Positions 1 to 64,000 of a DNA stretch of 64,000 bases are shown in pieces; the stretch's first letter is position 1, and the number at the start of each line of letters is the position of its first letter. Below the pieces are notes generated by a model. It was not told the origin of the DNA. It ran no database searches and saw only the letters and a list, made by a program, of their open reading frames with translations. A program made the translations under genes and the position numbers. This stretch comes from Squalus acanthias. Its lineage: Eukaryota. Location of the stretch: NCBI GenBank assembly GCA_030390025.1, contig CM059431.1, positions 94,800,001-94,864,000 on the forward strand, read 5' to 3'.

Positions 1-1683
1 GATTAGTCAAGCACGATTTACTTTTTGTAAATCCATGTTGACTTTGTCCGATTCTGTCATTGTTTTTCAAGTGCTCAGCTATTACATCCTTTATAATGGA
101 CTCTAGCATTTTCCCCACTACCGATGTCAGGCTTACCGGTCTGTAATTGCCCGCTTTCTCTCTACCACCTTTTTGAATAGTGGGGTAACAATCCATGGGT
201 ACAGTTCCAGATTCCATCGAATGTTGGAAGATGATCAGCAATGCATCTACTATTCCTAGGGCCACTTCCTTAAGTACCCTATGATGTAGATTATCAGGTC
301 CTGGGGATTTATCGGCCTTCAATTTCCCTAACACCATTTCCCTGCAAATACTGATTTCTTTCAGTTCCTCCCTTTCATCAGACTGTATGTTCTCCAACAT
401 CTCTGGGAGGTTATTTGTGTCCTCCTTTGTGAAGACAGAACCAAAATATGCATTTAATTGGTCTGCCATTTCTTTGTTCCCCATTATAACTTCCCCCGCT
501 TCTGACTGCAAGGGACCTACACTTGATTTCACTAATCTTTTTCTCTTCACATATCTATAAAAGCTCTTAGTCAGTTATTTTCCCTGCAAGCTTACTTTCA
601 TATTCTATTTTCCCCTTCTTAATTAATCCCTTTGTCCTCCTTTGTTGAATCCTAAACCGCTCCCAATCCTCAGGGTTACCGCTTTTTCTGGCCAATTTAT
701 ATGCCCTCTCCTTGGATCTTATGCTATCCCTAATTTCCCTTGTTAGCCACGGTTGAGTCACCCTTTTTGTTTTATTCTTATGCCACACTGGGATGAACAA
801 ATTCTGTAGTTCATCCATGCAGTCTTTGAATGTTTGCCATTGCCTATCCACCGTCAACCCCTTGAGTGACATTCCCCAATCAATCCTACCCAATTCGCGC
901 CTCATACCATCGTAGTTTCCTTTATTTAAATTCAGGACCCTAGTCTCTGATTCTACTACTTCACTCTCCGTCCTAATGAAGAATTCGATCATATTATGAT
1001 CACTCTGACCCAAGGGGCCTTGTACAACAAGATTGCTAATTAATCCTTTCTCGTTACATAATACCCAGTCTAAGATGGCCTGATCTCTGGTTGGTTCCTC
1101 GACATATTGTTCCAGAAAACCATCCCGTAAACATTCTAGGAATTCCTCCTCCACAGTATTTTTACTAATTTGGTTAGCCCAATCTATATGTAAATTAAAG
1201 TCACCCATGATGACTGCTGTGCCCTTACTGCATGATTCTCTAATTTCCCTTTTAATGCCGTCCCCAACCTCCGTATTACTGTTTGGAGGTCTATATACCA
1301 CTCCCACTAACGTTTTCTGCCCCTTGTTATTTCTCAGTTCTACCCATACAGATTCCGCATCATCAGAGCTAATATCCTTCCTTTCAATTGTGTTAATCCC
1401 CTCTTTAACCAGCAATGCTACCCCACCTCCCTTTCTTTTTTGCCTATCTTTCCTAAATATTGAATACCCCTGGATGTTGAGTTCCCAGCCTTGGCCACCC
1501 TGGAGCCATGTTTCTGTAATCCCAATCAAATCGTATTCATTTACCTCTATTTGCGCAGCTAATTCATCCACCTTGTTCCGAATGCTCCTTGCATTAAGAC
1601 ACAAAGCCTTCAGGCTTGTTTTTTTAATGCTCTCAGACCTATATGAATTATTATTTACTGTGACCATGTTTGATTTAAACCGT
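1..1683 (-). mobile_element. CR1-type LINE ORF2 5' part (APE endonuclease and linker); runs off window start
   Basis: ORF 567-1694: LCLNARSIRNK, GITETWL, GVVYRPP, IMGDFN, LDWVL, SDHNMI endonuclease motifs; degenerate RT-proximal sequence continues toward position 1. Confidence 0.9.
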
Positions 1684-3665
1684 TGATGAAACAAAAAAAG
1701 AGGGTGTATGATGCATGTCAGGTGAATTCATCAAGGGAGAACCAGACCAAATACGATAAGTTGAGAGGGGAAGTGAAGATGAAAATAAGATTGACAAAGA
1801 GAGAATATGAGAGGGAACCCAAAAGGGAACATAAAAGGGAACCCAAAAATCTTCTACCGGCATGTCAACAGTAAGCGGGTAGTAAGAGGCCTATTAGCGA
1901 CATAGAAGGTGTTATATGCTTAGAGGTGCAGGGCAAGGCTAGAACACTCAATGAGTACTTTGTATCGGTAGTTACTAAGGAGGTGGCGGCTGACAAAATA
2001 TCAGTAGCTGTGGAAGAGGTAGAAGCAATGAAAGGGTGAAAATTGATAGACCGGATGTACGAGAAACGCTGGGTATGCTTAGAGTGGACAAGTCGCCTGG
2101 CCCAGATGGCTTGCATCCCAGATTGCTAAGGGAATTGGGGGAGGAGATAGCGGAAGGGCTTGCCATAATTTTCCAATCTTCCCTAGATGCGGGGGAGGTG
2201 CCTGAGGATTGGAAAGTGACAAATGTGACACCATTGTTCAAGAAAGGGTGTAAGGACAATCCTAGTAACTACAAGCTGGTCAGTTTAGCATCAGTGGTGG
2301 GTAAAGTTTTCGAAACAATAATCAAGGAAAAAATTAAAGGGCACTTGGAGAGGTTTAAGCTAATTAAGGAGAGCCAACACGATTTGTAAAAGGTAGATCA
2401 TGTTTGACTAATTAATTGAATTTTTTGATGAAGTAACAGGGAGGATCGATGAAGGGATGTTGTCTACATGGATTTTAGGAAGGTGTTTGACAAAGTACCA
2501 CATAGAAGGCTGGTTAACAAAATTGAGGCTCACGGAATAGGTGGGTCTGTGGCAGCTTGGATAAGGAATTGGCTTAAGGACAGAAAACAGCGAGTTGTGG
2601 TAAATGGCTGTTTTTCAGACTGGAGGATGGTAGACAGTGTTGTTCCCCAAGGGTCAGTGCTGGGGCCACTGCTTTTTTTTGATGTATATAAATGACCTGG
2701 ATATTGGAATACAAAGTAGAATTTCTAAATTTGCCGATGACCCCAAACTTGGGGGTGTGGCAAACAGTGAGGATGATACCAATCGACTGCAACAGGACAT
2801 AGAAAGGCTAGCAGAATGGGCAGACAAGTGGCAGATGGAATTTAATACAGTGGCAGATGGAATTTAATACAGAGAAGTGTGAGGTGATGCATTTTGGCAG
2901 AAGGAACATGGAGAGGCAAAATACACTTAATGGCACAGTTTTAAAGAGTGTGCAGGGACAGAGGGACCTGGGAGTTAATGTGCATAGGTACCTGAAGGTG
3001 GCGGGACATATTGAGAGAGTGGTTAACAAAGCGTATGGGATCTTGGGCTTCATAAATAGAGGTATTGAGTACAAAAGTAGAGAAGTTATGCTGAACCTTT
3101 ATAAAGCGCTGGTTAGGCCACAATTGGAGTATTGCATCCAGTTCTGGTCACCACACTTTAGGAAGGATGTGAAGGCCCTTGAGAGGGTGCAGAGGAGATT
3201 TACCAGAATGGTTCCGGGGATGGGGGATCTTGGCTAAAAGGACAGGTTGGAGAAGCTGGATTTGTTTTCGTTAGAGCAAAGGAGGTTGAGGGGTGATTTG
3301 ATAGAGGTGTACAAGATTATGACGGGTTTGGATAGGCTAGACGGGGAAAGGCTGTTCCCACTTGTTGATGGTACAAGGACTAGGGGACACAGATTTAAGG
3401 TTTTGGGCAAGAGATATAGGGGGATGTGAGAAAAAACTTTTTTACGCAGCAAGTGGTGAGGACCTGGAACTCGCTGCCGACAGAAGTGGTGGAAGCGGAA
3501 ACGCTCAAGGTTTTCAAGGGGAGACTAGATAGGCACTTGAGGGAAATAAACTTGCAGGGCTACGGGGATAGAGTGGGGGAATGGGACTGACTGGATTGCT
3601 CTACAGAGAGCCGGCGTGGACTCGATGGGCTGAATGGCCTCCTTCTGTGCCGTTATGACTCTATA
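1684..3665 (+). mobile_element. 5'-truncated, frameshifted CR1-type LINE (RT and 3' UTR)
   Basis: KSPGPDGLHPR, DFRKVFDKVPH, VPQGSVLGP, KFADD, LVRPQLEYCIQFWSP in successive frames; ends in tatgactctat tail. Confidence 0.92.
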
Positions 3666-3673
3666 ACACTAAC

Positions 3674-4290
3674 CTAGATTTCCTGTTGTTGTTCCCGCGG
3701 TTGTGTTTTATTCGTAGGGGAAGGGATTTTCGGGCGAACTTTCACTTTTAATTCTGTGGCAACTATGGTTCCGTTTACGTATTCTGATACATGATAAGTA
3801 ACACACATTTCGTGGCATAGTTCTCCCTCCTTTTCATCCAGCATCCATTGATAAGGGGGGTAATTTTCTGCACCGTACACGAACGCAGGAGAAAGGCTGT
3901 AAACCGGGAATTCGGACAATTTTTCAGTGGGCCTGGTCGAGGGTTTACGCATCCATATAAACCCTCATACTCTTGGCACCATCGTGGCCAACATAACATG
4001 GTTTCTCCATTGTCTTCCGATTGAGTTGGGCTCCCATTATGTGTCCAAGGATCCCCTATCTGGTGATAACTAGTATTGTCACCCACCTTTGCCTGAATGA
4101 ACCATACACGTGGCTGATTCATAGTCCCACTCTTACACTTTATACATATTCCCCTCCCTTCTTGGACCGTGTATGTGGTTACCCGTACTATTCCTGAACA
4201 ACTTGTGTCGCACGTACCCTTGATGGATCAGAGGCTAACCTCCCGAGCGATACCTAGGGGCGGAGTTACAGGGGCAATGGTAATCTGACT
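3674..4290 (-). pseudogene. Relic of a related retroviral env N-terminal (Ig-like) region
   Basis: Frame open from 4227 through ORF 3775-4122 reads YTVQEGRGICIKC...VWF...NGETMLCWPRWCQEYEGLYGC, matching provirus env ISVTVGKRICLTC...WWW...NGQLRVCWDKWWEPDEGIYVC; the next frame has YHVS...VATELKVKVRP versus WHVS...NATELITRP. Confidence 0.75.
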
Positions 4291-4529
4291 GTCATAACTT
4301 GAATTGCTGGATGCTTCCCCTTGTGTTGCTGCTGCCCTTTCGAGATCCACCAGTCCTGGTCCCACTTCTACCTGAACCAACTAAAGCTTCCCATGCAGTC
4401 ATGGGCACATCTGCCCTACCGCACGCTTCATCTTGCCCCCCTCCTAGTTTTCATTTAAATGCAGCCTCTGCAAGCATGGGGTCACCTTCCATACTTCTGG
4501 TGAGCTGTGCTATCCAATGGCCTGTATGA

Positions 4530-4995
4530 TAAGTCGTGAATTTCTCCAGCTCAAAATTAACTCCGTGGGACTGTCCTTGCATGGTTCCCTTACTACTTTT
4601 CTGAATTCAGCCAGTGCATCTCCAGCAAGAGCTTCTCTTTCCATCCCTGTACCGTCCCCTCCCAGGCTCCTCCAAGGATCTATACTTGACTCCCTCCTCT
4701 TCCTTATCTGTATGCTACCCATCGTTATCATCCTTGGCATGGGGTCAGCTTTCAAATGTGTGCTGACGACACCTAGCTCCACTTCGCCACCACTTCTCAA
4801 CTGCCTCCATGTTGTCCAGCATCAAGACTTAGATGAGTTACAACTTCCTCCAGCTCAACGCAGGGAAGAATTAAGCTGTCGTTTTCTGTCATAAACTCTG
4901 CTTCCTTGCTGCTGGCTCCATCTTCCTCCACGGCCATACTCTCAGCTGAATCAGAACGTGCACTAACTTGGTATCCTGTTTGACCCTCAGCCAAG
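4530..4995 (+). mobile_element. Degenerate L2-like LINE RT fragment
   Basis: Remnants of QGSILDSLLF and ADDT motifs. Confidence 0.55.
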
Positions 4996-5014
4996 CTTTA
5001 AAGAAAGAGAAAGA

Positions 5015-5205
5015 ACGAACTTGCATTTATATAGCGCCATGACCTCAGGACATCCCAAAGCGCTTTACAGTCACTGACATACTTTCGAGGTGTTGTCACT
5101 GTTGTAATGTAGGAAATGTGGCAGCCAATTTGCGCACAGCAAGCTCCCACAAACAGCAATGTGATAATGACCAGATCATCTGGTTTTTAGTGATGTTGGT
5201 TGAGG
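5015..5205 (-). mobile_element. SINE 3' fragment (same family as 5822-6245)
   Basis: Shares acttgcatttatat...cacagcaagctcccacaaacagcaatg with 5822-6010. Confidence 0.7.
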
Positions 5206-5821
5206 ACTAAATTTTGTAGTTCCTCTAACTACAGTCTTCTATGCATGCTCTCCCATTCACCCCACCTTTTCATGGCAGAGCCTTTAGCCACGTTTGTCAT
5301 AATCTCTGGAACTTCCTCTTCAGAGCTGTCTGTGCCTCCACTGCTTAAAAACCTTCTCAAAACCCATCTCTAACTACGCTTTTGGTCACTCCTCCTAATC
5401 TTTCACTATCTGGCTCGGCCTGAGTTTTCCCTAACCCTATTTTTGGGAATTTCTTTACATTAAAGCCACAATATAAATGGAAGTTGTTGTTGCACTCACT
5501 GACACCCCCATTAGCTCCCCACCCTCCAACACATTGACTTAAAATTCAATGTGCTTATTTTCAAATCACACCATACCCTTGCTCCTCCATAACTCTGCAA
5601 TCCAACCCCACAATATCCTAACCCTGAATATCTGAACTGCTGTAATGTCATAGACCCCTAAGTGCAGTATGGAGAGAAGGCCATGCAAAGAGAGGAAGCT
5701 GAAGGGTCAAAACTTGCTGACAGCACGAGCAGCTGGTGGGGCCTTGCACGCAGCGGACAGCTTCCCAGAAATTCGCAGTGCACTATCTGCAATTTAAATC
5801 AGTTGATACAAAATCATAAAG

Positions 5822-6245
5822 TAAGACTTGCATTTATATGGTGCCTTTCATGACCACTGGACGTCCCAAAGTGCTTCACAGCCAATGAGGTACTTTTGAA
5901 GTGTAGTCACTGTTGTAATGTAGGAAACGCGACAGCCAATTTGTGCACAGCAAGCTCCCACAAACAGCAATGTCATAATGACTAGATAATCTGTTTTAGT
6001 GATGTTGATTGAGGGATAAATATTGGCCAGGACACCGGCAATAACTCCCCAACTCCTCTTCGAAATAGTGTCATAGGATCTTTTACGTCCACCTGAGAGA
6101 GCAGACAGGGCCTCGGTTTAACGTCTTATCCAAAAGACGGCACCTCCAACAGTGCAGCACTCCCTCAGCACTGCACTGGAGTGTCAGCCTAGATTTTTGT
6201 GCTCAAGTCCCTGGAGTGGGACTTGAACCCACAACCTTCTGACTG
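5822..6245 (-). mobile_element. tRNA-derived SINE with Deu-like central domain (SacSINE1/AmnSINE-like)
   Basis: Minus-strand B-box-like ggttcaagtccc head; central gacgttaaaccgaggccc segment recalled as typical of Deu SINEs. Confidence 0.65.
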
Positions 6246-8075
6246 TGGATTAACTACCAGGGCTGTGCAGTCGTAATTTTCTGATTGCATACTACCGGGA
6301 CGGAAGATCAGGAGCTGCACATCTTCGATTTCTCGATGTGCACTCCAGGCCAGTGATGTTCTGCACCAGGAGCTGCAATCAGATCATTTGCCCTGAAGCT
6401 TTTGGGAATGCTTTTTTTGTTGTCACCAGAGTCCAATCAGCATATTTAAAAAAGGACCCCACTGTCTTCTGGTGGATGTCCTGCTAAAGGGATTAGGTTT
6501 AATATCAGGACCCGCGGGAGGACAGCAGGATTAACTACCGTCGGGTGTGGGGTTAAAGTTCCCACCACGTCTTTCCCTTTTTACAATCTGATTTTTCTCC
6601 TTGCTTCTCAACCTGCTTCTCACAACCCCCAATCATATTTTCGGCTACTGATATCCATTTTATCCTTTTGAGTGTTTCCATAGAAGCAGAGATTTTTGTG
6701 ATCTGCAAAAAGTTTGCCTTCTACTTTATAGCTTTTGTGAGAGTTCTCTGCTCCTCCACACCTCAAGACAGCACAATATTGAGGGACCGCTGTCACTTGG
6801 TGAGTGTCCAACTCTTCAAATGGGAGCAAAACACACAGTTATTATTACACAATTTAATTATTATACCTGCATTTTTTTTCCTGCGCCACCAAAAAGAGAG
6901 TGATCAGGTAACAAAAGCAGAGCTGTTAATTGATATTTAAGATGTATATTCAATATTTGGACCTTTAAACATACTGCTGCCAAGTGTGTCAGGAAATTGG
7001 AGATTCCACTGACATTCCCAGCAGTCCCCGTGCACTCAGTGGGGGTCATTTTGAATTAGGGTTGCCAACTCTGGTTGGAGGCATTTTTGGAGCTTTGATC
7101 ACGTGAGATCCTGACCATGTGACTGCTGATCATGTGACATCAGATCACATGACTTCTACAAATGTTATTGCATTTACCTTGTAGAGGTTGGAGCCCCTGT
7201 AGTTATATATTTTTGCTCGTGATTTTGTGCCTGCAGCTGTTGTGTGAAAAGTTCTGAGAACCAGGAATCCAACCATGAGCAAGTGAATAGGGGAAACCAA
7301 GGGTGGGGGAAGAGGGGAATCCGAGGGTGGGGAAGAGGGAAAACTGAACATGGAGGAAGAGTCGAAACCAAGGTCGGGGAAGAGGGAAGACCAAAGGTGG
7401 GGGAGCGAGAGGTGGAAGGAACTTTGATTTCACCAGTAACTCACTGAAATTGCACTGATAGCTAATAGTAATACTGGTAACATTCAGACTCTCCTCATAA
7501 CCAACAGTAATACAATAACTCACTGTAATAGGTGTAACACTCCAATATCCTACCTGTAACTAGTAGTAATCCAATAACCTGCTGATATTTACCCTGAAAC
7601 CATAGCCAGAAATGCCCTGCACTGCAGTGTGTGTGATCAGGCTCCCCAGTCGGCCACTTTCTACAGGCCCATCTCTCTCCCCATCTCCTTGGACTCTGGT
7701 TCCATGTGAAGATGACAACTCTGAACTGGGAACCTCAATCAGAGCTGATCTGTACTTGGAATTCACACATCAAAACCGGCCAGTGCAGACCGACCTGAAC
7801 CAAACCGAGAGATCGCACATAGGACAGCGGGCTCAGTTTGGGGCACTTCTCACAATGCACACTGTCCTAAACTCAGCTGAGCACCAAGATTTCTAAACCA
7901 CCCCCTGGGCTTGCACTCAATAAAGCAGAGTTTTCATAGAATGAGGGAAATTACAGCTCAAGAGGAGGCCATTCGTCCCCCAGTGCTGACGCTCTCTCCT
8001 GTAACCCAATTCCTCCTGATCCTTTTCTGCTCCTCTTTTTCAAATAATTACCCCATACCGTTTATATAAAGTTTT

Positions 8076-8710
8076 TGGGGGGGGAAATTGAGTCACGCCC
8101 CTTTTGGGGCACTAACTTTGCCGGGGCGCTACTTTTAGCGCCCCGAAAAAATTATCACCCCCACCGCCGAAATTGAGTGGTAGGTGCCCCAAGAGGGAAG
8201 CGTCCTGCCTCCCTCTTGGGGCGCTGCGAGGGAATATCACGGCGCCACGTCATGCCGCGGTACTGCAGGCCTTCCTCCCCTTCTTAAAGGGGAGGGGACT
8301 TGTGCAGTGCGACCCGGGGTCCAGCTGGGCCACCAGGGATCGGAGCGCCGGCAAAAGAGGGGGCTGGGTCAGGAGGCCGGGGATGGCAGAGGGGGCAGGT
8401 GCTGGCAGGCGGCCAGCAACAAAAATGGCCGCCCGGCACCTCGCCTTTAATTAGCGCTGCCCCGGCCGCAGGTAAGCCCCCCCTGACCCCATCGGACATA
8501 GCGTCCGGCGGTAAGTCGGGGCGCTACCGAAGATCGCGAGCGGGACGCCGTGCACGGCGATGACGCTACCGGTTACCGCTGCCACGAACCTCCCGCTGAA
8601 TTTCACGGAAGGCGCTGGTGGCGCCGCGCCTGGGCGTTTGTTGCTTTGCGCAACGTTATCGCCCTATGAGGGCGCTAACGGGTGGCGCAAAACAACCAAA
8701 TTTTTCCCCC
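8076..8710 (+). mobile_element. GC-rich MITE-like repeat (putative non-autonomous Harbinger), copy 1
   Basis: gggggggaaatt...aaatttttccccc termini; homologous to 30246-30836 and 61615-62355. Confidence 0.65.
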
Positions 8711-8944
8711 TTAGTCTCTTCCTTAATAGCTACATGCAGTGAAGGCTCCCACGGTCTAGTAGCCGTCATTTCAAGAGCTTGCTCCTCCTTTCCCCCTGTT
8801 TCCTCCAGTGAGAATCCTTGATTCCCATTCCCTGGTTCCCCATTCGTCCACAAGTGGAAACAATCTTTCACTATTTACCCACAGTAAGGTCTCCAGGTTT
8901 CACTGGCTCCCCCTCCATTCCCCAGACCCCATTTCCCAGGCTCC

Positions 8945-9446
8945 ATCTCTCTCCCCGAGCCCTTATTCCTAAGTCTCCAGCTCTCCCCGAGCCCTCATTC
9001 CCGTTTCCAGCTCTCCCCGAGCCCCCATTCCTCAGTCTCCAACTCTCCCCGAGCCCCCATTCCTCAGTCTCCAACTCTCCCCGAGCCCCCATTCCTCAGT
9101 CTCCAACTCTCCCCGAGCCCTCATTCCTCAGTCTCCAACTCTCCCCGAGCCCTCATTCCTCAGTCTCCAGCTCTCCCCGAGCCCTCATTCCCGTCTCCAA
9201 CTCTCCCCGAGCCCCCATTCCTCAGTCTCCAACTGTCCCCGAGCCCTTATTCCCGTCTCCAACTCTCCCCGAGCCCTCATTCCTCAGTCTCCAACTCTCC
9301 CCGAGCCCTCATTCCTCAGTCTCCAACTCTCCCCGAGCCCTCATTCCCGTCTCCAACTCTCCCCGAGCCCCCATTCCTCAGACTCCAACTCTCCCGAGCC
9401 CCCATTCCTCAGTCTCCAACTCTCCCCGAGCACTCATTCCTCAGTC
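8945..9446 (+). repeat. Minisatellite with ~29-32 bp unit (ctctccccgagcccccattcctcagtctccaa)
   Basis: Directly visible tandem units. Confidence 0.9.
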
Positions 9447-10413
9447 TTGGGCTGTTCCCGAGACCCCAGGCTCCTCTCCGAGCCGGAATTCCCCATCTCT
9501 CTCTCCAACCACTCTCGAGTCCCCAGATTGCTGCAACCCCCACCACCACCCCCCGCGATTGCCCACACTCCGGTTGCCGAGGCGGGCTGCGGGAGACCTC
9601 TGCCGCAGTCTGTTCTCCGATCCACAGCACCTCCACCACACTGAAGGGATCTGACGGTCCTGGCAGTCATTTCAAATTAATCCCTCACCTTGGAAAAACC
9701 ATCGCAAAACGTCTACACTATATTGTTAATCAAATCATTTATTCAATGTGCTAACCAGGCAGTTGTATCGTTAGCTTGGTAAAAAGACATGCAGTTAAAT
9801 CTAGTTAATAATCAATAAGGCAGTTTGAATATGCTTTCAGCTCTGTAGTGTAATATAAGATGCCACACGCGCCTTTTTCGATCGTAAACCGGGCACACTC
9901 CGTCGTGCTAGCCCTTCCACAACCCAAGAGCCTGGGAGGGTGTCTTGATCGCCTTTATTGGGTTGAGTCCATGGAAACTTGAGAGAAAGGGGATACCTTC
10001 AAGGAGTTCCGTGACTTTCATCCATAGCTGATCCAACGTGGATCCACTTTGTTGAGCCCAGACCTCCGGTGCTTTACGCAGCACCACGCAAAATGGATCT
10101 GTCACTGTGACGTTACTCAGCACTCTGCCCCAGCATGTGGATTTCCCCTGGATGACATCTCTCTCCGGTACAGCATTATTGTCACCAAGTGGGGGGGGGG
10201 GGGGGGGCATCGGGGGGTCAGGTTGGTTTACCTGGGAATAGGACGTTATTGCATCGCCACCACCGCCAAACAGATGTTCAGTACAGGGAACCCAACCTTT
10301 ATGAGAAAATCATGTGATCAGATGTCATGTGATTGGGCATCACATAGTCAGGTGTCATGTGATCAGAATGATCAAACCTCCAGGCATGCCCCCAACCAGA
10401 GTTGGCAACCGTA

Positions 10414-11613
10414 TCCTGACTGTGCTCTGTGCCCTCCATACGAGCTCCTGACTGTGCTCTCTGCCGTCCATACTAGCTCCTGACTGTACTCTGGGCCCTG
10501 CATACCAGCTCCTGACTGTGCTCTGGGCCCTCCATACTAGCTCCTGACTGTGCTCTGGGCCCTCCATACTAGCTCCTGACTGTGCTCTGTGCCCTCCATA
10601 CTAGCTCCTGACTGCTCTGGGCCCTCCATACTAGCTCCTGACTATGCTCTGGGCCCTCCATACCAGCTCCTGACTGTGCTCAGGGCCCTCCATACCAGCT
10701 CCTGACTGTGCTCTGGGCCCTCTACACTAGCTCCTGACTGTGCTCTGGGCCCTCTACACTAGCTCCTGACTGTGCTCTGTGCCCTCCATACTAGCTCCTG
10801 ACTGCTCTGGGCCCTCCATACTAGCTCCTGACTATGCTCAGGGCCCTCCATACCAGCTCCTGACTGTGCTCAGGGCCCTCCATACCAGCTCCTGACTGTG
10901 CTCTGGGCCCTCCATACCAGCTCCTGACTGTGCTCTGGGCCCTCTACACTAGCTCCTGACTGTGCTCTGGGCCCTCTACACTAGCTCCTGACTGTGATCT
11001 GGGCCCTCCACACTAGCTCCTGACTGTGCTCTGGGCCCTCCACACTAGCTCCTGACTGTGCTCTGGGCCCTCTACACTAGCTCCTGACTGCTCTGGGCCC
11101 TCTACACTAGCTCCTGACTGCTCTGGGCCCTCTACACTAGCTCCTGACTGTGCTCTGGGCCCTCCACACTAGCTCTTGACTGTGCTCTGCGCCCTCCGTA
11201 CTAGCTCTTGACTGTGCTCTGGGCCTTCCATACTCGCTCCAGACTGTGCTCTGGGCCCTCCGTACTAGCTCTTGACTGTGCTCTGGGCCTTCCATACTCG
11301 CTCCTGACTGTGCTCTGGGCCCTCCATACTAGCTCCTGACTGTGCTCTGGGCCCTCCATACTAGCTCCTGACTGTGCTCTGGGCCCTCCATACTAGCTCC
11401 TGACTGTGCTCTGGGCCCTCCATACTCGCTCCTGACTGTGCTCTGGGCCCTCCATACTAGCTCCTGACTGTGCTCTGGACCCTCCATACTAGCTCCTGAC
11501 TGTGCTCTGGTCCCTCCATACTAGCTCCTGACTGTGCTCTTGGCTCTCTACACTAGCTCCTGACTGTGCTCTGGGCCCTCCATACTAGCTCCTGACTGTG
11601 CTCTGGGCCCTCC
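10414..11613 (+). repeat. 32-bp satellite (ctcctgactgtgctctgggccctccatactag), left part, interrupted by the provirus
   Basis: ~37 tandem units; the array resumes in register at 24274. Confidence 0.95.
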
Positions 11614-13272
11614 TGTAAGGGGGTTTCACGTGGCTTTGTGCTTAGCCTGGGTGCTAGTGCGGGGTTAGGCCTTGTTGCCTGTTCTGGTCTCCAGCCAGCC
11701 TGGTAACACTAGACACCTGTGAGTGGTTCGACCCACTCGCCCTTACGGTTCTGACACTGGACTTAGGTGCGAGAGCAATAATGCAGAGAAAACTCAGGTA
11801 GACCCGGTTGAATAGTGCGAAATGGAAAATCTTTATTGCATATTATTCAAGATTACGAAATACATGTCATAAGCACAGATTAATGACAGTACAAACTTAC
11901 ATACATTTATGCAACTAGGTTTAGGGAAACGAGGAGCGCACGACACATCGTAAAAGGGGACACACATTATAATTATCCTTAAAACATAAACCCTCCCCTA
12001 TCAATGCCTGTCCTAATCTAGATCTGTAGGATCGAGACTCATGCTCACCACTCGTGATAACTCGGAGAATTCCGAACCTCTGCTCGGATGTTTTCACCGC
12101 AGCACCTGACTATCCACGTGTTGATCAGGGGTCTCTGTACCCAACTTGTTTACTCGCTTCTGCTCCGGCTAGCAGGCTGGATCGTCTGCTGTCATGAAGA
12201 TCTGTGTTGACCTTGGACTCCAGATACAGTTCAAAGAAGAGTCTTACTGTGCCCGACACCAGTTGTCGGTAGAACTCGAAGAATAGTCTTCTCGGGCCAG
12301 TTGTGGAGTAGCCGATAGAATTCGAAAATGGTCCTTATATTTTGAGGCGCGGTCGGGGCTTACTGACCGCGGCGACACGTGTAGTCTTCTTCTCTTCTCA
12401 TCTCATCTCATCTCATCTCCTCCCGGGCCTTCGGATCCGACACCGTTTACCGACTCCTAGGGATGGTGCGCCCGCTTATCGGCCTTTGCAGTCCAGCTCT
12501 CCACAGATCTTCGCGGCAAGCCACGAGGTTGACTCCCGGAAAATCAGCGGATCAGAGAATGAGAGTCCAGAGCTCCAGTCGGTAGTAAAGAATAAGAGCA
12601 CGATGAACAGCCAGAGGATAAGAGAAAGATGGACGTTTGGACACTACAGTTTATAGTACTGTAATTCCTTATCTCCCGCCCAATCTTTAATGTTCATCTT
12701 TTGTCATGTTTTGGCGCTCAAACTTCTTGTATGGGGTGGTACTTGTCGTTAATGGGTTACGGTGATACTTGTAACTGTCTGAGTACCCGTTAATATTTTT
12801 CCCATTGTGGAACCGGCTAGTAGTCTCCCTGGAGGGGTTTTGGGGGCTTCCAAATGCTTGCTGTGAGTACCCGTGAACGGCTCTCTCATCGTAGAGCCGT
12901 GGGGATTTTGCATATCAATGTCTTTGGATGGGTCCTTGATCGCCCAGTACAATAGCCCTCGTTTGTACCTGGAAGACCGATTCCAGTATTTATGTTTAAA
13001 ATGCAAACCCATCGCGTCTTGTCATTATCTCAAATGTGCTGAGTCCTGTCCGATCTCGCTGAAATGTTTATTGAAACGCCATCTTGTCTGCCTACTGAAA
13101 GTCTAGAACCTTCTGCCACGAGGCGTGGCGGCCATTTTACAGGCTGCTTGTGTCCTTTTTGAAACATGACAGCTTTTTGAAACATGACAGCATTTTGCTG
13201 AAATAAAGCTGTTTATACGAACTTTATGTTTCCTTATTATTATAAAATCGCGATAATTTTGCGAATTCTACA
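11614..13272 (-). repeat. 3' LTR of provirus (1659 bp)
   Basis: Direct repeat of 22633-24273 with about a dozen substitutions by eye plus an 18-bp tandem duplication; minus-strand TATAAA at 12650-12655 and AATAAA at 11832-11837. Confidence 0.95.
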
Positions 13273-13284
13273 GTCCCTCCTGTT
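13273..13284 (-). other. Polypurine tract
   Basis: AACAGGAGGGAC immediately 5' of the 3' LTR on the minus strand. Confidence 0.65.
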
Positions 13285-13726
13285 GATGCGAATAACTCCG
13301 CTTATCGTATCAAAAACATTGTGGTGAGCAATATTATCTCGATTCTCCATATCTAAAAATTCCCATAACTTAAAACTATCTAGGGTCTCCGTGTCGTCCT
13401 TATTTCCCAGGAAAATTACATTCTTATAACACCGTAGGCAGCATTTGCCTTTAACTTACACCGCGTGTATTTCCTTCCAGGTGTAACCAGGCCGATGCCT
13501 CTCGCACCACCTGCATATGCATATTTTTTATTCAAGGAAAAAGAAAACAAAAACAACCAAACAAACCAAACAATCATATTCAACAACACCAAATCAAAAT
13601 AATCAAAAAACAACTCTTAAACATGTAGAGTTCCAAACTTAATTACAGTTTCTGAGAAAAATCACGATCAATGACAACAATTCCGAGGCGCACGTGCAAA
13701 AACTGGAGTGACGCCATTTTGGCCGT

Positions 13727-16047
13727 TTACGCGGTGCTTTCTTCGTGCACGCGCACGTAACGCTCTCGCCACTCTCCCGTGTTTTCGTTCTTGGTGAGGC
13801 GTTTGCCTCTCTTACAATGCACGACCAATAAGTATATCGCAATAAACACTTGGCATACAACTAAAATGTGGGAGGCTATTCTAATCCAGGAAGGCACTTC
13901 AATGTTGGTGAACAGGTCCCACCACGGTGGGATTACTATGTCTAGAATTTCTGTCCCTATCTCGACAGTCTTTTGTTCTAGGGTGTAAAAATGTTTCTGC
14001 GAAACCGCAACGGCTTTCAAAAGCTTGGTGAGGTGTTCAGGGAGAGGGGGAATGAGGTATCCGAAATGCGCGACGAATCGCTGCAAGTCGGTAAAATTCT
14101 CTTTTACTGTTAGATGAACAGTGGATGGTTCAGGGATCGGGACAATTCGCTGCTGTGCCACTTGAACTTCAGCCCTGGGTTTAAAACAGAAACTGCTGTC
14201 ACTCACCGGACACCGGCTGCGGTTTCCATGCTGGTAGTGTTGCGCTGCAGTGGTAACGCAATATGTTCCACCCCCTATGTATGCCACCTGCGGAGGCACA
14301 TGATCTTGTGCCATTGCCTCCATGGTGCAATTCATGGGCTTGGCGCCAGCCGTTCTGAACCCGCACTGTGGTGATAAAAAGGCATTCAAGTGCTGGGGAC
14401 ACAGGATTATGTGTGCTCCCCTGCCACGACAACCAGAGAGATCTGTACCTGTCATCGTTTGCTCCCAGCGGATGACGTAAGGTGGAACCGCTGCATAGCG
14501 AATGTGGGCTCCCCCCTGAATGACACCAATGTTCTCTACCCGATATACCGGGGCGGGCTTTGCTGTGTCGCCCAAAACCGGCATACGTAAAACTACCCCC
14601 ACAATGGTGTGGTTTGATCGTCCGCAGTCCACGGGGACTGGGTATGCTTCTGAAGCTAGCCTGAGCTGGCACGGGCTTAATGCGTTCTGAAAAGGGTGGA
14701 GCGCCTGCAGGTGTTTGTTACTTATCCAGGACGGGACCAAACCTTGTTTTAAATCCTCCAAATTACTGCGGCCCTCGCCCAGTAACCACGCCCCGTAAAG
14801 CACGCACACCTCGTTCTGCGCAGCCTGATCGGACGCATTCCGATCTTCCCTGATCAGGGCATTCACTGTATCTGCATGTTTCTCCAGCTCAGCTATAATT
14901 TCTTTTAAATGGAGAGTCATGGGCTGGTCCTCATGTAACCCAGACCCAACCACCTTATTTTCGTCTGTAAGAATATTCTTTAATTGTGTTTTCAAACCAT
15001 TAATCTGGGTCTGCAGCTCCACGCTGTGTAGAGCGTTGACCACAGATGTACCTGTATTGAAAGCAGTGAACATGTCGTTCACAACACCCCTTCTTTGTCT
15101 CCCCACCTGACCCAAAACTTCATGTGGTGCGGTGTACAAACTTGTTTTATCAATTTCCGCGAAATCGAACTCATAAAATTGCCTAAACATCTTGGTCAAC
15201 AGGACCTGATATAACTGTTCCGTCTCTTTGGGGCACCACTCCGGCAACCGCACCTCGGTGAGGTTTAAAATCACTGAGGCCACCGCATAATGTACCCCCT
15301 GAAATAGTAGCTGGTCTGTAGGGACCAGTACCAAACCATTCCTGGGTCCCTTACCGGTTTCAGGGCACCCTTCTTCCTTAGCTAGAACCACCGGAATTGT
15401 GGGCGGGGCCTTGCGTGGGCGCGTAATGAGTTCAGTGGCGTTTACCGGGATCGGAGAGTATGGGGCCCCGCACCCCCTGGTGCTTACATGCCACCTCATC
15501 CCCTGCCCGTTATCCTGCCACTGATTCACGAAAAATATGGATATGCCTTTGGGGCAAACGTGCTTTGACCCCCACATACATACATAGATTCCCTCATCCG
15601 GTTCCCACCATTTGTCCCAACAGACTCTCAATTGTCCGTTAGTCCCCGTAATTGTCCGATGGGTAGTATCCTCATATTCCTGCTCAGCTTTCGTAGCCAC
15701 CACCATCGGCTCAATGGGACCTTCCCATTGCATGTCAAACAAATCCTTTTGCCGACGGTGACGCTGATTCTGGGTGCAATGATCCTCACTCTGGGGCACA
15801 GTAAAGAAGTCTCTTTGTAGGCAAATCCCGATGCACTGGAGTATTCCGTCGAATTCGTTCCCAGCCATCCCGGCCACCTTCCCTTGTGGAAATAAGTGGC
15901 GGTCTCCTCAGCCTTTCGCTTCCCGGTCCCATCCGTCGCGATGGGGGCCGTGTCCCCGGAGCAACCAAACACCACGACATCCTTGCTGCGGCCTCGATAG
16001 GCCAATCCACATCCAAATGCCGCGAGCACTACCAGAATCCGTTCCAT
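13727..16047 (-). pseudogene. env: env: signal peptide + Ig-like domain + class-I fusion glycoprotein resembling Mononegavirales F; one inferred frameshift near 15690
   Basis: MERILVVLAAFGCGLAY signal at 16047; furin site RQRR/GVVNDMFTAF at 15089-15100; heptad ELQTQINGLKTQLKNIL; Cys-rich ectodomain; second heptad; TM segment IASHILVVCQVFIAIYLLVV; short tail. ORF 13727-15877 covers the downstream frame. Confidence 0.85.
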
Positions 16048-16054
16048 CCTTCCT

Positions 16055-16085
16055 TGGTTCCTGTGATCAGATAGAATGAGGTAGC
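16055..16085 (-). promoter_or_regulatory. Candidate env splice acceptor
   Basis: Minus strand ctcattctatctgatcacag/G, 13 nt upstream of the signal-peptide ATG. Confidence 0.55.
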
Positions 16086-16886
16086 CAGCCTCCCAAGAGT
16101 CTCTGGCTTTTGTGAAGGGTGAGCGGGTCCCCTGACCTCGCCTCACGTAAGAAGACATGTGCGCTGGATAGATCTTTTAGCTAAACCTAATCTTAAACTC
16201 CCATCATTTATCTTTTACTTATTAAAATTTTAACTATCAAACTTCAAACTTAAAACTTATAAACTATAAAACTTATAACTTATCTTATAAAACTGTACAG
16301 CGCCGCCCATTCCCAGAGCAGCCTACTCAAATTCTGCGGTTGCTGCCACAGGCTTCTCCCAACGGTGGGAGGGCGCTGACCCCTCCTTTTGATCTGCCGC
16401 AGCCTGTGGCTGCTGCGCTGGGACTGGGATCTCCCTGGGCTGTTTTAGCCTTGACCCTACGCCTTGGGACACTCTGGGGACTTACCCACATCTTTCTGGG
16501 CTGGGGTTTCCGACTTGACCTACGGGGAACTACCGGGGGCAGGACCGACGGACCGGGTTTCGAGACTTCCACCGTGGCGACCTGTGGTCCCACCACAGTC
16601 GCTGGCTCCGCCCCCCCCTGACTCCGCCTCCCTGAACTCGGGATCTGCAGCCTCTGGCACTGCCCTACTTGGCCCAGTAGGCGGCCCTTTACTCGCAGTC
16701 CCTACCTCCCTCGAGGGCAAGACTTCCAAGGCGGACGGATTGGGTTCTGAGGCTTCCATTGCCACGTCCTGTGGTCCCACCACAGCCACTGGCCCCGCCT
16801 CCCCTAACTCCGCCCCCCTGATTTCGGGACCTGCAGCTTCTGTCTCCACCCTGTGTGGATCTCCATCTGCAGTCCCTATCTTCCCT

Positions 16887-19800
16887 TTACCTGAATCGGG
16901 CCCTTTCGTCCTCCGATTCCAGCTCCTCTTCGCTTGTGTCACTATCTTGGTCGAGCTCCTCGAACTCTTCCTCATCTGACTCCCAACCCCAATAAAGGAT
17001 CCTACATTTTGCTAGGATGTCCTCTCCCCTGATGCAGGCTGCTTTGCCTGCCTGTGTGCCCTGTGGCCCTACCCGGGGCTGCGAGTCCCCACTCGCAGGT
17101 TTGGCCCCTGTGGTAGGCCCTTGTGCACCCGGCTTATACAGTTTGCACTGATTTACGTGGAACCACTTAGTGCGCCGAGGTACTTTTACGGCGTATACCA
17201 TGGGACTCGCCTTATCTACAATGCTGTAGGGTCCCATATACAGTGGTTCCAGACTCCCTACTCTGGCATAGTTTCTGACCATGACCTGGTCTCCTACTTC
17301 CCACTCCTGCTTCTTGCGGTGTTCCAGCAACAGGCGATTGCCCTGATGCTGTCTTCCCATGTTCCCAGCCGCCTGCTCATAAACCTGCTTCAGGCGCTCC
17401 AAGAGGGTCTGGACGAACTTGTCCCTGCTTACCTCTTGGAGCTGACCCTCAGTGAGCACCGGCGCTAGTACATGGGTGGGGGTTCGCATGATCCTTCCAG
17501 TCATCACCTCGTGCGGGGAATACCCCGTACCTTTCGACTGACTGGCCCGGATCCCCATGAGGACTAGAGGCAGAACCTCCGCCCATTTTTGGGGCGAGTT
17601 CATAGTCTCTTTCCTCAATTTCTCCTTCAGGGTCCGGTTCATGCGTTCAACAATCCCGGATGACTGGGGATTGTGCGCTACGTGCCACTTCCCTTCAATG
17701 CCCAAAAGCATGAGGGTGTTCTGCATCACCTGGCCGGTGAAATGACTCCCTTGGTCTGACTCCACGAAATGGGGGAGTCCCCACCGCGAGAACACTTCCC
17801 GGACCAAGATTTTTGCAGTACCCAGCGCCGTAACTGTTCTACAGGGGAAGGCTTCCACCCATTTGGAAAACACATCCACCAAGACGAGGCAGTATTTGTA
17901 GCCTCCCTGGGTGGTGGGCAGGGGCCCTATATAGTCGATCTGTATCGACTGCCATGGTCCCTCCACCCTCCTGATGTGCCCCATGGGCACTTTCCTTTTC
18001 TGGGGGTCTGGGTTGTTTGCAGCGCACACGAGACAGCTAGCACAGAACTCGCGGACCTGCTCCCTGAGTCCCGGCCACCATCCCGCCTACTCTACCCGTT
18101 GCCAGGTAACCTCGGGCCCGGGGTGCCCTGCCCCCGGCCCCTCATGAGCCAACTGGAGGAATTCCCTCCTGTGCTGCTGCGGCACAACCCACTGCTCCTC
18201 GCAGAACAGCATGCCTTCCTTAAGGGAGAGGGTTGCCATACTGTACGGACCCTCTACCTGCTTGCCCTCAGCAATGGTTCTGAGAACTGCTTTTAGGGCG
18301 GGATCCTGGTTCTGGACGGTCTTAAGGTCTAGGGGCAATGCTACCCTGGTGTTCCCGGGATTCCCGTCCCTGCCTTGGATCGCTGCCACGGGTCTGGGCC
18401 CATAGGGGTCCCAGAAAATGCCGTTGCGGGCACCCTCCCTGGCGAGCGCATCCGCCTGCTGGTTGCCCTCCCCACGGGGCTCTGTGGAGGAGTGAGCCTT
18501 CACCTTATGGATGAAAATCTCCCCTTCCTCCCCTACTGCTGCTAGGATCTTCTCCAGCAAGGGCTTCACCGTTAAAGGTCGCCCGTCCGCGGAGGTGTAT
18601 CCACGGCGGGACCAAATGGCCAGGTATTCCGTACACGAATTGCATGTGAACATACTGTCCGAGCAAATCGTCTATGGGGTTGGGAAAGTTTCTGGGTGGG
18701 TAACGATGTACGCCACCGCAGACAGCTCAGCCTGCTGCGCGCTCATGGTGCTGGGGAGCTTAATCGCCAGGGCAAAGTTTGCCGCAGGGTCATAAACTCC
18801 ACACCCTGTGAGTCGTTCGCCAGCGGATACTGTGCTGGACCCATCAACATAAATTTCGCGCCCTGTGGGATGTATCCCGGCCCGTAAACCTATGTTGACT
18901 TCCCACACCCCCTCCACCGAACACTGGTGGGCTGTACCGGGGTATACCAAATTGGCCGCAAGCCTGGGCTCGCAAAGACCTTTAACCCTAAGATCCATCT
19001 GGGAAAGGAGAAGGGTCCAGCGCGCAATTCGAGCGCTGCTTACGGTCCCATCCTTAATCCTCCCATCTAGAAGCATCTTAGTTGGTGTGTGATGGGTGAG
19101 GAGAGTGATGGGAGAGAGCCCTGTGAAGATCGCTGATCTTTTCACAGCCCAATGCGTGGCTAAAAGATGCCTTTCGCAATTGGAGAAACTCCTCTCCACA
19201 TCGGTCAACACCCTGGACAAATAGACAACCGGCCTCAGCTTGCCGTGGCGCTCTTGGAGCAGCACAGCGCTCAAGCTGTCTCCGCTGGCAGCTACCTCCA
19301 GGAAAAATTCCTTCCCCCCATCTATGGCCCCTAAAGCTGGCGCGGTCTGCAAATCCCTTTTTAACTTCTCGAAGGCTGCCTGGCAGCCCTCGTCCCAAGA
19401 CCACTCCACTCCCTTATGGAGGAGTCGGAGCAGCGGCGCCGCTGTGGCCGCATAGTCTTCGATAAAATCTCTGCAGTAACCGGTCAGTCCCAAAAAGGAC
19501 CTCACACCCCTTATGGTGTTGGGAATCGGTAACTCCTGCACCGACTCCCTCCTAGCCTTATCTATGGCTCTTTCCCCAGCGCGAATGGTCAGCCCCAGGA
19601 ATTTTACTTCCTGCTGACCGATACGTGCTTTCTTAGGGTTTACTTTAAAACCCTTTCTCGCTAGCAGCTCCAATAACTCGGCCAGTAGTGGTCCATGCTC
19701 CTCCCTTGAATCCGTAAATAGGAGCAAATCATCCACGTACTGCACTATCTGATTGGGCTGACTAAACTCCTTTAAACTTCCTGCCATACACTAATGGAAA

Positions 19801-20804
19801 ATACTGGGGCTGTTGTGGAAACCCTGTGGCAGACAGCTCCATGTGTACTGTTGTCCTTTGAAAGTAAAGGCAAACTTGTACTGGTCCTCTCGCCGCAGCG
19901 GGATGGACCAAAAACCGTTCGAGATATCCAGCACCGTGAACGTGGTCGCGGACGCTGGGATGCTCCCTATTAGGTCAGCAACTGCTGCTACCGTGGGCGC
20001 GCAGGCGGGGATGTTACTGTTAAGGACTCTGTAGTCCACCGTGGCCCTCCACGAATTATCCGGCTTCCTAACCGGCCATAATGGGGAGTTCACGTGTGTG
20101 GCTATCGGCCTCAACACGCCCTGCTGCACCAAGGAGGACATTGCTGCCTCCATATCGGGTTCCGCTTCTTTGGGGAAGTTATACTGCTTTTGGGGCCGGG
20201 TCATGGGGTCCCCATCTACGCTGACCTCAAACCCGGTAACCCTCCCACAATCGTGCTTGTGGGTTGCAAACACGTGCATATTATCTGACACGTACGTTTG
20301 CATGTCCGTTGGGACATCCGCGACCATAAGCCCGAGGTCGTAACCTCCGGATGGCTTCATGGTACACAGGGCCCCTTTACCTTCCTCCCCCGGAATTACC
20401 ACTACCTTGCCTTTTCCATCCTTGGCTCCCCAGAGACAGTGATTCCTAAGGTCCACGAGGATCCCGTGCTCCGATAGGAGATCTGATCCGAGGATGCCTC
20501 TCCCACCCCCCTCTTGCCATTTCATCAGTATGCACTTCCACGTGGTGTGGAGTGCTCCTAAATGAATGGAGAGCGGAATGGAGAACGCGCCAGCCTGCTC
20601 TTTTCCCGTGAACCCCGCTAATGTGTATGGGACCTTGGTAGACAGTGGTGAGTCAAAGGGGCTATCCGTATGAATCACGGTGCATGAAGCTCCCGTGTCC
20701 AACAAATAACTACCCTTCTACTTCTCTACCTCCATCTCCACCAGGGGTCGCTTCCACGCATCATAGCTGAGCGGACACAGGTAGACGGGCTGTGCGGGCT
20801 CTAG
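16887..20804 (-). pseudogene. pol: pol (protease, RT, degenerate RNase H/tether, RNase H, integrase) in one frame with four premature TAG stops
   Basis: LLDTGASC; VLDISNGFW, CLPQGFHNSP, YVDD; tether FFLEVAAS...NCERHLLA; RNase H IYVDGSS, SAQQAELSAV, HKVKAH, GNQQADALAR; IN HHCC, QIDYIGP, ESDQGSHF, SGIVERMN, GPY. Stops at 20718, 19791, 18672, 18087. Confidence 0.92.
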
Positions 20805-22628
20805 TCATTGGGTATTGTTGGACGGGGCTGCGGCATCTGCAGGGCCGGTAGCGACTGCCACCCTTCCTTGCGAAATCATGAGGGTGCGCATGGCTCCCAA
20901 CATTGATTCGATCGCATCGGGATGGATAGGCACACCAGCTCCCCTATCAGAGACAGGCGCCTGGGCTCGGACTGCGGGATTTTTATCCCTGGACTCCTTC
21001 CAAGGGTTCCTGCAGTTCTTGCGCCAGTGCCCTGTCTTTCCGCATCCGAAACAAGCATTACTGGCTTGTGGGACGCGATTTCCCTCCTGATGCCACTCCT
21101 TTTGAGCCGGGGCTGTGGGTCGTGCCTCATGCACCTTTCCCTTAAGGGGACGCGCTCCCGTACTCCTGGTATTATGGTACCCTACCGTGAGGTGGTTTAG
21201 GACCGACTCCTCTGTTGTGGCGGGGTTAGTGGGATCAAACCACGCTTTGGCCTGCTCCCTCACGGCTGGCAAGCTGTTGGCTACTATACATCTGAGCCAG
21301 TGAGCTAAACCAACGCCGTTTAAATCAATGCGCTCGGGCGCGCCTGGGCAACTACGCTGATAGACAGGCCACAGCCTGTCGGCGAAAACCTTCGGGGGTT
21401 CTCCCTCCATCTGCATAGTCTGTCCCAATCTCACAAACGGACCTTCATTGTCCGCCCCCAACACCTCTAGGACCTCATCTCTTAACTCCTCATAGGTCCT
21501 ATTACCCCTTTTACTCGCGTCTGAGAGACACTGGAGGATCGAGCTGTCTAAGGAGAACAGCAGCATTTTTGCCCTTTCCCCATCGTCGCAGCCGTTAATG
21601 GCTGCAGTCTGCTCTACCTCCCTGAAATGTACGGAAGGGTCGTCTGACTCGGACAGCTTCCGTACGTGGCTGATCATAGCCCTCAGCTGGTGTGCGCTGT
21701 GAGGCAACACAAGCTGGTTGAGGAGATCCCCCGCTTCCCCACCGTCTCCGTTCGGGCCCCTCTTGATACCTGTAAGCGGGCACAATTGTCCTGGCTTCAC
21801 TACTACTTCAGGGGGCTGTACTACCTCGGGGACCTCTTCCTCTACTTCTACCACTTCCTCCCTTACCCAGGTTGCCGAATAGCTGGGTGGCGCGGAGGGC
21901 ACAGTGGCAAATACCTCCTCTGCTTTGTTCGGTGGGGATTTCTGGAATTCCCCACCCACCGGCGGCTGGTGTGCTGACGGGCTGATAAGGCACACCATGC
22001 CGTGCGCTTTATTCAGGGCCTCTTTAAGGTTCCTTATCTCTCTTTGGCAGACGCTGTGATCGGCCCCCTCATGTTTATCCTCGAGGGCCATCTTATATGC
22101 CGCCCATACCCCCTTTAAGCTCTCTTCCTGGGCTTTTATTTGAGCAGCCAGGCAGGCACATCGTTCCCTTATTCTGCCCTCATTTAATTTTGCCTCAGTG
22201 ACCTGGCACTCGAGGTAATCTATTTTCGCCTCATGGTGGTTGGCGACTAACTGGCGTTCTTGATGCAACGCATTTAAAGACGCGATGAGCTGCTGCCCCC
22301 CCGCGACCTTCTCGTCCATTTCCACCTCTAAACCCTTGATCTGAGCTGCCTGCGCTATGATGACCTGGTCCGAAAGCTGGACTTGTCTTTTTTAACACAT
22401 CAGCCAGACCGCTTTCTCGACAGATTTTTTATGTTCCTTGCTACCTGTCCACCCCACGGCTGCCTCTCGTGGACGCTTATCCACCAGCAGGTCACTTATC
22501 CATCTCTTAGTCAAATTCACTTTTCCAAAAACATAATCGGCTATCCTCTCTTCCATAACATTTCGCCCATTCATACCAGGGTCTAACACGTTATTTTCTC
22601 GCTGCCAGTGTCCCTTCGTAGTCGCCAT
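20805..22628 (-). pseudogene. gag: gag (N-terminal coiled coil, capsid-like region, single CCHC knuckle) with one in-frame TAA
   Basis: ORFs 22392-22628 and 20805-22325 share a frame, separated by TAA at 22392-22394; CFGCGKTGHWRKNC zinc knuckle. Confidence 0.85.
22610..22627 (-). other. Primer binding site, tRNA-Arg(TCG)-like
   Basis: TGGCGACTACGAAGGGAC 5 nt downstream of the 5' LTR; 17/18 complementary to a recalled vertebrate tRNA-Arg(TCG) 3' end, GTCCCTTCGTGGTCGCCA. Confidence 0.8.
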
Positions 22629-22632
22629 TATC

Positions 22633-24273
22633 TGTAAGGGGGTTTCGCGTGGCTCTGTGCTTAGCCTGGGTGCTAGTGCGGGGTTAGGCCTTGTTGCCTG
22701 TTCTGGTGTCCAGCCAGCCTGGTAACACTAGACACCTGTGAGTGGTTCGACCCACTCGCCCTTACGGTTCTGACACTGGACTTAGGTGCGAGAGCAATAA
22801 TGCAGAGAAAACTCAGGTAGACCCGGTTGAATAGTGCGAAATGGAAAATCTTTATTGCATATTATTCAAGATTACGAAATACATGTCATAAGCACAGATT
22901 AATGACAGTACAAACTTACATACATTTATGCAACTAGGTTTAGGGAAACGAGGAGCGCACGACACATCGTAAAAGGGGACACACATTATAATTATCTTTA
23001 AAACATAAACCCTCCCCTATCAATGCCTGTCCTAATCTAGATCTGTAGGATCGAGACTCATGCTCACCACTCGTGATAACTCGGAGAATTCCGAACCTCT
23101 GCTCGGATGTTTTCACCGCAGCACCTGACTATCCACGTGTTGATCAGGGGTCTCTGTACCCCACTTGTTTACTCGCTTCTGCTCCGGCTAGCAGGCTGGA
23201 TCGTCTGCTGTCATGAAGATCTGTGTTGACCTCGGACTCCAGATACAGTTCAAAGAAGAGTCTTACTGTGCCCGACACCAGTTGTCGGTAGAACTCGAAG
23301 AATAGTCTTCTCGGGCCAGTTGTGGAGTAGCCGATAGAATTCGAAAATGGTCCTTATATTTTGAGGCGCGGTCGGGGCTTACTGACCGCGGCGACACGTG
23401 TAGTCTTCTTCTCTTCTCATCTCATCTCATCTCATCTCCTCCCGGGCCTTCGGATCCGACTCGTTTACCGACTTCTCGGGATGGTGCGCCCGCTTATCGG
23501 CCTTTGCAGTCCAGCTCTCCACAGATCTTCGCGGCAAGCCACGAGGTTGACTCCCGGAAAATCAGCGGATCAGAGAATGAGAGTCCAGAGCTCCAGTCGG
23601 TAGTAAAGAATAAGAGCACGATGAACAGCCAGAGGATAAGAGAAAGATGGACGTTTGGACACTACAGTTTATAGTACTGTAATTCCTTATCTCCCGCCCA
23701 ATCTTTAATGTTCATCTTTTGTCATGTTTTGGCGCTCAAACTTCTTGTATGGGGTGGTACTTGTCGTTAATGGGTTACGGTGATACTTGTAACTGTCTGA
23801 GTACCCGTTAATATTTTTCCCATTGTGGAACCGGCTAGTAGTCTCCCTGGAGGGGTTTTGGGGGCTTCCAAATGCTTGCTGTGAGTACCCGCGAACGGCT
23901 CTCTCATCGTAGAGCCGTGGGGATTTTGCATATCAATGTCTTTGGATGGGTCCTTGATCGCCCAGTACAATAGCCCTCGTTTGTACCTGGAAGACCGATT
24001 CCAGTATTTATGTTTAAAATGCAAACCCATCGCGTCTTGTCATTATCTCAAATGTGCTGAGTCCTGTCCGATCTCGCTGAAATGTTTATTGAAACGCCAT
24101 CTTGTCTGCCTACTGAAAGTCTAGAACCTTCTGCCACGAGGCGTGGCGGCCATTTTACAGGCTGCTTGTGTCCTTTTTGAAACATGACAGCATTTTACTG
24201 AAATAAAGCTGTTTATACGAAACTTTATGTTTCCTTATTATTATAAAATCGCGATAATTTTGCGAATTCTACA
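22633..24273 (-). repeat. 5' LTR of provirus (1641 bp)
   Basis: TGTAGAATTC...CCCTTACA on the minus strand; TATAAA at 23668-23673 preceded by a GC box/CCAAT (gattgggcgggag); AATAAA at 22851-22856. Confidence 0.95.
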
Positions 24274-24404
24274 CTCTATACTATCTCATGACTGTGCTCT
24301 GGGCCCTCCATACTAGCTCCTGACTGTGCTTTGGGCCCTCTACACTAGCTCCTGACTGTGCTCTGGGCCCTCCAGACTGTGCTCAGGTACTAGCTCCTGA
24401 CTGT
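24274..24404 (+). repeat. 32-bp satellite, right remainder
   Basis: Same unit as 10414-11613. Confidence 0.9.
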
Positions 24405-24760
24405 AACTTACTAAGGAACATAGGACCAGGAATAGGCGATTCAGCCCCTCGAGCCTGTTGCACCATTCAATTAAATCTTGACTGATTTTCATCTTAACTC
24501 CTTTTACCCGCAGGTGGAAGAAGGACAAGTGGAGGAAGATGAAACTAATCTTCAAACAAGTCGACTGCAAAGCAGACAAGAGCAGGTGCCTGACTGAAAA
24601 AAAAGCCCAGTAATTCTCCTCCAGATCCGTCCAAACATCTTTAACGGGGCGTCAAACACCAGCCCTCTGTGTGAAGTCTCATGAACTCTGCTTCTAGCAG
24701 CCCACGAGAACTGCAGCCTTTAAATTTCACTCCACAGCAGCAACCCTCCCCCGGGGGGGG

Positions 24761-25260
24761 NNNNNNNNNNNNNNNNNNNNNNNNNNNNNNNNNNNNNNNN
24801 NNNNNNNNNNNNNNNNNNNNNNNNNNNNNNNNNNNNNNNNNNNNNNNNNNNNNNNNNNNNNNNNNNNNNNNNNNNNNNNNNNNNNNNNNNNNNNNNNNNN
24901 NNNNNNNNNNNNNNNNNNNNNNNNNNNNNNNNNNNNNNNNNNNNNNNNNNNNNNNNNNNNNNNNNNNNNNNNNNNNNNNNNNNNNNNNNNNNNNNNNNNN
25001 NNNNNNNNNNNNNNNNNNNNNNNNNNNNNNNNNNNNNNNNNNNNNNNNNNNNNNNNNNNNNNNNNNNNNNNNNNNNNNNNNNNNNNNNNNNNNNNNNNNN
25101 NNNNNNNNNNNNNNNNNNNNNNNNNNNNNNNNNNNNNNNNNNNNNNNNNNNNNNNNNNNNNNNNNNNNNNNNNNNNNNNNNNNNNNNNNNNNNNNNNNNN
25201 NNNNNNNNNNNNNNNNNNNNNNNNNNNNNNNNNNNNNNNNNNNNNNNNNNNNNNNNNNNN
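24761..25260. other. Assembly gap (500 N)
   Basis: Run of N flanked by G-rich sequence. Confidence 1.
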
Positions 25261-25422
25261 GGGGGGAGGAGGAAGGGGAGGGGGTGTAAAGGGGAGGGGG
25301 GTGACGGGGAGGGGAGGGGGGCGGGGGGGGAGGGAATTGGTGGGGGGTGTGGGTGGGGGGAGGGAGGACAGGGGACGGGGGCGGATCAGGTTTGTTTACC
25401 TGGGAATAGGGCGTTATTGCAT

Positions 25423-25551
25423 CCTGACTGTGCTCTGGGCCCTCCATACTAGCTCCTGACTGTGCTCTGGGCCCTCCATACTAGCTCCTGACTGTGCTCT
25501 GGGCCCTCCATACTCGCTCCTGACTGTGCTCAAGTACAAGCTCCTGACTGT
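25423..25551 (+). repeat. Short copy of the 32-bp satellite
   Basis: ~4 units followed by the same unique flank as 24404-24650. Confidence 0.85.
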
Positions 25552-27817
25552 AACTTACTAAGGAACATAGGACCAGGAATAGGCGATTCAGCCCCTCGAG
25601 CCTGTTGCACCATTCAAATAAATCTGGACTGATTTGCATCTTAACTCCTTTTACCCGCAGGTGGAAGAAGGACAAGTGGAGGAAGATGAAACTAATCTTC
25701 AAACAAGTCGACTGCAAAGCAGACAAGAGCAGGTGCCTGACTGAAAACAAATCCCAGTAATTCTCCTCCAGATCCGTCCAAACATCTTTAACGGGGCGCC
25801 CGATCAGTAGCAGCCCATAGTAGTGCTGTGGAGTTGGGAGAAGCACTCCTGCTCCTCCACGCTTCACAGAAGGAGGAGTAAAAAAGTTTCAATTGCATCA
25901 GCACTTGGGACCGCTGTTTAAGCCAGTGTAGAACTGGAAAATCTAGTCGGAGCTTGCACAGTGAATGATCCACCTAGTTTTTTGCACATTTTACTGAAGG
26001 GTCCTAAAACAGGCGCAGGACCATTTTTGCATATTTTAATTGATCCAACGCTGACTTCAGGCAACTGGCAGATATGCCTAATAGCAGTGAGGATTAAAAT
26101 GTTTTTGTCTCTGTTCCTGCCCCCCTTTAAAATTGTACCATTTGGTTTATATTGCCTCTCCTCATTCTTCCTTGCAAAGTGTATCACTTAGTGCTAGGGT
26201 TCACAACCCTCCTGCTTTGGGCGGGAGTCTATAGGAGTGGACGATTGGTGCTGCAGCTGGCGACTCAGTCCTTGTATGCACTGTTAGCACATGTGCAGTA
26301 CCCTGGCTGTCGTGGCTTGCAGCCAATTCGCATTGTCTGGGCCCTGCTGGTCCTCCTGCTATTCGGAACATACCGCTTCCTTACCAGTTGTGAGGATGGC
26401 GGCACCGGGGACCTTAGTTGAGTGTCTTCGTATCACCAAGCCCCGAATAAAATATTTGACACTTTGTTTTGTAGTGAGATGAATAGCATAATTTATAAAT
26501 CAAAGAACAAACACTAAAGAATAGAAAGATTTAAGGATTTCTATAGTATTTACTGCAGTGAGAAACACTAAGTCAATTCCATTGATTCAACAAAAACATG
26601 ATCAATATAAGTAACTTCTAACTAAAGTTTTTGTACAATTTTATGACTTTTACAATACATGGCGAGTATAAAACAGTAAATAAAACCAAAACCAAACCTA
26701 ATTCAATTCACTGACCCTCCACTGGAGTTTGTTTCTCTCTCTCCCTCCTCACAATTTATGTTTCTCTCTTCCTCCCTCCCCCAGTTTGTGTTGCGCGCTC
26801 TCTCTCTCTCTCTCTCTCTCTCCCTCCCTCAGTTTGTGTTGCTCTCTCAGGACAGAGTGTCGAGGTGAGTTTCGTTGTCCCCGATGCCACCATCCTTACT
26901 CTCCCACCACCTTGGTGATACAAAGACACTCAACTAAGGTAAATGCAATAACAATTGCAAAAAGTGAGCAAATTTCACGTGATCAAACGTCATGTGATTG
27001 AGCATCACATGAGCAGTGTCACATGCTTGAATACCATGTGATCAAATATCACATGATCAAATCTCCAGGAATAAGTCAAACCAGAGTTGGCAACCATCTT
27101 GATGCCAATTTCACCAGTCTGTCTATTTATCTCCCGCAATCTGCTACTACCCTCTTCACTGTTAGCTACATTTCCAAGTTTTTGAAATTATTGCCTGTAC
27201 ATTTGGGTTTTGAATTTGACAGGCACAGTGTAGATTCTAGGGTTAAAATTACTTGATTAAAAAGTGACGTTTGGTCTGAAGTTGCCCTGTCTCCTTGCCA
27301 ATTATGAACGCGATCACTTCTAAACTAACATGTTGCAAGGCTAGAGCTTTCGTGATTTGTTACAGTTCAGCGCTGAGTCTGAAATCTGTAGCAGCTGATC
27401 GACATAAAAGTTCACTGAAAAGAAACACAAAAACTCCACTGTCTATTCAACCACATATAACTGAACTGTCAAATCCAAGCCTACTGTGAGCAGCATTACA
27501 ATCCATTTATAAAGCAGATCATGCAGGCTCCAATCTTCAATAAATACTGCTGTTCTCACTACTTAACTGGATCCAGCACACTACTTACTAGGACTTCAAA
27601 TAAAATCTCTCCTATGCTTCAAGCTAGGGAGATTTCTCCTAACTGCAACCTGAAGTTGGAGCACATGGATGCTCCCCACCCAACCAAATCACTTGACCGA
27701 AAATAATTCATTCTTGAAAAACTAACAATTCATTCTTGAAAAACTAACTATAGGATTGATTCAGGAAGAGCATTCACAATGAACCACAGGGAAAACCCAC
27801 CCCAAAACCACAGGGTG

Positions 27818-28999
27818 TGTAGGCGTCGCAAAATCCCCCAGAACCTCGAACAGAACCCTAAGTGAAGTGATTTGAGGTAAAACCCTCAGTTTTGGACATT
27901 TTTAAAGATCAGGGAAGAAAAACCCTGAGGAAAATGCGGAGGGGCGTGGCCATGCAGTGGACAGCTTTGGGTATTGGGGCCCAATTAAGCTGTCTGGGAA
28001 TGTGTTTACACTGCCTTCCTACCGAGGAGGAAGAGACAAACCCAAAAGCCTCACACACACATCGAAATATGAATAATCCAAGACCTCTTTTGAAATTCCC
28101 AGGCCCACACAGGATACCAGAAGCCTGAAATCAATAAAACATTTAGTAACCTGATTTACTTCATCAAAAACCAATCAACCAGGTATCCACAGGACAGATT
28201 TAAAGCCCGCCAAAAAACCTAGGACAATAGGGACAAGATTTGGCGCGTAGATAAAGGCCTTGCCTAAATCGGAAGCTATCAGGACATGTTTAACACCAAG
28301 TTAAAGCCATCAAAACTAACAAGCCCACCAAAACTAAGACAATGGAATAAACAGGGCTCATTTGAAATCTAAAGGAAACAGTTTTAGTAAGGAGTTTTGG
28401 GCGTGAAAAGGACAGTATAATTGGGGGCCTAATGTCCCAGGACTCTCTCTCTCTGGACTCGCTGACGACGCTCGCACAGCTCTCTCTCTCAGCTCTGCTC
28501 CAGCAAAGACGCCACGAGGAGGAGGAGGAAAGAAGGCCAACAACTTCACAAACAGACCAACACACAAGAAGAAACCAGAGCGACTGCCTCAGTGACCATC
28601 GGACACCTCGCGGCAACAATTGCCTTATGAAACCTTTTACTCAAAAGACTCTAAACCCTGTCAAGGATTCGTTTGGTGAGCATTATCCCGGATCTCCTGA
28701 AACCAAAACCTAGCTAGATAGTGGGATTTTTGGGAGGGATAAGGTTTTTTTTGTATATTGTCATTCTCCCTCGCCTGTACCGTGTGTTCCCCAACCTGTG
28801 TTCAAGTATTAAGTGTGTTTTAAGTTTGTTACCTTTTTCTTTTAATAAAGTCAGAATTCTTTCATCAGAACCTGTTGTCTACTGCATCTTTGTTCACAAC
28901 CCCTAAATAAGTCCAAAGTCTAGGAACCAGGGGCGTGGGAGCGATTCGAACCACTCACTGAGTCAGAGGTGAAGGCTGACCCCATTACCACCCCCTACA
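27818..28999 (+). mobile_element. Solo LTR (1182 bp)
   Basis: TGTAGG...CCTACA termini; perfect GGTG TSD; AATAAA near 28844; U5 homologous to the 38208-39463 LTR. Confidence 0.85.
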
Positions 29000-29618
29000 G
29001 GTGTATCAGGAAGGAGGCAGGAAAAAACAACCACGAGATTGGGCTGTAACTTTTCATCAAAACATCAATATTAAGAGGGGCCAATTCCACCAAATAAACA
29101 ACTCATGCATTCACATGTGCACCTGCACTAGCTGAATGAACTTTGTCACGTGTTTACAGCACACTTTACCCAGAAGTTAAGCAGTGCAGCACTATTAAAC
29201 AGGTCAAGGATGCCCTGTTGAGATAGGCCATAGATTTCATATCCTACCCCATGGACTACCAGAGCATTTTCAGTGAGCACTGGAATCTTATTGAGTGCCA
29301 GGTTTCCCCCATGTACAGGGCGTCATTGATGCATACCATGCTCATTTGGTTCATTTTGAATGCTTTTCAGATTTCACGAGAAGCAGCAAACAAAATCTTC
29401 GCACCGTACGTCCAGTGTAACTATAGTAATGTCAACCCCACTGTCTCATCAATCAAGAGACAAACTTTTAAAAATCAAAAGATTTGGTATAAAAATCATG
29501 TTGCTATTTTTTTTCCCAACCCGACCCCTCGCCGACCTTTGCTCCCGGACAGGAAGCGCATTCCATGACCTTTGCTCCTGGACAGGAAGCGCAGTCAGCC
29601 GTCGCTAACCGATTACTG

Positions 29619-30093
<475 letters not shown>

Positions 30094-30245
30094 CTATTAA
30101 ATATATATCTGTACATCAAATAACCACTGCACCATTTTTGTAGAACGCTAACAATTTTTTAAATACAGAATACCTCTGAATTTTTTGTTGCATTTCCTGC
30201 TTCTATTTCCAACTATTGATAATGTAAAAGCAACCGAACACTTTG

Positions 30246-30836
30246 GGGGTAAAGCGAAAAAGTTAGCACCCCCGCGCCCGAAATTCACTGGTAGAGCCCC
30301 AAGAGGGAGGCAGGGCGCTGGCGCTGCGGCACGTCACGCCGCGGTACTGCAGGCCTTCCTCCCCTTATGAAAGGGGAGGGGCCTTGCGCAGCGCAACCTG
30401 GGGCCGAGCTGGGACACCAGGGATCGGAGTGCCGGGCTCACGGAGCGCAGCCGGCACCGGGGGGGTCTTCACAGGAGGCCGGGGACAGCAACGGGGGCAG
30501 GTGCTGGCAGGCGGCCAGCAACAAAATGATCGAATGGCACCTCCCCTTTAATTTGCGCCACCCCGGCCGCACGTATGCCCCACCCTGGCGGACATAGCGT
30601 CCAGCGGTAAGTCAGGGCGGTACTGTAGATCGCGGCCGGGGCACTGCGCACGGCGATGACGTCATCGCCAGAAGCGCAGTGCTGCGGGGCGCTAACGGTT
30701 ACCGCCACCGCTAACCTCCCGCTGAATTTCAAGGGAGGCGTTAGCACCGCCTTGCCCAGGCGCTAGTTGCTTTGCGCCCCGTTATCGCCCTCTTAGGGCA
30801 CTAACGGGAGGCACAAATCAACCAAATTTTTCTCCC
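30246..30836 (+). mobile_element. GC-rich MITE-like repeat, copy 2
   Basis: Homologous to 8076-8710 (AARHAAVLQAFLP-encoding core, accaaattttt end). Confidence 0.65.
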
Positions 30837-30871
30837 TTTGTTTTGTACTTGCCAAATACTGCATTCATTTA

Positions 30872-31852
<981 letters not shown>

Positions 31853-32964
31853 CTTGGCCTTCCAAAAGACGTTTGATAAAGTGCCACATAATAGGCTTGC
31901 CAGCAAAGTTGAAACCCATGGAATAAAAGGGACAGTGGCAGCATGGATACAAAATTGGCTTAGTGACAGGAAACAGAGTAGTGGTGAACGGTTGTTTATT
32001 GGACTGGAGGAAGGTACACAGTGGTGTTGGTACTAGGACCACTGCTTTTCTTGATATATATTAATGACTTAGACTTGGGTGTACAGGGCACAATTTCAAA
32101 ATTGCTGATGGCACAAAACTTGGAAGTATAGTAATAGACTTCAAGAGGACATAGACAGGCTGGTGGAATGGGCGGACACCTGGCAGATTTAATTTAACGC
32201 AGAAAAGTGCGAAGTGATACATTTTGGTAGGAAGAACAAGGGGAGTCAATATAAACTAAAGGCTACAATTCTAAAGGGGGTGCATGAACAGAGAGACCTG
32301 GGGGGTATATGTGCACAAATCATTGAAGGTGGCAGGGCAGGTTGAGAAAGTGGTTAAAAAAGCATATGGGATCCTGGGCTTCATAAATAGAGCCATAGAA
32401 TACAAAAGCAAAAATGTTATGATAAAACACTGGTTCGGCCTCAACTGGAGTATTGTGTCCAATTCTGGGCACCACACTTTAGGAAGGAGGTGAAGGCCTT
32501 AGAGATGGTGCAGAAAAGATTTACGAGAATGGTTCCAGGGATGACGGATTTCATTTACATGGATAGACTGGAGAAGCTGGGGTTGTTCTCCTCAGAGCAG
32601 TAAAGGTTGAGAGGAGATTTGATAGAGGTGTTCAAAATCATGAGGGGTCTAGACAAAGTAGATAGAGAGAAACTGTTCCCATTGATGGAAGGGTGGAGAA
32701 CCAGAGGACACAGATTTTAGGTGATTGGCAGAAGAACCAAAGGCGACATGAGGAAAAACTTTTTTATGCAGCGAGTGGTTAGGATCTGGAATGCACTGCC
32801 TGAAAGGGTGGTGGAGGCAGATTCAATCATGGCTTTCAAAAGCGAATTGGATAAGTACCTGAAGGAAAAATTTTTGCAGGGCTACGGGGAAAGGGCGGGG
32901 GAGTGAAACCAGATGAAGTGCTCTTGCAGAGAGCCGGCACAAGCTCGACGGGCCGAATGGCCTC

Positions 32965-35900
32965 TGTCGTAAGAATGAGCCTTACGCGTGGTGAACTTAA
33001 AGTAAGCTTTAATCAACTAAAAAGGTGCTACATACAAAAGAGGTCTTACTCTATGCCTCTCCAGGATCCAACTGATCAGCCCAGTATTTATCCTGGACTA
33101 ATCACAGGAAGTGATGTAATAAAGTTCGAGTCACAGGAAGCTGTATTGTGTTACCACATTCTCCCCCCCCAAAAGATTAGGAGGCCGGGATGAAGTTCGA
33201 GTCACAGGAAGCTGTATTGTGTTACCACATTCTCCCTCCATTTCGTAGCCGCTGGACGAGGGAGAGCCGCACCCGTTTGGGTTCTCGTAGCGGTAGAGGG
33301 CCCCTAGCCCGTTTACCCGCCGCGGGCCGTGGACCAGAGTCCGAGTGATCCAGCCCGCTCTGTGAGGGGTCAGGACGATCCTGACTGTGTACTGGTGCCC
33401 GAACGGGTGTCGGGCAGGGCTGTGGCAGATCCGTTTCCGAGCGTATGGTACGGGGTGGATCATGGCTGCGCGTGCGAGCCCCGACGGGCTCGTAGTCAGT
33501 CTGCCCCAGGTCGGCACGCTGGAGTGAGGTACCAGCCGGCGTCAGATCCAGATCGTGATGAGAGGCACCTGGCGAGCCCAGAGATGTGCCTGGTACAATA
33601 TCATCCCCTGGTGTCCCTCTATGTTTCGGCGGGCAGGGAGCCAGATCCCGCAATGACACGGTAGATTCCCGACCGTCAGGATACCGAATATAGGCGTAGG
33701 TAGGGTTGACGTCAGTGAGCTCAACCTCATCTACCAGGGGGTCATTCTTAGACGCCCGAACATATCTTCGGAGTAGCACTGGTCCCGGTGCAGTCAGCCA
33801 CGACGGGAGAGATATCCCATAGGATGAGCGACGCTGAAATCGGAAGAACCGTTCATGAGGCGTCGTATTTGTGGCGGTCGAAAGGAGGGACCGTGTGGAG
33901 TGTAATGCGTCTGGAAGTACTGCTTCCCATTGCTGGTTGGGTAGGCCCCGAGATCTCAAAGCCAGACGTACCGCATTCCAGATGATAGCGTTAAAACGCT
34001 CGACTTGCCCATTCCCGACCGGATGATAAGGCGTCGTTCTGCTGGCAGCAATACCCCGTTCCGAGAGATAGGCCTTGAGTTCTCCTGACATAAAAGAAGG
34101 GCCCCGATCCGAATGAACATAGGATGCCATGCCACAGAAAGCAAATACCTGCTCAAGGCAGCTGATAACCGTGGTCGTCAGCATATTGGGGCAGGGAAAG
34201 GCAAATGGAAAACGGGAATACTCATCGACCATGGTCAATAGATAAGTGTTGCGAGTTGAAGAGGGCAACGGCCCCTTAAAATCGATGCTAAGCCGTTGCA
34301 TTGGCTGGGTCGCATGTATGAGTATACCACCCGAGGGGCGGAAAAACTGAGGTTTCAATTCCGCACAGACTCTGCAGTCCGAGCACATCTTCTTTACATC
34401 CCCGGTAGAGAATGGGAGATTTCGGGACCGCACGAAGTGTAGCATGCGAGTAACGCCCGGATGACACAACCCATCATGGATGTCTACGAGCGTAGAGGGT
34501 GCCATGGCGGAGCAGAATGCTCGTGTGAGGGTATCCGGAGCCACATTCTCCTTGCCAGGTCGATAGTGGATGGTGTAACCAAAAGAGGCCAATTCCAGCC
34601 GCCAAAGCTGGATCTTATTATTTTTAATTTTGGTCCGTTTTCGATTATCGAGCATGAAGGCGACCGATCGCTGGTCCGTGATTAAGGTAAAGTGCTGGCG
34701 AGCTAGGAGATGAGTCCACTTCCGTACTGCCTCTATGATGGCTGTAGCTTCTTTCTCGACTGGAGGATAATGTAGCTCAGCCCCTTGAAAAGTCCTGGAC
34801 AAAAATGCCACCGGACGACCTTCCTGATTCAGAGTGGCCGAGATCGCCACCTCCGAGGCATCACACTCAACAACAAAAGGAAGACTCTCATCGATGGAGT
34901 GAAGAGCCGCTTTCTCCAACTGTTTTTTCAGGAGGTTAAAGGCTGCAACAGCCGCTGTGTCTAGTGGGAATGTGCTGGCCTTCAGTAGAGGTTGGATTCG
35001 GTCCGAGAAGTTAGTAATCCATTTAGCATAGTATGCAAACAGGCCGAGGGCCCGGCGCAAGGAGGCCGGATTCTTAGGTGGCGGGAGTTCTTGGAGTGGG
35101 CGAAGCCTTTCAGGGTCAGGTTTAATGATGCCATTGCCCACACAATAGCCAAGGATGTTGATGGTTGGTTGTGACTCAATGGATTTAGCCGCATTTAATG
35201 TCAAATTACGGTGCTGGAGTGCATCCCAAAATCGTTGGAGATTGGCGTCATGTTCCCGCTGATTGCGACCTGCGACAGTAATATTGTCCAGATAAGGAAA
35301 CGTATCCTTTAAGTCTTCCTGTTTGACCAGGTCATCCATTGCTCGCTGGAAGACAGCCACTCCATTAGTGACCCCAAAGGGGAGGCGACGAAATTGATAC
35401 AGCCGTCCATTGGCTTCAAAGGCCGTATACTGCTTGTCTGAGACGTTCAAGGGTACCTGATGATAGGCACTTTTCAGATCATATGTTGAGAACACCGTGT
35501 ACTCAGCCAGTTTATTAACCATATCATCGATGCGCGGCAATGGGTATGCGTCCAAGTCCGTATATTGATTGATGGTCTGTGAATAGTCAATGCACAGCCG
35601 TTTCTTGTGAGGTTGTAGAGGGTTCTTAACAATAACGACCTGGGCGCGCCATGGCGACGAACAAGGCTCGATGATATCCTCTGCTAAAAGCCGAGAAATC
35701 TCAGCCGCAATAAAAGACTGGTCTTCCTGACTGAAACGTCGTGACTTTGTTAAAATCGGTTTGCATCGAGGAGGGATACTGGTAAACAGTGAGGGTTCAT
35801 CCAGTGAAGCTGCTGACAATGCACAGAACAGTAATCGAGGTCGTATATTAGAAATAGTGAGTTCAGGTTTGGATCCGCCGAACTCAATGGTGAGCTTCTT

Positions 35901-37444
35901 ATGCTGCTTTTGAAAATCTAGCCCTAAGATAAGATCACTACATAAGTCCTTGAGCACCGAAAGCCGGGTGGAGGGATACCTGTGACCATTAAGTGTTATT
36001 TCAACCATACAAAAGCCAGAAATTCTGGTATTAAGTGATGACTGAGCCATCGCAATTGCCTGGTCCGATGGGAAAACATGTAGCTTTAACTCTGCAACAA
36101 TCTGTTCCCTAATGAAACTATCAGTGCTACCTGAGTCAATTAAGGCATCTAAAGTATGTCCATTCATTGATGCTTTTGTAGCTGCATGGAATAGGTTCTG
36201 AGGACAAGCAGCTGTAATTGGTGTCGTTGCACAAAGAGTGGCTGAAACTCTAGGTGTGTTTCTTCGAGAGAAAACCCGAGAGGAAGCACGATAGATTTTA
36301 GCCGGAACATCTTGATAGGCCCTTACCGGGGCAGTTCGGTAGGACTTAGCTTGATAAGCCCTCGTAGAGGCTCTTGATAGGCAAACCTTTGCAAAATGAC
36401 CCTTTTTGTTGCAATGACTGCAAAACGCATTGCGAGCAGGGCAGAATTTCCGAGGGTGAAACTCATCACCACAAAAGAAGCATTTCTTAGATTGCCAAGA
36501 GGCTGCCACAGTGGGGTCATCATCCTCTTCATCAGTGAAGTCATCAGATTGATCGTCAGGGATAAAGTCCTCCCTAATAGAGTTCACCTGTGGCCTCTTA
36601 AATTGCCTGACTGTAGTTAAGGCAGCAGACCGAGGTCTGGGCACTGTATAAAGGTCTGCATTTCTTTTTGCCAGATCTAGAGATCAAGCCATGTCATAAG
36701 CTCTCTGAAGCTCAAGTGTCTTACTTTCCAGTAGACGCTGGCGTATAAATGGGGAGGCAAGCCCGCAGATGAAAGCATCACGGATCATTTCTTCACGGTA
36801 CAGCTCAGCTGAGGCCGCCTGAAAGTTACAGTCCATACTAAGTCTGCGAAGCTCTTGGAGGAATTTATCAATGGATTCCTCCGGCCCTTGTTGGGCTGTA
36901 GCTAGTAGATGTCTGGCATAGACCTCATTCGGTGTCTTAGTATATAGTCTTTTAAGTGTCCGAATTGCCTCCTCGTAACTGCCCCATTCCTCGACATACT
37001 GAAATACATTCGGGGTGACACAGTTGATGAGTATCCGCAATTTTGAGTCATCATCAGCCTTGCAATATTCGAGAAAATTGTCAAACGTGCGATACCAGTG
37101 TTTCCACACCTTACCGGCTGCTGGGGTGTTTGGGTCCAAGTCAAGACGCGATGGTTTAAGGATGTTTTCCATGATGGGTGATTCCCTGGATCCTTAGTTC
37201 CGAGTTCGTCCAAAAAGTTTGAGTGCGAAGTTTTTCAAAGTTGATTAAATTGTCGTAAGAATGAGCCTTACGCGTGGTGAACTTAAAGTAAGCTTTAATC
37301 AACTAAAAAGGTGCTACATACAAAAGAGGTCTTACTCTATGCCTCTCCAGGATCCAACTGATCAGCCCAGTATTTATCCTGGACTAATCACAGGAAGTGA
37401 TGTAATAAAGTTCGAGTCACAGGAAGCTGTATTGTGTTACCACA
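32965..37444 (-). mobile_element. Very young Ty3/Gypsy LTR retrotransposon (4.48 kb)
   Basis: Identical-looking 194-bp LTRs (32965-33158 and 37251-37444), TG...CA termini, perfect 5-bp TSD GCCTC. Confidence 0.95.
33222..37172 (-). CDS. Gypsy gag-pol polyprotein (gag, CCHC x2, PR, RT, RNase H, IN); single in-frame TGA at 36684-36686
   Basis: ORFs 36684-37172 and 33222-36644 share a frame; LIDSGS, RLPFGV, YLDN, ECDAS, DFKGP, SDRG, GQVER. Confidence 0.9.
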
Positions 37445-38207
37445 GCCTCCTTCTGTGCTGTAACCATTCTATGATTCTAATGTCTTCATTAAAATAGCAG
37501 AGATGAACTTAGTACAAGCGTGTTAAATGCTTGAATAAGAACACCCCTCAAGGTCATACTTCATCTAGAGTCATCTTTTGTTTCTTAACTTGTCCCATTA
37601 CCATCTCCTTTTGCCTTGAACCATCATCCCTTTTGTCTCTTAATCTCTTCTGCCTTCCATCCTATCACAGACCTTCCCTTTTGTTCATTCCTCCCCTCCC
37701 CCCTCTCCCTGCCTCTACAAATGCTTAAAAACTGGTTACATCTCCAACTTTTTCCAATTCTGACTCTGTTTCTCTCTCTACAGATGCTGCCTGACCTGCT
37801 GAGAATTTCCAGCATTTTCTGTTTTTATTGCTCATACCTAATCTTTCTTTTACATCTCACTTCCCCCTCATCGCACAATCTCTACTCACTTACAAGCTAA
37901 GTGTATGCATGGAAATCTTGCATTCTGCACCCCCCCACAACCCGACCCTTGTGCCGTTCTCCTTTCAGATATCCAAGAACTGCCAGCAGCCCAAACTCTG
38001 CAGCAACAAGTAGAGGAGGAGAGTGATGGAGAAGAAGAGGCACCGTCACTCGATCTTACACTCCCAGGCATCAGCTCAGAAAATGGCACTGCGTGTAATT
38101 TAGAGGTTAGTATACGGGTGGGATCTGCACGTGGTGAGTCACCGGGCACAAATGGACTGCAGCCAGGCCAGGGGGAAAGGGTAGCGCAGGTGCCAGCTCC
38201 CCAGAGG

Positions 38208-39463
38208 TGTAGGGGATGGTGTTTTGTGTCAGCTTCACCTCTGACTTCTGAGCGGTTCGAATTGCTCCCACTCCCTTGGTTCTAGACCCTGGACTTATTT
38301 GGGGGTTGTGATAAAAGGTGCAGCAGACAACTGAGTTTGATGAAAGAACTTCGATCTTTATTCAAGAAAGTAAAACACAACACAAACACTCTTAACACTC
38401 TAAAAGTGGGGAACACTTCGGTACAAGCGAGGGAAATAACATTAGGAGAATACTTCACCCCTCCCCATCCCACTTCACTAGCTAGGTTGGACTCTGGAGA
38501 ACCAGGGATAATGCTCACCAAACGAATCCTTGACAGTTGAGAGTTAGGGTTTAGAGTCTTTTGAGTAAAAGGTTTCGTAAGGCCCTTGTTGCCGCGAGGT
38601 GTCTGATGGTCACTGGAACTGTTGCTCTGGTTTCTTCTTGCGTGTCGGCCTGCTTCTGGAGCTGTTGGCTGCCTTTGTTGAACTTCTTTCTGTTGAACTC
38701 TGCCTCTGTTTAAACTGTCTTCTTCCGAGCTGTGGAACTGCCTTCTTGCAGAACTGTAACTGTTGTGCTGGAGAACTCCCTTCTTACTGAACTGTCTTCT
38801 TTAACTGCCCAACTTGCTTCTCCTGAACTCTGTAACTCCAGCACTGACTTCTGCTGAAAACAGGCTTTCAATTGAACTCAAAACTGCAGAACTGCCTTCT
38901 GTTGAACTTGAACTGTTTTACTGGAGAACTCTTGATTTGAGGCCTCGTTAACAGTAACGACTTTACTAGCGTGTTAACTGGTTTTGTAAATGTGTGAAGT
39001 GGTTTCAGGATAGCTCCATCCTGTCGATCTGTTGTTTAATCGGAGTTTGAATTGTCCTCATGTTTTGGGTTTCTTGACTGGGCCTAGGACTTCTATAGAA
39101 TATTTGCTTTATGCATGTCTTTAATGGGTTCTGTAATCGGTTTGATGGGACCTGTTGTTTTGGGTGGGACTGTCTTCTCCCAGTGTCTATTGTCAAAATG
39201 TTAATGCTTGCTGGGGCTTTGAGTGAGGTCATCCCGGTTCCCCAGACATTGCAATTAACTGCAATACCCAAAACTGCTTTTACAAAGGTTGAGCCCACCT
39301 CTTGTTCCTTTACAGGCCCAGACATAGTTTTAAAATGCCAAAACTTGGTTTTTGGTCTTACAGTCTCTTGGGTTAGGCCCAAATACAATATTATCACTCT
39401 GAGGTAGTTCCAAAGTGCTTTTTCCTTAAGTTATGGGGATCTGCAAATTCTGGAAACCTTACA
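38208..39463 (-). mobile_element. Solo LTR (1256 bp)
   Basis: TGTAGG...CCTTACA termini; perfect GAGG TSD; U5 homologous to the 27818-28999 LTR. Confidence 0.85.
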
Positions 39464-39563
39464 GAGGGCAAGATTGCACATGAGTTCTGCTGCACAAGAC
39501 TCAGATGATGACTTTGATGGGGCAGTCTTCAGAAGAAGGATGATGGGCATGCACACAGAAATG

Positions 39564-42530
39564 GCAGGGGGAAGGGATACGGCGTGGAGCTATAGTAGGG
39601 GGTGATGCATAGCCAAATATAAAGGAAGAAACAAGTCAGTCTGGAAGGCAGAGCAAATATGTAACGGCACAAGGGAGTATGGCAAGGCTGGATGGCATTT
39701 ATTTTAATGCAAGGAATCTTGCGAGTAAGGCAGATGAATTGAAGGTGTTGATGAACACATGGGAGTATGATATTGTCGCTATCACAGAGACATGATTGAG
39801 GGAGGGGCAGGACTGGCAGCTCAATATTCTGGGGTATAGAATCTTCAGGTGAGACAGAGGGGTGTGTAAAAGAGGAGGGGGTGTCGCAATATTAATCAAG
39901 GAGTCAATTACTGCTGTAAGGAGGGATGATATAATAGCAGGTTCCTCTAATGAGGCCATATGGGTAGAACTTAAAAACAAAAGTTGGGGAGATAGAGGAA
40001 CAGATATGTAGGCAAATCTCAGAGAAGTGTAGAAATAATAGGGTAATAATAGTAGGGGATTTCAACTTCCCCAATATTAACTGGGATAGTCAGAGTGTGA
40101 AAGGCTTAGAGGGTGCGGAATTCTTAAAGTGCATCCAGGAGAGCTTTTTGAGCCAGCATGTAGAAAGTCCTACAAGAGAGGGGGCGGTACTGGACCTAAT
40201 TCTAGGGAATGTAGCCGGGCAAGTGGTAGAAGTGTCAGTAGGAGAGCATTTTGGTGACAGTGACCATAATTCGGCGAGATTTAAGGTAGTCATGGAAAAG
40301 GACAAAGATGGACCGGAAATAAAGGTTCTAAATTGGGGGAAGGCCGATTTTAATAGGATAAGGCAGGATCTGGCCAAAGTGGACTGGGATCAGCTACTTG
40401 TAGGAAAATCCACATCAGAGCAGTGGGAGTCTTTCAGAATGGAAATAGAGAGAGTACAATGCCAACATGTTCACGTAAAGGTCAAGGGTGAGACCCACAA
40501 GCCCAGGGAACCCTGGATGTCAAGGGATATACAAGAATGGATTAGGAAAAAAAAGGAGGCTTTTGGCAGATACAAAGGACTAAAAACAGTGGAAGCCTTA
40601 GAGGAGTATAGAAAATGCAGGGGGGTAACTTAAAAAAGAAATTAGGAAAGCGAAGAGGGGCATGAAAAAACACTGGTGGGCAAAATAAAGGAAAATCCCA
40701 AGGTGTTTTATTAGTATATTAAGTGCAAGAGGATAACCAGGGAAAGAGTAGGGCCCATTAGGGACCAAAGTGGCAATCTGTGTGTAGAGCTGGAAGATGT
40801 AGGTGAGGTTTTAAATGAATATTTTGCATCTGTGTTCACTATGGAGAAGGATGATGTAGGCATAGAAATCAGGCAGGGGGATTGTGATATACTTGAACAA
40901 ATTAGTATTGAGAGGGAGGAGGTACTAACGATTTTAGTGGGCTTAAAAGTGGATAAATCCCCAGGCCCAGACGAGATGTATCCCAGGCTGCTGTGTGAGG
41001 CAAGGGAGGAGATTGCAGGGGCTCTGACACAAATTTTCAGAACCTCTCTGGCCACAGTGGAGGTGCCAGAGGACTGGAGAACAGCTAACGTAGTACCATT
41101 ATTCAAGAAGGGTAGTAGGGATAAACCAGGGAATTACAGGCCAGTGAGCCTAACATCAGTGGTAGGGAAATTATTGGAAAAAATTCTGAGGGACAGAATT
41201 AATCTCCACTTGGATAGGCAAGGATTAATCAAGGATAGTCAGCATAGCTTTGTCAGGGGGAGATCATGTCTAACCAATTTGATTGAATTTTTCGAGGGGG
41301 TGACTAGGTGTGTGGATGAGGGTAGTGCAGTTGATGTAGTCTACATGGACTTCAGTAAGGCTTTTGACAAAGTCCCGCATGGGAGACTGGTCAAGAAGGT
41401 AAGAGCCCATGGGATCCAGGGCAATTTGGCACATTGGATCCAAAATTGGCTTAGTGGCAGGAGGCAGAGGGTGATGGTTGAAGGTTGTTTTTGTGACTGG
41501 AAGCCTGTGTCCAGTGGTGTACCACAGGGATCGGTGCTGGGTCCTTTGCTGTTTGTAGTGTACAATAATGATTTTGATATGAATGTAGGAGGTATGATCA
41601 GTAAGTTTGCAGATGACACGAAAATTGGTGGAGTGGTAAATAGTGAGGAGGGAAACCTTAGGCTACAGGATGATATAGACGGGCTGGTTAGATGGGCAGA
41701 ACAGTGGCAAATGGAATTTAACCCTGAAAAGTGTGAGGTGATGCATTTTGGGAGGACTAACAAGGCAAGGGAATACACAATGAATGGTAGGACCTTAGGA
41801 AGGACAGAGGATCAGAGGGACCTTGGTGTGCATGTACACAGATCCCTGAAGGCAGCAGGACAGGTAGATAAGGTGGTTAAAAAGGCATATGGGATACTTG
41901 ACTTCATTAGCCGAGGCATAGAATATAAGAGCAGGGAGGTTATGATGGAGCTGTACAAAACGCTAGTTAAGCCACAGCTGGAATATTGTGTGCAGTTCTG
42001 GTCACCACACTATAGGAGGGATGTGATTGCATTGGAGAGGGTGCAGAGGAGATTCACCAGGATGTTACCTGGGCTGGAGCGCTTTAGCTATGAAGAGAGA
42101 CTGGACAGGCTGGGGTTGTTTTTCTTAGAGCAGAGAAGGCTGAGGGGGACCTGATTGAGGTGTACAAAATTATGAGGGGCATAGATAAGGTAGATAGAGA
42201 GGAACTTTTCCCCTTAGTAGAGGGGTCAATAACCAGGGGGCATAGTTTCAAGGTAAGGGGCAGGAGGTTTCAAGGGGATTTGAGGAAAAACTTTTTCACC
42301 CAGAGGGTGGTTGGAATCTGGAACTCACTGCCTGAAAGGGTGGTAGAGGCAGGAACCCTCAGAACATTCAAGAAGCATTTTGATGAGCACTTGAAACGCA
42401 ATAGCATACAAGGCTACGGACCAAGTGCTGGAAAATGGGATTAGAATAGATAGGGATTGATGGCTGGCGCGGACATGATGGGCCGAAGGGCCTCTTTCTG
42501 TGCTGTATAACTCTGACTCTATGACTCTAT
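39564..42530 (+). mobile_element. Near full-length ORF2 CR1 LINE (EN+RT), disrupted
   Basis: VGDFNFP and SDHN endonuclease motifs; 440-aa RT ORF 40832-42154; (tgactcta)n tail; AAATG TSD. Confidence 0.92.
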
Positions 42531-42707
42531 AAATGCTTGGTGCAATGGCAGGCCTGCCAGAGAGCCTCTTATCAGTGTCAAGGAGCATGGAGTCCGGCTC
42601 CAACATTGCACGGTGCTTTGCGCGGAGCTTGGAGCTCATGACTTCCAGGATGGAAGTGATGGGCAACTCCATTAGGACACTTGTGGACCCAACCATGATA
42701 CTGGGTG

Positions 42708-43718
42708 TATAGAGCAAAATGCTGAAAGCCTGTTTGGCCCAGTGGTAAGGGCATGAAATGGTTAAACTTCGAGGCACAGAAAAGGTGCCAGTCATCAAAG
42801 TCTGCAGTTTTTGGAGAGCACATTGATACTGGACAATGAAAGCTTTGACTCATGATTAACTCTGAAAAGGACATTGACATTGAACTGTGAGGCCTTGAAT
42901 CATGATTGGTTTCGATGGGAAAAATTAACACCTGGATAATGCTCTGAGTTTAACTGAAACAATGGGGGTCACGATCGACTTCCTGACATGAATGGAAGAT
43001 ACACAAGTCCCGAGCAGACAATCAGCCAACCGCCCATCAACAGTAATAGAAATCACATTGAATATGCGTTACAGAAAGCGGGAGAGGAGATAAGGAGTTA
43101 TCTTCGATCTCACAACTCTGTACACCTCCAGTGATTGGATTACAGGTTGACGAGATGTGAATGTCGGACTGTTCAGCAAACCGACAGCCGAAACTGGTTG
43201 GGGGAGGCCCAGCATGGGGCCAGGTGACTAAAAGAACTATAAGAAGGAACCACACCACAGCTCTCTCTCTCTTTCGCTCGGAAGCTCTCTCTCGGAATCT
43301 CTCTCTCGGAAGCTAGCTCTGACTACAGCAACTGCCAGGTGTAAGAAGGAAGGGAAGACGGTCATCTCCAGCTCCGAGCCTGCAATCAACGTCGACCACG
43401 ACCAGCCGGACAGGTGATTGTAAGAATCAGTTGACTCTACAAGGGGTTTAAACTGTGGAGGCAGCTGCAGTCAGATAAAGGAGGATGGGGACAGGTCATC
43501 TCCGATCCAGGCCTACAATCCACAACGGTAACGACCGGCCGGATGGGTGATTGTAAGTTTCAGCCAAATCTCAACAGGGTTTTTGTCTGTGTTTTGTTGG
43601 TTTTAATAAACTAACAGTTTTGGGTTGAACCTAAACCTTTGTGACGTCTACCATTTTGTTCTTGTAAAAGCCAGAGTCAAAGAACCCTTGTAAGGATGAG
43701 GAAACCAAACACCTTACA
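42708..43718 (+). mobile_element. Solo LTR (~1.0 kb)
   Basis: Ends CCTTACA; GGTG TSD if the start is TATAG (mutated TG); TATAAG near 43238 and AATAAA near 43605. Confidence 0.7.
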
Positions 43719-44486
43719 GGTGTGATGAGCGATGTCGCAGCTTCCATTGCAGCACAAGTTGAAGTGACCCAACGTCTGAGTGCTGCAGTGGAAACTCAGA
43801 CTGCTCTCATGCAGGCTCAGCTTGCTGCCATGCAGGCTCAGACTGCTGCCATGCAAGCTCAGACTGCTGCCATCATGGCTGGGTTTACAAGTGTGGAAAG
43901 GGGCTTGCAGGGTCTCACAGTAGTTCAGTAATCTGTGCTCCAACAGATGGCTAGGAATGCTGAGGCGCCGCCCCGGGTGTGTGGCAGTGGCTCCGTGGAG
44001 CAAGAACCTGTTGTCCTCTCAGGATGACAGCATTCGTACTCCCACCCCTGCCACTCTGCCAGTGCCATTGCAGTTGTCTGTCAGCCAGCCAACCCAGACA
44101 GCTGCCCCCCATGCCGAAGTGGTGCATTCTACAGCTGGGCCTTCTAGGCACAGAGCTGCTCGAGGTCATCCTGCAAGGCCATCTGCAGTGTTCCCCACGC
44201 GAAGTCAGCAGCCTTCCACCAGCCATGCTGCAGCCAGTGGGGTAGCACTGCTTAGAAGCAGAAGAATAGGCAAAGGAACAAAAAAGACAGACAATAAGGT
44301 AATGCACAAGGGTGATTAGTTGACTTTGTAATGTTATATTGGAATTATTAATTTATAAATTATGTTTGGAATGTTTGTTTTGTGGTGGCTTTCAGCATTG
44401 TGCTCAAGAGGGATGGTATGATGGGAAAGTGTTGAGCAACAGGGATCTGGGGTTTCAGTCAGGGGAACCGGATTCTGATGATGCGC

Positions 44487-45478
44487 TCACAGACAGCCCA
44501 TCCAAAATGGGGATTTACAAGCTGTCTCCTCCTCCTCTTCCTCCTGCTCCTCTTCCTCTTCCGCCTCCTCTTCATCCTCCTGAGGTGGTCGTGGAACCCG
44601 TGGTGGCAAAAGCTGTGCCCTCATGACAGCCAGGTTGTGGTGAATGCAGCAGACCACCACGAATTGGGACACCCACTCCAGCGAGTACTGGAGAGCTCCT
44701 CCTGAGCAGTCAAGGCACCGGAACCATTGCTTCAGAACACCGATGGTCTGCTCGATGAGGTTCCTTGTGGCAGCATGGCTGTCATTATATGAGTGCTGGC
44801 CGCGAGTGGTGGGGTTGCGGAGGGATGTCATCCAGCAGGTGTAAAGCGGATATTCCTTGTCACCGAGAAGCCACCCTTGGGTTCGATGTGGTGGCTTGAA
44901 GATTGCTGGCACAGTGGACTGGCACAGGATGAAGGCATCATGACTGCTGCCAGGATACCGTGCATTCACCATCATGATGTGCTGGGCGTGGTTGCACGCC
45001 AACTGCACATTAAGAAAGTGGTAGCCTTTTTTGTTACAGTACATCTCATCATTGATATGCGGCGCTTGCAAAGCCACATGTGTGTAGTCGATGGCGTCCT
45101 GCACCATAGGGAAACCCAATATCTTGGCAAAGCCATGTGTGTGCTCCTCCTGCTTCTCTCTGTCCAGAGAGAAGACAATGAAGTCCCTTCTCCAGCCTTT
45201 GTGACCGCCTGGATGCAGCGATGGATGGCGAACTGTGATATGTTTGCTATGTCACCTGCTCCAGCCTGGAAGGATTCGCTGCCGAAAAAGTTCGGGGCTA
45301 TGCTCACCTTGAGGGCCACTGGCAGCGCCATCATCACTCTGCTCTGAGGCTGCTGGTCTGGTTCCAAGAGGTGGCAGAGTTCTGTGATCACCTCCTTGGT
45401 GAAGCGGAGCCTCCTAATACACTGCTCCTGGCTAAGGTGCAGGTAGGAGAAGTGCTCCCTGAAGACCCTGGGTGGGTA
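44487..45478 (-). pseudogene. PIF/Harbinger DDE transposase (HARBI1-like), frameshifted
   Basis: GFPMVQDAIDYTHV, NKKGYHFLNVQLAC, YPGSSHDAFIL, LLGDKEYPL, HAATRNLIEQTIGVLKQWFRCL. Confidence 0.9.
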
Positions 45479-46369
45479 AACAGATGGCCCCTGATCATAT
45501 TAAACATCTGGGCTGTCATAATCTAAAAGGACACAAAGGTTAACTTGATCAAGCAGACAAGTCAGAAAGCAGACAGTATACGCACTGCCTGATAAGGGAA
45601 GACGAAACTGGGAAAGTTGTGTTTTGATGGTTCGGGGGTCACATAACTGAAAGGGGTATAAGAACACAGATGAAGCAGCTTCTAGTGTAAAGGTTCAGAC
45701 ACCACACGGAAGGGACCAGCTGGACTGCACGCTCTATCCAGAGGAGGAATGGGGTAATATCATTTTCAATCTTTGTAAATTACTGCTTGAATACTGACAT
45801 GTATTAATACTCGCTTGTGCTTGAAGTAAAGAACAGTTGTACCCAATTTGGTGTCACCTCCGAATCTATTACAGATGGCACGTGACAACTTGTTGCCAAC
45901 AGCCCATGCTAGAAATTGCAACTCATTCCAGTAGAAATGATCTGCCCCATGTCCAGAGCCTCTAAAGTCACTTCAGAGCCTTTGCATTGACCGTAAATAA
46001 CCAGAACTCAGATGTGCAACACACTTCCCATCATTCAGGGAAAGAACACTTACAAACCATCATCAACAAATAAAAAGGGAACCACAGGCCTCTATAAAAG
46101 CAATCCACAAACACAATCGGCCAAAGATTTCCACATTTACTCTTCATTAAGGCCTGTTACTATTTCTTATCACCAAGCTTACCCCTTGTGCTTAAAACTT
46201 GTTACACGATTGACGCTACATCCTCACCCCTATGTTGTGCTACCTCAGTGTCAGGAGGTTATAAGGATGGTCGCTGGGACTCTACTGATGGAGTCCTCAA
46301 TGACTGAGGTGCCACTTCATTCAATGATGCTGTTGACCTTGCAGGGCCTGTTTCTGGTGTCATGTCAAT

Positions 46370-47382
46370 TCATAGAATCATACAGCACAGAAAGAAGGCA
46401 TTCAGCCCATCGTGCCTGTGCCCGCTCTCTGAGAGAGTTACCAATTAGTCTCATTCTCCTGCTCTTTCCCCATAGCCCAAAAAATTGCCTTTTTAAGTAT
46501 ATATCAAATTCCCTTTTGAAAGTCACTATTGAATCTGCTTCCACCACCTTTAAGGCAGCACATTCCAGATCATAACAACTCGCTAAATAAAAAATATTCT
46601 TCTCATCTCCCCCCTGGCTTTTTTGCCAATCTGTGTCCTCTGGTTACCGACCCTCCTGCCAGTGGAAACAGTTTCTCCCTATCTACTCTCTCAAAACCCT
46701 CATAACTTTGAACACCTCTAATAAATCTCCCCTTAACCTTCTTTGCTCTAAGGAGAACAATCCCAGCTTTTCTGGTCTCTACATAACTGAATTCCTTCAT
46801 CCCTGGTACTAGTCTGGTAAATCTCCTCTGCAGCCTTTCCAAGGCCTTGACATCCTTTCTAAAATGTGGTGCCCAGAATTGGACACAATACTCTAGTTGA
46901 GATCTAACCAGTGATTTATAAAGGTTTACCATAACTTCCTTGCTTTTGTACTCTATGTCTCTATTTATAAAGCAAAGGATCCTGTATGCTTTATTAACAG
47001 CCTTAACAACCTGTCCTGCCACCATCAAAGATTATGTATGTGGACCTCCAGGTCTCTCTTTTCCTGTAACCTTTTAACATTGTGCCATTTAGTTTATATT
47101 GTCTCTCTTCATTCTTCCTTCCAAAATGTATCACTTCACACTTCTCTGCAAAACTGTCATCTGTCATGTGTCTGCCCATTTCGCCAGTCTGTCTATGTCT
47201 TCCTGACATCTGCTATTATCCTCCTCACTGTTTACTAAATTTCCAAGCTGTGTGTCATCCGCAAACTTTGAAATTATGCCCCCTATACCCAAGTGCAGGT
47301 TACTAATATATATCAAGAAGAGCAGTGGTACCAACACCGACCCCTGGGGAACACCACTGTATACTTTACTCCAGTCTGACAA
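46370..47382 (-). mobile_element. CR1 LINE RT fragment and 3' end
   Basis: GVPQGSVL, KFADDT, LEYCVQFWAP. Confidence 0.9.
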
Positions 47383-49449
47383 TCAACTTGCACATCAATG
47401 TCTACCCAGAATGTTCCCCCACATTGTCACAATCATGAGAAATCTGACATCTGTAGCCACTCCTTACAGCCCACTTCTGCTGGCCTTGGGCTCAGTTGGG
47501 CTAACGGGCTGCGAAGGAATCGACCCAAACATTTCCAATTAAGTTATGAAAGCCCTGAGTTTGGATGTGTTTGAGGGAATCTACAGAAATAAACCTGGCT
47601 GCCACTCCAGAAACAATGATCATCTCCTCCTGACATTGTGTTGCCACAGAAACTTCCTGGACTATAGTTCTTTTGAAGACTGGGCTCCTGAGATCAGGGT
47701 CCCTGGGATCCTGAGACAAGGCCAGTAATTTTTGCTCCACCCGCCTAAGAAAAGACAATATCATCCCATCCCAGCTCCCCTGCTGACTGGTGCTCCATGT
47801 TTCACTGAATGATTTAACCCTCTGTCTCACGAGTTACATCCACATTCATTTTAGGAGGGTGAACTGTGAGTTATGATTCAGAAGAAGTGGCTGACCAATG
47901 ATAGGAGGCTTTTTAAATACTCAGAATGTTTGAAGAATATAACCACTTACAACACTGCAGGCGAGTTGACCCATTACAATCCTGAACCTAACAGCTCTCT
48001 GCCAACTTCACCATCTGCCACTGCCTCCCCGGTGTGTTTTCCCAGAAGTTGCAGAGCTTCTTCCTTATTTCAACTTAAGGGCCTGATGGTTACCCTTCCT
48101 GGACTTGTGTCAGCTCATTGCCATTGATTATGGGTGACGTTTTGCTTTGCAAAATGCATGAAGTTATAGAGAGGCTAGGGATTCATTGAAATTTCAATGT
48201 CAGTCTGGTGTCTGCAGACATTCTATTGTGCGCATGCTTTCAGCTGCAGGCTGAACTAGGAGCACCAGATCACAAAATCAACCCTTGTATAAAAAAAATC
48301 ATAAAATTAACGTGTGGAGGCTGCATGCCGTGATTGCCGGGATGTGCTCCCTGTGAGTGCTGCTCCCTACTGGAAGTGTCAGAACATGGAATGTTTCCTT
48401 ATAGATCAGCACTATGAAGATTCTTCACCTCACTAAATGGACCGGACAGGAATTGTAGGTCAGAGACCCACCAGAAACAAAATCTATTAGCTCTAGTAGT
48501 AGTAGTAGGGAGCAGTAAGACTCTTATGAATCTTCTCCATAATCTCTAGATCGGGAGGGAGAATGATGGAAAATGCAGGTGGTGAGGCCTACCAACGTCT
48601 CACTACCTGACCTGTATTTCCTTCCCCACCCCCACCCCCATCAGGACTACCACTGGCCTCTCCTTCCACACCTACCACATATAAATGGCAGCATGGGCCC
48701 CTGGAGGATTTCTCTCCCATTGGTCTGTGTTACAGCTGCTTGCCTAGCCAATCATTGGAAAGATTGCAGTAGACTGTGGGAAGCACCAGTAACAGCCCTG
48801 AGGTCTCCCTTATAACAGCCTCCTCACTCTCTTGTCTAGCCCCCAACACTTAACTTGTGAAGGACCTGTTCTCAGCCGAGGCCTTGGGTGGGCAGCTTGT
48901 CCAAACTTCAAGACACTTCTGCCCCTTTAAGGTCCCTCACTGCCTCTTCTAGTGCTAGTCGTGTCCCCTTTTTCACACCAGCAGGCTCCTTGGCATTTGT
49001 AATCCTGTCAGGAACCTACTGTGGATCAATAATGAGCCTTGATCCCAGGGAAATTGGTTGGGGCTGGGCTGGATTTGGAGGGGCCCCCTGCCCTCAGAAC
49101 TCTGCTGCTAAGAGGTGAATCCTGATCTCTGCCTCTCTCACAAGTTTTGTATCTTTGAAATTTGACTACAGGCAAGTGATGGAGTGGTGTAGCAGCCAAC
49201 AACCTGTTTGATTGCTGTTGAAGTGGACAGGGTAGATACAGCAAGGTAAGTCCTGTATGACACTCCAAGGCACCTTCCTCCACAAGATTACAGTGCACCA
49301 TGCCTATCAGAAGGTGGCGTCCAGGCTCAGCACAGTGGAGGGCCCGGGAACAGGTGCAGGAGAACATGGCATACTCTAAGGAAAGGTAAAATCATGTGTG
49401 TATGCCACAAACTGTTGCCTGTCAACCTATATTTCAACAGGGCATACAT

Positions 49450-49975
49450 TCATAAGAACATAAGAAATAGGAGCAGGAGCAGGCCATACGGCCCCTCGAG
49501 CCTGCTCTGCCATTCATGGCTGATCTTCGACCTCAACTCCACTTTCCTGCACTATCCCCATATCCCTTGATTCCCCATGAGTTCAAAAATCTATTGATCT
49601 CAGCCTTGAATATACTCAACGACTGAACATCCACAGGCCTCTGGGGTTGAGAATTCCAAAGACTCACAACCCTCTGAAGCTAGGAGGAGCATTTTGCCCA
49701 GTGGAAATTTTACCCCCTTGTATTTAAATGTGTCTTAACACTATTCAGGAACTTTCTGGCCTGTTCCACAATTCAGTTGGATCATGGCTGATCTGTACCT
49801 CAACTCCATTTACTCGCCTTTGACCCAAAACCATTGATACCCTCACCTAACAAATATCTAGTGATATCAGTCATGAAATTTTCAGTTGACCCAGCATTCA
49901 CAGCCTTTTTGAGGAACGAGTTCCACATTTCCAATACCCTTTGTGTGAAAAAGTGCTTCCTGATTTCACTTTGAA
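49450..49975 (-). mobile_element. CR1 LINE 3' end fragments
   Basis: FFTQRVLEMWN remnant; 3' UTR homologous to 29619-29920. Confidence 0.65.
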
Positions 49976-52939
49976 CAGGAATTAATAGGAACAGGGGCTT
50001 AAAATTTATAGGGCTTAGTTTATGCATGGATCGAACATCGTGTACAACACTCCCACAGTTTGCTGAAAAGTACCTGAGAGCAGGCAGTCAAAAAATTCGC
50101 CCTTAAGTTCCAGAGTACACAGTCCTTTGGATAAAAAGCTTGGACACTGCCCAGTGTAAAATTAAACTATGCAAGCTCAGAAGGTCCCAGGTTTGATACC
50201 TTTGCTGGTTTTGAATTAGTTGATCTCAGCTAGCGATGTAGCTGGAGCACTACAATTGACTAAAATGCCCCTTGAGCTGTAAAGCAATAAAGTCAGCCAG
50301 AATTTCTACCCTGATCACTCTCCAGCGACCCCCAGCTGTGTGAATGTTGAGTGTGAACAGGGCCTAGCTCAATGCCCTCCCTGATTGGACACTCACTGGC
50401 CAGACTCAAACACAAAGAATGAGGATTCAGGTGAGGTACTGGAGTGCCACCAGCACCAGTGAATTGGTACCACATCAACGGGGTAAATTTCCTAATTGTA
50501 TTCTCCTGCTGCAGACCCTTGCTCACTACAGCCCATAATTTTCAGCCATAAGAAAGAAAGAACTTACATTTATATAGCTCAACACCATCCAGGACAAAGC
50601 AGCCCGCTTGATTGGCACCCCATCCACCACCTTAAACATTCACTCCCTCCACCACCGGTGCACCGTGTCTGCAGTGTGTACCATCTACATGGTGCACTGC
50701 AGCAACTCGCCAAGGGTTCTTCGACAGCACCTCCCACCACAGCAGCTGGGGAATGTAAATTCAGTTAATTCAATAAATCTGGAATAAAAAGCTAGTATCA
50801 GTAATGGTAACCATGTAACTAGTGGATTGTCGTAAAAACCCATCTGGTTCAATAATATCCTTTAGGCGAGTGGACATTCCATTCCACCCCTCCCACTCCC
50901 CCTAAGGCCTCCTCAGAATTTCAGGGCCTTTATGTCTACATAACAACAGTGACTGCACCTCAGTAACTTGCCATGCCAACGTCATGGATCTTGTTTACAA
51001 TCCTGGGGTCAGGTGCTTTAAATATGTTGGCTGGGTACCCGCTCCATTTTTGGCAGAACTGGGGAACTCACCTGAGCTTCGGGGAAGGGACTTTCACTGT
51101 GGCACATTGGTACAGCATTAGCGGGCCTGTGGGGCTCTGAGAGGGAGGCTGCAATAACTAAAAGGGCCTGTTTATTTCTTCTGCCAGCTTCAGCAAGGAT
51201 TCACAGGCAAAACTGGTATTCAGCAGCGCTCAGGCTGTCAATGAGGGAAACATGTTATATGATGGATTTTCCTCATTTAAATTGCATTATTTGTGGGCGG
51301 GTCGAAGCCCTGTTCCAACCAGTGGTGGAACCCTGCCAGATTTGGTTTCTCCCTTAATTTTGCTCCCCTGTGACCATTGGATGGCTAATCCACCCTCCAT
51401 GGCCCTGGGCATTTCAGAGCAAAAGAAATGAAAAGGGGGGCAATTTTCCAACTTCACACAGGTAGTGTGGAGCCTCGTCTGCTGGAAGTCTATCCTGAAA
51501 ATTCAAAAGCGATTTTCTGACTACTTAAATGGTGGGAAATTCTCATGTAGCACATTCCCAAATTTCCAATAGACATTCCTGGCAGCAGCACAATGTCAGA
51601 AAAATTACTGCATTCCTCCTGGATTATCCAGAACTAGGATTCTCATGGCTATAGGCTAGATCTAAGGGAGTAAGCTAACATTTCTTAACAGGCAAAATGA
51701 GGCAGCTAATATGTAATTAAAGGTGGGAATTCATTTTCCTTTGGACTTATGGTTAGAACTCAGTTTTAACTTTCCAAACTTTGGTGATCTGACCTAGCTA
51801 AAGGCTGCGGTAACAGACAGAAATAGGCCATCTAATTTCACATCTGAGGATCTTGAAACAGTAGGATGTTCTTCAATCGTTGTTAAAGCATCAGTTTTAA
51901 CATTGATTTCTTCTTTCCAATGGCAAATCATCTTGCAGTGTGCGTTTTCATCTATGTCTCATAATTACACAAATCCCTCAGGAAAAGAGCTGGCCTTGGA
52001 TATGCAGTGAGTGCAAGATCTTTATGGACTGAAATCTAATTCATTTGTCTGGACAGATTCTAGGGCTGCTTTGCTGGATAAATTAACCTAGATTTTTCAA
52101 CTGGGTCTGCCTGATTGACTCTCAGCAACAAGCACCCTGCTCAGCATGGCCAGATGCAGGGTGAAGCTCCCTGTACTCTGCCCCAACAATAAAGAACTGC
52201 TCTGCTTGCTGTGTAAATGTGTTGAAAACAGCATGTTTATAATTTTACCACATGCATTGAACAAGAGGATTCTCTCTTCTTTGCACATAACTAGCGATAT
52301 GACCTCTCTGATTCACATTGCCAAAGTACTACTGAATAATGAGCATTGGAAGTAAGAACTGAATTGAGACTGCTCAAACTCAATTCACTTAAGACTCCTT
52401 CAGTCACATGTTCTAGGCATTCACACGAGAAGGTGAGGTGGGCCAAACATTCTTAGGTGTCCAAACTGGGTCAAGGATAAGAGACCAAATGGCTTTGCAC
52501 TGAGCTTACAAAATGTCAACATTGAGTTTGGGATATTCTGACAGAATTAAGACCCTGGCAAGCTTTAATTATGAGGATTGCAAAGTAGGCTTACTAGCTC
52601 CACCAGCAATGAAGAGCCTTGCAGGCAGTGGGCTCAGGCCAGCTAATCAGGCACCTGACCTCATGTCACTACTGGCTCCCTTTTAAGGTCGTGTCTATTC
52701 GCAACACCAAAGTTCTGATTGGTCACCTTGGATGACAAGCCCTGATTTCTGATTGGTCCCCTTAGAGGACAAGACACACCCAGCTGTTTCTCTGGAATGT
52801 GTAATTAGATCCTGCCTGCCTTCGAAATCAGTTAATTTTCAAAGTGTAATTCGAGCCATTCTGACAGGCTCCAGACAGAACAGAGCCCACATAAAACAGA
52901 CAGGGCTCACCCTCGCAGGTTAAGGCCTTCTCCCACTCA

Positions 52940-53195
52940 CTGCCCAAGTTCCTGACCTCCTCCCCCCCACCGAGTTCCTGACCTCCGCCCCCGCCCAAGC
53001 TCCTGACCTCCGCCCCCGCTCCTAACCTCCTCCTCCCCACCCAAGTTTCTGACGACCTCCACCCCAACCAAGTTCCTGACCTCCCCCGCCACCCCAAGTT
53101 TCTGACCTTCTCCACCCCCCCAGTACCTGACATTCTCCCCCTGACCTCCGCCCAACAAGTTCCTGACCTTCACTTCCCCACCCACGCACCCCCCC
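52940..53195 (+). repeat. C-rich degenerate minisatellite (agttcctgacctc core), left part
   Basis: Repeated core motif; the array resumes at ~54640. Confidence 0.8.
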
Positions 53196-54639
53196 ATAGA
53201 TGGGGCATTGTGTGCGGGTCACGGATTGTTAACAGGTGTATTGGGTATGAAGTGAATAGTGACAGTGTTGTGACTTCCGGATTTTGTCTAGTCCAATTGA
53301 AAGGATAATTACTAGTCCTAGCCCCTTTAGGGCTACCCCGGATCAGGCGTATTCCCCAGACATTCACTTTCAACTAAAGTTTGAGGTAGCTGAATCCTAA
53401 AGACGCTTAATTGGGTCGAAAGGTCCAGACTATCTCTCCCTAAAGGAAAGGAACAACCTGAAGATGTTACCGTCCTCCAGACAACACTTTTAATAAGTTT
53501 AGCTAGACTGTAACGTTCCGGATATTATGAGGGTCCGGAAAACTCCCTCAGAATTCTGCAACTCCTCACCAAAGAGCGTACAGAGATTGAGTTTGCGAGT
53601 TTGATACAGAAGTACTATGTGAGACTATTCTAAAAATATATAGATTTATTAAAGAACCGACATGTAATTTACAGTTGGTGAGTCAATCGCAACATTAACA
53701 GTTCCAAAAACAGTAAGCTTTTACAATCTTATCAGAGATCCTTATTCTCAAATCTTAACTTCACTGGTTTTACAGTTCTTAGTTTATTCCAGGATATCCA
53801 CCAAAATCAAATACAAGTACCTTGATCCCCGAGATACAAAGAGTTGTAGACTTACAGAGCTTGCCTCTGAAGCCGAGAATCGCTTTGCCCCTTTACAGCG
53901 AGACTATCATCCCATTTGAAAGTTCAATTTTTATACCCTTTTGCAGTGGTATTTCCTTTGAAGTTTTCTGCTGATGTAAGCTAATTATCTCTAGTCATTT
54001 TTCTGTTGACCCCTGCTACTCTTACAGTCAGTTCAGCTGGTAGCATTAAGAATTATGTCTCTACCTTTAGGTGTTCGAAGCTTATCATAAAAATGATGCG
54101 GAACAGGTGCATCTATTTGATGTAATTCTTACCAAAGTCTTCTGTTTGTGTTTTTTTACGATGTGTAAATTAAAACAACCTCAACCGGGTGCACCATTGT
54201 GTTCTTTCCAAAGCTTCAGATTTTCAGGAACCTCCAACCTCCTGTTTCAATAAGGCTATTGATTCAGTGTCAACAACTTATCTTATCTCAATAGCCTGAA
54301 TGCTGTTCACAGCTTCTCCATTGTTGAGGCTTTTAGATTTTCAAGCCCAGTTTGTCATGTTACAATAAGGCCAGAATTATTTCATAGAATGGTGTATTTT
54401 TCTGACTATGGCTTATTCCTTCACACAATGATGTCACTTGCCACACATGCACCAAGCTTTCCGGGAAATCAACCAGGTCTCGGGGGAGGAGAGGGAGAAT
54501 TTGGTGCGGGTGTAAAAGGGTGGGGTTGGAAGAACGTGATCCATCTTACCATTTGGATCATGTTCTCGCTCTCATTCAACCCCCCTCCGCCCCGCCCCCC
54601 CCCCCCCCCCCCCCGCCTACCGGCTTTTGACTTGGATCA

Positions 54640-55600
54640 CTTTCTTCCCCCATCCCCACAGTGCTCTCTGTGCTCCTTCTCACCAGCCCCCGCCTCGAGT
54701 TGCTGACCTCCACTCCCCCTCCCCCCCACGAGTTCCTGACCTCCTCACCCCCCCCGCCCCAGTTCCTGACCTTCTCTTCCCCAGAGTTCCTGATCTTCTC
54801 CCCCACCAGTTCCTGAGCTTATCCCCCCACCCCAGTTCCAGACCTTCTGTCCCACCTACCTACGCCCCACCCCGAGTTCCTGACATTCTCCCCCAGTTCC
54901 TGACATCCTCTACGCCCCCCAGTTCCTGACCTTCTCTCCCCCCGCCGAGTTCCTGACCTTCTCTTCTCCCACCCCCATGTTCCTGACCTCCTCTACCCCC
55001 GTCCCCCAAGTTACTGACTTCCTCTCTCTTCCACCCACCCAAGATCCAGACCTCCTCTCTCCTCAAACCCCCCAGCCCCCAAGTTCCTCACCTCCTCCCC
55101 CGCCCCCCCCCAAGTTCCTGACCTCCTCTCCCCCGCCCCGAGTTCCTGACCTCCACTCTCCCCACTACCCTGAGTTTCTGACACCCTCTCTCGTCCCCCC
55201 GCCGAGTTTCTGACCCCCTCTCTAAATCCCCGCCCCCCCAAATTCTTAACCTCCTCTCTTTGCACCCCCACACCCGAGTTCCTGACCTTTCTCCCCACAC
55301 CCCCGAGTTCCTGACCGCCTCTCCCCCCCACAGTTCCTGATCTCCTCCCCCCCAGTTCCTGACCTCCTCTCCCCCCAGTTCCTGACCTCCTCCCCCCCCA
55401 AGTTCTTGACCTCCTCCCCCCCCAAGTTACTGACCTCCTCTCCCCACACCCCCGAGTTCCTGACCTCCCCTCCCCCCCAGACCGCCTCTCCCCGCCCCCC
55501 AGTTCCTGACCTCCCCTCCCCCCCAGACCGCCTCTCCCCGCCCCCCAGTTCATGACCTCCTCTCCTCGCCCCCCACAGTTCCTGACCTCCTCTCAACCCC
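54640..55600 (+). repeat. C-rich degenerate minisatellite (agttcctgacctc core), right part
   Basis: Many repeats of the core separated by C-runs. Confidence 0.85.
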
Positions 55601-57309
55601 CTTCCCACCAGCACGGATCAAGTGATGAGCCTTCTCTCACGGAGCTTGACGAAAGCCTGACCATGCTGCACTGCAGGCCGCAACTGTTGAGCACTGCGCA
55701 TGCATCGGCAATGGATCGAGCGCGCATGTGCGGCTCCGGTATCCCGCGCGCATGCGCAGAAGACCACAAAAATATTCGTGCAGCTAATCACTTTGCCCTT
55801 TTAATAGCCCTAATTTTGAGAGCCATGCAGAAACAAACTAGCCCATGGCAGAGACACATTTGATGCCAGATATAAGGGCACTCTGTGACTGAGCTGCAAG
55901 GACATAAAAAGCTTGCTCAGACAGCTGGGGCTGCAGCACATGTGGTTGCAGAGCATAAAATGATGGTACAAAAGTTATCGGGCTGAATTTTATGGTCAGT
56001 GGCGAATAAACGCTGCCAGCCGTTTGTTACACTTGCACTTGTCCGTAGACTTTTTATGGGCTTTTGCACTGGAAGTTCCTGTCAGCCAACGATCCAAAAA
56101 GCATAGCACCCTCTACAGAGCATCTGGGACATGTGTGAACAGGGTAAGCAACTGTGTCTCTCCTTAACAAATCAGATTGAAGAATCGTTCATTGTTAATG
56201 CAGAGTCTGAACCTGGAAGTGTCAGATAGAATATTGAATTCAATGTAAAATCAGGAACAGAAAGCAAAATAAAGAGGAAAAAGACAAATTTGATCAAGAG
56301 AGAGAGATAAAAGAGACAGAAAGAAAAAGTTTAAAAACATTTATTTTTTATTTTTTTAAATCTCCGACGATAAGATGAAGGAATGAGACTCTAGACTTGT
56401 AAAGGTTAATTTTCGGAGCCAGATACATTGTTTGGCAGTAATTAAGACTTATCACGCCATTAAAAGTGTACTTACACTGGCAGCACCTCCCAAACCTGTG
56501 ATCTCTACCACCTAGAAGGACAAGGGCAGCAGATGCATGGGAACACCACCACCTCCAAGTTCCCCTTCAAGTCACATATCATCCTGACTTAGAAATATAT
56601 CGCCGTTCCTTCATCGTCGCTGGGTCAAAATCCTGGAACTCCCTCCCTAACAGCACTGTGGGAGTACCTTCACAGGTATGCAGCGGTTCAAGAGGGCGGC
56701 TCACCACCTTCTCAAGGGCAATTAGGGATGAGCAATAAATGCTGGCCTTGCCAGCGATGCCCACATATCGAGAATTAATAAATAAATCCCTAACCTTTTC
56801 TGGCGAGTTTAGTTTGTACATATCAGGTAAGTACAGCAACTTCACACCGTTCAATGTATTTGAATGGTGAGTTTCTTGGCCAGATACCATTATCACACAG
56901 CTTTTGGAGAAGTGGGGCATCTCGGCCACGAACCTCCTGATTTCTGTGTTTAACTGCGCATGTTCGGTCGCCGGAAGTTGCTGTCCGATTTCCATGTAAA
57001 GTGAGCGCTGATAGACCATTGTTTACAATACCACAGCAGAGATATGTGGGCAATATGACTCCCTTTGATGCTGAAGAGTTGGTGGTCCTTCTGCAGCAGA
57101 TCAACAAAGGAGATTGATCTTATTTTAGGGTTGAAGGACAACCTCTAGTAAAAGCGCAGGGACAAACAGCATTGAGATAGTTATCCAGGTCCCTTATACT
57201 TGGCTGCAAATGAAAATGTTTGCTGATATCAGGAGCAACAACTAAATGGGATCTTCTGCACCCTCTGGAAGGTCCCATTGGGCTCTGTCAGAGCCATTTG
57301 CAGGATCTC

Positions 57310-57890
57310 ATAGTCGGCGGCACACAAATGCATAAGACAAGTGACTGATGGCTTCTTTACCAGGGCCGCCAATTATGTTAACTTTCCCTACGATAACACA
57401 AGTCAGAATGAGCGGGCGCTTGGGTTTGCGGCTCTGGCTGGCTTCCCACAGGTGCAGGGCATCATTGACTGCACACATTTGGCAATTAAGGCACCCCCAG
57501 ATCACCCAGGAGTACTCGTTAACTGCAAGGGCTTCCACTCCATCAGTGTGCAGCTGGTGCACAACCACAAAAAGGTCTTTATGCAGGTGTGCGCAAGATT
57601 CCTGGGCAGCTGCCATGATGCTTTCATCCTGCAGCAGTCCACCCTCCCTGATCTCTTCACATCTGGAAGCAGCGTTACTGGCTGGCTGACCAGAGACTTG
57701 GAATACCCATTAAAACCTGGCTGATGACACCTCTCAGAAACCCGAGGAATGAGGCCCAGGAGCGATACAATGAATGCCATATAACCACCAGATGTGTCAT
57801 CGAACAAACCATCGGCATGCTGAAGATGTACTTCAGGTGCCTGGACAGATCTGGAGTAGCCCTTCAGCACACACCAGCCAGGGTCTCCAG
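57310..57890 (+). pseudogene. PIF/Harbinger transposase fragment
   Basis: GFPQVQGIIDCTHLAI, NCKGFHSISVQLV, GSCHDAFIL, TRCVIEQTIGMLKMYFRCLD. Confidence 0.88.
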
Positions 57891-58419
57891 ACTGCTGCCT
57901 GAGATGCCCTCAATATTGCAAGGTTCAGTGCACCCATCCTGCCTGACCTGCTGAGTATTTCCAGAATTTTGTTTTTATTTCAGATTTCCAGTATTAGTGT
58001 GCTGGGGACTGTTCCTTTAACACTTGTGTGCTGGGGACTGTTATTTTAACAGTTATGATAACTGATCGCTGTTGAACTCAGTTACCCATCCTTCTAAATG
58101 TTACCTCACTTCCCAGTTCGCAATTGATTTTCGAAACAATGAGTGGGATCAAATCCAATGCCTCCACTTCCTGCCGCTCCCACTCACTATTCCAACAAGT
58201 CTGCGATTATTTAAACCATATCCTAGCAACTGTGCGCACCCTGAGCAAGCTCGTGACTGCTAGGGAAGGATTCAAAAACATTGCTGCACGCTGCCATTCC
58301 TACCAGCCCACCGGGAATTCTCCCCCTGCTCCAGTTTGCTGTTCCTTCATTCACAGGCTCAGCTGCACTTGTTCCCGCTCTCTCTGCAGCCACTCACGAT
58401 TTGGCCACTGGGTTTTTAT

Positions 58420-59270
58420 AGAAACATAGAAAAATAGGAGCAGGAGTAGGCCATTCGGCCCTTCGAGTCTGCTCCGCCATTCAATATGATCATGGCTGAT
58501 CCTCTATCTCAATACCATATTCCCGCTCTCTCCCCATACCCCTTGATGCCTTTTGTGTCTAGAAATCTATCTATCTCCTTCTTAAATATATTCAGTGACT
58601 TGGCCTCTACAGACTTCTGTGGTAGAGAATCCCAGAGGTTCACCACCCTCTGAGTGAAGAAATTTCTCCTCATCTCAGTCCTAAATGTCCTACCTCATAT
58701 CCAGAGACTGTGACCGCTCGTTCTAGACTCCCCAGACAGGGGAAACATCCTCCCTGCATCCAGTCTGTCTAGCCCTGTCAGAATTTTACACGTTTCAATG
58801 AGATCCTCTCTCATTCTTCTAAACTCTAGTGAATACAGGCCTAGTCGACCCAATCTCTTCTCATACGACAGTCCTTCCATCCCAGGAATCAGTCTGGTGA
58901 ACCTTCGCTGCACTCCCTCTATGGCAAGTATATCCTTGGGTAAGGAGACCAAAGCTGCACACAGTACTCCAGGTGTGGTCTCACCAAGGCCCTGTATAAC
59001 TGTAGTAAGACATCCTTGCTCCTGTACTCAAATCCTCTTTCAAATGAAGGCCAACATACCATTTGCCTTCCTAACTGCTTGCTGCACCTGTATGTTTGCT
59101 TTCAGTGACTGGTGTACAAGGACACCCAGGTCCCTTTGTACATCAACATTTCCCAATCTATCACCATTTAAATAATACTCCGCCTTTCTGTTTTTCCTAC
59201 CGAAGTGGATAACTTCACATTTATCCATGTTATACTGCATCTGCCATGTATTTGCCCACTAACTCAACTT
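58420..59270 (-). mobile_element. CR1 LINE RT C-terminus and 3' UTR
   Basis: KCEVIHFGRKN, VQRRFTRLIP. Confidence 0.88.
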
Positions 59271-59409
59271 TATGCTCAACCCCTCCGCCCCCCAGCTCAC
59301 TGTTGTGCGTGGCCTGTCTATTTCAGTGCGCGGGACCTTACAGAATGCTGCGCACCCGCGCACCTTAGAGGGAACATTGGCACTGACTGGGGGCGGGGGG
59401 GAGGGGGGG

Positions 59410-61014
59410 TGGCGGGCAGGGGGGGTGGCAACGGGTGAGAAGTAGAAGTGCTTTGAGCCGAATCCCCACTTCCATGTCCCCTTTCACCAGCATCTCTCTC
59501 GTGGTCCAGCCTCACTTCCCTGCTAGCAATGTGCTGGAGAACACTTTGCTGCAGATCAGTGGGGCGATGAAAGGCCACGGCTAGGGTATCATTCATCCTA
59601 TTTAAGGTGGCATCCAGAGTGTGCAAGCCATTGTTGAACGCCTGCATGCACTCTTTTGATTGCCGTGTTTGATGCTCCATGCAGTTAGCTACTCCATCCA
59701 TGGAAGAGGACATCATCGCAAATGCCTGCGATAGCATGTCACTTATGCTTGAGAAGGACTCCTCTAATCTCTCTGCAATCGTGTACAGTACGCTTGGAGC
59801 ACCTGTCAGTACAAAGCACATTCTCTGCTGCTGCTCAAGAAGTATCCTGCTCATTGACGGCCCCCGGGGTACAGCATCTGTGTCCAGCTGAGCAGAGCTT
59901 GAAGAGTCCTGTGACCTCCAAAGTGGACTCTATACTGCTGTCCCTGACTCCACTTTCTGCTCTTGCTCACTTGTTAAGTACGAATCACCAGGTGAAAACC
60001 CAACTATCTCTCGAGCTAGTCCCACTGAATCTGAGCTGGTTCATTGTCTGCAAGAGTCCTGAAACGGTGCACCCTCTGAGGTAGTGAGCTCCTCTGAGGA
60101 GTCGTGGTGGTGGGCATCCTCAACCACTTCCTGATGGACGGGTGAAGGCCCTGTGGGAGATAAAAGACATGAATCAGTACTGTGAAGGTCAGAATGCTTG
60201 AAGTTATCTTTATGCACATGATCATATTTCAGTTGCTGTTGACATCAAGTCAACATGACTGAGTGTTGTATGCCATGTGATTGCCTGATATTTAATTCTG
60301 TCACCAGCTAGCTCCCAGGCCCCCATCTCCGACAGCCAGGCATGCTGTGAATCCGCTGATCTCCTTGCAGATGGCTGGAGGGCCACCTCTGGTTCTCTGC
60401 CTCTCCCTGGTGTTCTGTGCTCTCCTCTCTTGCAAGGAGGGAATGAAAACACCTATGAGTGAGTGTAATGGCATGAGTTCACCCGATACATGGAGATAAT
60501 TTGTTGAGGGTGCCTATGAGGGATAGGCATGACATTGCATTCAGGTGTCAGTGGTGGATGGATAGATGGGGATGTGAGGAAGTGCATAGACAGAGAGGGA
60601 TGGTTGCACCTGCAAATTAATTTGGTGTGAAGAGCGATGTGCTGGAGTACGCTTGAGAAGGCAGAGTGAGGGGGTTAGGTTGATCTGCACATCAGGATGT
60701 AGGGCAATATGCCATTGCTCTCACCTTTCCTGCCCTGCTTGTGTCATTGAACCGTTTTCTGCATTGGATCCAGGAGCGTGGCACCATGCTCCTGCTGCTG
60801 ACCTCCCATGCAACCTCCAACCACACCTTCTTTGTGTCAGCTGCAGGCTTCTTCCTCCCCTCACTAGGGAACAGTATCTCCCTCCGGGCCCTTCAGCCCC
60901 CAGCAGCATATCCAGGGAGGCGTCGCTGAAGCAGGGCGCAGCCTTTGCCCATCTCAACTCATTTGCATTAGTGCTTTGTCGCTCCATGGCAACTCCAACT
61001 GCTTCAACTGGCAT
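59410..61014 (-). pseudogene. Harbinger Myb/SANT-like ORF2, degenerate and probably multi-exon
   Basis: AAPCFSDASLDMLL resembles the Myb_DNA-bind_5 start; coiled-coil ORF 59318-59854; convergent with the 57310-57890 transposase; possible TIRs gggctgaattt (55980) and aaattccagccc (61205). Confidence 0.6.
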
Positions 61015-61614
61015 GTTTGAAGTTCAGATCGCGTCATGCGGATCGTCATCATGCCTGCTGATGCTAATTGGACGGGAAACTGGGAAGTAAAATGATAATG
61101 AGGTGGCTGGGTTAAAAAGTCACTGACATACGTGCTGCAACTACTTCCGGGTTTCCCACGTGCTATCGTGCGCTCCCAGCACGTCTGTGAATTAAATTCC
61201 AGCCCTGTGTGTCTCAGTGAGGATTCATCAATGTTATTGGTTGAAGAGCCTCGCTGTTTCTTTACCTGCTCACAGACACCACAGATGCTCAGTTAAGGGT
61301 CTCCACTGGATCAGACACCAGATTACAGCAAGTCTCTGCTCTAAAGTCGGCAAAAACTTTGTGAGCAGCTGTCAGCAAGGTGAATGGCGAATGCTGTTCC
61401 TTCGCCGCTGACCACAAAATCCGGCCATTATGATTATAAAATACTTTAATGTTCCCTTTTATGTTCCCTAATCTAGTCTCAAACACTCTCTTTGTCCCTC
61501 TTATTCCCTTTTTCAGTTCTCCTCTGTACTTTTTGTATTCTGCTTGGTTTTATACTGCATTACGAACCTGACATTTATCATAAGCCTCCTTTTTTTGTTT
61601 CATTTTAATCTCTA

Positions 61615-62355
61615 GGGGAAAAAATTGGGTTGCTTTGCACCTCCCATTAGCAGCCCCTTGGGGGCGCTAATGGGGCGCAAAGCAGCTAGCGCCCGGGCGC
61701 GGCGCCGCTAACGCCTCCCGCGAAGTTCAGCGGCATGCGTAGCCGGTAGCGCCCTGTGGCACTGCGCGTCCGGTGATGACGTCATCCCCATGCGCAGCGC
61801 CCCGCTCACGTCCCCGAATGCGATCTTCGGTAGCGACCCCTGACGTACCGCTGGACACCATGTCCGACAGGGTCAGGGTGCCATGTTTGCAGCCGGGGGG
61901 GAACAAATTAAAGGGCAGGTGCCGGGCGGCCATTTTTTTTTGGGACGCCTGCCAGCTCCTGCGCCCTCTGGCCTCCTCCTGTGGGGTGCCGTCCGCGATC
62001 GGTCAGCCCGGCACTCCTCTTGAGTGCCAGCCTCTTTTGCCGGCACCCCACACCCTGGTGGTCCAGCAGGGCCCCGGTGTGTGCTGCGCTTGGCCCCTCC
62101 CCTTTAATCGGGGAGGGAGGCCTGCAATACCGCGGCGCTACGTGCCGATGTGTGTGGCGCTGCGGCACGTAATGCTGTGATATTCAATGGGAGTGCCCCA
62201 AGAGGGAGGGGGAGCGCTTCCAGTAGTGCCCCGCCTCCTGCTTGGGGCGCGACCATTCAATTTACGGCGCGGGGGCGCTAACATTTTTGGGGCGTTAAAA
62301 GTACCACCCCGGCGAAGTTAGCGCCCCAAAGGGGGCGCGAGCCAATTTTTCCTCC
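61615..62355 (-). mobile_element. GC-rich MITE-like repeat, copy 3 (inverted)
   Basis: ggggaaaaaattgg...ccaatttttcctcc termini; reverse homologue of 8076-8710. Confidence 0.65.
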
Positions 62356-62800
62356 TGTATCTTTAGTCATCCAGGAAGCTCTAGCTTTAGCTACCACACT
62401 CCCTCCCCCACCCCCCCTTTTCCCTTTGTGGGCTGGATCTAATCTGTACCCAAACCAGCTCCTCTTTGAAGGCCTCCCATTGCACATTTACTTTTTCACC
62501 TGTCAATTTTTGATTCCAACCCACCTGGGCCAGCTCCCTTTTGAACTCACTGAAATTAGCCCTTCTCCGCTTTATTAATTTTATGTTTGATTTTTCCTTG
62601 TCCTTTTCCATAACTACTCTAAACCTAATGATATTGTGATCACTGTTTTCCAAATGCTCTCCCACTGAAACATGCTCCACTTCATTCCCCAGAACTAGAT
62701 CCAGCTCTGCTTCCTTCCTTGTTGGGCTGGAAACATATGATTAAGAAAATTGTCTTGGGCACATTTCAGGAATTCCTCTCCCTTGTTGCCCTTTACACTG

Positions 62801-63172
62801 TGTAACAGAGTGAGAGAGGGATGATGTGTGGGCCATCGGCTTTTGATAGCTCTGTATCTGTGATAGGGGTACGACTTATTAAAGTTGTATCAAATGTCAG
62901 AATGACCAAGTCAAGGTGGTATAGCTTTAAGAAATTATTGACATTAATTGCCTTTAATCAGGAACAACTCCCAGCCTGTAAGGAAAAAAGGCAGGGAAAT
63001 AGTTCAGTTGGGGAGAGGAAGGAACTGAGAGTGAGAAGGTGTAGGCTGGAAAGGAGTCCCTGTTACTGTTTTGTTCATCAACTGCTGTGGGTGAATAAAC
63101 CTCACTTGTTTTGAGCTCTAGTCTGCGTGGCTAATTGACCACTGGGTCACGGGCCTGCTTCAGCTTGTTACA
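62801..63172 (+). mobile_element. Small solo LTR (372 bp)
   Basis: TGTAACA...TGTTACA termini; AATAAA near 63094; TSD ACTG/ATTG. Confidence 0.7.
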
Positions 63173-63523
63173 ATTGTTATTTCCCCAGTCTATATTAGGA
63201 TAATTGAAATCCCCCATTATCACTACTCTATTGTTCTTGCATCTTTCTGAAATTTGCCAGCAAATTTGCTCCTCAATCTCTTCCCACTATTTGCTGGCCT
63301 ACAGTATACAAAATTGAGAGGTCGCACAACACCAGGTTATAGTCCAACAGTTTTATTTGAAATCACAAGCTTTCGGAGCTATCATGACCTACAGTATACA
63401 CCCAGCAGTGTTACAGCTCCTCTTCTATTCCTTAACTCTAACCAAAATAGATTTTGTCTTTGAATCCTCAAGTACATCATCCCTTACCAGGGCTGTAACG
63501 GTATTTTTGATCAATATTGCCAC

Positions 63524-63676
63524 CAATGTTCCCTGTAAACTGTGCTTTGTTTTGCGCGGCCTGTTTCTTTTAATGCGCAGTCCCTTTAAATTTCTGTGCA
63601 TGCTCGGTATTTACAATGTAAAAGCTGGTGAGCGGCCTGCACGGGACCTTTACCATTACTGCACGAGGGAATATTG
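63524..63676. mobile_element. hAT-type MITE
   Basis: TIR caatgttccc/gggaatattg with perfect 8-bp TSD ATTGCCAC. Confidence 0.8.
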
Positions 63677-64000
63677 ATTGCCACCTACTCCTTTTTTTCC
63701 TTCCCTATTTTTGCTGAATACATTGTAGCCAGGAATATTTAGTGCCCATTCCTCCCCTTGTTAGAGCCAGGTATTCATTATTACCATTATATCATGATCC
63801 CGATTGGCAACTTGTACCTTAAGCTCACCAACCTTCTTTGCGACACTCTGTGCATTTATCCCATGCACTGCAAACCCACCTTGGTCTGTCTTTTATTTCT
63901 CCTCTGTCTGATCACTCTTTCTGGACTATTATTTATTTGAACGCTGTTTGTCTCTCCCAATCCTCTGTGTACCTTGTATCTCCTCTCTAATGCTTCATCC

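Follow-up and report, generated by a model that had tools for sequence, protein, structure and literature searches.

A decayed env fragment of Squalus acanthias and the Ig-like Env domain of related endogenous retroviruses

The locus considered here raises the question of whether an Ig-like domain in a retroviral Env is the artefact of one provirus, a stray exon of the host, or a trait inherited within a family of endogenous retroviruses (ERVs). The window, which is the whole stretch of 64,000 nucleotides analysed from the Squalus acanthias genome, contains a provirus at 13.7–22.4 kb, with an Ig-like region in its env, and a short relic that can be compared with it. The relic is very probably a dead env fragment, derived from an ERV lineage distinct from that of the provirus but related to it, and encoding the Ig-like domain which follows the signal peptide. 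The fragment is functionless now. It represents ordinary genomic debris, and its value is comparative, as a witness.

The fragment encodes the part of the surface subunit located past the signal peptide, with an Ig-like beta-sandwich core of roughly 100 residues. A variable insert of considerable length separates the last strand from the one before it, and the start of a Pro-rich linker comes next. In intact relatives, the frame runs on through a conserved segment, an R-x-R-R cleavage site, and a fusion peptide, and then into a long ectodomain with heptad repeats and a Cys-rich part, ending with a membrane anchor. The position and the variability of the Ig-like domain suggest that it would act as the outward-facing attachment module of Env in the living virus, and the insert would be the part diversifying between sub-lineages.

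Extent, lesions, and local history of the relic

The relic is 676 bases long and carries one in-frame stop and one frame change (Table 1). The earlier note placed it at 4290..3674, which is shorter than the homologous element, since the blastn alignments with copies L002–L008 begin at 4346 or 4344 and finish at 3671–3729. The identity is 80–89% to six other copies (L003–L008) and 96–97% to the sister copy L002. A natural copy of 277 aa matches the relic by tblastn in three pieces (E 1e-80), two of which overlap in different frames at the frame-change site; copies L022 and L008 are uninterrupted there. The start of the signal peptide is missing from the relic, and its first stretch aligns to natural copies L023, L024, and L026 in the part behind their signal peptide. 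At the position of the TGA, every aligned natural copy has a sense codon. The residues quoted earlier are present on the minus strand at 4227..3913, together with both motifs, the extra Cys pair and C-W-x2-W. The description of the segment as a single minus frame is thus correct for these 105 codons; for the whole element it fails, as the TGA and the frame change divide it. The second frame is predicted to include the last strand of the domain. In the modelled natural copy, residues 160–169 (pLDDT 61–67), with the corresponding ...FKVK... segment, make up the strand that completes the sandwich, and the fold alignments of the relic-family model extend to residue 171.

Table 1. Features of the relic, its surroundings, and the provirus region compared with it (window coordinates).
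Feature	Position	Strand	Remark
Non-LTR retrotransposon (LINE) fragment	1994..3671	+	3′ end adjoins the relic, in place of the remaining env
Whole relic	3671..4346	-	5′ portion of env from an ERV lineage related to the window's provirus, cut at both ends
Stop beside the junction with the neighbouring repeat	3676..3674	-	
Second frame	3677..3916	-	variable insert after the F strand, predicted last (G) strand, start of Pro-rich linker
Predicted last (G) strand	3766..3728	-	in the second frame
Frame change	3910..3916	-	from ORF 4227..3775 to ORF 3964..3674
Ig-like core, single frame, 105 codons	3913..4227	-	ORF 4227..3775, up to ...PLKNCP
EGLYGC (E-G-x-Y-x-C) of the core	3966..3949	-	
CWPRW (C-W-x2-W) of the core	3993..3979	-	
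Conserved Trp of VWF in the core	4107..4099	-	
C-x2-C of the core	4146..4135	-	
In-frame stop codon (TGA) within the env frame	4228..4230	-	
Stretch between signal peptide and Ig-like core	4231..4346	-	in the frame of the core; ORF 4380..4228
Deletion junction	4346..4347	.	sister copy has 4342 extra bases: integrase, RNase H, part of RT
Provirus env Ig-like region (comparison partner)	15398..15810	-	two frames, ORFs 16176..15628 and 15907..13727
Provirus env frame change	about 15670	-	

The sister copy is located 18.6 kb away, within a duplicated region of 96–99% identity. In this left flank, tblastn with the Pol ORFs of the provirus finds integrase, RNase H, and part of RT, and the comparison of window positions 1–14000 with the flank by megablast locates the deletion junction. 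The LINE fragment on the other side of the relic is also present in the sister copy. Its assignment follows from a DNA identity of about 70% to a copy at 41097–42514, whose ORF (40715–42154) matches RVT_1 (E 3.8e-34); the short ORFs of the fragment and the ORF to the right of the junction have no Pfam match. The probable order of events begins with the LINE, which would have taken the place of the 3′ part of env. The region would then have been duplicated, leaving the copies 18.6 kb apart, and a 4.3-kb deletion in the window's copy would have removed the adjoining pol. The stop codon and the frame change would also have accumulated. When the rest of the ERV was sought within the window, none was found, and the sole other matches of the relic family there lie in the integrase region of the provirus (66–68% DNA identity).

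The Ig-like fold of the domain

Structural models were made with AlphaFold from two natural uninterrupted copies, one for each family, on alignments which are shallow (20 and 24 rows) and come mostly from one genome. The mean pLDDT is 50.8 for the relic family, with core blocks at 55–82, and 56.6 for the provirus family, with core blocks at 72–90. The variable insert falls below 50 and is unmodelled. In Foldseek, the relic-family model matches no fewer than 500 PDB entries at E ≤ 0.001, headed by antibody VL chains, the shark IgNAR V domain, and shark UrIg2, with a target-normalised TM of 0.56–0.65 for single V domains. The wide VIA-align search with this model gives Z up to 10.7, with 305 of 48161 chains at Z ≥ 8 and an rmsd of 2.2–3.1 over 84–98 residues, and almost all of its best 50 rows belong to the Ig superfamily by title. 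For the provirus-family model, IgNAR V and VL are at the top in Foldseek (E from 2.9e-4). Its VIA rows are of Ig type by title as well, but their Z of 8.3–7.1 lies inside the tool's stated background of 7–8. V/I-type Ig domains are therefore matched in three of the four fold searches, and the fourth points in the same direction within the background of the aligner. The tool itself remarks that the provirus-family Z may reflect merely a common arrangement.

Sequence comparisons align the domain with V domains at their characteristic residues. Among 20 sequences from both families, C31, W42, and C93 are invariant or nearly so. In alignments to PDB sequences, the relic Cys and Trp fall on the V-kappa Cys and Trp, and the F-strand Cys falls on that of ...YYC. 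The canonical B-strand Cys, C-strand Trp, and F-strand Y-x-C are thus recognisable in the aligned sequences, with a putative C31–C93 disulfide, and the models of moderate confidence have the two sheets of an Ig-like beta-sandwich. The curated Pfam models of Ig domains are not reached. No Pfam family matches the relic ORFs or the provirus env at E ≤ 1, and for six other env-type proteins the best is Ig_3, with E 0.34 and 0.58 and 11–12 bits against a cut-off of 30 bits. The searches of PDB sequences by phmmer and hmmsearch, with the provirus env, both family profiles, and a full-length env profile, give nothing significant (best E 0.27–0.73), and the sub-threshold rows of the first three are almost all Ig domains. 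Because the Pfam models are unreached, the domain is filed as Ig-like by fold only, on the strength of the models, and no Pfam Ig family is assigned to it. The label "Ig" used in the earlier note is overstated, for its basis is models of moderate confidence and sub-threshold sequence matches.

An alternative reading keeps the homology between the ERV lineages and places the domain outside the immunoglobulin superfamily, as a generic viral beta-sandwich. The Ig matches would then come from a common arrangement of strands and from an Ig-looking bias of models built on shallow alignments. The silence of the Pfam Ig families, the PDB sequence matches of both shark families at E above 0.27, the low mean pLDDT, and the provirus-family Z would all be expected under this reading. 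It leaves aside the alignment of the B-strand Cys, the C-strand Trp, and the F-strand acidic-x-G-x-Y-x-C with V domains, as well as the much higher Z of the relic-family model. Distant members also argue against it, as the N-terminal parts of two env proteins reach antibody V domains from sequence alone at E about 0.004: that of the bamboo shark (E 0.0045), with Ig-type names in all 60 matches shown of 61, and that of a frog (E 0.0039), with such names in 44 of 45. In addition, the bamboo-shark protein is labelled "Ig-like domain-containing protein" by UniRef. A generic sandwich is thus unlikely, and the Ig-like V/I-type domain remains the preferred reading.

A domain probably inherited within a diversified ERV family

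The relationship of the relic to the provirus is visible at the protein level. Relic residues 1–105 align to a natural uninterrupted copy of the provirus family with a Smith–Waterman score of 94, compared with 30.8 ± 5.4 (maximum 65) for shuffled sequences, which corresponds to z 11.8 (0 of 2000 shuffles as high; 2000 shuffles were made in each test). The two family profiles (A1 and A2) align by hhalign with 96% probability (E 4.8e-9) in one collinear alignment of 75 columns, which crosses both halves. The match to both halves of the provirus domain, proposed earlier together with a shuffling test, therefore holds. It is uneven when the window's own pieces are used: the second half of the relic matches P0002 at z 8.1 (0 of 2000), and the first half gives weak pairwise evidence, at z 4.6 against the tail of P0003 (3 of 2000) and z 2.7 against the whole of it (45 of 2000). 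Identity in the Ig-like region is 19–24% between the families. Among the 20 sequences, W42, G74, C79, W80, and C93 are invariant in both, and C28, C31, T68, W83, and G89 nearly so. The remark that no nucleotide similarity is apparent agrees with blastn, which gives a best E of 1.2 between the relic and the 5′ part of the provirus env (word 7, E ≤ 10) and nothing at E ≤ 1e-8 in the other comparison.

The provirus half of this comparison is itself interrupted. At the frame break, the provirus lacks 31 bases relative to four natural uninterrupted copies, to which it is 94.6–96.1% identical over 800 bases, and 127 of the 150 near-identical copies listed lie in open frames longer than 232 aa reading through the site (counted by hand). 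The earlier note regarded the relic as validating a repair of this frameshift. Since so many near-identical natural copies are uninterrupted there, the relic is superfluous for judging the provirus frame. No repaired provirus sequence was made or endorsed.

The homology extends beyond the domain. An env of the relic family is 29% identical to that of the provirus over 336 aa (E 1.3e-29), and the integrases of the two lineages share 62–67% of protein and about 66–68% of DNA positions, with 55–72% protein identity in RT. The Ig-like domain is common to at least two clearly distinct ERV lineages of the S. acanthias genome. It is also present in many sub-lineages of the relic's own family, which has at least 152 genome matches (4901 candidates at first look). 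The designation of the relic as an orphan is true only locally, and its standing as an independent single witness is lost, for it is one decayed member of this family.

Sharing between lineages could also arise by exchange, through recombination of co-infecting ERVs or separate captures of a host V domain, instead of vertical inheritance. Retroviral env modules recombine, and copy L028, whose core is of the type of one sub-lineage and whose insert is of the type of a different one, hints at such an event. However, the lineages are collinear throughout the N-terminal half of env, where the segment preceding the cleavage site has diverged to a similar degree as the Ig-like part. Host captures find no counterpart in an exhaustive profile search of 1.84 billion representatives, where none of the 27 matches is a host immunoglobulin-superfamily (IgSF) protein. 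Seven of them cover the Ig-like part, and all seven, which are among the 17 matches inspected, are pieces of ERV env. Exchange is quite unlikely as the source of the shared domain, and descent within the family is the better account.

The surroundings of the family copies identify them as retroviral env genes. Integrase is found directly upstream, in the same orientation, in sister copies L002, L003, L005, and L008. In natural copies L027–L029, one frame runs from the Ig-like core to an R-R-R-R/G cleavage site and a fusion peptide, and signal peptides are seen in L021, L023, and L024. A membrane anchor is found in the env of the provirus; the relic of the window keeps the N-terminal part only. 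The features of a retroviral env, namely the location 3′ of pol/integrase, signal peptide, basic cleavage site, fusion peptide, and membrane anchor, are therefore present in family copies. This context bears on a possible origin of the segment from a host IgSF gene, either as an exon or by processing of its transcript. Many genome matches cover only query residues 1–107 or 26–101 and look exon-like at first sight, but these short matches stop where the frame changes or where the variable insert lies. The copies examined sit between the integrase and the in-frame cleavage site and fusion peptide, and the sister copy has RT, RNase H, and integrase upstream. An origin from a spliced host Ig exon, named in the earlier note as one finding that would refute its reading, is very improbable, and a host Ig/TCR-type gene segment was rejected on the same retroviral flanks. 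Chance resemblance of two Cys/Trp-rich stretches, which has in its favour that BLASTP between the relic and provirus pieces of the window recovers 22 residues of the second half alone (27.7 bits, E 2e-4) and misses the first (E 0.69), is rejected as negligible by the shuffle test, the profile alignment, and the homology of the flanking env.

Selection on the core was estimated from dN/dS (NG86) over about 75 codons. The median is 0.25 (range 0.09–0.93) for 51 pairs with dS of 0.05–1.5, to be read as an approximate estimate on 69–76 codons from non-independent pairs of copies picked for open frames. The ratio is 0.09–0.33 in pairs with dS above 0.5, and near or above 1 in the closest pairs. The protein-level constraint put forward earlier is thus seen in the deeper pairs, at 0.1–0.3. 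The accompanying description as a diversified family trait, and not a single capture, is borne out by its presence in several lineages, sub-lineages, and other species; the attribute "old" is overstated. Taken together, the comparison shows that the provirus env received its Ig-like domain by inheritance within an ERV family that has diversified. An artefact confined to one provirus and a stray exon of the host are both rejected. The antibody-like module at the tip of Env is an inherited and selected trait, carried by a very abundant group of ERVs here and in other cartilaginous fishes.

Distribution and relation to known systems

Database protein searches find env-like proteins with a related Ig-like domain in other sharks and a skate; a word-indexed homology search with the provirus env as the query returns four proteins. 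The sub-type of the relic itself is absent among the seven profile matches covering the Ig-like part. The bamboo-shark env aligns to the relic-family core in hhalign (71%, E 3.7e-5, 80 columns), and the same comparison gives no match between the relic family and the frog env P0021 (E 0.73). Because this alignment failed, the frog domain is linked to the shark domain only through its own V-domain matches and the homology of the fusion part. As far as sequence comparison can tell, relatives of this env exist in sharks and a skate, and more remote ones in the bamboo shark and a frog.

A wider proposal may be drawn tentatively from this distribution. The copies could belong to a large and hitherto undescribed ERV clade of vertebrates, common in cartilaginous fishes and perhaps reaching amphibians. 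Its Env would join an N-terminal Ig V-like attachment domain to a long fusion subunit of F type, and the attachment domain would have one disulfide more than usual and a hypervariable insert resembling CDR3. The domain might go back to one ancient event in which a V domain was captured from the host IgSF, and the insert might determine the host range while diversifying between sub-lineages. No description of an Ig V-like module and a long fusion subunit within one Env was found in the portions of the literature covered by the search. Such a combination with a non-canonical long fusion subunit bears on the origin and later reshaping of retroviral entry proteins, and on the extent to which viruses borrow host adhesion and immune folds.

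One of the closest known systems is a protein of the bamboo shark Chiloscyllium punctatum (GCC29952.1, UniRef100_A0A401SHR0). It is an env-like protein of 739 aa from the same superfamily (profile E 4.1e-5), and its UniRef name is an automatic label and not the result of a study. It differs in being very diverged and in having no Cys in C-W-x2-W, which means that not every member of the wider family has the extra Cys pair.

Lokiretroviruses offer another close parallel. The main text of their description gives lampreys, bony fishes, amphibians, and reptiles as hosts, and the words "cartilaginous", "shark", and "immunoglobulin" do not occur in that main text (Wang and Han 2020, PMC7947760). As presented there, their Env resembles the shark proteins in its signal peptide, basic cleavage site, fusion peptide, coiled coil, and membrane anchor, and in a fusion subunit much longer than in canonical retroviruses. 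It differs in a detectable similarity to F0 (PF00523), which the shark envs do not display: PF00523 has no match in seven env-type proteins, and a search for an F protein in PDB sequences with a profile of eight envs finds none, the best rows being unrelated (E 0.27 and above). A look-up with a protein language model places the provirus env nearest to Gypsy/Baculo_F and paramyxovirus Fusion_gly clusters (scores 0.91–0.93), at low recognition and useful as a lead only.

The Ig-like part is best compared with antibody VL, shark IgNAR V, and V/I-set domains, with which the models share a two-sheet sandwich over about 90–100 aligned residues (rmsd 2.2–3.3 Å). The B-strand Cys, C-strand Trp, and F-strand G-x-Y-x-C of V/I-set domains stand at matching positions. 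In contrast, identity is 12–20%, and the viral side has an extra Cys pair (C28/C79), the Trp-rich C-W-x2-W, and an insert of 45–65 residues at the place of CDR3, within a viral gene that has no constant domain. Other viral entry proteins use a comparable scaffold. The receptor-binding domain of gammaretroviral SU and herpes simplex gD are built on an Ig-like sandwich and contact their receptors through variable loops or extensions. A scaffold of this kind, with the receptor contacts in its variable parts, is the working model put forward for the domain of the shark envs, which differ from these two systems in a fusion subunit of another and much longer type.

The relic and its retroviral context

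Judged by sequence, the relic is the 5′ part of an env gene from a related yet distinct endogenous retrovirus (ERV) lineage, because its relatives carry an integrase upstream and a cleavage site and fusion peptide downstream, and because its env and pol are homologous to those of the provirus. Between its limits, the relic is 80–89% identical (blastn) to six further copies, in which the same segment lies directly 3′ of a retroviral integrase. In uninterrupted copies, a single frame leads from the core across a variable region to a conserved ...ELKV-x-PK segment, followed by a linker rich in Pro, a conserved block, an R-x-R-R cleavage site and the fusion peptide. A spliced exon of a host Ig gene, the alternative origin of such a segment, is excluded by this context, with integrase before and Env cleavage site and fusion peptide after, in frame. 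A relic-family env is 29% identical to the provirus env over 336 residues (E 1.3e-29). The Pol comparison (protein identity of 62–67% for integrase and 55–72% for RT; about 66–68% for integrase DNA) places the relic in a lineage clearly separate from the provirus.

The residues quoted in the earlier note are present in one minus frame from 4227. The same note called the segment an orphan, a description that does not hold, since at least 152 matches to the 150-aa ORF occur in the 3.7-Gb assembly (4901 first-look candidates, 150 scored), with identities between 99% and about 40%. Upstream, the relic frame can be followed as far as the 4346 boundary, with a single stop in between. After the frame change, env follows a second ORF as far as the junction, and the natural copies L022 and L008 are uninterrupted across this point.

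Features of the window and of its left flank
Feature	Position	Strand	Remarks
Relic	window 4346 to about 3671	-	env fragment
Relic ORF	window 4227..3775	-	quoted reading through ...PLKNCP, ending 3913
In-frame stop of relic	window 4230..4228	-	interrupts frame 4227..3913
Frame change of relic	near window 3916..3910	-	
Second relic ORF	window 3964..3674	-	
LINE fragment	window 1994-3671	+	3′ end at 3671
Duplicated region	window 1602-10207		
Left duplicate	94783063-94794987		18.6 kb leftward
Provirus gag	window 22391..20805	-	ORF
Provirus pro-pol	window 20717..16887	-	RVT_1, RNase H, rve by Pfam
Provirus env	window 16176..15628 + 15907..13727	-	split over two overlapping frames
Third env-like fragment (L045)	94795410-94796461	-	just left of window
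Other LTR-type element	window 33222-37193	-	1153-aa uninterrupted ORF, 169-aa ORF before it
Assembly gap (N run)	window about 24720-25290		Pro-rich low-complexity sequence on flanks
Tandem-repeat-like open frames	window 8812-9754 and 54540-55617		Pro/Ser-rich and Gly/Arg-rich, several frames together; probably simple repeat DNA
ORF	window 44487-45499	-	presumably resembles Harbinger/PIF-type transposase remnants
ORF	window 57314-57724	+	presumably as preceding

The LINE fragment stands where the rest of the relic env would be. The duplicated region shows 96–99% identity in its inner blocks and 86–89% in the outer ones, and the left duplicate holds 4342 additional bases exactly at window 4346|4347, encoding the integrase, RNase H and part of the RT of the relic's ERV. 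The likely order of events is the LINE insertion, followed by the segmental duplication and finally by the loss of 4.3 kb from the window's copy.

Other elements are found nearby. The third env-like fragment is 29–40% identical to provirus env residues 154–484 (tblastn E 1e-43) and appears to derive from yet another lineage. The RT and integrase of the other LTR-type element are only 29–31% identical to those of the provirus.

Homology with the provirus domain and selective constraint

The provirus lies on the same strand as the relic. Compared with four natural uninterrupted copies (94.6–96.1% identity over 800 bases), its env lacks 31 bases at about 15670, which fall between the Trp strand and the strands after it. 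The domain is uninterrupted in many natural provirus-family copies genome-wide. The upstream env ORF has at least 150 genome matches, 90–95% identical (6544 first-look candidates); by hand count, 127 of the 150 matches listed read through the break, because their open frames exceed 232 aa, and 50 of the 150 have open frames of at least 800 aa. The provirus family is very abundant and looks young. The proposal that the relic validates the frameshift repair is not supported, as these copies read through the site themselves and settle the uninterrupted reading, for which the relic is much less direct evidence.

Between the window's own pieces, BLASTP aligns 22 residues around C-W-x2-W...E-G-x-Y-x-C (27.7 bits, E 2e-4) and finds no match for the first half (E 0.69). 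The second half reaches z 8.1 (0/2000 shuffles), and the first half z 4.6 (3/2000), or z 2.7 (45/2000) against the whole upstream ORF; the first-half resemblance is persuasive only when combined with the second half. When the relic's 105 in-frame residues are compared with a natural uninterrupted provirus-family copy, the Smith-Waterman score is 94 (z 11.8), against 30.8 ± 5.4 (maximum 65) for shuffled controls, none of 2000 reaching 94. The relic-family profile (15 sequences) and the provirus-family profile (8 sequences) give a single collinear 75-column alignment (probability 96%, E 4.8e-9), which begins at the strand with C-x2-C and ends at the one with Y-x-C. In the joint alignment (n = 20), W42, G74, C79, W80 and C93 (relic numbering) are invariant, and C28, C31, T68, W83 and G89 nearly so. 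Shuffles, profile alignment and invariant residues together confirm the reported match to both halves of the domain. The DNA of the relic shows no detectable similarity to that of the provirus env (best E 1.2), as the earlier reading by eye had indicated.

Selective constraint was estimated as Nei-Gojobori dN/dS over 69–76 core codons for all 105 pairs among the 15 relic-family sequences; pairs that shared fewer than 60 codons, gave a failed calculation or had dS ≥1.5 were excluded, and 53 were kept. With the reservation that the pairs are non-independent, the copies picked for open frames, the region short and the method approximate, the median over the 51 pairs with dS 0.05–1.5 is 0.25 (range 0.09–0.93), the pairs with dS >0.5 give 0.09–0.33, and the two closest pairs (dS <0.05) give 2.27 and 1.24. 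Such a pattern is expected if sub-lineage differences stem from purifying selection in the replicating virus and recent ones from neutral decay. Within these caveats, the core median and the deeper pairs support the idea that this family trait is under protein-level constraint.

Evidence for an Ig-like fold

Pfam returns nothing at E ≤1 for the relic and provirus ORFs, and in other env-type proteins its best Ig match, Ig_3 (E 0.34–0.58), stays below threshold. The matches in PDB sequence searches lie below threshold yet are one-sided toward Ig domains: two for the provirus env, both antibody V domains (E 0.73–0.8), a single one for the relic profile, an MLCK Ig domain (E 0.29), and 14 for the provirus-family profile, 13 of them Ig domains (E 0.46–1.3). 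In these sub-threshold alignments, the second Cys of C-x2-C is aligned to the canonical B-strand Cys, the conserved Trp to the C-strand Trp and G-x-Y-x-C to ...YYC.

Structure models were based on natural copies. The relic-family model (uninterrupted copy, 171 aa, 20-row alignment) has a mean pLDDT of 50.8, with core blocks at 55–82 and the insert below 50, and the terminal ...FKVK... segment forms its last strand. At E ≤0.001, Foldseek matches this model to at least 500 PDB chains, with antibody VL chains, shark IgNAR V (2ywy) and shark UrIg2 (9dmx) at the top of the list; for single V domains, the target-normalised TM is 0.56–0.65. In the independent VIA-align comparison, Z reaches 10.7 at most (88 residues, rmsd 2.2) and is ≥8 for 305 of 48161 chains, the best 50 being nearly all Ig-superfamily by title. 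The provirus-family model (227 aa, 24 rows) has a mean pLDDT of 56.6 (core blocks 72–90); IgNAR V and VL lead its Foldseek matches (E from 2.9e-4; target-normalised TM 0.55–0.69, single V-domain chains), and VIA gives Z 8.3–7.1 on Ig-type domains, a range that, by the tool's note, may mean a mere common arrangement. The domain is likely an Ig-like sandwich, placed by its fold, with V-set and I-set left undivided. The extra Cys pair, C28 and C79, is placed by the model on strands B and E, which lie next to each other, and could form a second disulfide.

The insert that follows the Y-x-C strand and precedes the last one has 60–65 residues in the relic family, in three strongly diverged forms, and about 45 in the provirus family. 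It corresponds in position to CDR3 of a V domain, and this position and its variability are consistent with a role in receptor contact. One copy (L028:1004-1447) is a mosaic, with the Ig-like core of one sub-lineage and the insert of another (compared with L029, L031, L023, L025 and L027), which suggests recombination between env sub-lineages.

Relatives in other species and known Env proteins

With the provirus env as query, a word-indexed search gave four proteins from a skate and a sawshark (56–72% identical), and a profile search run exhaustively against 1.84 billion representatives gave 27 matches at E ≤0.001. Among 10 proteins looked up, the sources are Rhinoraja longicauda (three), metagenome contigs (two) and, once each, Rhincodon typus, Mustelus asterias, Pristiophorus japonicus, Chiloscyllium punctatum, Chiloscyllium plagiosum and the frog Pelodytes ibericus. 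The seven proteins that extend over the Ig-like part all belong to the provirus type, and none carries the relic's sub-type, which is therefore seen in the S. acanthias genome only. The bamboo-shark protein, env-like and of 739 aa, bears the UniRef name 'Ig-like domain-containing protein'; the relic-family core aligns with it (hhalign 71%, E 3.7e-5), and antibody V domains match its N-terminal part (E 0.0045). The N-terminal part of the frog protein matches V domains (E 0.0039; Ig type in 44 of 45 matches); compared directly with the shark domain, the frog protein gives no match. No host IgSF protein, and hence no candidate donor, occurs among the 17 of 27 profile-search matches examined. Two Pristiophorus japonicus gene models, 'Niban 1-like' (P0007) and 'zinc finger protein ZFP2-like' (P0008), carry ERV env segments at one end and are probably chimeric.

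Ig-like cores in the receptor-binding domain of gammaretroviral SU and in herpesvirus gD offer possible analogies. Neither Pfam nor a profile search of PDB sequences links the present envs to F proteins, and the sole hint of such kinship comes from a language-model look-up with low recognition. By term search, 'shark', 'immunoglobulin' and 'Ig-like' are absent from the main texts of the papers covered, including the lokiretrovirus ones, as are 'cartilaginous' from the main texts of the lokiretrovirus papers and 'Chondrichthyes' from the preprint. Literature searches turned up no account of an Env of this kind that carries an Ig-like domain. Within the limits given above, the evidence supports the view that the Ig-like domain is common to a diversified ERV family, in which it is kept under constraint, and that it is neither a one-off capture nor a host exon. 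The Env architecture resembles that of the lokiretrovirus Env described by Wang and Han (PMC7947760), an Env with similarity to paramyxovirus F. Ordinary in itself, the relic points to an Env design that looks undescribed.

Follow-up and report, generated by a model that had tools for sequence, protein, structure and literature searches.

Among described vertebrate retroviruses, the lokiretroviruses combine an LTR-gag-pol-env layout with a dual RNase H (PMC7947760, main text). Their Env departs from the canonical retroviral type: it has a signal peptide, a coiled coil, a membrane anchor and a basic site that adjoins the fusion peptide, and it matches PF00523 (E 2.2e-7; Wang and Han 2020, PMC7947760, main text). 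The main text of that paper contains none of the words 'cartilaginous', 'shark' and 'immunoglobulin'; the hosts in its supplementary table S1 could include cartilaginous fishes. Baculovirus F and errantivirus Env (PF12259) are single proteins that both bind and fuse, with a furin site abutting the fusion peptide (eLife RP108449; bioRxiv 2023.10.26.564294). Errantivirus F-type elements belong to invertebrates, and the text of eLife RP108449, from which 'immunoglobulin' is absent, reports no intact homologous ERV in vertebrates. Finally, gamma-type Envs comprise a surface subunit with an N-terminal binding domain, a Pro-rich linker and a C-x-x-C motif, whose place within the surface subunit can vary (PMC9967133, section 3.4).

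In the zebrafish Env38 paper, 'Ig-like' refers to CD4. Searches of open-access text, judged by titles and abstract openings, listed no description of a retroviral Env with an Ig-superfamily domain, nor of the env family presented here. Large DNA viruses carry host-derived Ig-superfamily genes, such as those for the poxvirus CD200-like proteins; these genes stand on their own, modulate immunity and have clear relatives in hosts. Like the domain described below, the CD200-like proteins are viral Ig variable-like modules; in the present env, by contrast, the Ig-like module forms part of the entry protein itself, and a donor was not detected.

The window analysed here is a stretch of 64,000 nucleotides from the spiny dogfish Squalus acanthias (contig CM059431.1). 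Its element is a defective endogenous retrovirus of cartilaginous fish, carried on the minus strand (Table 1). As in lokiretroviruses, the layout is LTR-gag-pol-env with a tether and an RNase H. Pol matches the Pfam families RVT_1, RT_RNaseH, RT_RNaseH_2, RNase_H, rve and Integrase_H2C2, and is interrupted by three in-frame stops (19793, 18674 and 18089). The env product shares with lokiretrovirus Env the putative signal peptide, the basic site next to the fusion peptide, the anchor and the non-canonical type. With the baculovirus F and errantivirus proteins it has in common the single bind-and-fuse chain and the abutting furin site, and with gamma-type Envs the N-terminal surface domain, the Pro-rich linker and the C-x-x-C.

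Table 1 Features of the provirus and of its env gene in the window.
Feature	Position	Strand	Basis or content
5' LTR	22632..24276	-	self-BLAST: 98.08% identity to 11613-13275 over 1664 aligned bases
gag-like ORF, 528 codons	20808..22391	-	open frame preceding pol, same frame as pol
pol (protease, RT, tether RNase H-like, RNase H, integrase)	16890..20717	-	Pfam
env start codon and signal-peptide-like segment (MERILVVLAAFGCGLAY)	15997..16047	-	frame A; hydropathy
pre-domain stretch, ~67 residues (GCSG...GRWPGWLG-NST...LLC)	15796..15996	-	conserved in relatives
probable Ig variable-type domain	15518..15795	-	frame A part 15673-15795, frame B part 15518-15670
CLTC, B-strand Cys inside conserved C-x-x-C	15730..15741	-	sequence comparison
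break	15665..15671	-	31 bases (ten codons plus one) missing compared with other copies
F-strand-type motif DEGIYVC	15578..15598	-	frame B
remaining env, frame B	13727..15670	-	Ig-like domain end, Pro-rich linker, conserved core, cleavage site, fusion subunit, stop codon
furin-type site RQRR, then fusion-peptide-like GVVNDMFTAFNTGTSVVNAL	15089..15100	-	frame B
membrane anchor (IASHILVVCQVFIAIYLLV)	13823..13879	-	top 19-residue hydropathy in frame B
3' LTR	11613..13275	-	partner of 22632-24276 in self-BLAST
second, divergent env fragment	3775..4227	-	tblastn with P0005: 25% identity, E 1e-4

The env gene is read in two overlapping frames. Frame A is a stop-to-stop ORF (15628-16176) with a Met at 16047; its N-terminus is MERILVVLAAFGCGLAY, of which residues 4-16 are the 13 most hydrophobic. 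The initial annotation had placed a signal peptide and the segment ISVTVGKRICLTC...RWWWLRK in one ORF, and frame A indeed contains this segment after a signal-peptide-like start. In the AlphaFold models of two relatives, the stretch corresponding to the signal-peptide-like segment is helical. Frame B (13727-15907) contains NGQLRVCW...DEGIYVC, as had been noted, but counts 726 codons from stop to stop instead of 716. By sequence comparison, the two frames belong to one env gene, which is joined in other copies. The window's second env fragment holds the same domain within one unbroken frame of 150 codons.

In the N-terminal region of env, an Ig-like domain is probable from sequence and from low-confidence models, its fold being still unproven. 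The split region carries a B-strand Cys, a C-strand Trp and a D-x-G-x-Y-x-C motif, hallmarks common to Ig variable-type domains (Ig_3, CD8 alpha, CRTAM, antibody and fish NITR domains). These Ig-type motifs had been noticed from the window alone, and they hold up across the family, including the divergent second fragment. The D/E-x-G-x-Y-x-C motif is found in all four intact relatives, and the C-strand Trp lies at +10/+11 from the B-strand Cys in every row covering the position. The B and F cysteines are 62 residues apart in each of the four intact relatives tested (P0001, P0005, P0004 and P0008), 63 apart in the second fragment and 52 in the broken window copy. The spacing of about 50 residues proposed for the core cysteines therefore does not describe the family: the window copy is short because of the 31-base deletion. 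The second fragment retains G-x-Y-x-C only, plus the Cys and the Trp; it is only about 25% identical, yet the Cys, the Trp and the spacing (within one residue) are conserved. Among all window ORFs of at least 60 aa, [DE]-x-G-x-Y-x-C occurs once, compared with 0.095 expected per shuffle, and of 200 shuffles only 1 produced the complete Cys...Trp...motif pattern. The env domain differs from Ig variable-type domains in its extra pair of cysteines, in the C-x-x-C of its B strand and in its location on a viral fusion protein.

Every database score for Ig is below threshold. This speaks for another reading, in which the N-terminal region forms a beta domain that is rich in disulfides, specific to env, never host-derived and outside the superfamily, its Ig likeness being due to chance or convergence. 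We consider this reading unlikely, since the full hallmark set recurs with canonical spacing in lineages that are about 25% identical. Pfam Ig_3 (PF13927) matched two of the nine family rows scanned, P0005 with 11.1 bits and P0008 with 17.0 bits (E 0.0085). The latter score, too, lies under the curated cut-off of 30 bits. However, the P0008 match extends over positions 6-74 of 78, nearly the whole profile, which argues against an env-specific domain.

Searches of the PDB gave E-values of 0.08-1.7, all non-significant. Six of the seven matches of the family profile were Ig-superfamily domains aligned in register. Frame A alone matched antibody chains in 18 of 19 cases, and most of these align residues 91-128 to light-chain residues 10-47, a segment that the A'-B stretch of the env domain resembles. 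With P0005 alone, the best match was NDUFB11 (E 0.38) and 6 of 14 matches belonged to the Ig superfamily; neither of the two matches of the second env fragment was an Ig domain. Antibodies are abundant in the PDB, and chance antibody matches occur. Frame B gave two VH matches (E 0.7-0.8), partly aligned to residues that are read in the wrong frame; such chance antibody matches with E near 1 on a wrong-frame stretch fit an env-specific domain as well.

The AlphaFold models of two relatives are of low confidence (mean pLDDT 40.8 and 44.2; 53-67 within the domain), so that a two-sheet beta-sandwich with a B-F disulfide is a tentative prediction. In both, strands lie where B, C, C'/D, D and E would be expected; A' and F are present in model 1 as well. 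Foldseek lists for the two models consist almost entirely of variable-domain entries (probabilities up to 0.99; best E 0.019 and 0.047), with no match at E ≤0.001 for either. That models of two different proteins both yield variable-domain lists argues against the env-specific reading. A VIA second look gave a best Z of 6.5 (rmsd 3.2) to a light-chain variable domain, 92 of whose 107 residues were aligned, with variable domains of fish NITR, TREM and CD79b at Z 5.8-6.1. On the other side, the unbiased wide VIA search returned generic beta-sandwiches at Z 5.1 at best, and none of its top 50 rows was a variable domain. BFVD gave nothing at E ≤0.001, its top row being a kangaroopox CD200-like protein (E 0.043, non-significant). 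In the ESM Atlas, the nearest entries to the Ig-like stretch are TLV_coat clusters (0.91, 168 shared features) and not Ig families. The wide VIA and ESM Atlas results are in line with an env-specific domain.

The TLV_coat likeness leads to gamma-type Envs, where a motif similar to CLTC, with a bias towards hydrophobic inner residues, is used (PMC9967133, section 3.4). Were CLTC the functional centre here, thiol exchange would hold the surface and fusion subunits together and the Ig look would be secondary. C-x-x-C, with hydrophobic inner residues, is present in seven of the eight checked sequences that cover the position. It also occurs in the distant envs P0073 (CFTC) and P0085 (CVQC), which have none of the other hallmarks; hence the CLTC cysteine may be kept for another reason than an Ig fold. 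We nevertheless find this explanation improbable. Its C-x6-CC partner is absent from all 15 fusion halves examined, and Pfam TLV_coat has no match in the window or in five env relatives, two respects in which this env differs from gamma-type Env. Moreover, a thiol-exchanging CLTC would be compatible with an Ig-like fold and does not exclude it.

Turning to the fusion half, the hydrophobic fusion-peptide-like GVVNDMFTAFNTGTSVVNAL is directly abutted by the basic site RQRR. Within R-x-x-R-G-x-x-N, the two R and the N are the sole invariant columns across nine of nine env sequences. About 405 residues separate the cleavage site (residue 194 of frame B) from the anchor (residues 598-616), and the long C-terminal subunit ends in this one membrane anchor. 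Gamma-type TM subunits are far shorter than the fusion subunit of this env, which is about 455 residues long. In the ESM Atlas, the fusion half is nearest to Baculo_F (0.96, 206 shared features), followed by Fusion_gly (0.91). Unlike lokiretrovirus Env and the baculovirus F and errantivirus proteins, however, the env matches neither PF00523 (Fusion_gly) nor PF12259 (Baculo_F), at E up to 0.1 in the window and at E up to 5 in five env relatives. A nine-env profile likewise retrieved no F protein from the PDB (best E 0.27, an unrelated chain). The F-type label given at first thus stands for the layout and for the language-model likeness, and not for sequence matches in Pfam or the PDB.

In the window copy, the Ig-like domain is both cut and truncated, because the 31-base deletion removes codons and shifts the frame. 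The initial annotation had explained the frameshift by a single-base loss near 15690; this is contradicted by other copies, which carry the missing bases at 15665-15671. Contigs of these copies show a net 31 extra bases there, and bridging contigs or loose ends mark the place in four of four runs. Of the X7 contigs, one has 36 letters replacing 5; a second has 30 letters, with a single position shared by the two flanks. Loose contig ends fall at the same place in X1 (5 contigs), X6 and X11. The 31-base difference matches the offset between frames A and B. In tblastn, frame A aligns with P0001 and P0005 (skate) at 77% and 73% identity as far as 15673, where LSRNM ends, and no further; frame B aligns with the same proteins at 72% and 70%, beginning at about 15670. 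Twenty of the relatives' residues span the junction, as against about ten in the window copy. Variant sites among the copies agree with this joining, with 22 of the 40 listed on third codon positions when frame A is used upstream and frame B downstream (p 0.0039).

All five proteins that bridge the junction read through it (P0001, P0005, P0004, P0008 and P0024, from shark and skate). The idea, also put forward at the start, that both frames are halves of one env gene is borne out by these continuous relatives and by the presence of the missing bases in other copies. Frame A, which overlaps the env frame, runs from a Met to a stop of its own (15628-16047), but a separate small accessory gene there is already contradicted and most improbable, given that the five relatives are single proteins, that the joining bases exist in other copies and that the frame A match stops at 15673. 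The frame-B residues AEQEYE at the junction are a wrong-frame reading, since frame B matches relatives only from about 15670. A variable-like reading of the frame-B residues upstream of the break was likewise rejected, tblastn and the variant sites both placing them in the wrong frame.

It had further been supposed that the Ig module was captured from the host. The 130 matches of a representative search and the 13 matches of a word-based search included no host Ig-superfamily protein, which leaves this proposal unsupported and is compatible with an env-specific domain. Most of the 130 matches are Niban proteins, because the search profile had taken in the Niban portion of P0003, a chimeric model. 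The only new N-terminal relatives from the representative search were P0008, P0024, P0075, P0108, P0117 and P0006. A scan of viral contigs with a single protein found no relative. When the N-terminal family was compared by hhalign with the distant envs P0073, P0085 and P0087, only the cleavage and fusion-peptide stretch was aligned (probability 93.8), and the N-terminal domains did not align.

Taken as a whole, we judge it fairly likely that the locus holds a defective ERV whose env combines an Ig variable-type domain with an F-type-like fusion half. An intact env of this family would be one precursor of about 780 residues, an estimate that adds the ten missing codons to the two frames. It would begin with a signal peptide, the ~67 conserved residues, an Ig variable-type domain of ~95 residues and a Pro-rich linker. 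The conserved core, RQRR, the fusion peptide, the ~455-residue fusion subunit and a near-terminal anchor would follow. From its position, the Ig-like domain may be the part of the surface subunit farthest from the membrane and may bind a host receptor, as the virus has no separate attachment gene; a decoy role may be envisaged on the same ground. The fusion half would act like an F-type class I fusogen. In the window copy, the ten codons removed by the deletion would lie between the C and D strands. A host origin of the domain is conceivable. We would go further only tentatively, and think it rather doubtful that a shark and ray retrovirus lineage carries a host-derived Ig variable-type receptor-binding head on a fusion protein like baculovirus F or paramyxovirus F, as the first Ig-superfamily module within a retroviral Env. 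In that case the head would be an exchangeable cassette, since sister envs with the same fusion core carry a dissimilar N-terminal module in the hhalign comparison.

Ig variable domains bind other Ig-superfamily proteins. If the fold of the env domain is borne out, an Ig variable-type domain can serve as the outer module of a retroviral entry protein, and this binding habit would suggest that the virus mimics a host ligand to engage a cell-surface partner. The proposed reading would, if true, add cartilaginous fishes to the hosts of non-canonical F-like retroviral envelopes and provide a natural example of a class I fusogen whose modules are swapped.

The ~67 residues that precede the Ig-like domain have a pLDDT of 24-45 in both models; they give weak heavy-chain FR3/J-like matches, which we record as a lead only. 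Lastly, the env family is multicopy, with 759 contig pieces placed on 701 bases in one run, and this number of copies puts a deep alignment of natural copies within reach.

The env gene lies in a provirus on the minus strand of 11613-24276, whose features are collected in the table together with a divergent env fragment elsewhere in the window (second copy). In-frame stops interrupt pol at 19793, 18674 and 18089, and further stops are found at the gag-pol boundary (20807 and 20720). Env itself is split into two reading frames, A upstream and B downstream of the break. This provirus copy is dead in both pol and env.

Features of the provirus and of the second env copy
Feature	Position	Strand	Description
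LTR pair	11613-13275 and 22632-24276	-	1.66-kb repeats, 98.08% identity over 1664 aligned bases
gag-like frame	20808-22391	-	528 codons, between the LTRs
pol	16890-20717	-	frame common with gag; Pfam RVT_1, RT_RNaseH, RT_RNaseH_2, RNase_H, rve, Integrase_H2C2
env frame A	15628-16176	-	stop-to-stop ORF, Met at 16047; 3' of pol
env frame B	15907 to 13727	-	open over this stretch; 3' of pol
Furin-type site	15089-15100	-	RQRR, then GVVNDMFTAFNTGTSVVNAL; frame B
Membrane anchor	13823-13879	-	about 405 residues after RQRR; short tail
Second copy	3775-4227	-	one open 150-codon frame; 25% identical to the main family, tblastn E 1e-4

The initial annotation had proposed that frames A and B are halves of one gene, and this is borne out. 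The strings that it quoted from frame A (MERILVVLAAFGCGLAY and ISVTVGKRICLTC...RWWWLRK) and from frame B (NGQLRVCW...DEGIYVC) are present as quoted. Protein searches with frame B retrieved four proteins from the skate Rhinoraja longicauda and the sawshark Pristiophorus japonicus, and those with frame A three skate proteins, which places the host among the cartilaginous fishes. The match of two skate proteins, P0001 and P0005, switches frames in tblastn: identity is 77% and 73% to frame A, ending at 15673 (through LSRNM), and 72% and 70% to frame B, starting at about 15670. All five relatives spanning the break (P0001, P0005, P0004, P0008 and P0024, members of the main env family) have a single continuous frame, and the distance from L-[RW]-K to [RI]-T-I-[ST]-G is 20 residues in each of them versus about 10 in the window copy. 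Moreover, 22 of 40 listed variant sites, out of 79 between copies, fall at third codon positions when the sites upstream are read in frame A and those downstream in frame B (binomial p 0.0039); with the frames swapped, the same 40 sites show no third-position excess. Therefore, coding constraint acted on precisely these frames while the family diverged.

The break in the window copy is a 31-base deletion. Other copies were sampled in Logan contigs of four sequencing runs, aligned over window positions 15400-16100. In run X7, one contig carries 36 letters in place of five window letters at 15665-15671, and another has 30 letters at 15669, a position shared by both flanking alignments; the net difference is 31 in each contig. 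Contigs of X1 (five contigs), X6 and X11 have loose ends at 15665, 15669 or 15671, and X1 coverage is lower in the 15664-15687 bin. Thirty-one bases are ten codons plus one base, which is the length difference connecting frame A to frame B. Hence, the frames do join in other copies as anticipated, but via 31 bases and not via the single base supposed to be lost near 15690; the true junction is some 20 bases downstream of that position. At the junction, the initial annotation had used frame-B residues AEQEYE, which are a wrong-frame reading of DNA coding LSRNM(R).

Between the end of pol and the start of env lies an interval of about 840 bases with two overlapping open frames of 163 and 124 codons (16330-17011, minus strand). 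It contains an internal 110-base repeat (16547-16656 versus 16734-16842, 80% identical), and may be an accessory gene or a spacer.

In the family alignment, the proposed Ig-like domain corresponds to 15518-15795 (minus strand, PRVRIIAP to FFVNQW). Its hallmarks come in order: an A'-B segment (SVTVGKRICLTC), RWWWLRK, with the Trp at +10/+11 from the Cys, R-T-I-T-G, L-x-V-C-W and D-E-G-I-Y-V-C. The core cysteines are spaced by 62 residues in all four intact relatives tested. Among six-frame ORFs of at least 60 residues in the window, [DE]-x-G-x-Y-x-C occurs once (0.095 expected per mononucleotide shuffle), and the full pattern Cys-(8-14)-Trp-(35-65)-motif was seen in one of 200 shuffles; the Ig resemblance therefore exceeds the window background. 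In the second copy, Cys, Trp and G-x-Y-x-C are retained and so is their spacing, together with the extra cysteines in the E strand and the FG loop. A fusion half was not found near it with main-family or distant envs as queries; LINE pieces lie directly downstream (2-1727 and 1994-3234).

None of the sequence and profile scores for the Ig reading is significant by usual standards. The Pfam scan of frames A and B gave no match at E ≤0.1. Pfam Ig_3 matches two of the nine family rows scanned, P0008 (E 0.0085, profile positions 6-74 of 78) and P0005 (E 0.58), both far under the 30-bit cut-off; only three of the nine rows contain the complete domain in one piece. The family profile has seven PDB matches at E ≤10, six of them Ig-superfamily domains (a nanobody, CD8 alpha, CRTAM twice, a light chain and contactin-6; E 0.2-1.1) with Cys, Trp and F-strand motif in register. 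With window frame A, 18 of 19 PDB matches are antibody chains (E 0.08-1.7), and residues 91-128 pair with light-chain residues 10-47 in most of the 19. For P0005 alone, the best match is NDUFB11 and Ig-superfamily entries make 6 of 14; the second copy alone gives none in two. Chance contributes to such lists: two VH matches of frame B run partly across wrong-frame residues, so antibody matches at E near 1 do arise by chance in an antibody-rich library.

AlphaFold models were built for P0005 (model 1, 13 rows; mean pLDDT 40.8) and P0008 (model 2, 12 rows; 44.2). The Ig-like domain is predicted with low confidence in both (pLDDT 53-67), with strands where B, C, C'/D, D and E are expected and, in model 1, also at A' and F. 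Variable-domain entries dominate the Foldseek lists, as judged by entry titles: antibody-fragment, CD8, CD147, CD79b or shark variable-domain entries are all but cobra venom factor among those listed for model 1, and entries holding such domains all those for model 2. However, no PDB match reached E ≤0.001 for either model (best 0.019 and 0.047). When model 2 was compared again with 996 chains by the structure-comparison search VIA, 557 had Z of at least 5 and none of at least 8; the best gave Z 6.5 (rmsd 3.2, 92 of 107 residues aligned), and fish NITR, TREM and CD79b variable domains 5.8-6.1. In a VIA search independent of Foldseek, the highest Z was 5.1, for generic sandwiches, e.g. phage tail proteins and pilins, and no variable domain was among the 50 matches listed. 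Every score is thus sub-threshold, but the hallmarks are conserved even in the 25%-identical second copy. Given this motif conservation and the consistent sub-threshold matches, 15518-15795 probably encodes a variable-type Ig-like domain.

The 67 residues preceding this domain (15796-15996, minus strand; P0008 22-74) show weak matches to heavy-chain FR3, J segment and CH1 start. P0008 residues 22-74 reach E 0.012 and 0.023, with nine of 12 matches being named antibody or nanobody heavy chains; window frame A residues 46-109 have a heavy-chain-type match at E 0.08. In model 2, residues 43-46 of this segment form a strand that joins the sandwich. Possibly, a second Ig-type domain has left its remnant here; alternatively, the matches could be due to chance.

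The domain may have been captured from a host, as initially suggested, though the donor search lends this no support. Neither the representative search (130 matches, mostly Niban proteins because the profile included the chimeric model P0003) nor the word-based profile search (13 matches) contained a host Ig-superfamily protein, so the donor is not identifiable; both also lacked viruses from outside cartilaginous fishes. Named sources were Rhinoraja, Pristiophorus, Rhincodon, Scyliorhinus, Mustelus, Chiloscyllium and Heterodontus. Public gene models P0003, P0004, P0024 and P0006 are chimeras with env pieces of the main family (sawshark Niban 1-like and ZFP2-like, whale shark pol-env, skate repeat-env), being either artefacts of annotation or ERV fragments that have been exonised.

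Four distant envs (P0073, P0085, P0087 and P0111), with 27-30% identity in the fusion half, have the core, cleavage site and fusion subunit in common with the main family. N-terminal similarity is undetectable by hhalign, which aligned only the cleavage stretch (probability 93.8). R-x-x-R-G-x-x-N provides the sole invariant columns across nine env sequences. The F-type fusogen initially proposed agrees with ESM Atlas, where the clusters nearest to the fusion half are Baculo_F (0.96, 206 shared features) and Fusion_gly (0.91) and the best ten family-bearing matches all belong to one clan; by the tool's own figure, about 1 in 100 shuffled proteins scores at least 0.95. However, env matches neither family in Pfam, and the nine-env profile found no F protein in the PDB. 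"F-type" is therefore a reasonable working label that does not imply membership. C-x6-CC is absent from the fusion half of all 15 env sequences examined, so env is not gamma-type.

We infer the function of the Ig-like domain as follows. A furin-type protease would cleave the precursor, leaving the predicted domain at the outer end of the N-terminal subunit, where a proline-rich linker would connect it to the core. As the virus has only one env gene and lacks a separate protein for attachment, the added N-terminal module would be the best candidate for receptor binding, which would release F-like refolding. An immune-decoy role, the alternative initially proposed, is hypothetical. Instead of receptor binding, or in addition to it, the conserved C-x-x-C could serve in subunit linkage, by analogy with gamma-type Envs, for which PMC9967133 describes this role. 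This motif, with hydrophobic inner residues, lies at 15730-15741 (minus strand), is conserved in the main family and the second copy, and also occurs in two distant lineages (P0073 68-71, P0085 98-101).

A retroviral Env with a beta-sandwich head is not new per se, since the core of the murine leukaemia virus receptor-binding domain is an Ig-like sandwich, though one that lacks the canonical sequence motifs. What would be new, if true, is a variable-type sequence signature combined with an F-like Env. Among the open-access papers listed in literature searches, none described this shark and skate family in its title or the start of its abstract. The nearest vertebrate case in the texts consulted is the lokiretrovirus Env (PMC7947760; PMC9040795), reported to match PF00523 (PMC7947760); the main text of PMC7947760 mentions neither cartilaginous fishes nor immunoglobulin domains. 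For invertebrate errantivirus F-type Envs, eLife RP108449 reports no intact homologous vertebrate ERV, and its text does not mention immunoglobulin domains.

Around the provirus, arrays of repeat units with 32-base spacing abut the outer ends of both LTRs (10413-11613, 24274-24404 and 25422-25551), and a gap of 500 N lies at 24761-25260. Pfam found only mobile-element families in the 60 ORFs scanned outside the provirus. Another LTR element has an unbroken 1153-codon pol frame (33225-36683, minus strand) with protease, RT, RT_RNaseH and integrase, with no Pfam match to RNase H PF00075 in it and no long env-like frame after it. LINE endonuclease/RT frames and two DDE_Tnp_4 (Harbinger-type) transposase frames occupy 2-1727, 39968-42151, 44490-45251 and 57314-57721.

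Follow-up and report, generated by a model that had tools for sequence, protein, structure and literature searches.

In a stretch of 64,000 nt from Squalus acanthias (GCA_030390025.1, contig CM059431.1, positions 94,800,001 to 94,864,000; below, the window), the env gene of a provirus is divided between two overlapping reading frames. This raises the questions of whether the two frames belong to one gene, whether that gene encodes an immunoglobulin (Ig)-like domain in front of an F-type fusion core, and what such a domain might do. F-type class I fusogens occur in paramyxo- and pneumoviruses, baculoviruses, errantiviruses, lokiretroviruses and, structurally, in foamy viruses, and the route by which each of these lineages came to bind receptors is a standing question in their evolution. 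A canonical Ig V domain preceding an F-type core, if confirmed, would be a clear example of a viral entry protein built from modules, and perhaps of a host gene captured by a retroviral env.

The provirus and its divided env gene

The features of the provirus are collected in Table 1. Its LTRs differ by 12 mismatches and 3 gaps over 1664 aligned columns, and ORFs for Gag, PR-RT, RNase H, IN and env are located between them. Among solved structures, the nearest to the window pol product are gammaretroviral for RT-RNase H (MLV/XMRV, 4e-41) and foamy viral for IN (7e-24). The retrovirus family is present in thousands of copies in the S. acanthias genome, with three diverged env subfamilies and numerous long open env frames, and the window locus itself is an ordinary one: a decaying provirus with a private env deletion and three pol stops. 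At all three TAG sites, the 11 other loci compared have sense codons (CAG, TAC and CAG, the third being CAA in one copy). On this comparison, the stops are apparently private to the window copy and attributable to ordinary decay after insertion; an origin by APOBEC-type editing was considered and rejected in view of the codons found in the other copies.

Table 1. Features of the provirus in the window (positions in the window; the domain assignments within env are predictions)
Feature	Position	Strand	Remarks
Whole provirus, LTR-gag-pol-env-LTR	11613..24276	-	12.7 kb; LTR pair (11613-13275 and 22632-24276) and internal ORFs
gag	20805..22391	-	528-codon open frame with CCHC zinc knuckle
pol (PR, RT, RNase H, IN)	16887..20717	-	one frame with 3 TAG interruptions (19791-19793, 18672-18674, 18087-18089)
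env start codon and signal-peptide-like stretch	15997..16047	-	codons 1-17, MERILVVLAAFGCGLAY
N-terminal subdomain, no assigned fold	15799..15996	-	codons 18-83; alignment A1
Predicted Ig-like domain, first part	15670..15798	-	signal-peptide frame, codons 84-126; A/A' strands; B strand GKRICLTC 15730-15753; C strand WWWLRK 15688-15705
Break	15669..15670	-	31 nt missing at env codon 127; C'-D part of the domain; frame shifted
Predicted Ig-like domain, second part	15521..15669	-	713-aa ORF frame; RTITG 15644-15664; DEGIYVC 15578-15598; G strand GISIFFV 15527-15547
Proline-rich linker and putative F-like fusion core	13727..15520	-	core from about 15370; RQRR cleavage motif 15089-15100; candidate fusion peptide 15029-15088; membrane anchor 13820-13879; stop codon 13727-13729

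The initial annotation proposed that the two env frames are one gene broken by a single missing base near 15690, and that its repair would give a protein of ~770 aa with a compact Ig fold having ~50 residues between the core cysteines. The parts on which it relied are present: the upstream minus-strand ORF (15628-16158, 176 aa) holds MERILVVLAAFGCGLAY and ISVTVGKRICLTC...RWWWLRK, and the overlapping long ORF (13727-15868) holds NGQLRVCW...DEGIYVC, although it measures 713 aa from its ATG and not 716.

Alignment of other genomic copies, one of the checks suggested with the annotation, revealed that the two frames are indeed one gene. We compared 69 copies, 39 of which were found with the window's own stretch and 30 independently via the env 3' half. 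In 59 of the 69, a single frame of equal length runs through the signal peptide and both halves of the domain (GKRICLTC/WWWLRK and DEGIYVC). Env codons 78-194 form a single frame of unchanged length in 30/39 copies of the window-stretch sample and in 29/30 of the 3'-half sample, and this segment is also stop-free in 27 and 22 copies, respectively (49/69 in total); from the start codon to codon 226, neither a stop nor a length change occurs in 24/39 copies. A Met followed by a hydrophobic run of 13-15 residues opens env in all three genomic subfamilies. The same joined arrangement is found in shark and skate relatives at 50-74% identity, and the joined N-terminal sequence is carried by the cartilaginous-fish proteins P0001, P0005, P0048, P0008 and P0010. 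A domain stretch of 117 residues is kept in the proteins of other species and in the three genomic subfamilies, which show 55-65% identity to the window-type copy L006 over this stretch. In unbroken copies, env comprises about 783 aa counted from MERIL, in the order signal peptide, ~65-aa subdomain, ~103-aa domain, proline-rich linker and fusion core.

None of the 69 other copies has the 31-nt gap of the window copy, which is therefore private to this locus; such a deletion inside the Ig domain would split env into the two frames observed. The gap is known from the assembly alone, no contig bridging 15669|15670 having been found among the short assembled contigs of public runs, and no RNA dataset is on record among the public runs listed. 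A single missing base that hides a compact domain would fit the window taken by itself, where both frames are open across 15628-15910, so that a one-base shift anywhere in this interval would join them. All 69 copies, however, differ by the 31-nt stretch at 15669|15670, and it is because the window lacks these nucleotides at codon 127 that the spacing of the core cysteines in unbroken copies (C106-C167) is 61 positions and the protein length about 783 aa, in place of the values first proposed; the comparison of copies refutes the one-base explanation. It equally refutes the idea, which we find hardly credible, that ORF 15628-16158 encodes a separate small secreted accessory protein overlapping env. 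Nothing in the window alone would contradict that idea, the ORF of 176 aa being complete in itself and containing a signal-like peptide, but this ORF ends at a stop made by the frame change, and in other copies and species its sequence continues into env in one frame.

Seven other copies of the window-stretch sample contain different deletions of 16-46 nt at about codons 122-147, with no further large indel in 2.3 kb of env. Such deletions are absent from the independent 3'-half sample (0/30; one copy has an 8-nt deletion at codon 145), and a deletion hotspot in this region was therefore set aside. With an unbroken copy as the query, 36/40 matches cover all 901 nt, and four fall short of this by 2-23 nt. 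We read the deletion cluster as mostly ascertainment, plus some real slippage at short direct repeats.

Sequence and predicted structure of the N-terminal domain

The domain (residues ~84-186) contains the core pair C106/C167, W117 and DEGIYVC, as well as further conserved cysteines (C84, C103, C153 and C175) and the tryptophan-rich segments WWW and CWDKWW. Among the stop-free copies, C106, W117 and C167 are each kept in 49/49, and D161, G163 and Y165 in 48/49 each; in A4, an alignment of 48 sequences, C106, W117, C167, G163 and Y165 are invariant or nearly so. W117, invariant in A4, follows C106 by 11 residues, which fits the strand-C Trp of Ig domains (11-15 residues after the first Cys), and the C106-C167 spacing is within the range of about 55-75 that is typical of the Ig core pair, the disulfide being a prediction only. 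DEGIYVC conforms to the D-x-G-x-Y-x-C pattern of V-type domains, with E/Q variants at its first positions in other subfamilies. Covariation of Cys103 and Cys153 was considered and rejected, the two Ser variants being located in different copies.

The dN/dS ratio of the domain is 0.08 between subfamilies B and C (where dS is near saturation), 0.14 within C and 0.35 within B, compared with 0.30 for the neighboring N-terminal subdomain between B and C. Greater conservation of the domain than of the subdomain would be unusual for a fast-evolving binding surface, an observation that speaks against receptor binding. At the sequence level, the comparisons of copies and relatives demonstrate that the frame is single, that purifying selection has maintained it and that it carries an Ig signature. 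The N-terminal subdomain has the conserved motifs GCSG, H.GRWPGWLGSNST.YSS and CP; it gave no Pfam match, and in the first AlphaFold model it was unstructured, at low confidence.

The Pfam profile Ig_3 aligned with residues 85-167 over profile positions 2-74 of 78 (6-74 in P0010), with E values of 0.0027 for P0048, 0.0085 for P0010, 0.035 for L006 and 0.083 for L052. Overall, sub-threshold Ig_3 matches were obtained for 5 sequences (E 0.0027-0.14; 4/10 members of A1), and the Ig-clan gathering score was not reached, the best Ig_3 match having 18.6 bits against a cutoff of 30. In the ESM Atlas, the best named clusters for residues 86-186 were all Ig (ig, V-set, I-set and Ig_3), with scores of 0.91-0.92, where scores of 0.9 are also reached by 4-10% of shuffled proteins. 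The sole match of the A1 profile to solved chains was a nanobody (E 0.34), and phmmer with the unbroken env gave no match to solved chains at E<=10.

AlphaFold produced no usable fold for the first 260 residues (10 sequences; pLDDT 34.2). Modeled alone (residues 78-194; 48 sequences), the domain reached pLDDT 63 and pTM 0.57, with nine strands predicted, at medium confidence, in the order A-A'-B-C-C'-D-E-F-G required of an Ig V-type sandwich, C106 being placed in strand B and C167 in strand F. In a VIA-align comparison with 48,161 chains, the top matches were V-type Ig domains, led by TREM-1 (Z 6.7, rmsd 3.0, 90 aligned) and including TREM2, NKp44, pIgR D2, CD300, TCR V and the Fc-mu receptor, with all Z scores below 8, a range in which the tool warns of a merely common arrangement. 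A second structural comparison gave Z 6.2 for TREM-1 and 185 chains with Z of at least 5. Foldseek yielded no match to the domain model at E<=0.001 (TM 0.41-0.50), and its best 50 matches were entries with antibody, nanobody or shark VNAR chains; the PDB is rich in antibodies, and any beta-sandwich tends to list them. The best viral structural neighbor was the Ig-like membrane protein UL6 of HCMV (E 8.4e-3), which we take to belong to a protein family linked to immune modulation.

The V-set domains of TREM-1 (1u9k_B/1q8m_A), TREM2, NKp44, pIgR, CD300 and the Fc-mu receptor are thus the best structural neighbors (Z 5.1-6.7, rmsd 3.0-3.6, 82-92/117 residues aligned), but their identity is just 12-17% and they show no relationship in sequence. 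Because matches within 1 Z unit tie with antibody and TCR V domains, they do not point to any one donor family. An Ig V-type fold of the domain is moderately supported by the conserved signature, the sub-threshold Ig_3 matches, the ESM neighbors and the AlphaFold model with its structural matches. What stands of the Ig fold as first annotated is the signature and the medium-confidence sandwich, not the compact spacing; of the structural checks proposed at that time, AlphaFold returned a sandwich and Foldseek no match at the threshold applied.

The putative fusion core and comparison with known envelope proteins

The RQRR motif, followed by G(V/I)VNDMFTAFNTG, can be read directly in the env sequence, as can the membrane anchor. 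The ESM neighbors of residues 200-726 were Baculo_F and Fusion_gly (0.92; 193-203 shared features), and the best solved-structure matches of the env profile were foamy virus Env 8rm1_D (E 0.085) and 8ozh_A. In a 726-aa unbroken copy, neither PF00523 nor PF12259 matched at E<=10, and in the 713-aa ORF of the window neither did so at E<=0.1. The earlier assignment to the F-type fusogens therefore agrees with the ESM neighbors and the weak foamy virus match but finds no counterpart in Pfam, and a putative F-type core is a supported lead only.

The Env of lokiretroviruses, for which amphibians and lobe-finned fishes are named as host groups, has a core similar to paramyxo/pneumovirus F (Wang and Han 2020, PMC7947760). 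It has a signal peptide, a basic cleavage site, a fusion peptide, a coiled coil and a membrane anchor, a set of parts predicted for the window env too, and it matched PF00523 at E 2.2e-7, whereas the window env has no match at E<=10; the text of the paper contains none of the words immunoglobulin, shark or cartilaginous (PMC7947760). The window element was compared with lokiretroviruses by env and hosts only, its nearest RT being gammaretroviral and its nearest IN foamy viral.

The core of foamy virus Env has been published as F-like, with a separate receptor-binding domain (RBD), a layout like that proposed for the window env (PMC11468914). The foamy virus RBD is described there as inserted within the F2-like part (residues 217-543), whereas the window module is N-terminal, and foamy virus Env has a long leader peptide, whereas the window module directly follows a short signal peptide (PMC11468914). 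In the F proteins of paramyxo/pneumoviruses and of baculoviruses/errantiviruses, the cleavage site, the fusion peptide and the heptad regions follow one another as predicted for the window env; unlike the latter, these F proteins depend on a separate attachment protein or have no N-terminal Ig module. The window Gag has a CCHC knuckle, which to our knowledge foamy virus Gag lacks. The RBD of Friend MLV is an N-terminal Env domain, an antiparallel beta-sandwich described as Ig-like that binds the receptor; as far as we know, it is without the canonical Cys-Trp-Cys and DxGxYxC and is carried on a gamma-type and not an F-type TM.

The initial annotation knew of no such architecture among retroviral envs. 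No description of a retroviral env with an Ig domain was found in the literature searched (work on endogenous foamy viruses of cartilaginous fishes was not covered), but P0013, a distant shark relative, is already named 'Ig-like domain-containing protein' in UniRef.

Possible function and origin of the module

An unbroken env would give a type I membrane glycoprotein of the length stated above, with a predicted class I core of the paramyxovirus-F/baculovirus-F/foamy-virus type (RQRR, fusion peptide, heptad regions and anchor). We consider it rather probable that the protein consists of a signal peptide, the subdomain, an Ig V domain, the linker and an F-type core, with a module that is probably host-derived and is most likely receptor-binding, because F-type cores are without an attachment function of their own and some relatives are core-only. 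This SU-like part would stay on the fusion subunit and trigger fusion, and it would have joined the core as a complete module in the distant past, with a host Ig-superfamily gene as its probable source. The thousands of copies, in three subfamilies with long open frames, offer natural variation in which a constrained surface could be found, and the same family supplies candidates for co-opted host genes.

A genuine Ig-like fold might instead cap, shield or stabilize the trimer, or act as an immune decoy or ligand mimic, attachment being left to the preceding ~65-aa subdomain or to another surface. The stronger constraint on the Ig region between subfamilies B and C, the length fixed at 117 residues across subfamilies and species, the more variable N-terminal subdomain, which looks like the better specificity determinant, and UL6 as the best viral neighbor all favor such a role. 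The module nevertheless occupies the position of the SU-like attachment parts in other class I fusogens, and the nearest solved domains (TREM, CD300, pIgR and NKp44) are ligand-binding V domains; we therefore judge a non-binding role unlikely. We give still less weight to the explanation that the region has no Ig fold, its Cys/Trp/DxGxYxC pattern being part of another beta-rich or disulfide-knotted domain and its structural matches reflecting only the abundance of antibodies in the PDB. It would account for sub-threshold scores in every database, for Z values below 8 and a pLDDT of 63, and for the four extra conserved cysteines and the unusual WWW/CWDKWW richness. Against it, four independent kinds of evidence agree on family and register: a Pfam alignment that extends over almost the whole profile, ESM neighbors that belong to Ig families throughout, a fitting strand order in the model, and canonical residues that fall on strands B, C and F. 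In addition, the top matches in the representative search, which is independent of Foldseek, are non-antibody V domains.

The initial annotation saw in the module a captured Ig-superfamily unit that acts in receptor binding or as an immune decoy. As regards the receptor-binding Ig module that we favor, the host donor search recommended with the annotation identified no Ig-superfamily donor among 46 N-terminal matches at E<=0.001 in 1.84 billion representatives, these being env relatives and one probably spurious bacterial repeat protein, nor in a longer search, whose 3 matches were env-derived models. P0039, a bacterial-type repeat protein of 5014 aa, aligned with env residues 22-88 in 16 stretches and was rejected as a match that looks compositional.

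Env relatives are also present in the frog (P0022) and coelacanth (P0047) genomes. Distant relatives can be aligned from the linker/core region onward, and hhalign with A4 aligned only the core region, with no Ig part, in three distant comparisons. In P0038 and P0047, which could be truncated gene models, the core follows the signal peptide directly. The N-termini of P0013, P0022 and P0035 also look Ig-like but differ from the module described here (for P0035, V-set gives E 0.045); these three proteins were left out of the folding alignment because they were scattered over unrelated columns. With a domain-only profile, strands B, C and F of P0013 (E 0.024) and of P0022 (E 0.063) fell into register, at a probability of about 1-2%.

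It is possible, although we put this forward tentatively, that the retroviral Env of the F type serves as a scaffold: receptor-binding modules of the Ig type would have been gained, exchanged or lost on it, and in this family a host-derived V domain would have been fused to it together with the subdomain. On this view, related shark and frog lineages have other Ig-like N-termini, and some are without any. Retroviruses would then have their own counterpart of two known arrangements, the separate attachment proteins of paramyxoviruses and the RBD inserted in foamy virus Env.

Reading frames of the env gene

Re-reading of the minus-strand frames placed the ORFs and motifs where the initial annotation had located them. 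One frame runs from 16047 and encodes a signal-like peptide followed by ...GKRICLTC...RWWWLRK..., with a stop at 15628; a second, open from about 15910 to 13727, carries ...THRTITGTNGQLRVCWDKWWEPDEGIYVC... together with the remainder of env. Comparison with a natural unbroken copy (L006) showed that the window lacks 31 nt between positions 15669 and 15670 (env codon 127), instead of the single-base lesion proposed near 15690. Apart from this gap, both env parts of the window copy are open. The unbroken copies encode a protein of about 783 aa with the core cysteines 61 positions apart, and not the ~770 aa and ~50-residue spacing predicted from a one-base repair.

The proposal that the two frames form one gene was borne out by other genomic copies. 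In a first sample (3273 first-look candidates, 40 scored; 39 other copies), obtained with the deleted window stretch as the query, each other copy was about 30 nt longer at one point. Length was unchanged between the start codon and codon 226 in 29 of the 39, and 24 of these were also stop-free; across the domain stretch (codons 78-194), 30 of 39 kept their length, with 27 of 39 open as well. Because this sample had been found with a deleted copy, a second was drawn via the 3′ half of env (31 new loci, 30 spanning the domain). Here, codons 78-194 had the same length in 29 of 30 copies and were open in 22, and the window's 31-nt gap was found in none of the 30.

Seven copies (L033, L035-L040) carry differing deletions of 16-46 nt at env codons 122-147, within the ~75-nt part of the Ig domain that also holds the window gap, and another (L093) has an 8-nt deletion at codon 145. 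Short direct repeats were present at several deletion ends of the seven, and their env contained no further large indel. Deletions of this type at codons 122-147 occurred in 0 of 30 copies of the independent sample, which indicates that the cluster is mostly an artefact of the deleted query; some slippage-proneness of this stretch is possible.

A survey with the joined-frame relative P0010 as query (5830 first-look candidates, 150 scored) distinguished at least three subfamilies of the env N-terminal region, with 55-65% identity to L006 over the 117-aa domain stretch. Their signal peptides differ, yet this stretch is exactly 117 residues long in all of them. Proteins of other species retain it at 50-74% identity. 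The homologues bear skate and shark names (Rhinoraja, Pristiophorus, Rhincodon, Mustelus, Chiloscyllium), with more distant ones in a frog and the coelacanth, which makes a cartilaginous fish (assembly of 3.7 Gb) the most likely host. For the domain, Nei-Gojobori estimates of dN/dS were 0.35 within subfamily B, 0.14 within C and 0.08 for B against C, where dS approached saturation; the preceding subdomain gave 0.62, 0.15 and 0.30, respectively. The constant length, cross-species conservation and dN/dS together indicate that the env N-terminal region evolved as protein.

The element is very abundant in the genome (3182-5830 first-look candidates per query, with diverged env subfamilies). Some copies lie only 7-32 kb apart (e.g. 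contig C9 near 91.39-91.43 Mb, C6 near 35.64-35.65 Mb and C3 near 132.04-132.07 Mb), a pattern that points to local duplication or nested clusters. In annotated Pristiophorus gene models, env fragments of this family are joined to C2H2 zinc-finger arrays (P0008) or, in P0003, to a Niban-1-like protein. Such fusions probably arose in annotation, although chimeric transcripts are possible.

Evidence for an Ig-like domain

The motifs follow the order of a V domain: C106, W117 (11 residues further on), RTITG, a hydrophobic E strand, DEGIYVC and a G-strand-like GISIFFV. The key Ig residues are retained in 48-49 of 49 open copies and are (nearly) invariant in an alignment of 48 sequences. Pfam Ig_3 aligned residues 85-167 with profile positions 2-74 of 78 and matched 4 of 10 members of the env N-terminal alignment. 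Its scores (13-18.6 bits; E values 0.0027 to 0.14 for five sequences) always lay below the threshold of 30 bits, and no Pfam Ig family reached its threshold. The profile of the ten-member alignment gave a single match among solved chains, to the F-G strands of a nanobody (E 0.34). The named nearest language-model clusters of residues 86-186 were all Ig families (0.91-0.92; unnamed clusters up to 0.93), scores of a size also seen in 4-10% of shuffled proteins.

Structure prediction gave a pLDDT of 34 for 260 residues; when the domain was modelled by itself from 48 natural sequences, pLDDT was 63 and pTM 0.57. The Ig fold expected in the initial annotation is seen in the domain model at medium confidence: it has nine strands in Ig order, with C106 on strand B and C167 on strand F. 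Foldseek found no match at E≤0.001. The 50 Foldseek matches listed (E 0.03-0.06, TM 0.37-0.50) are entries that contain chains of antibodies, nanobodies or shark VNARs. In VIA-align, which is independent of Foldseek (48,161 representatives), the top rows were mostly V-type Ig domains, with a few others (e.g. FlgD); TREM-1 was best (Z 6.7, rmsd 3.0, 90 aligned), followed by TREM2, NKp44, pIgR D2, CD300, TCR V and the Fc-mu receptor. In this search 31 chains had Z≥5 and none Z≥8. A second look agreed, with a Z of 6.2 for TREM-1 and 185 chains with Z≥5. The best match in a viral structure library was HCMV UL6 (E 8.4e-3). No single line is strong alone, but the different kinds of evidence agree on family and register. 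The predicted model, taken with the sequence, profile and language-model evidence, makes a V-type Ig fold of this env domain quite probable.

Env core, modularity and possible role

The Ig domain is followed by a proline-rich linker and a core starting near GCP..KGPGNGLVL, where distant relatives begin to align (21-32% identity; E 4e-53 to 3e-9). The core contains an RQRR site, a candidate fusion peptide and a membrane anchor. A Pfam search of the core gave zero matches; among solved chains, the best match of a 32-sequence env profile was to foamy-virus Env (8rm1_D, E 0.085; also 8ozh_A), and the language-model neighbours of residues 200-726 were Baculo_F and Fusion_gly clusters (0.92, 193-203 shared features). 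The foamy Env core is described as F-like (PMC11468914), and a similarity to PF00523 is described for the Env of lokiretroviruses (PMC7947760). We therefore regard the F-type label only as a supported lead.

In two distant relatives, P0038 and coelacanth P0047, the signal peptide leads directly into the core, while P0013, P0022 and P0035 have different N-termini that appear Ig-like by eye. That of P0035 has a V-set match (E 0.045), and a domain-only profile aligned in register, without significance, with those of P0013 and P0022. In this comparison the module thus looks like an addition to the core. Its canonical Ig-superfamily signature suggests that it may have been captured from a host gene, possibly long ago; the proposed search for a host Ig-superfamily donor yielded none in sequence searches.

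F-type cores are not known to bind receptors by themselves; for paramyxoviruses this is established. Foamy Env carries its own RBD (PMC11468914). We therefore interpret the N-terminal module, made up of the 65-aa subdomain and the Ig V domain, as a putative SU-like attachment part. It would stay connected to the fusion subunit once furin has cleaved Env, and receptor binding by the module would trigger that subunit. Against this reading stands the stronger constraint (dN/dS) on the Ig domain than on the first subdomain, as would suit a structural or shielding role of the Ig domain with specificity located elsewhere. The first subdomain is more variable than the Ig domain and may be what determines specificity. 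It contains the strongly conserved motifs GCSG, H.GRWPGWLGSNST.YSS and CP, and gave neither a family match nor a confident model. P0039, a 5014-aa bacterial-type repeat protein, has 16 stretches that match env residues 22-88 (32% identity; overall E 4e-8), a similarity that looks compositional.

Large DNA viruses are well known to have captured Ig domains, and the core of gammaretroviral RBDs is an Ig-like sandwich. The architecture had been called unfamiliar among retroviral envs. This held for the literature covered: none of the sources, which included PMC7947760, PMC13524379 and its preprint, PMC11468914, PMC13709493, PMC10072453 and bioRxiv 10.1101/2023.10.17.562709, was found to describe an F-type or lokiretroviral Env with an Ig domain at its N-terminus. 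However, UniRef automatically names P0013 'Ig-like domain-containing protein', which shows that databases already see such a domain there.

Structure and age of the provirus

Features of the provirus and its flanks (window coordinates)
Feature	Position	Strand	Description
Provirus	11613-24276	minus	LTR pair with gag, pol and env between
LTR pair	11613-13275 and 22632-24276	minus	1664 aligned columns: 12 mismatches, 3 gaps
gag		minus	528-codon frame; CCHC knuckle
pol	16887-20717	minus	protease, RT, Ty3-type RNase H-like tether, RNase H, integrase
In-frame TAG codons of pol	19791-19793, 18672-18674, 18087-18089		exactly three; otherwise single frame
Subdomain before Ig domain	15799-15996 (env codons 18-83)	minus	~65 residues
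32-nt tandem-repeat (satellite) arrays	10413-11613 and 24274-25563		both flanks of provirus

The arrays on both flanks indicate that the provirus inserted into the satellite; an N run at about 24760-25250 is an assembly gap within the upstream array. At the three TAG sites of pol, the other copies (11 loci compared) have CAG, TAC and CAG, with CAA at the third site in one copy. The window stops are therefore private point mutations, and these codons rule out G-to-A editing as their source. Over its 3831 nt, the pol stretch has accumulated 31 private changes, a level similar to that between the two LTRs (12 of about 1650). The window provirus is a moderately young insertion, decaying in the ordinary way.

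The closest solved structure to the RT-RNase H is that of MLV/XMRV (4e-41), ahead of Ty3 and foamy virus, and that to the integrase is from foamy virus (7e-24), followed by Ty3. In 7 of the 11 copies compared (L113-L123) the pol stretch is 5 nt longer than in the window (3836 vs 3831 nt). A minus-strand ORF of 151 aa (16520-16975), which lies upstream of env and overlaps with the end of pol, has no family match.
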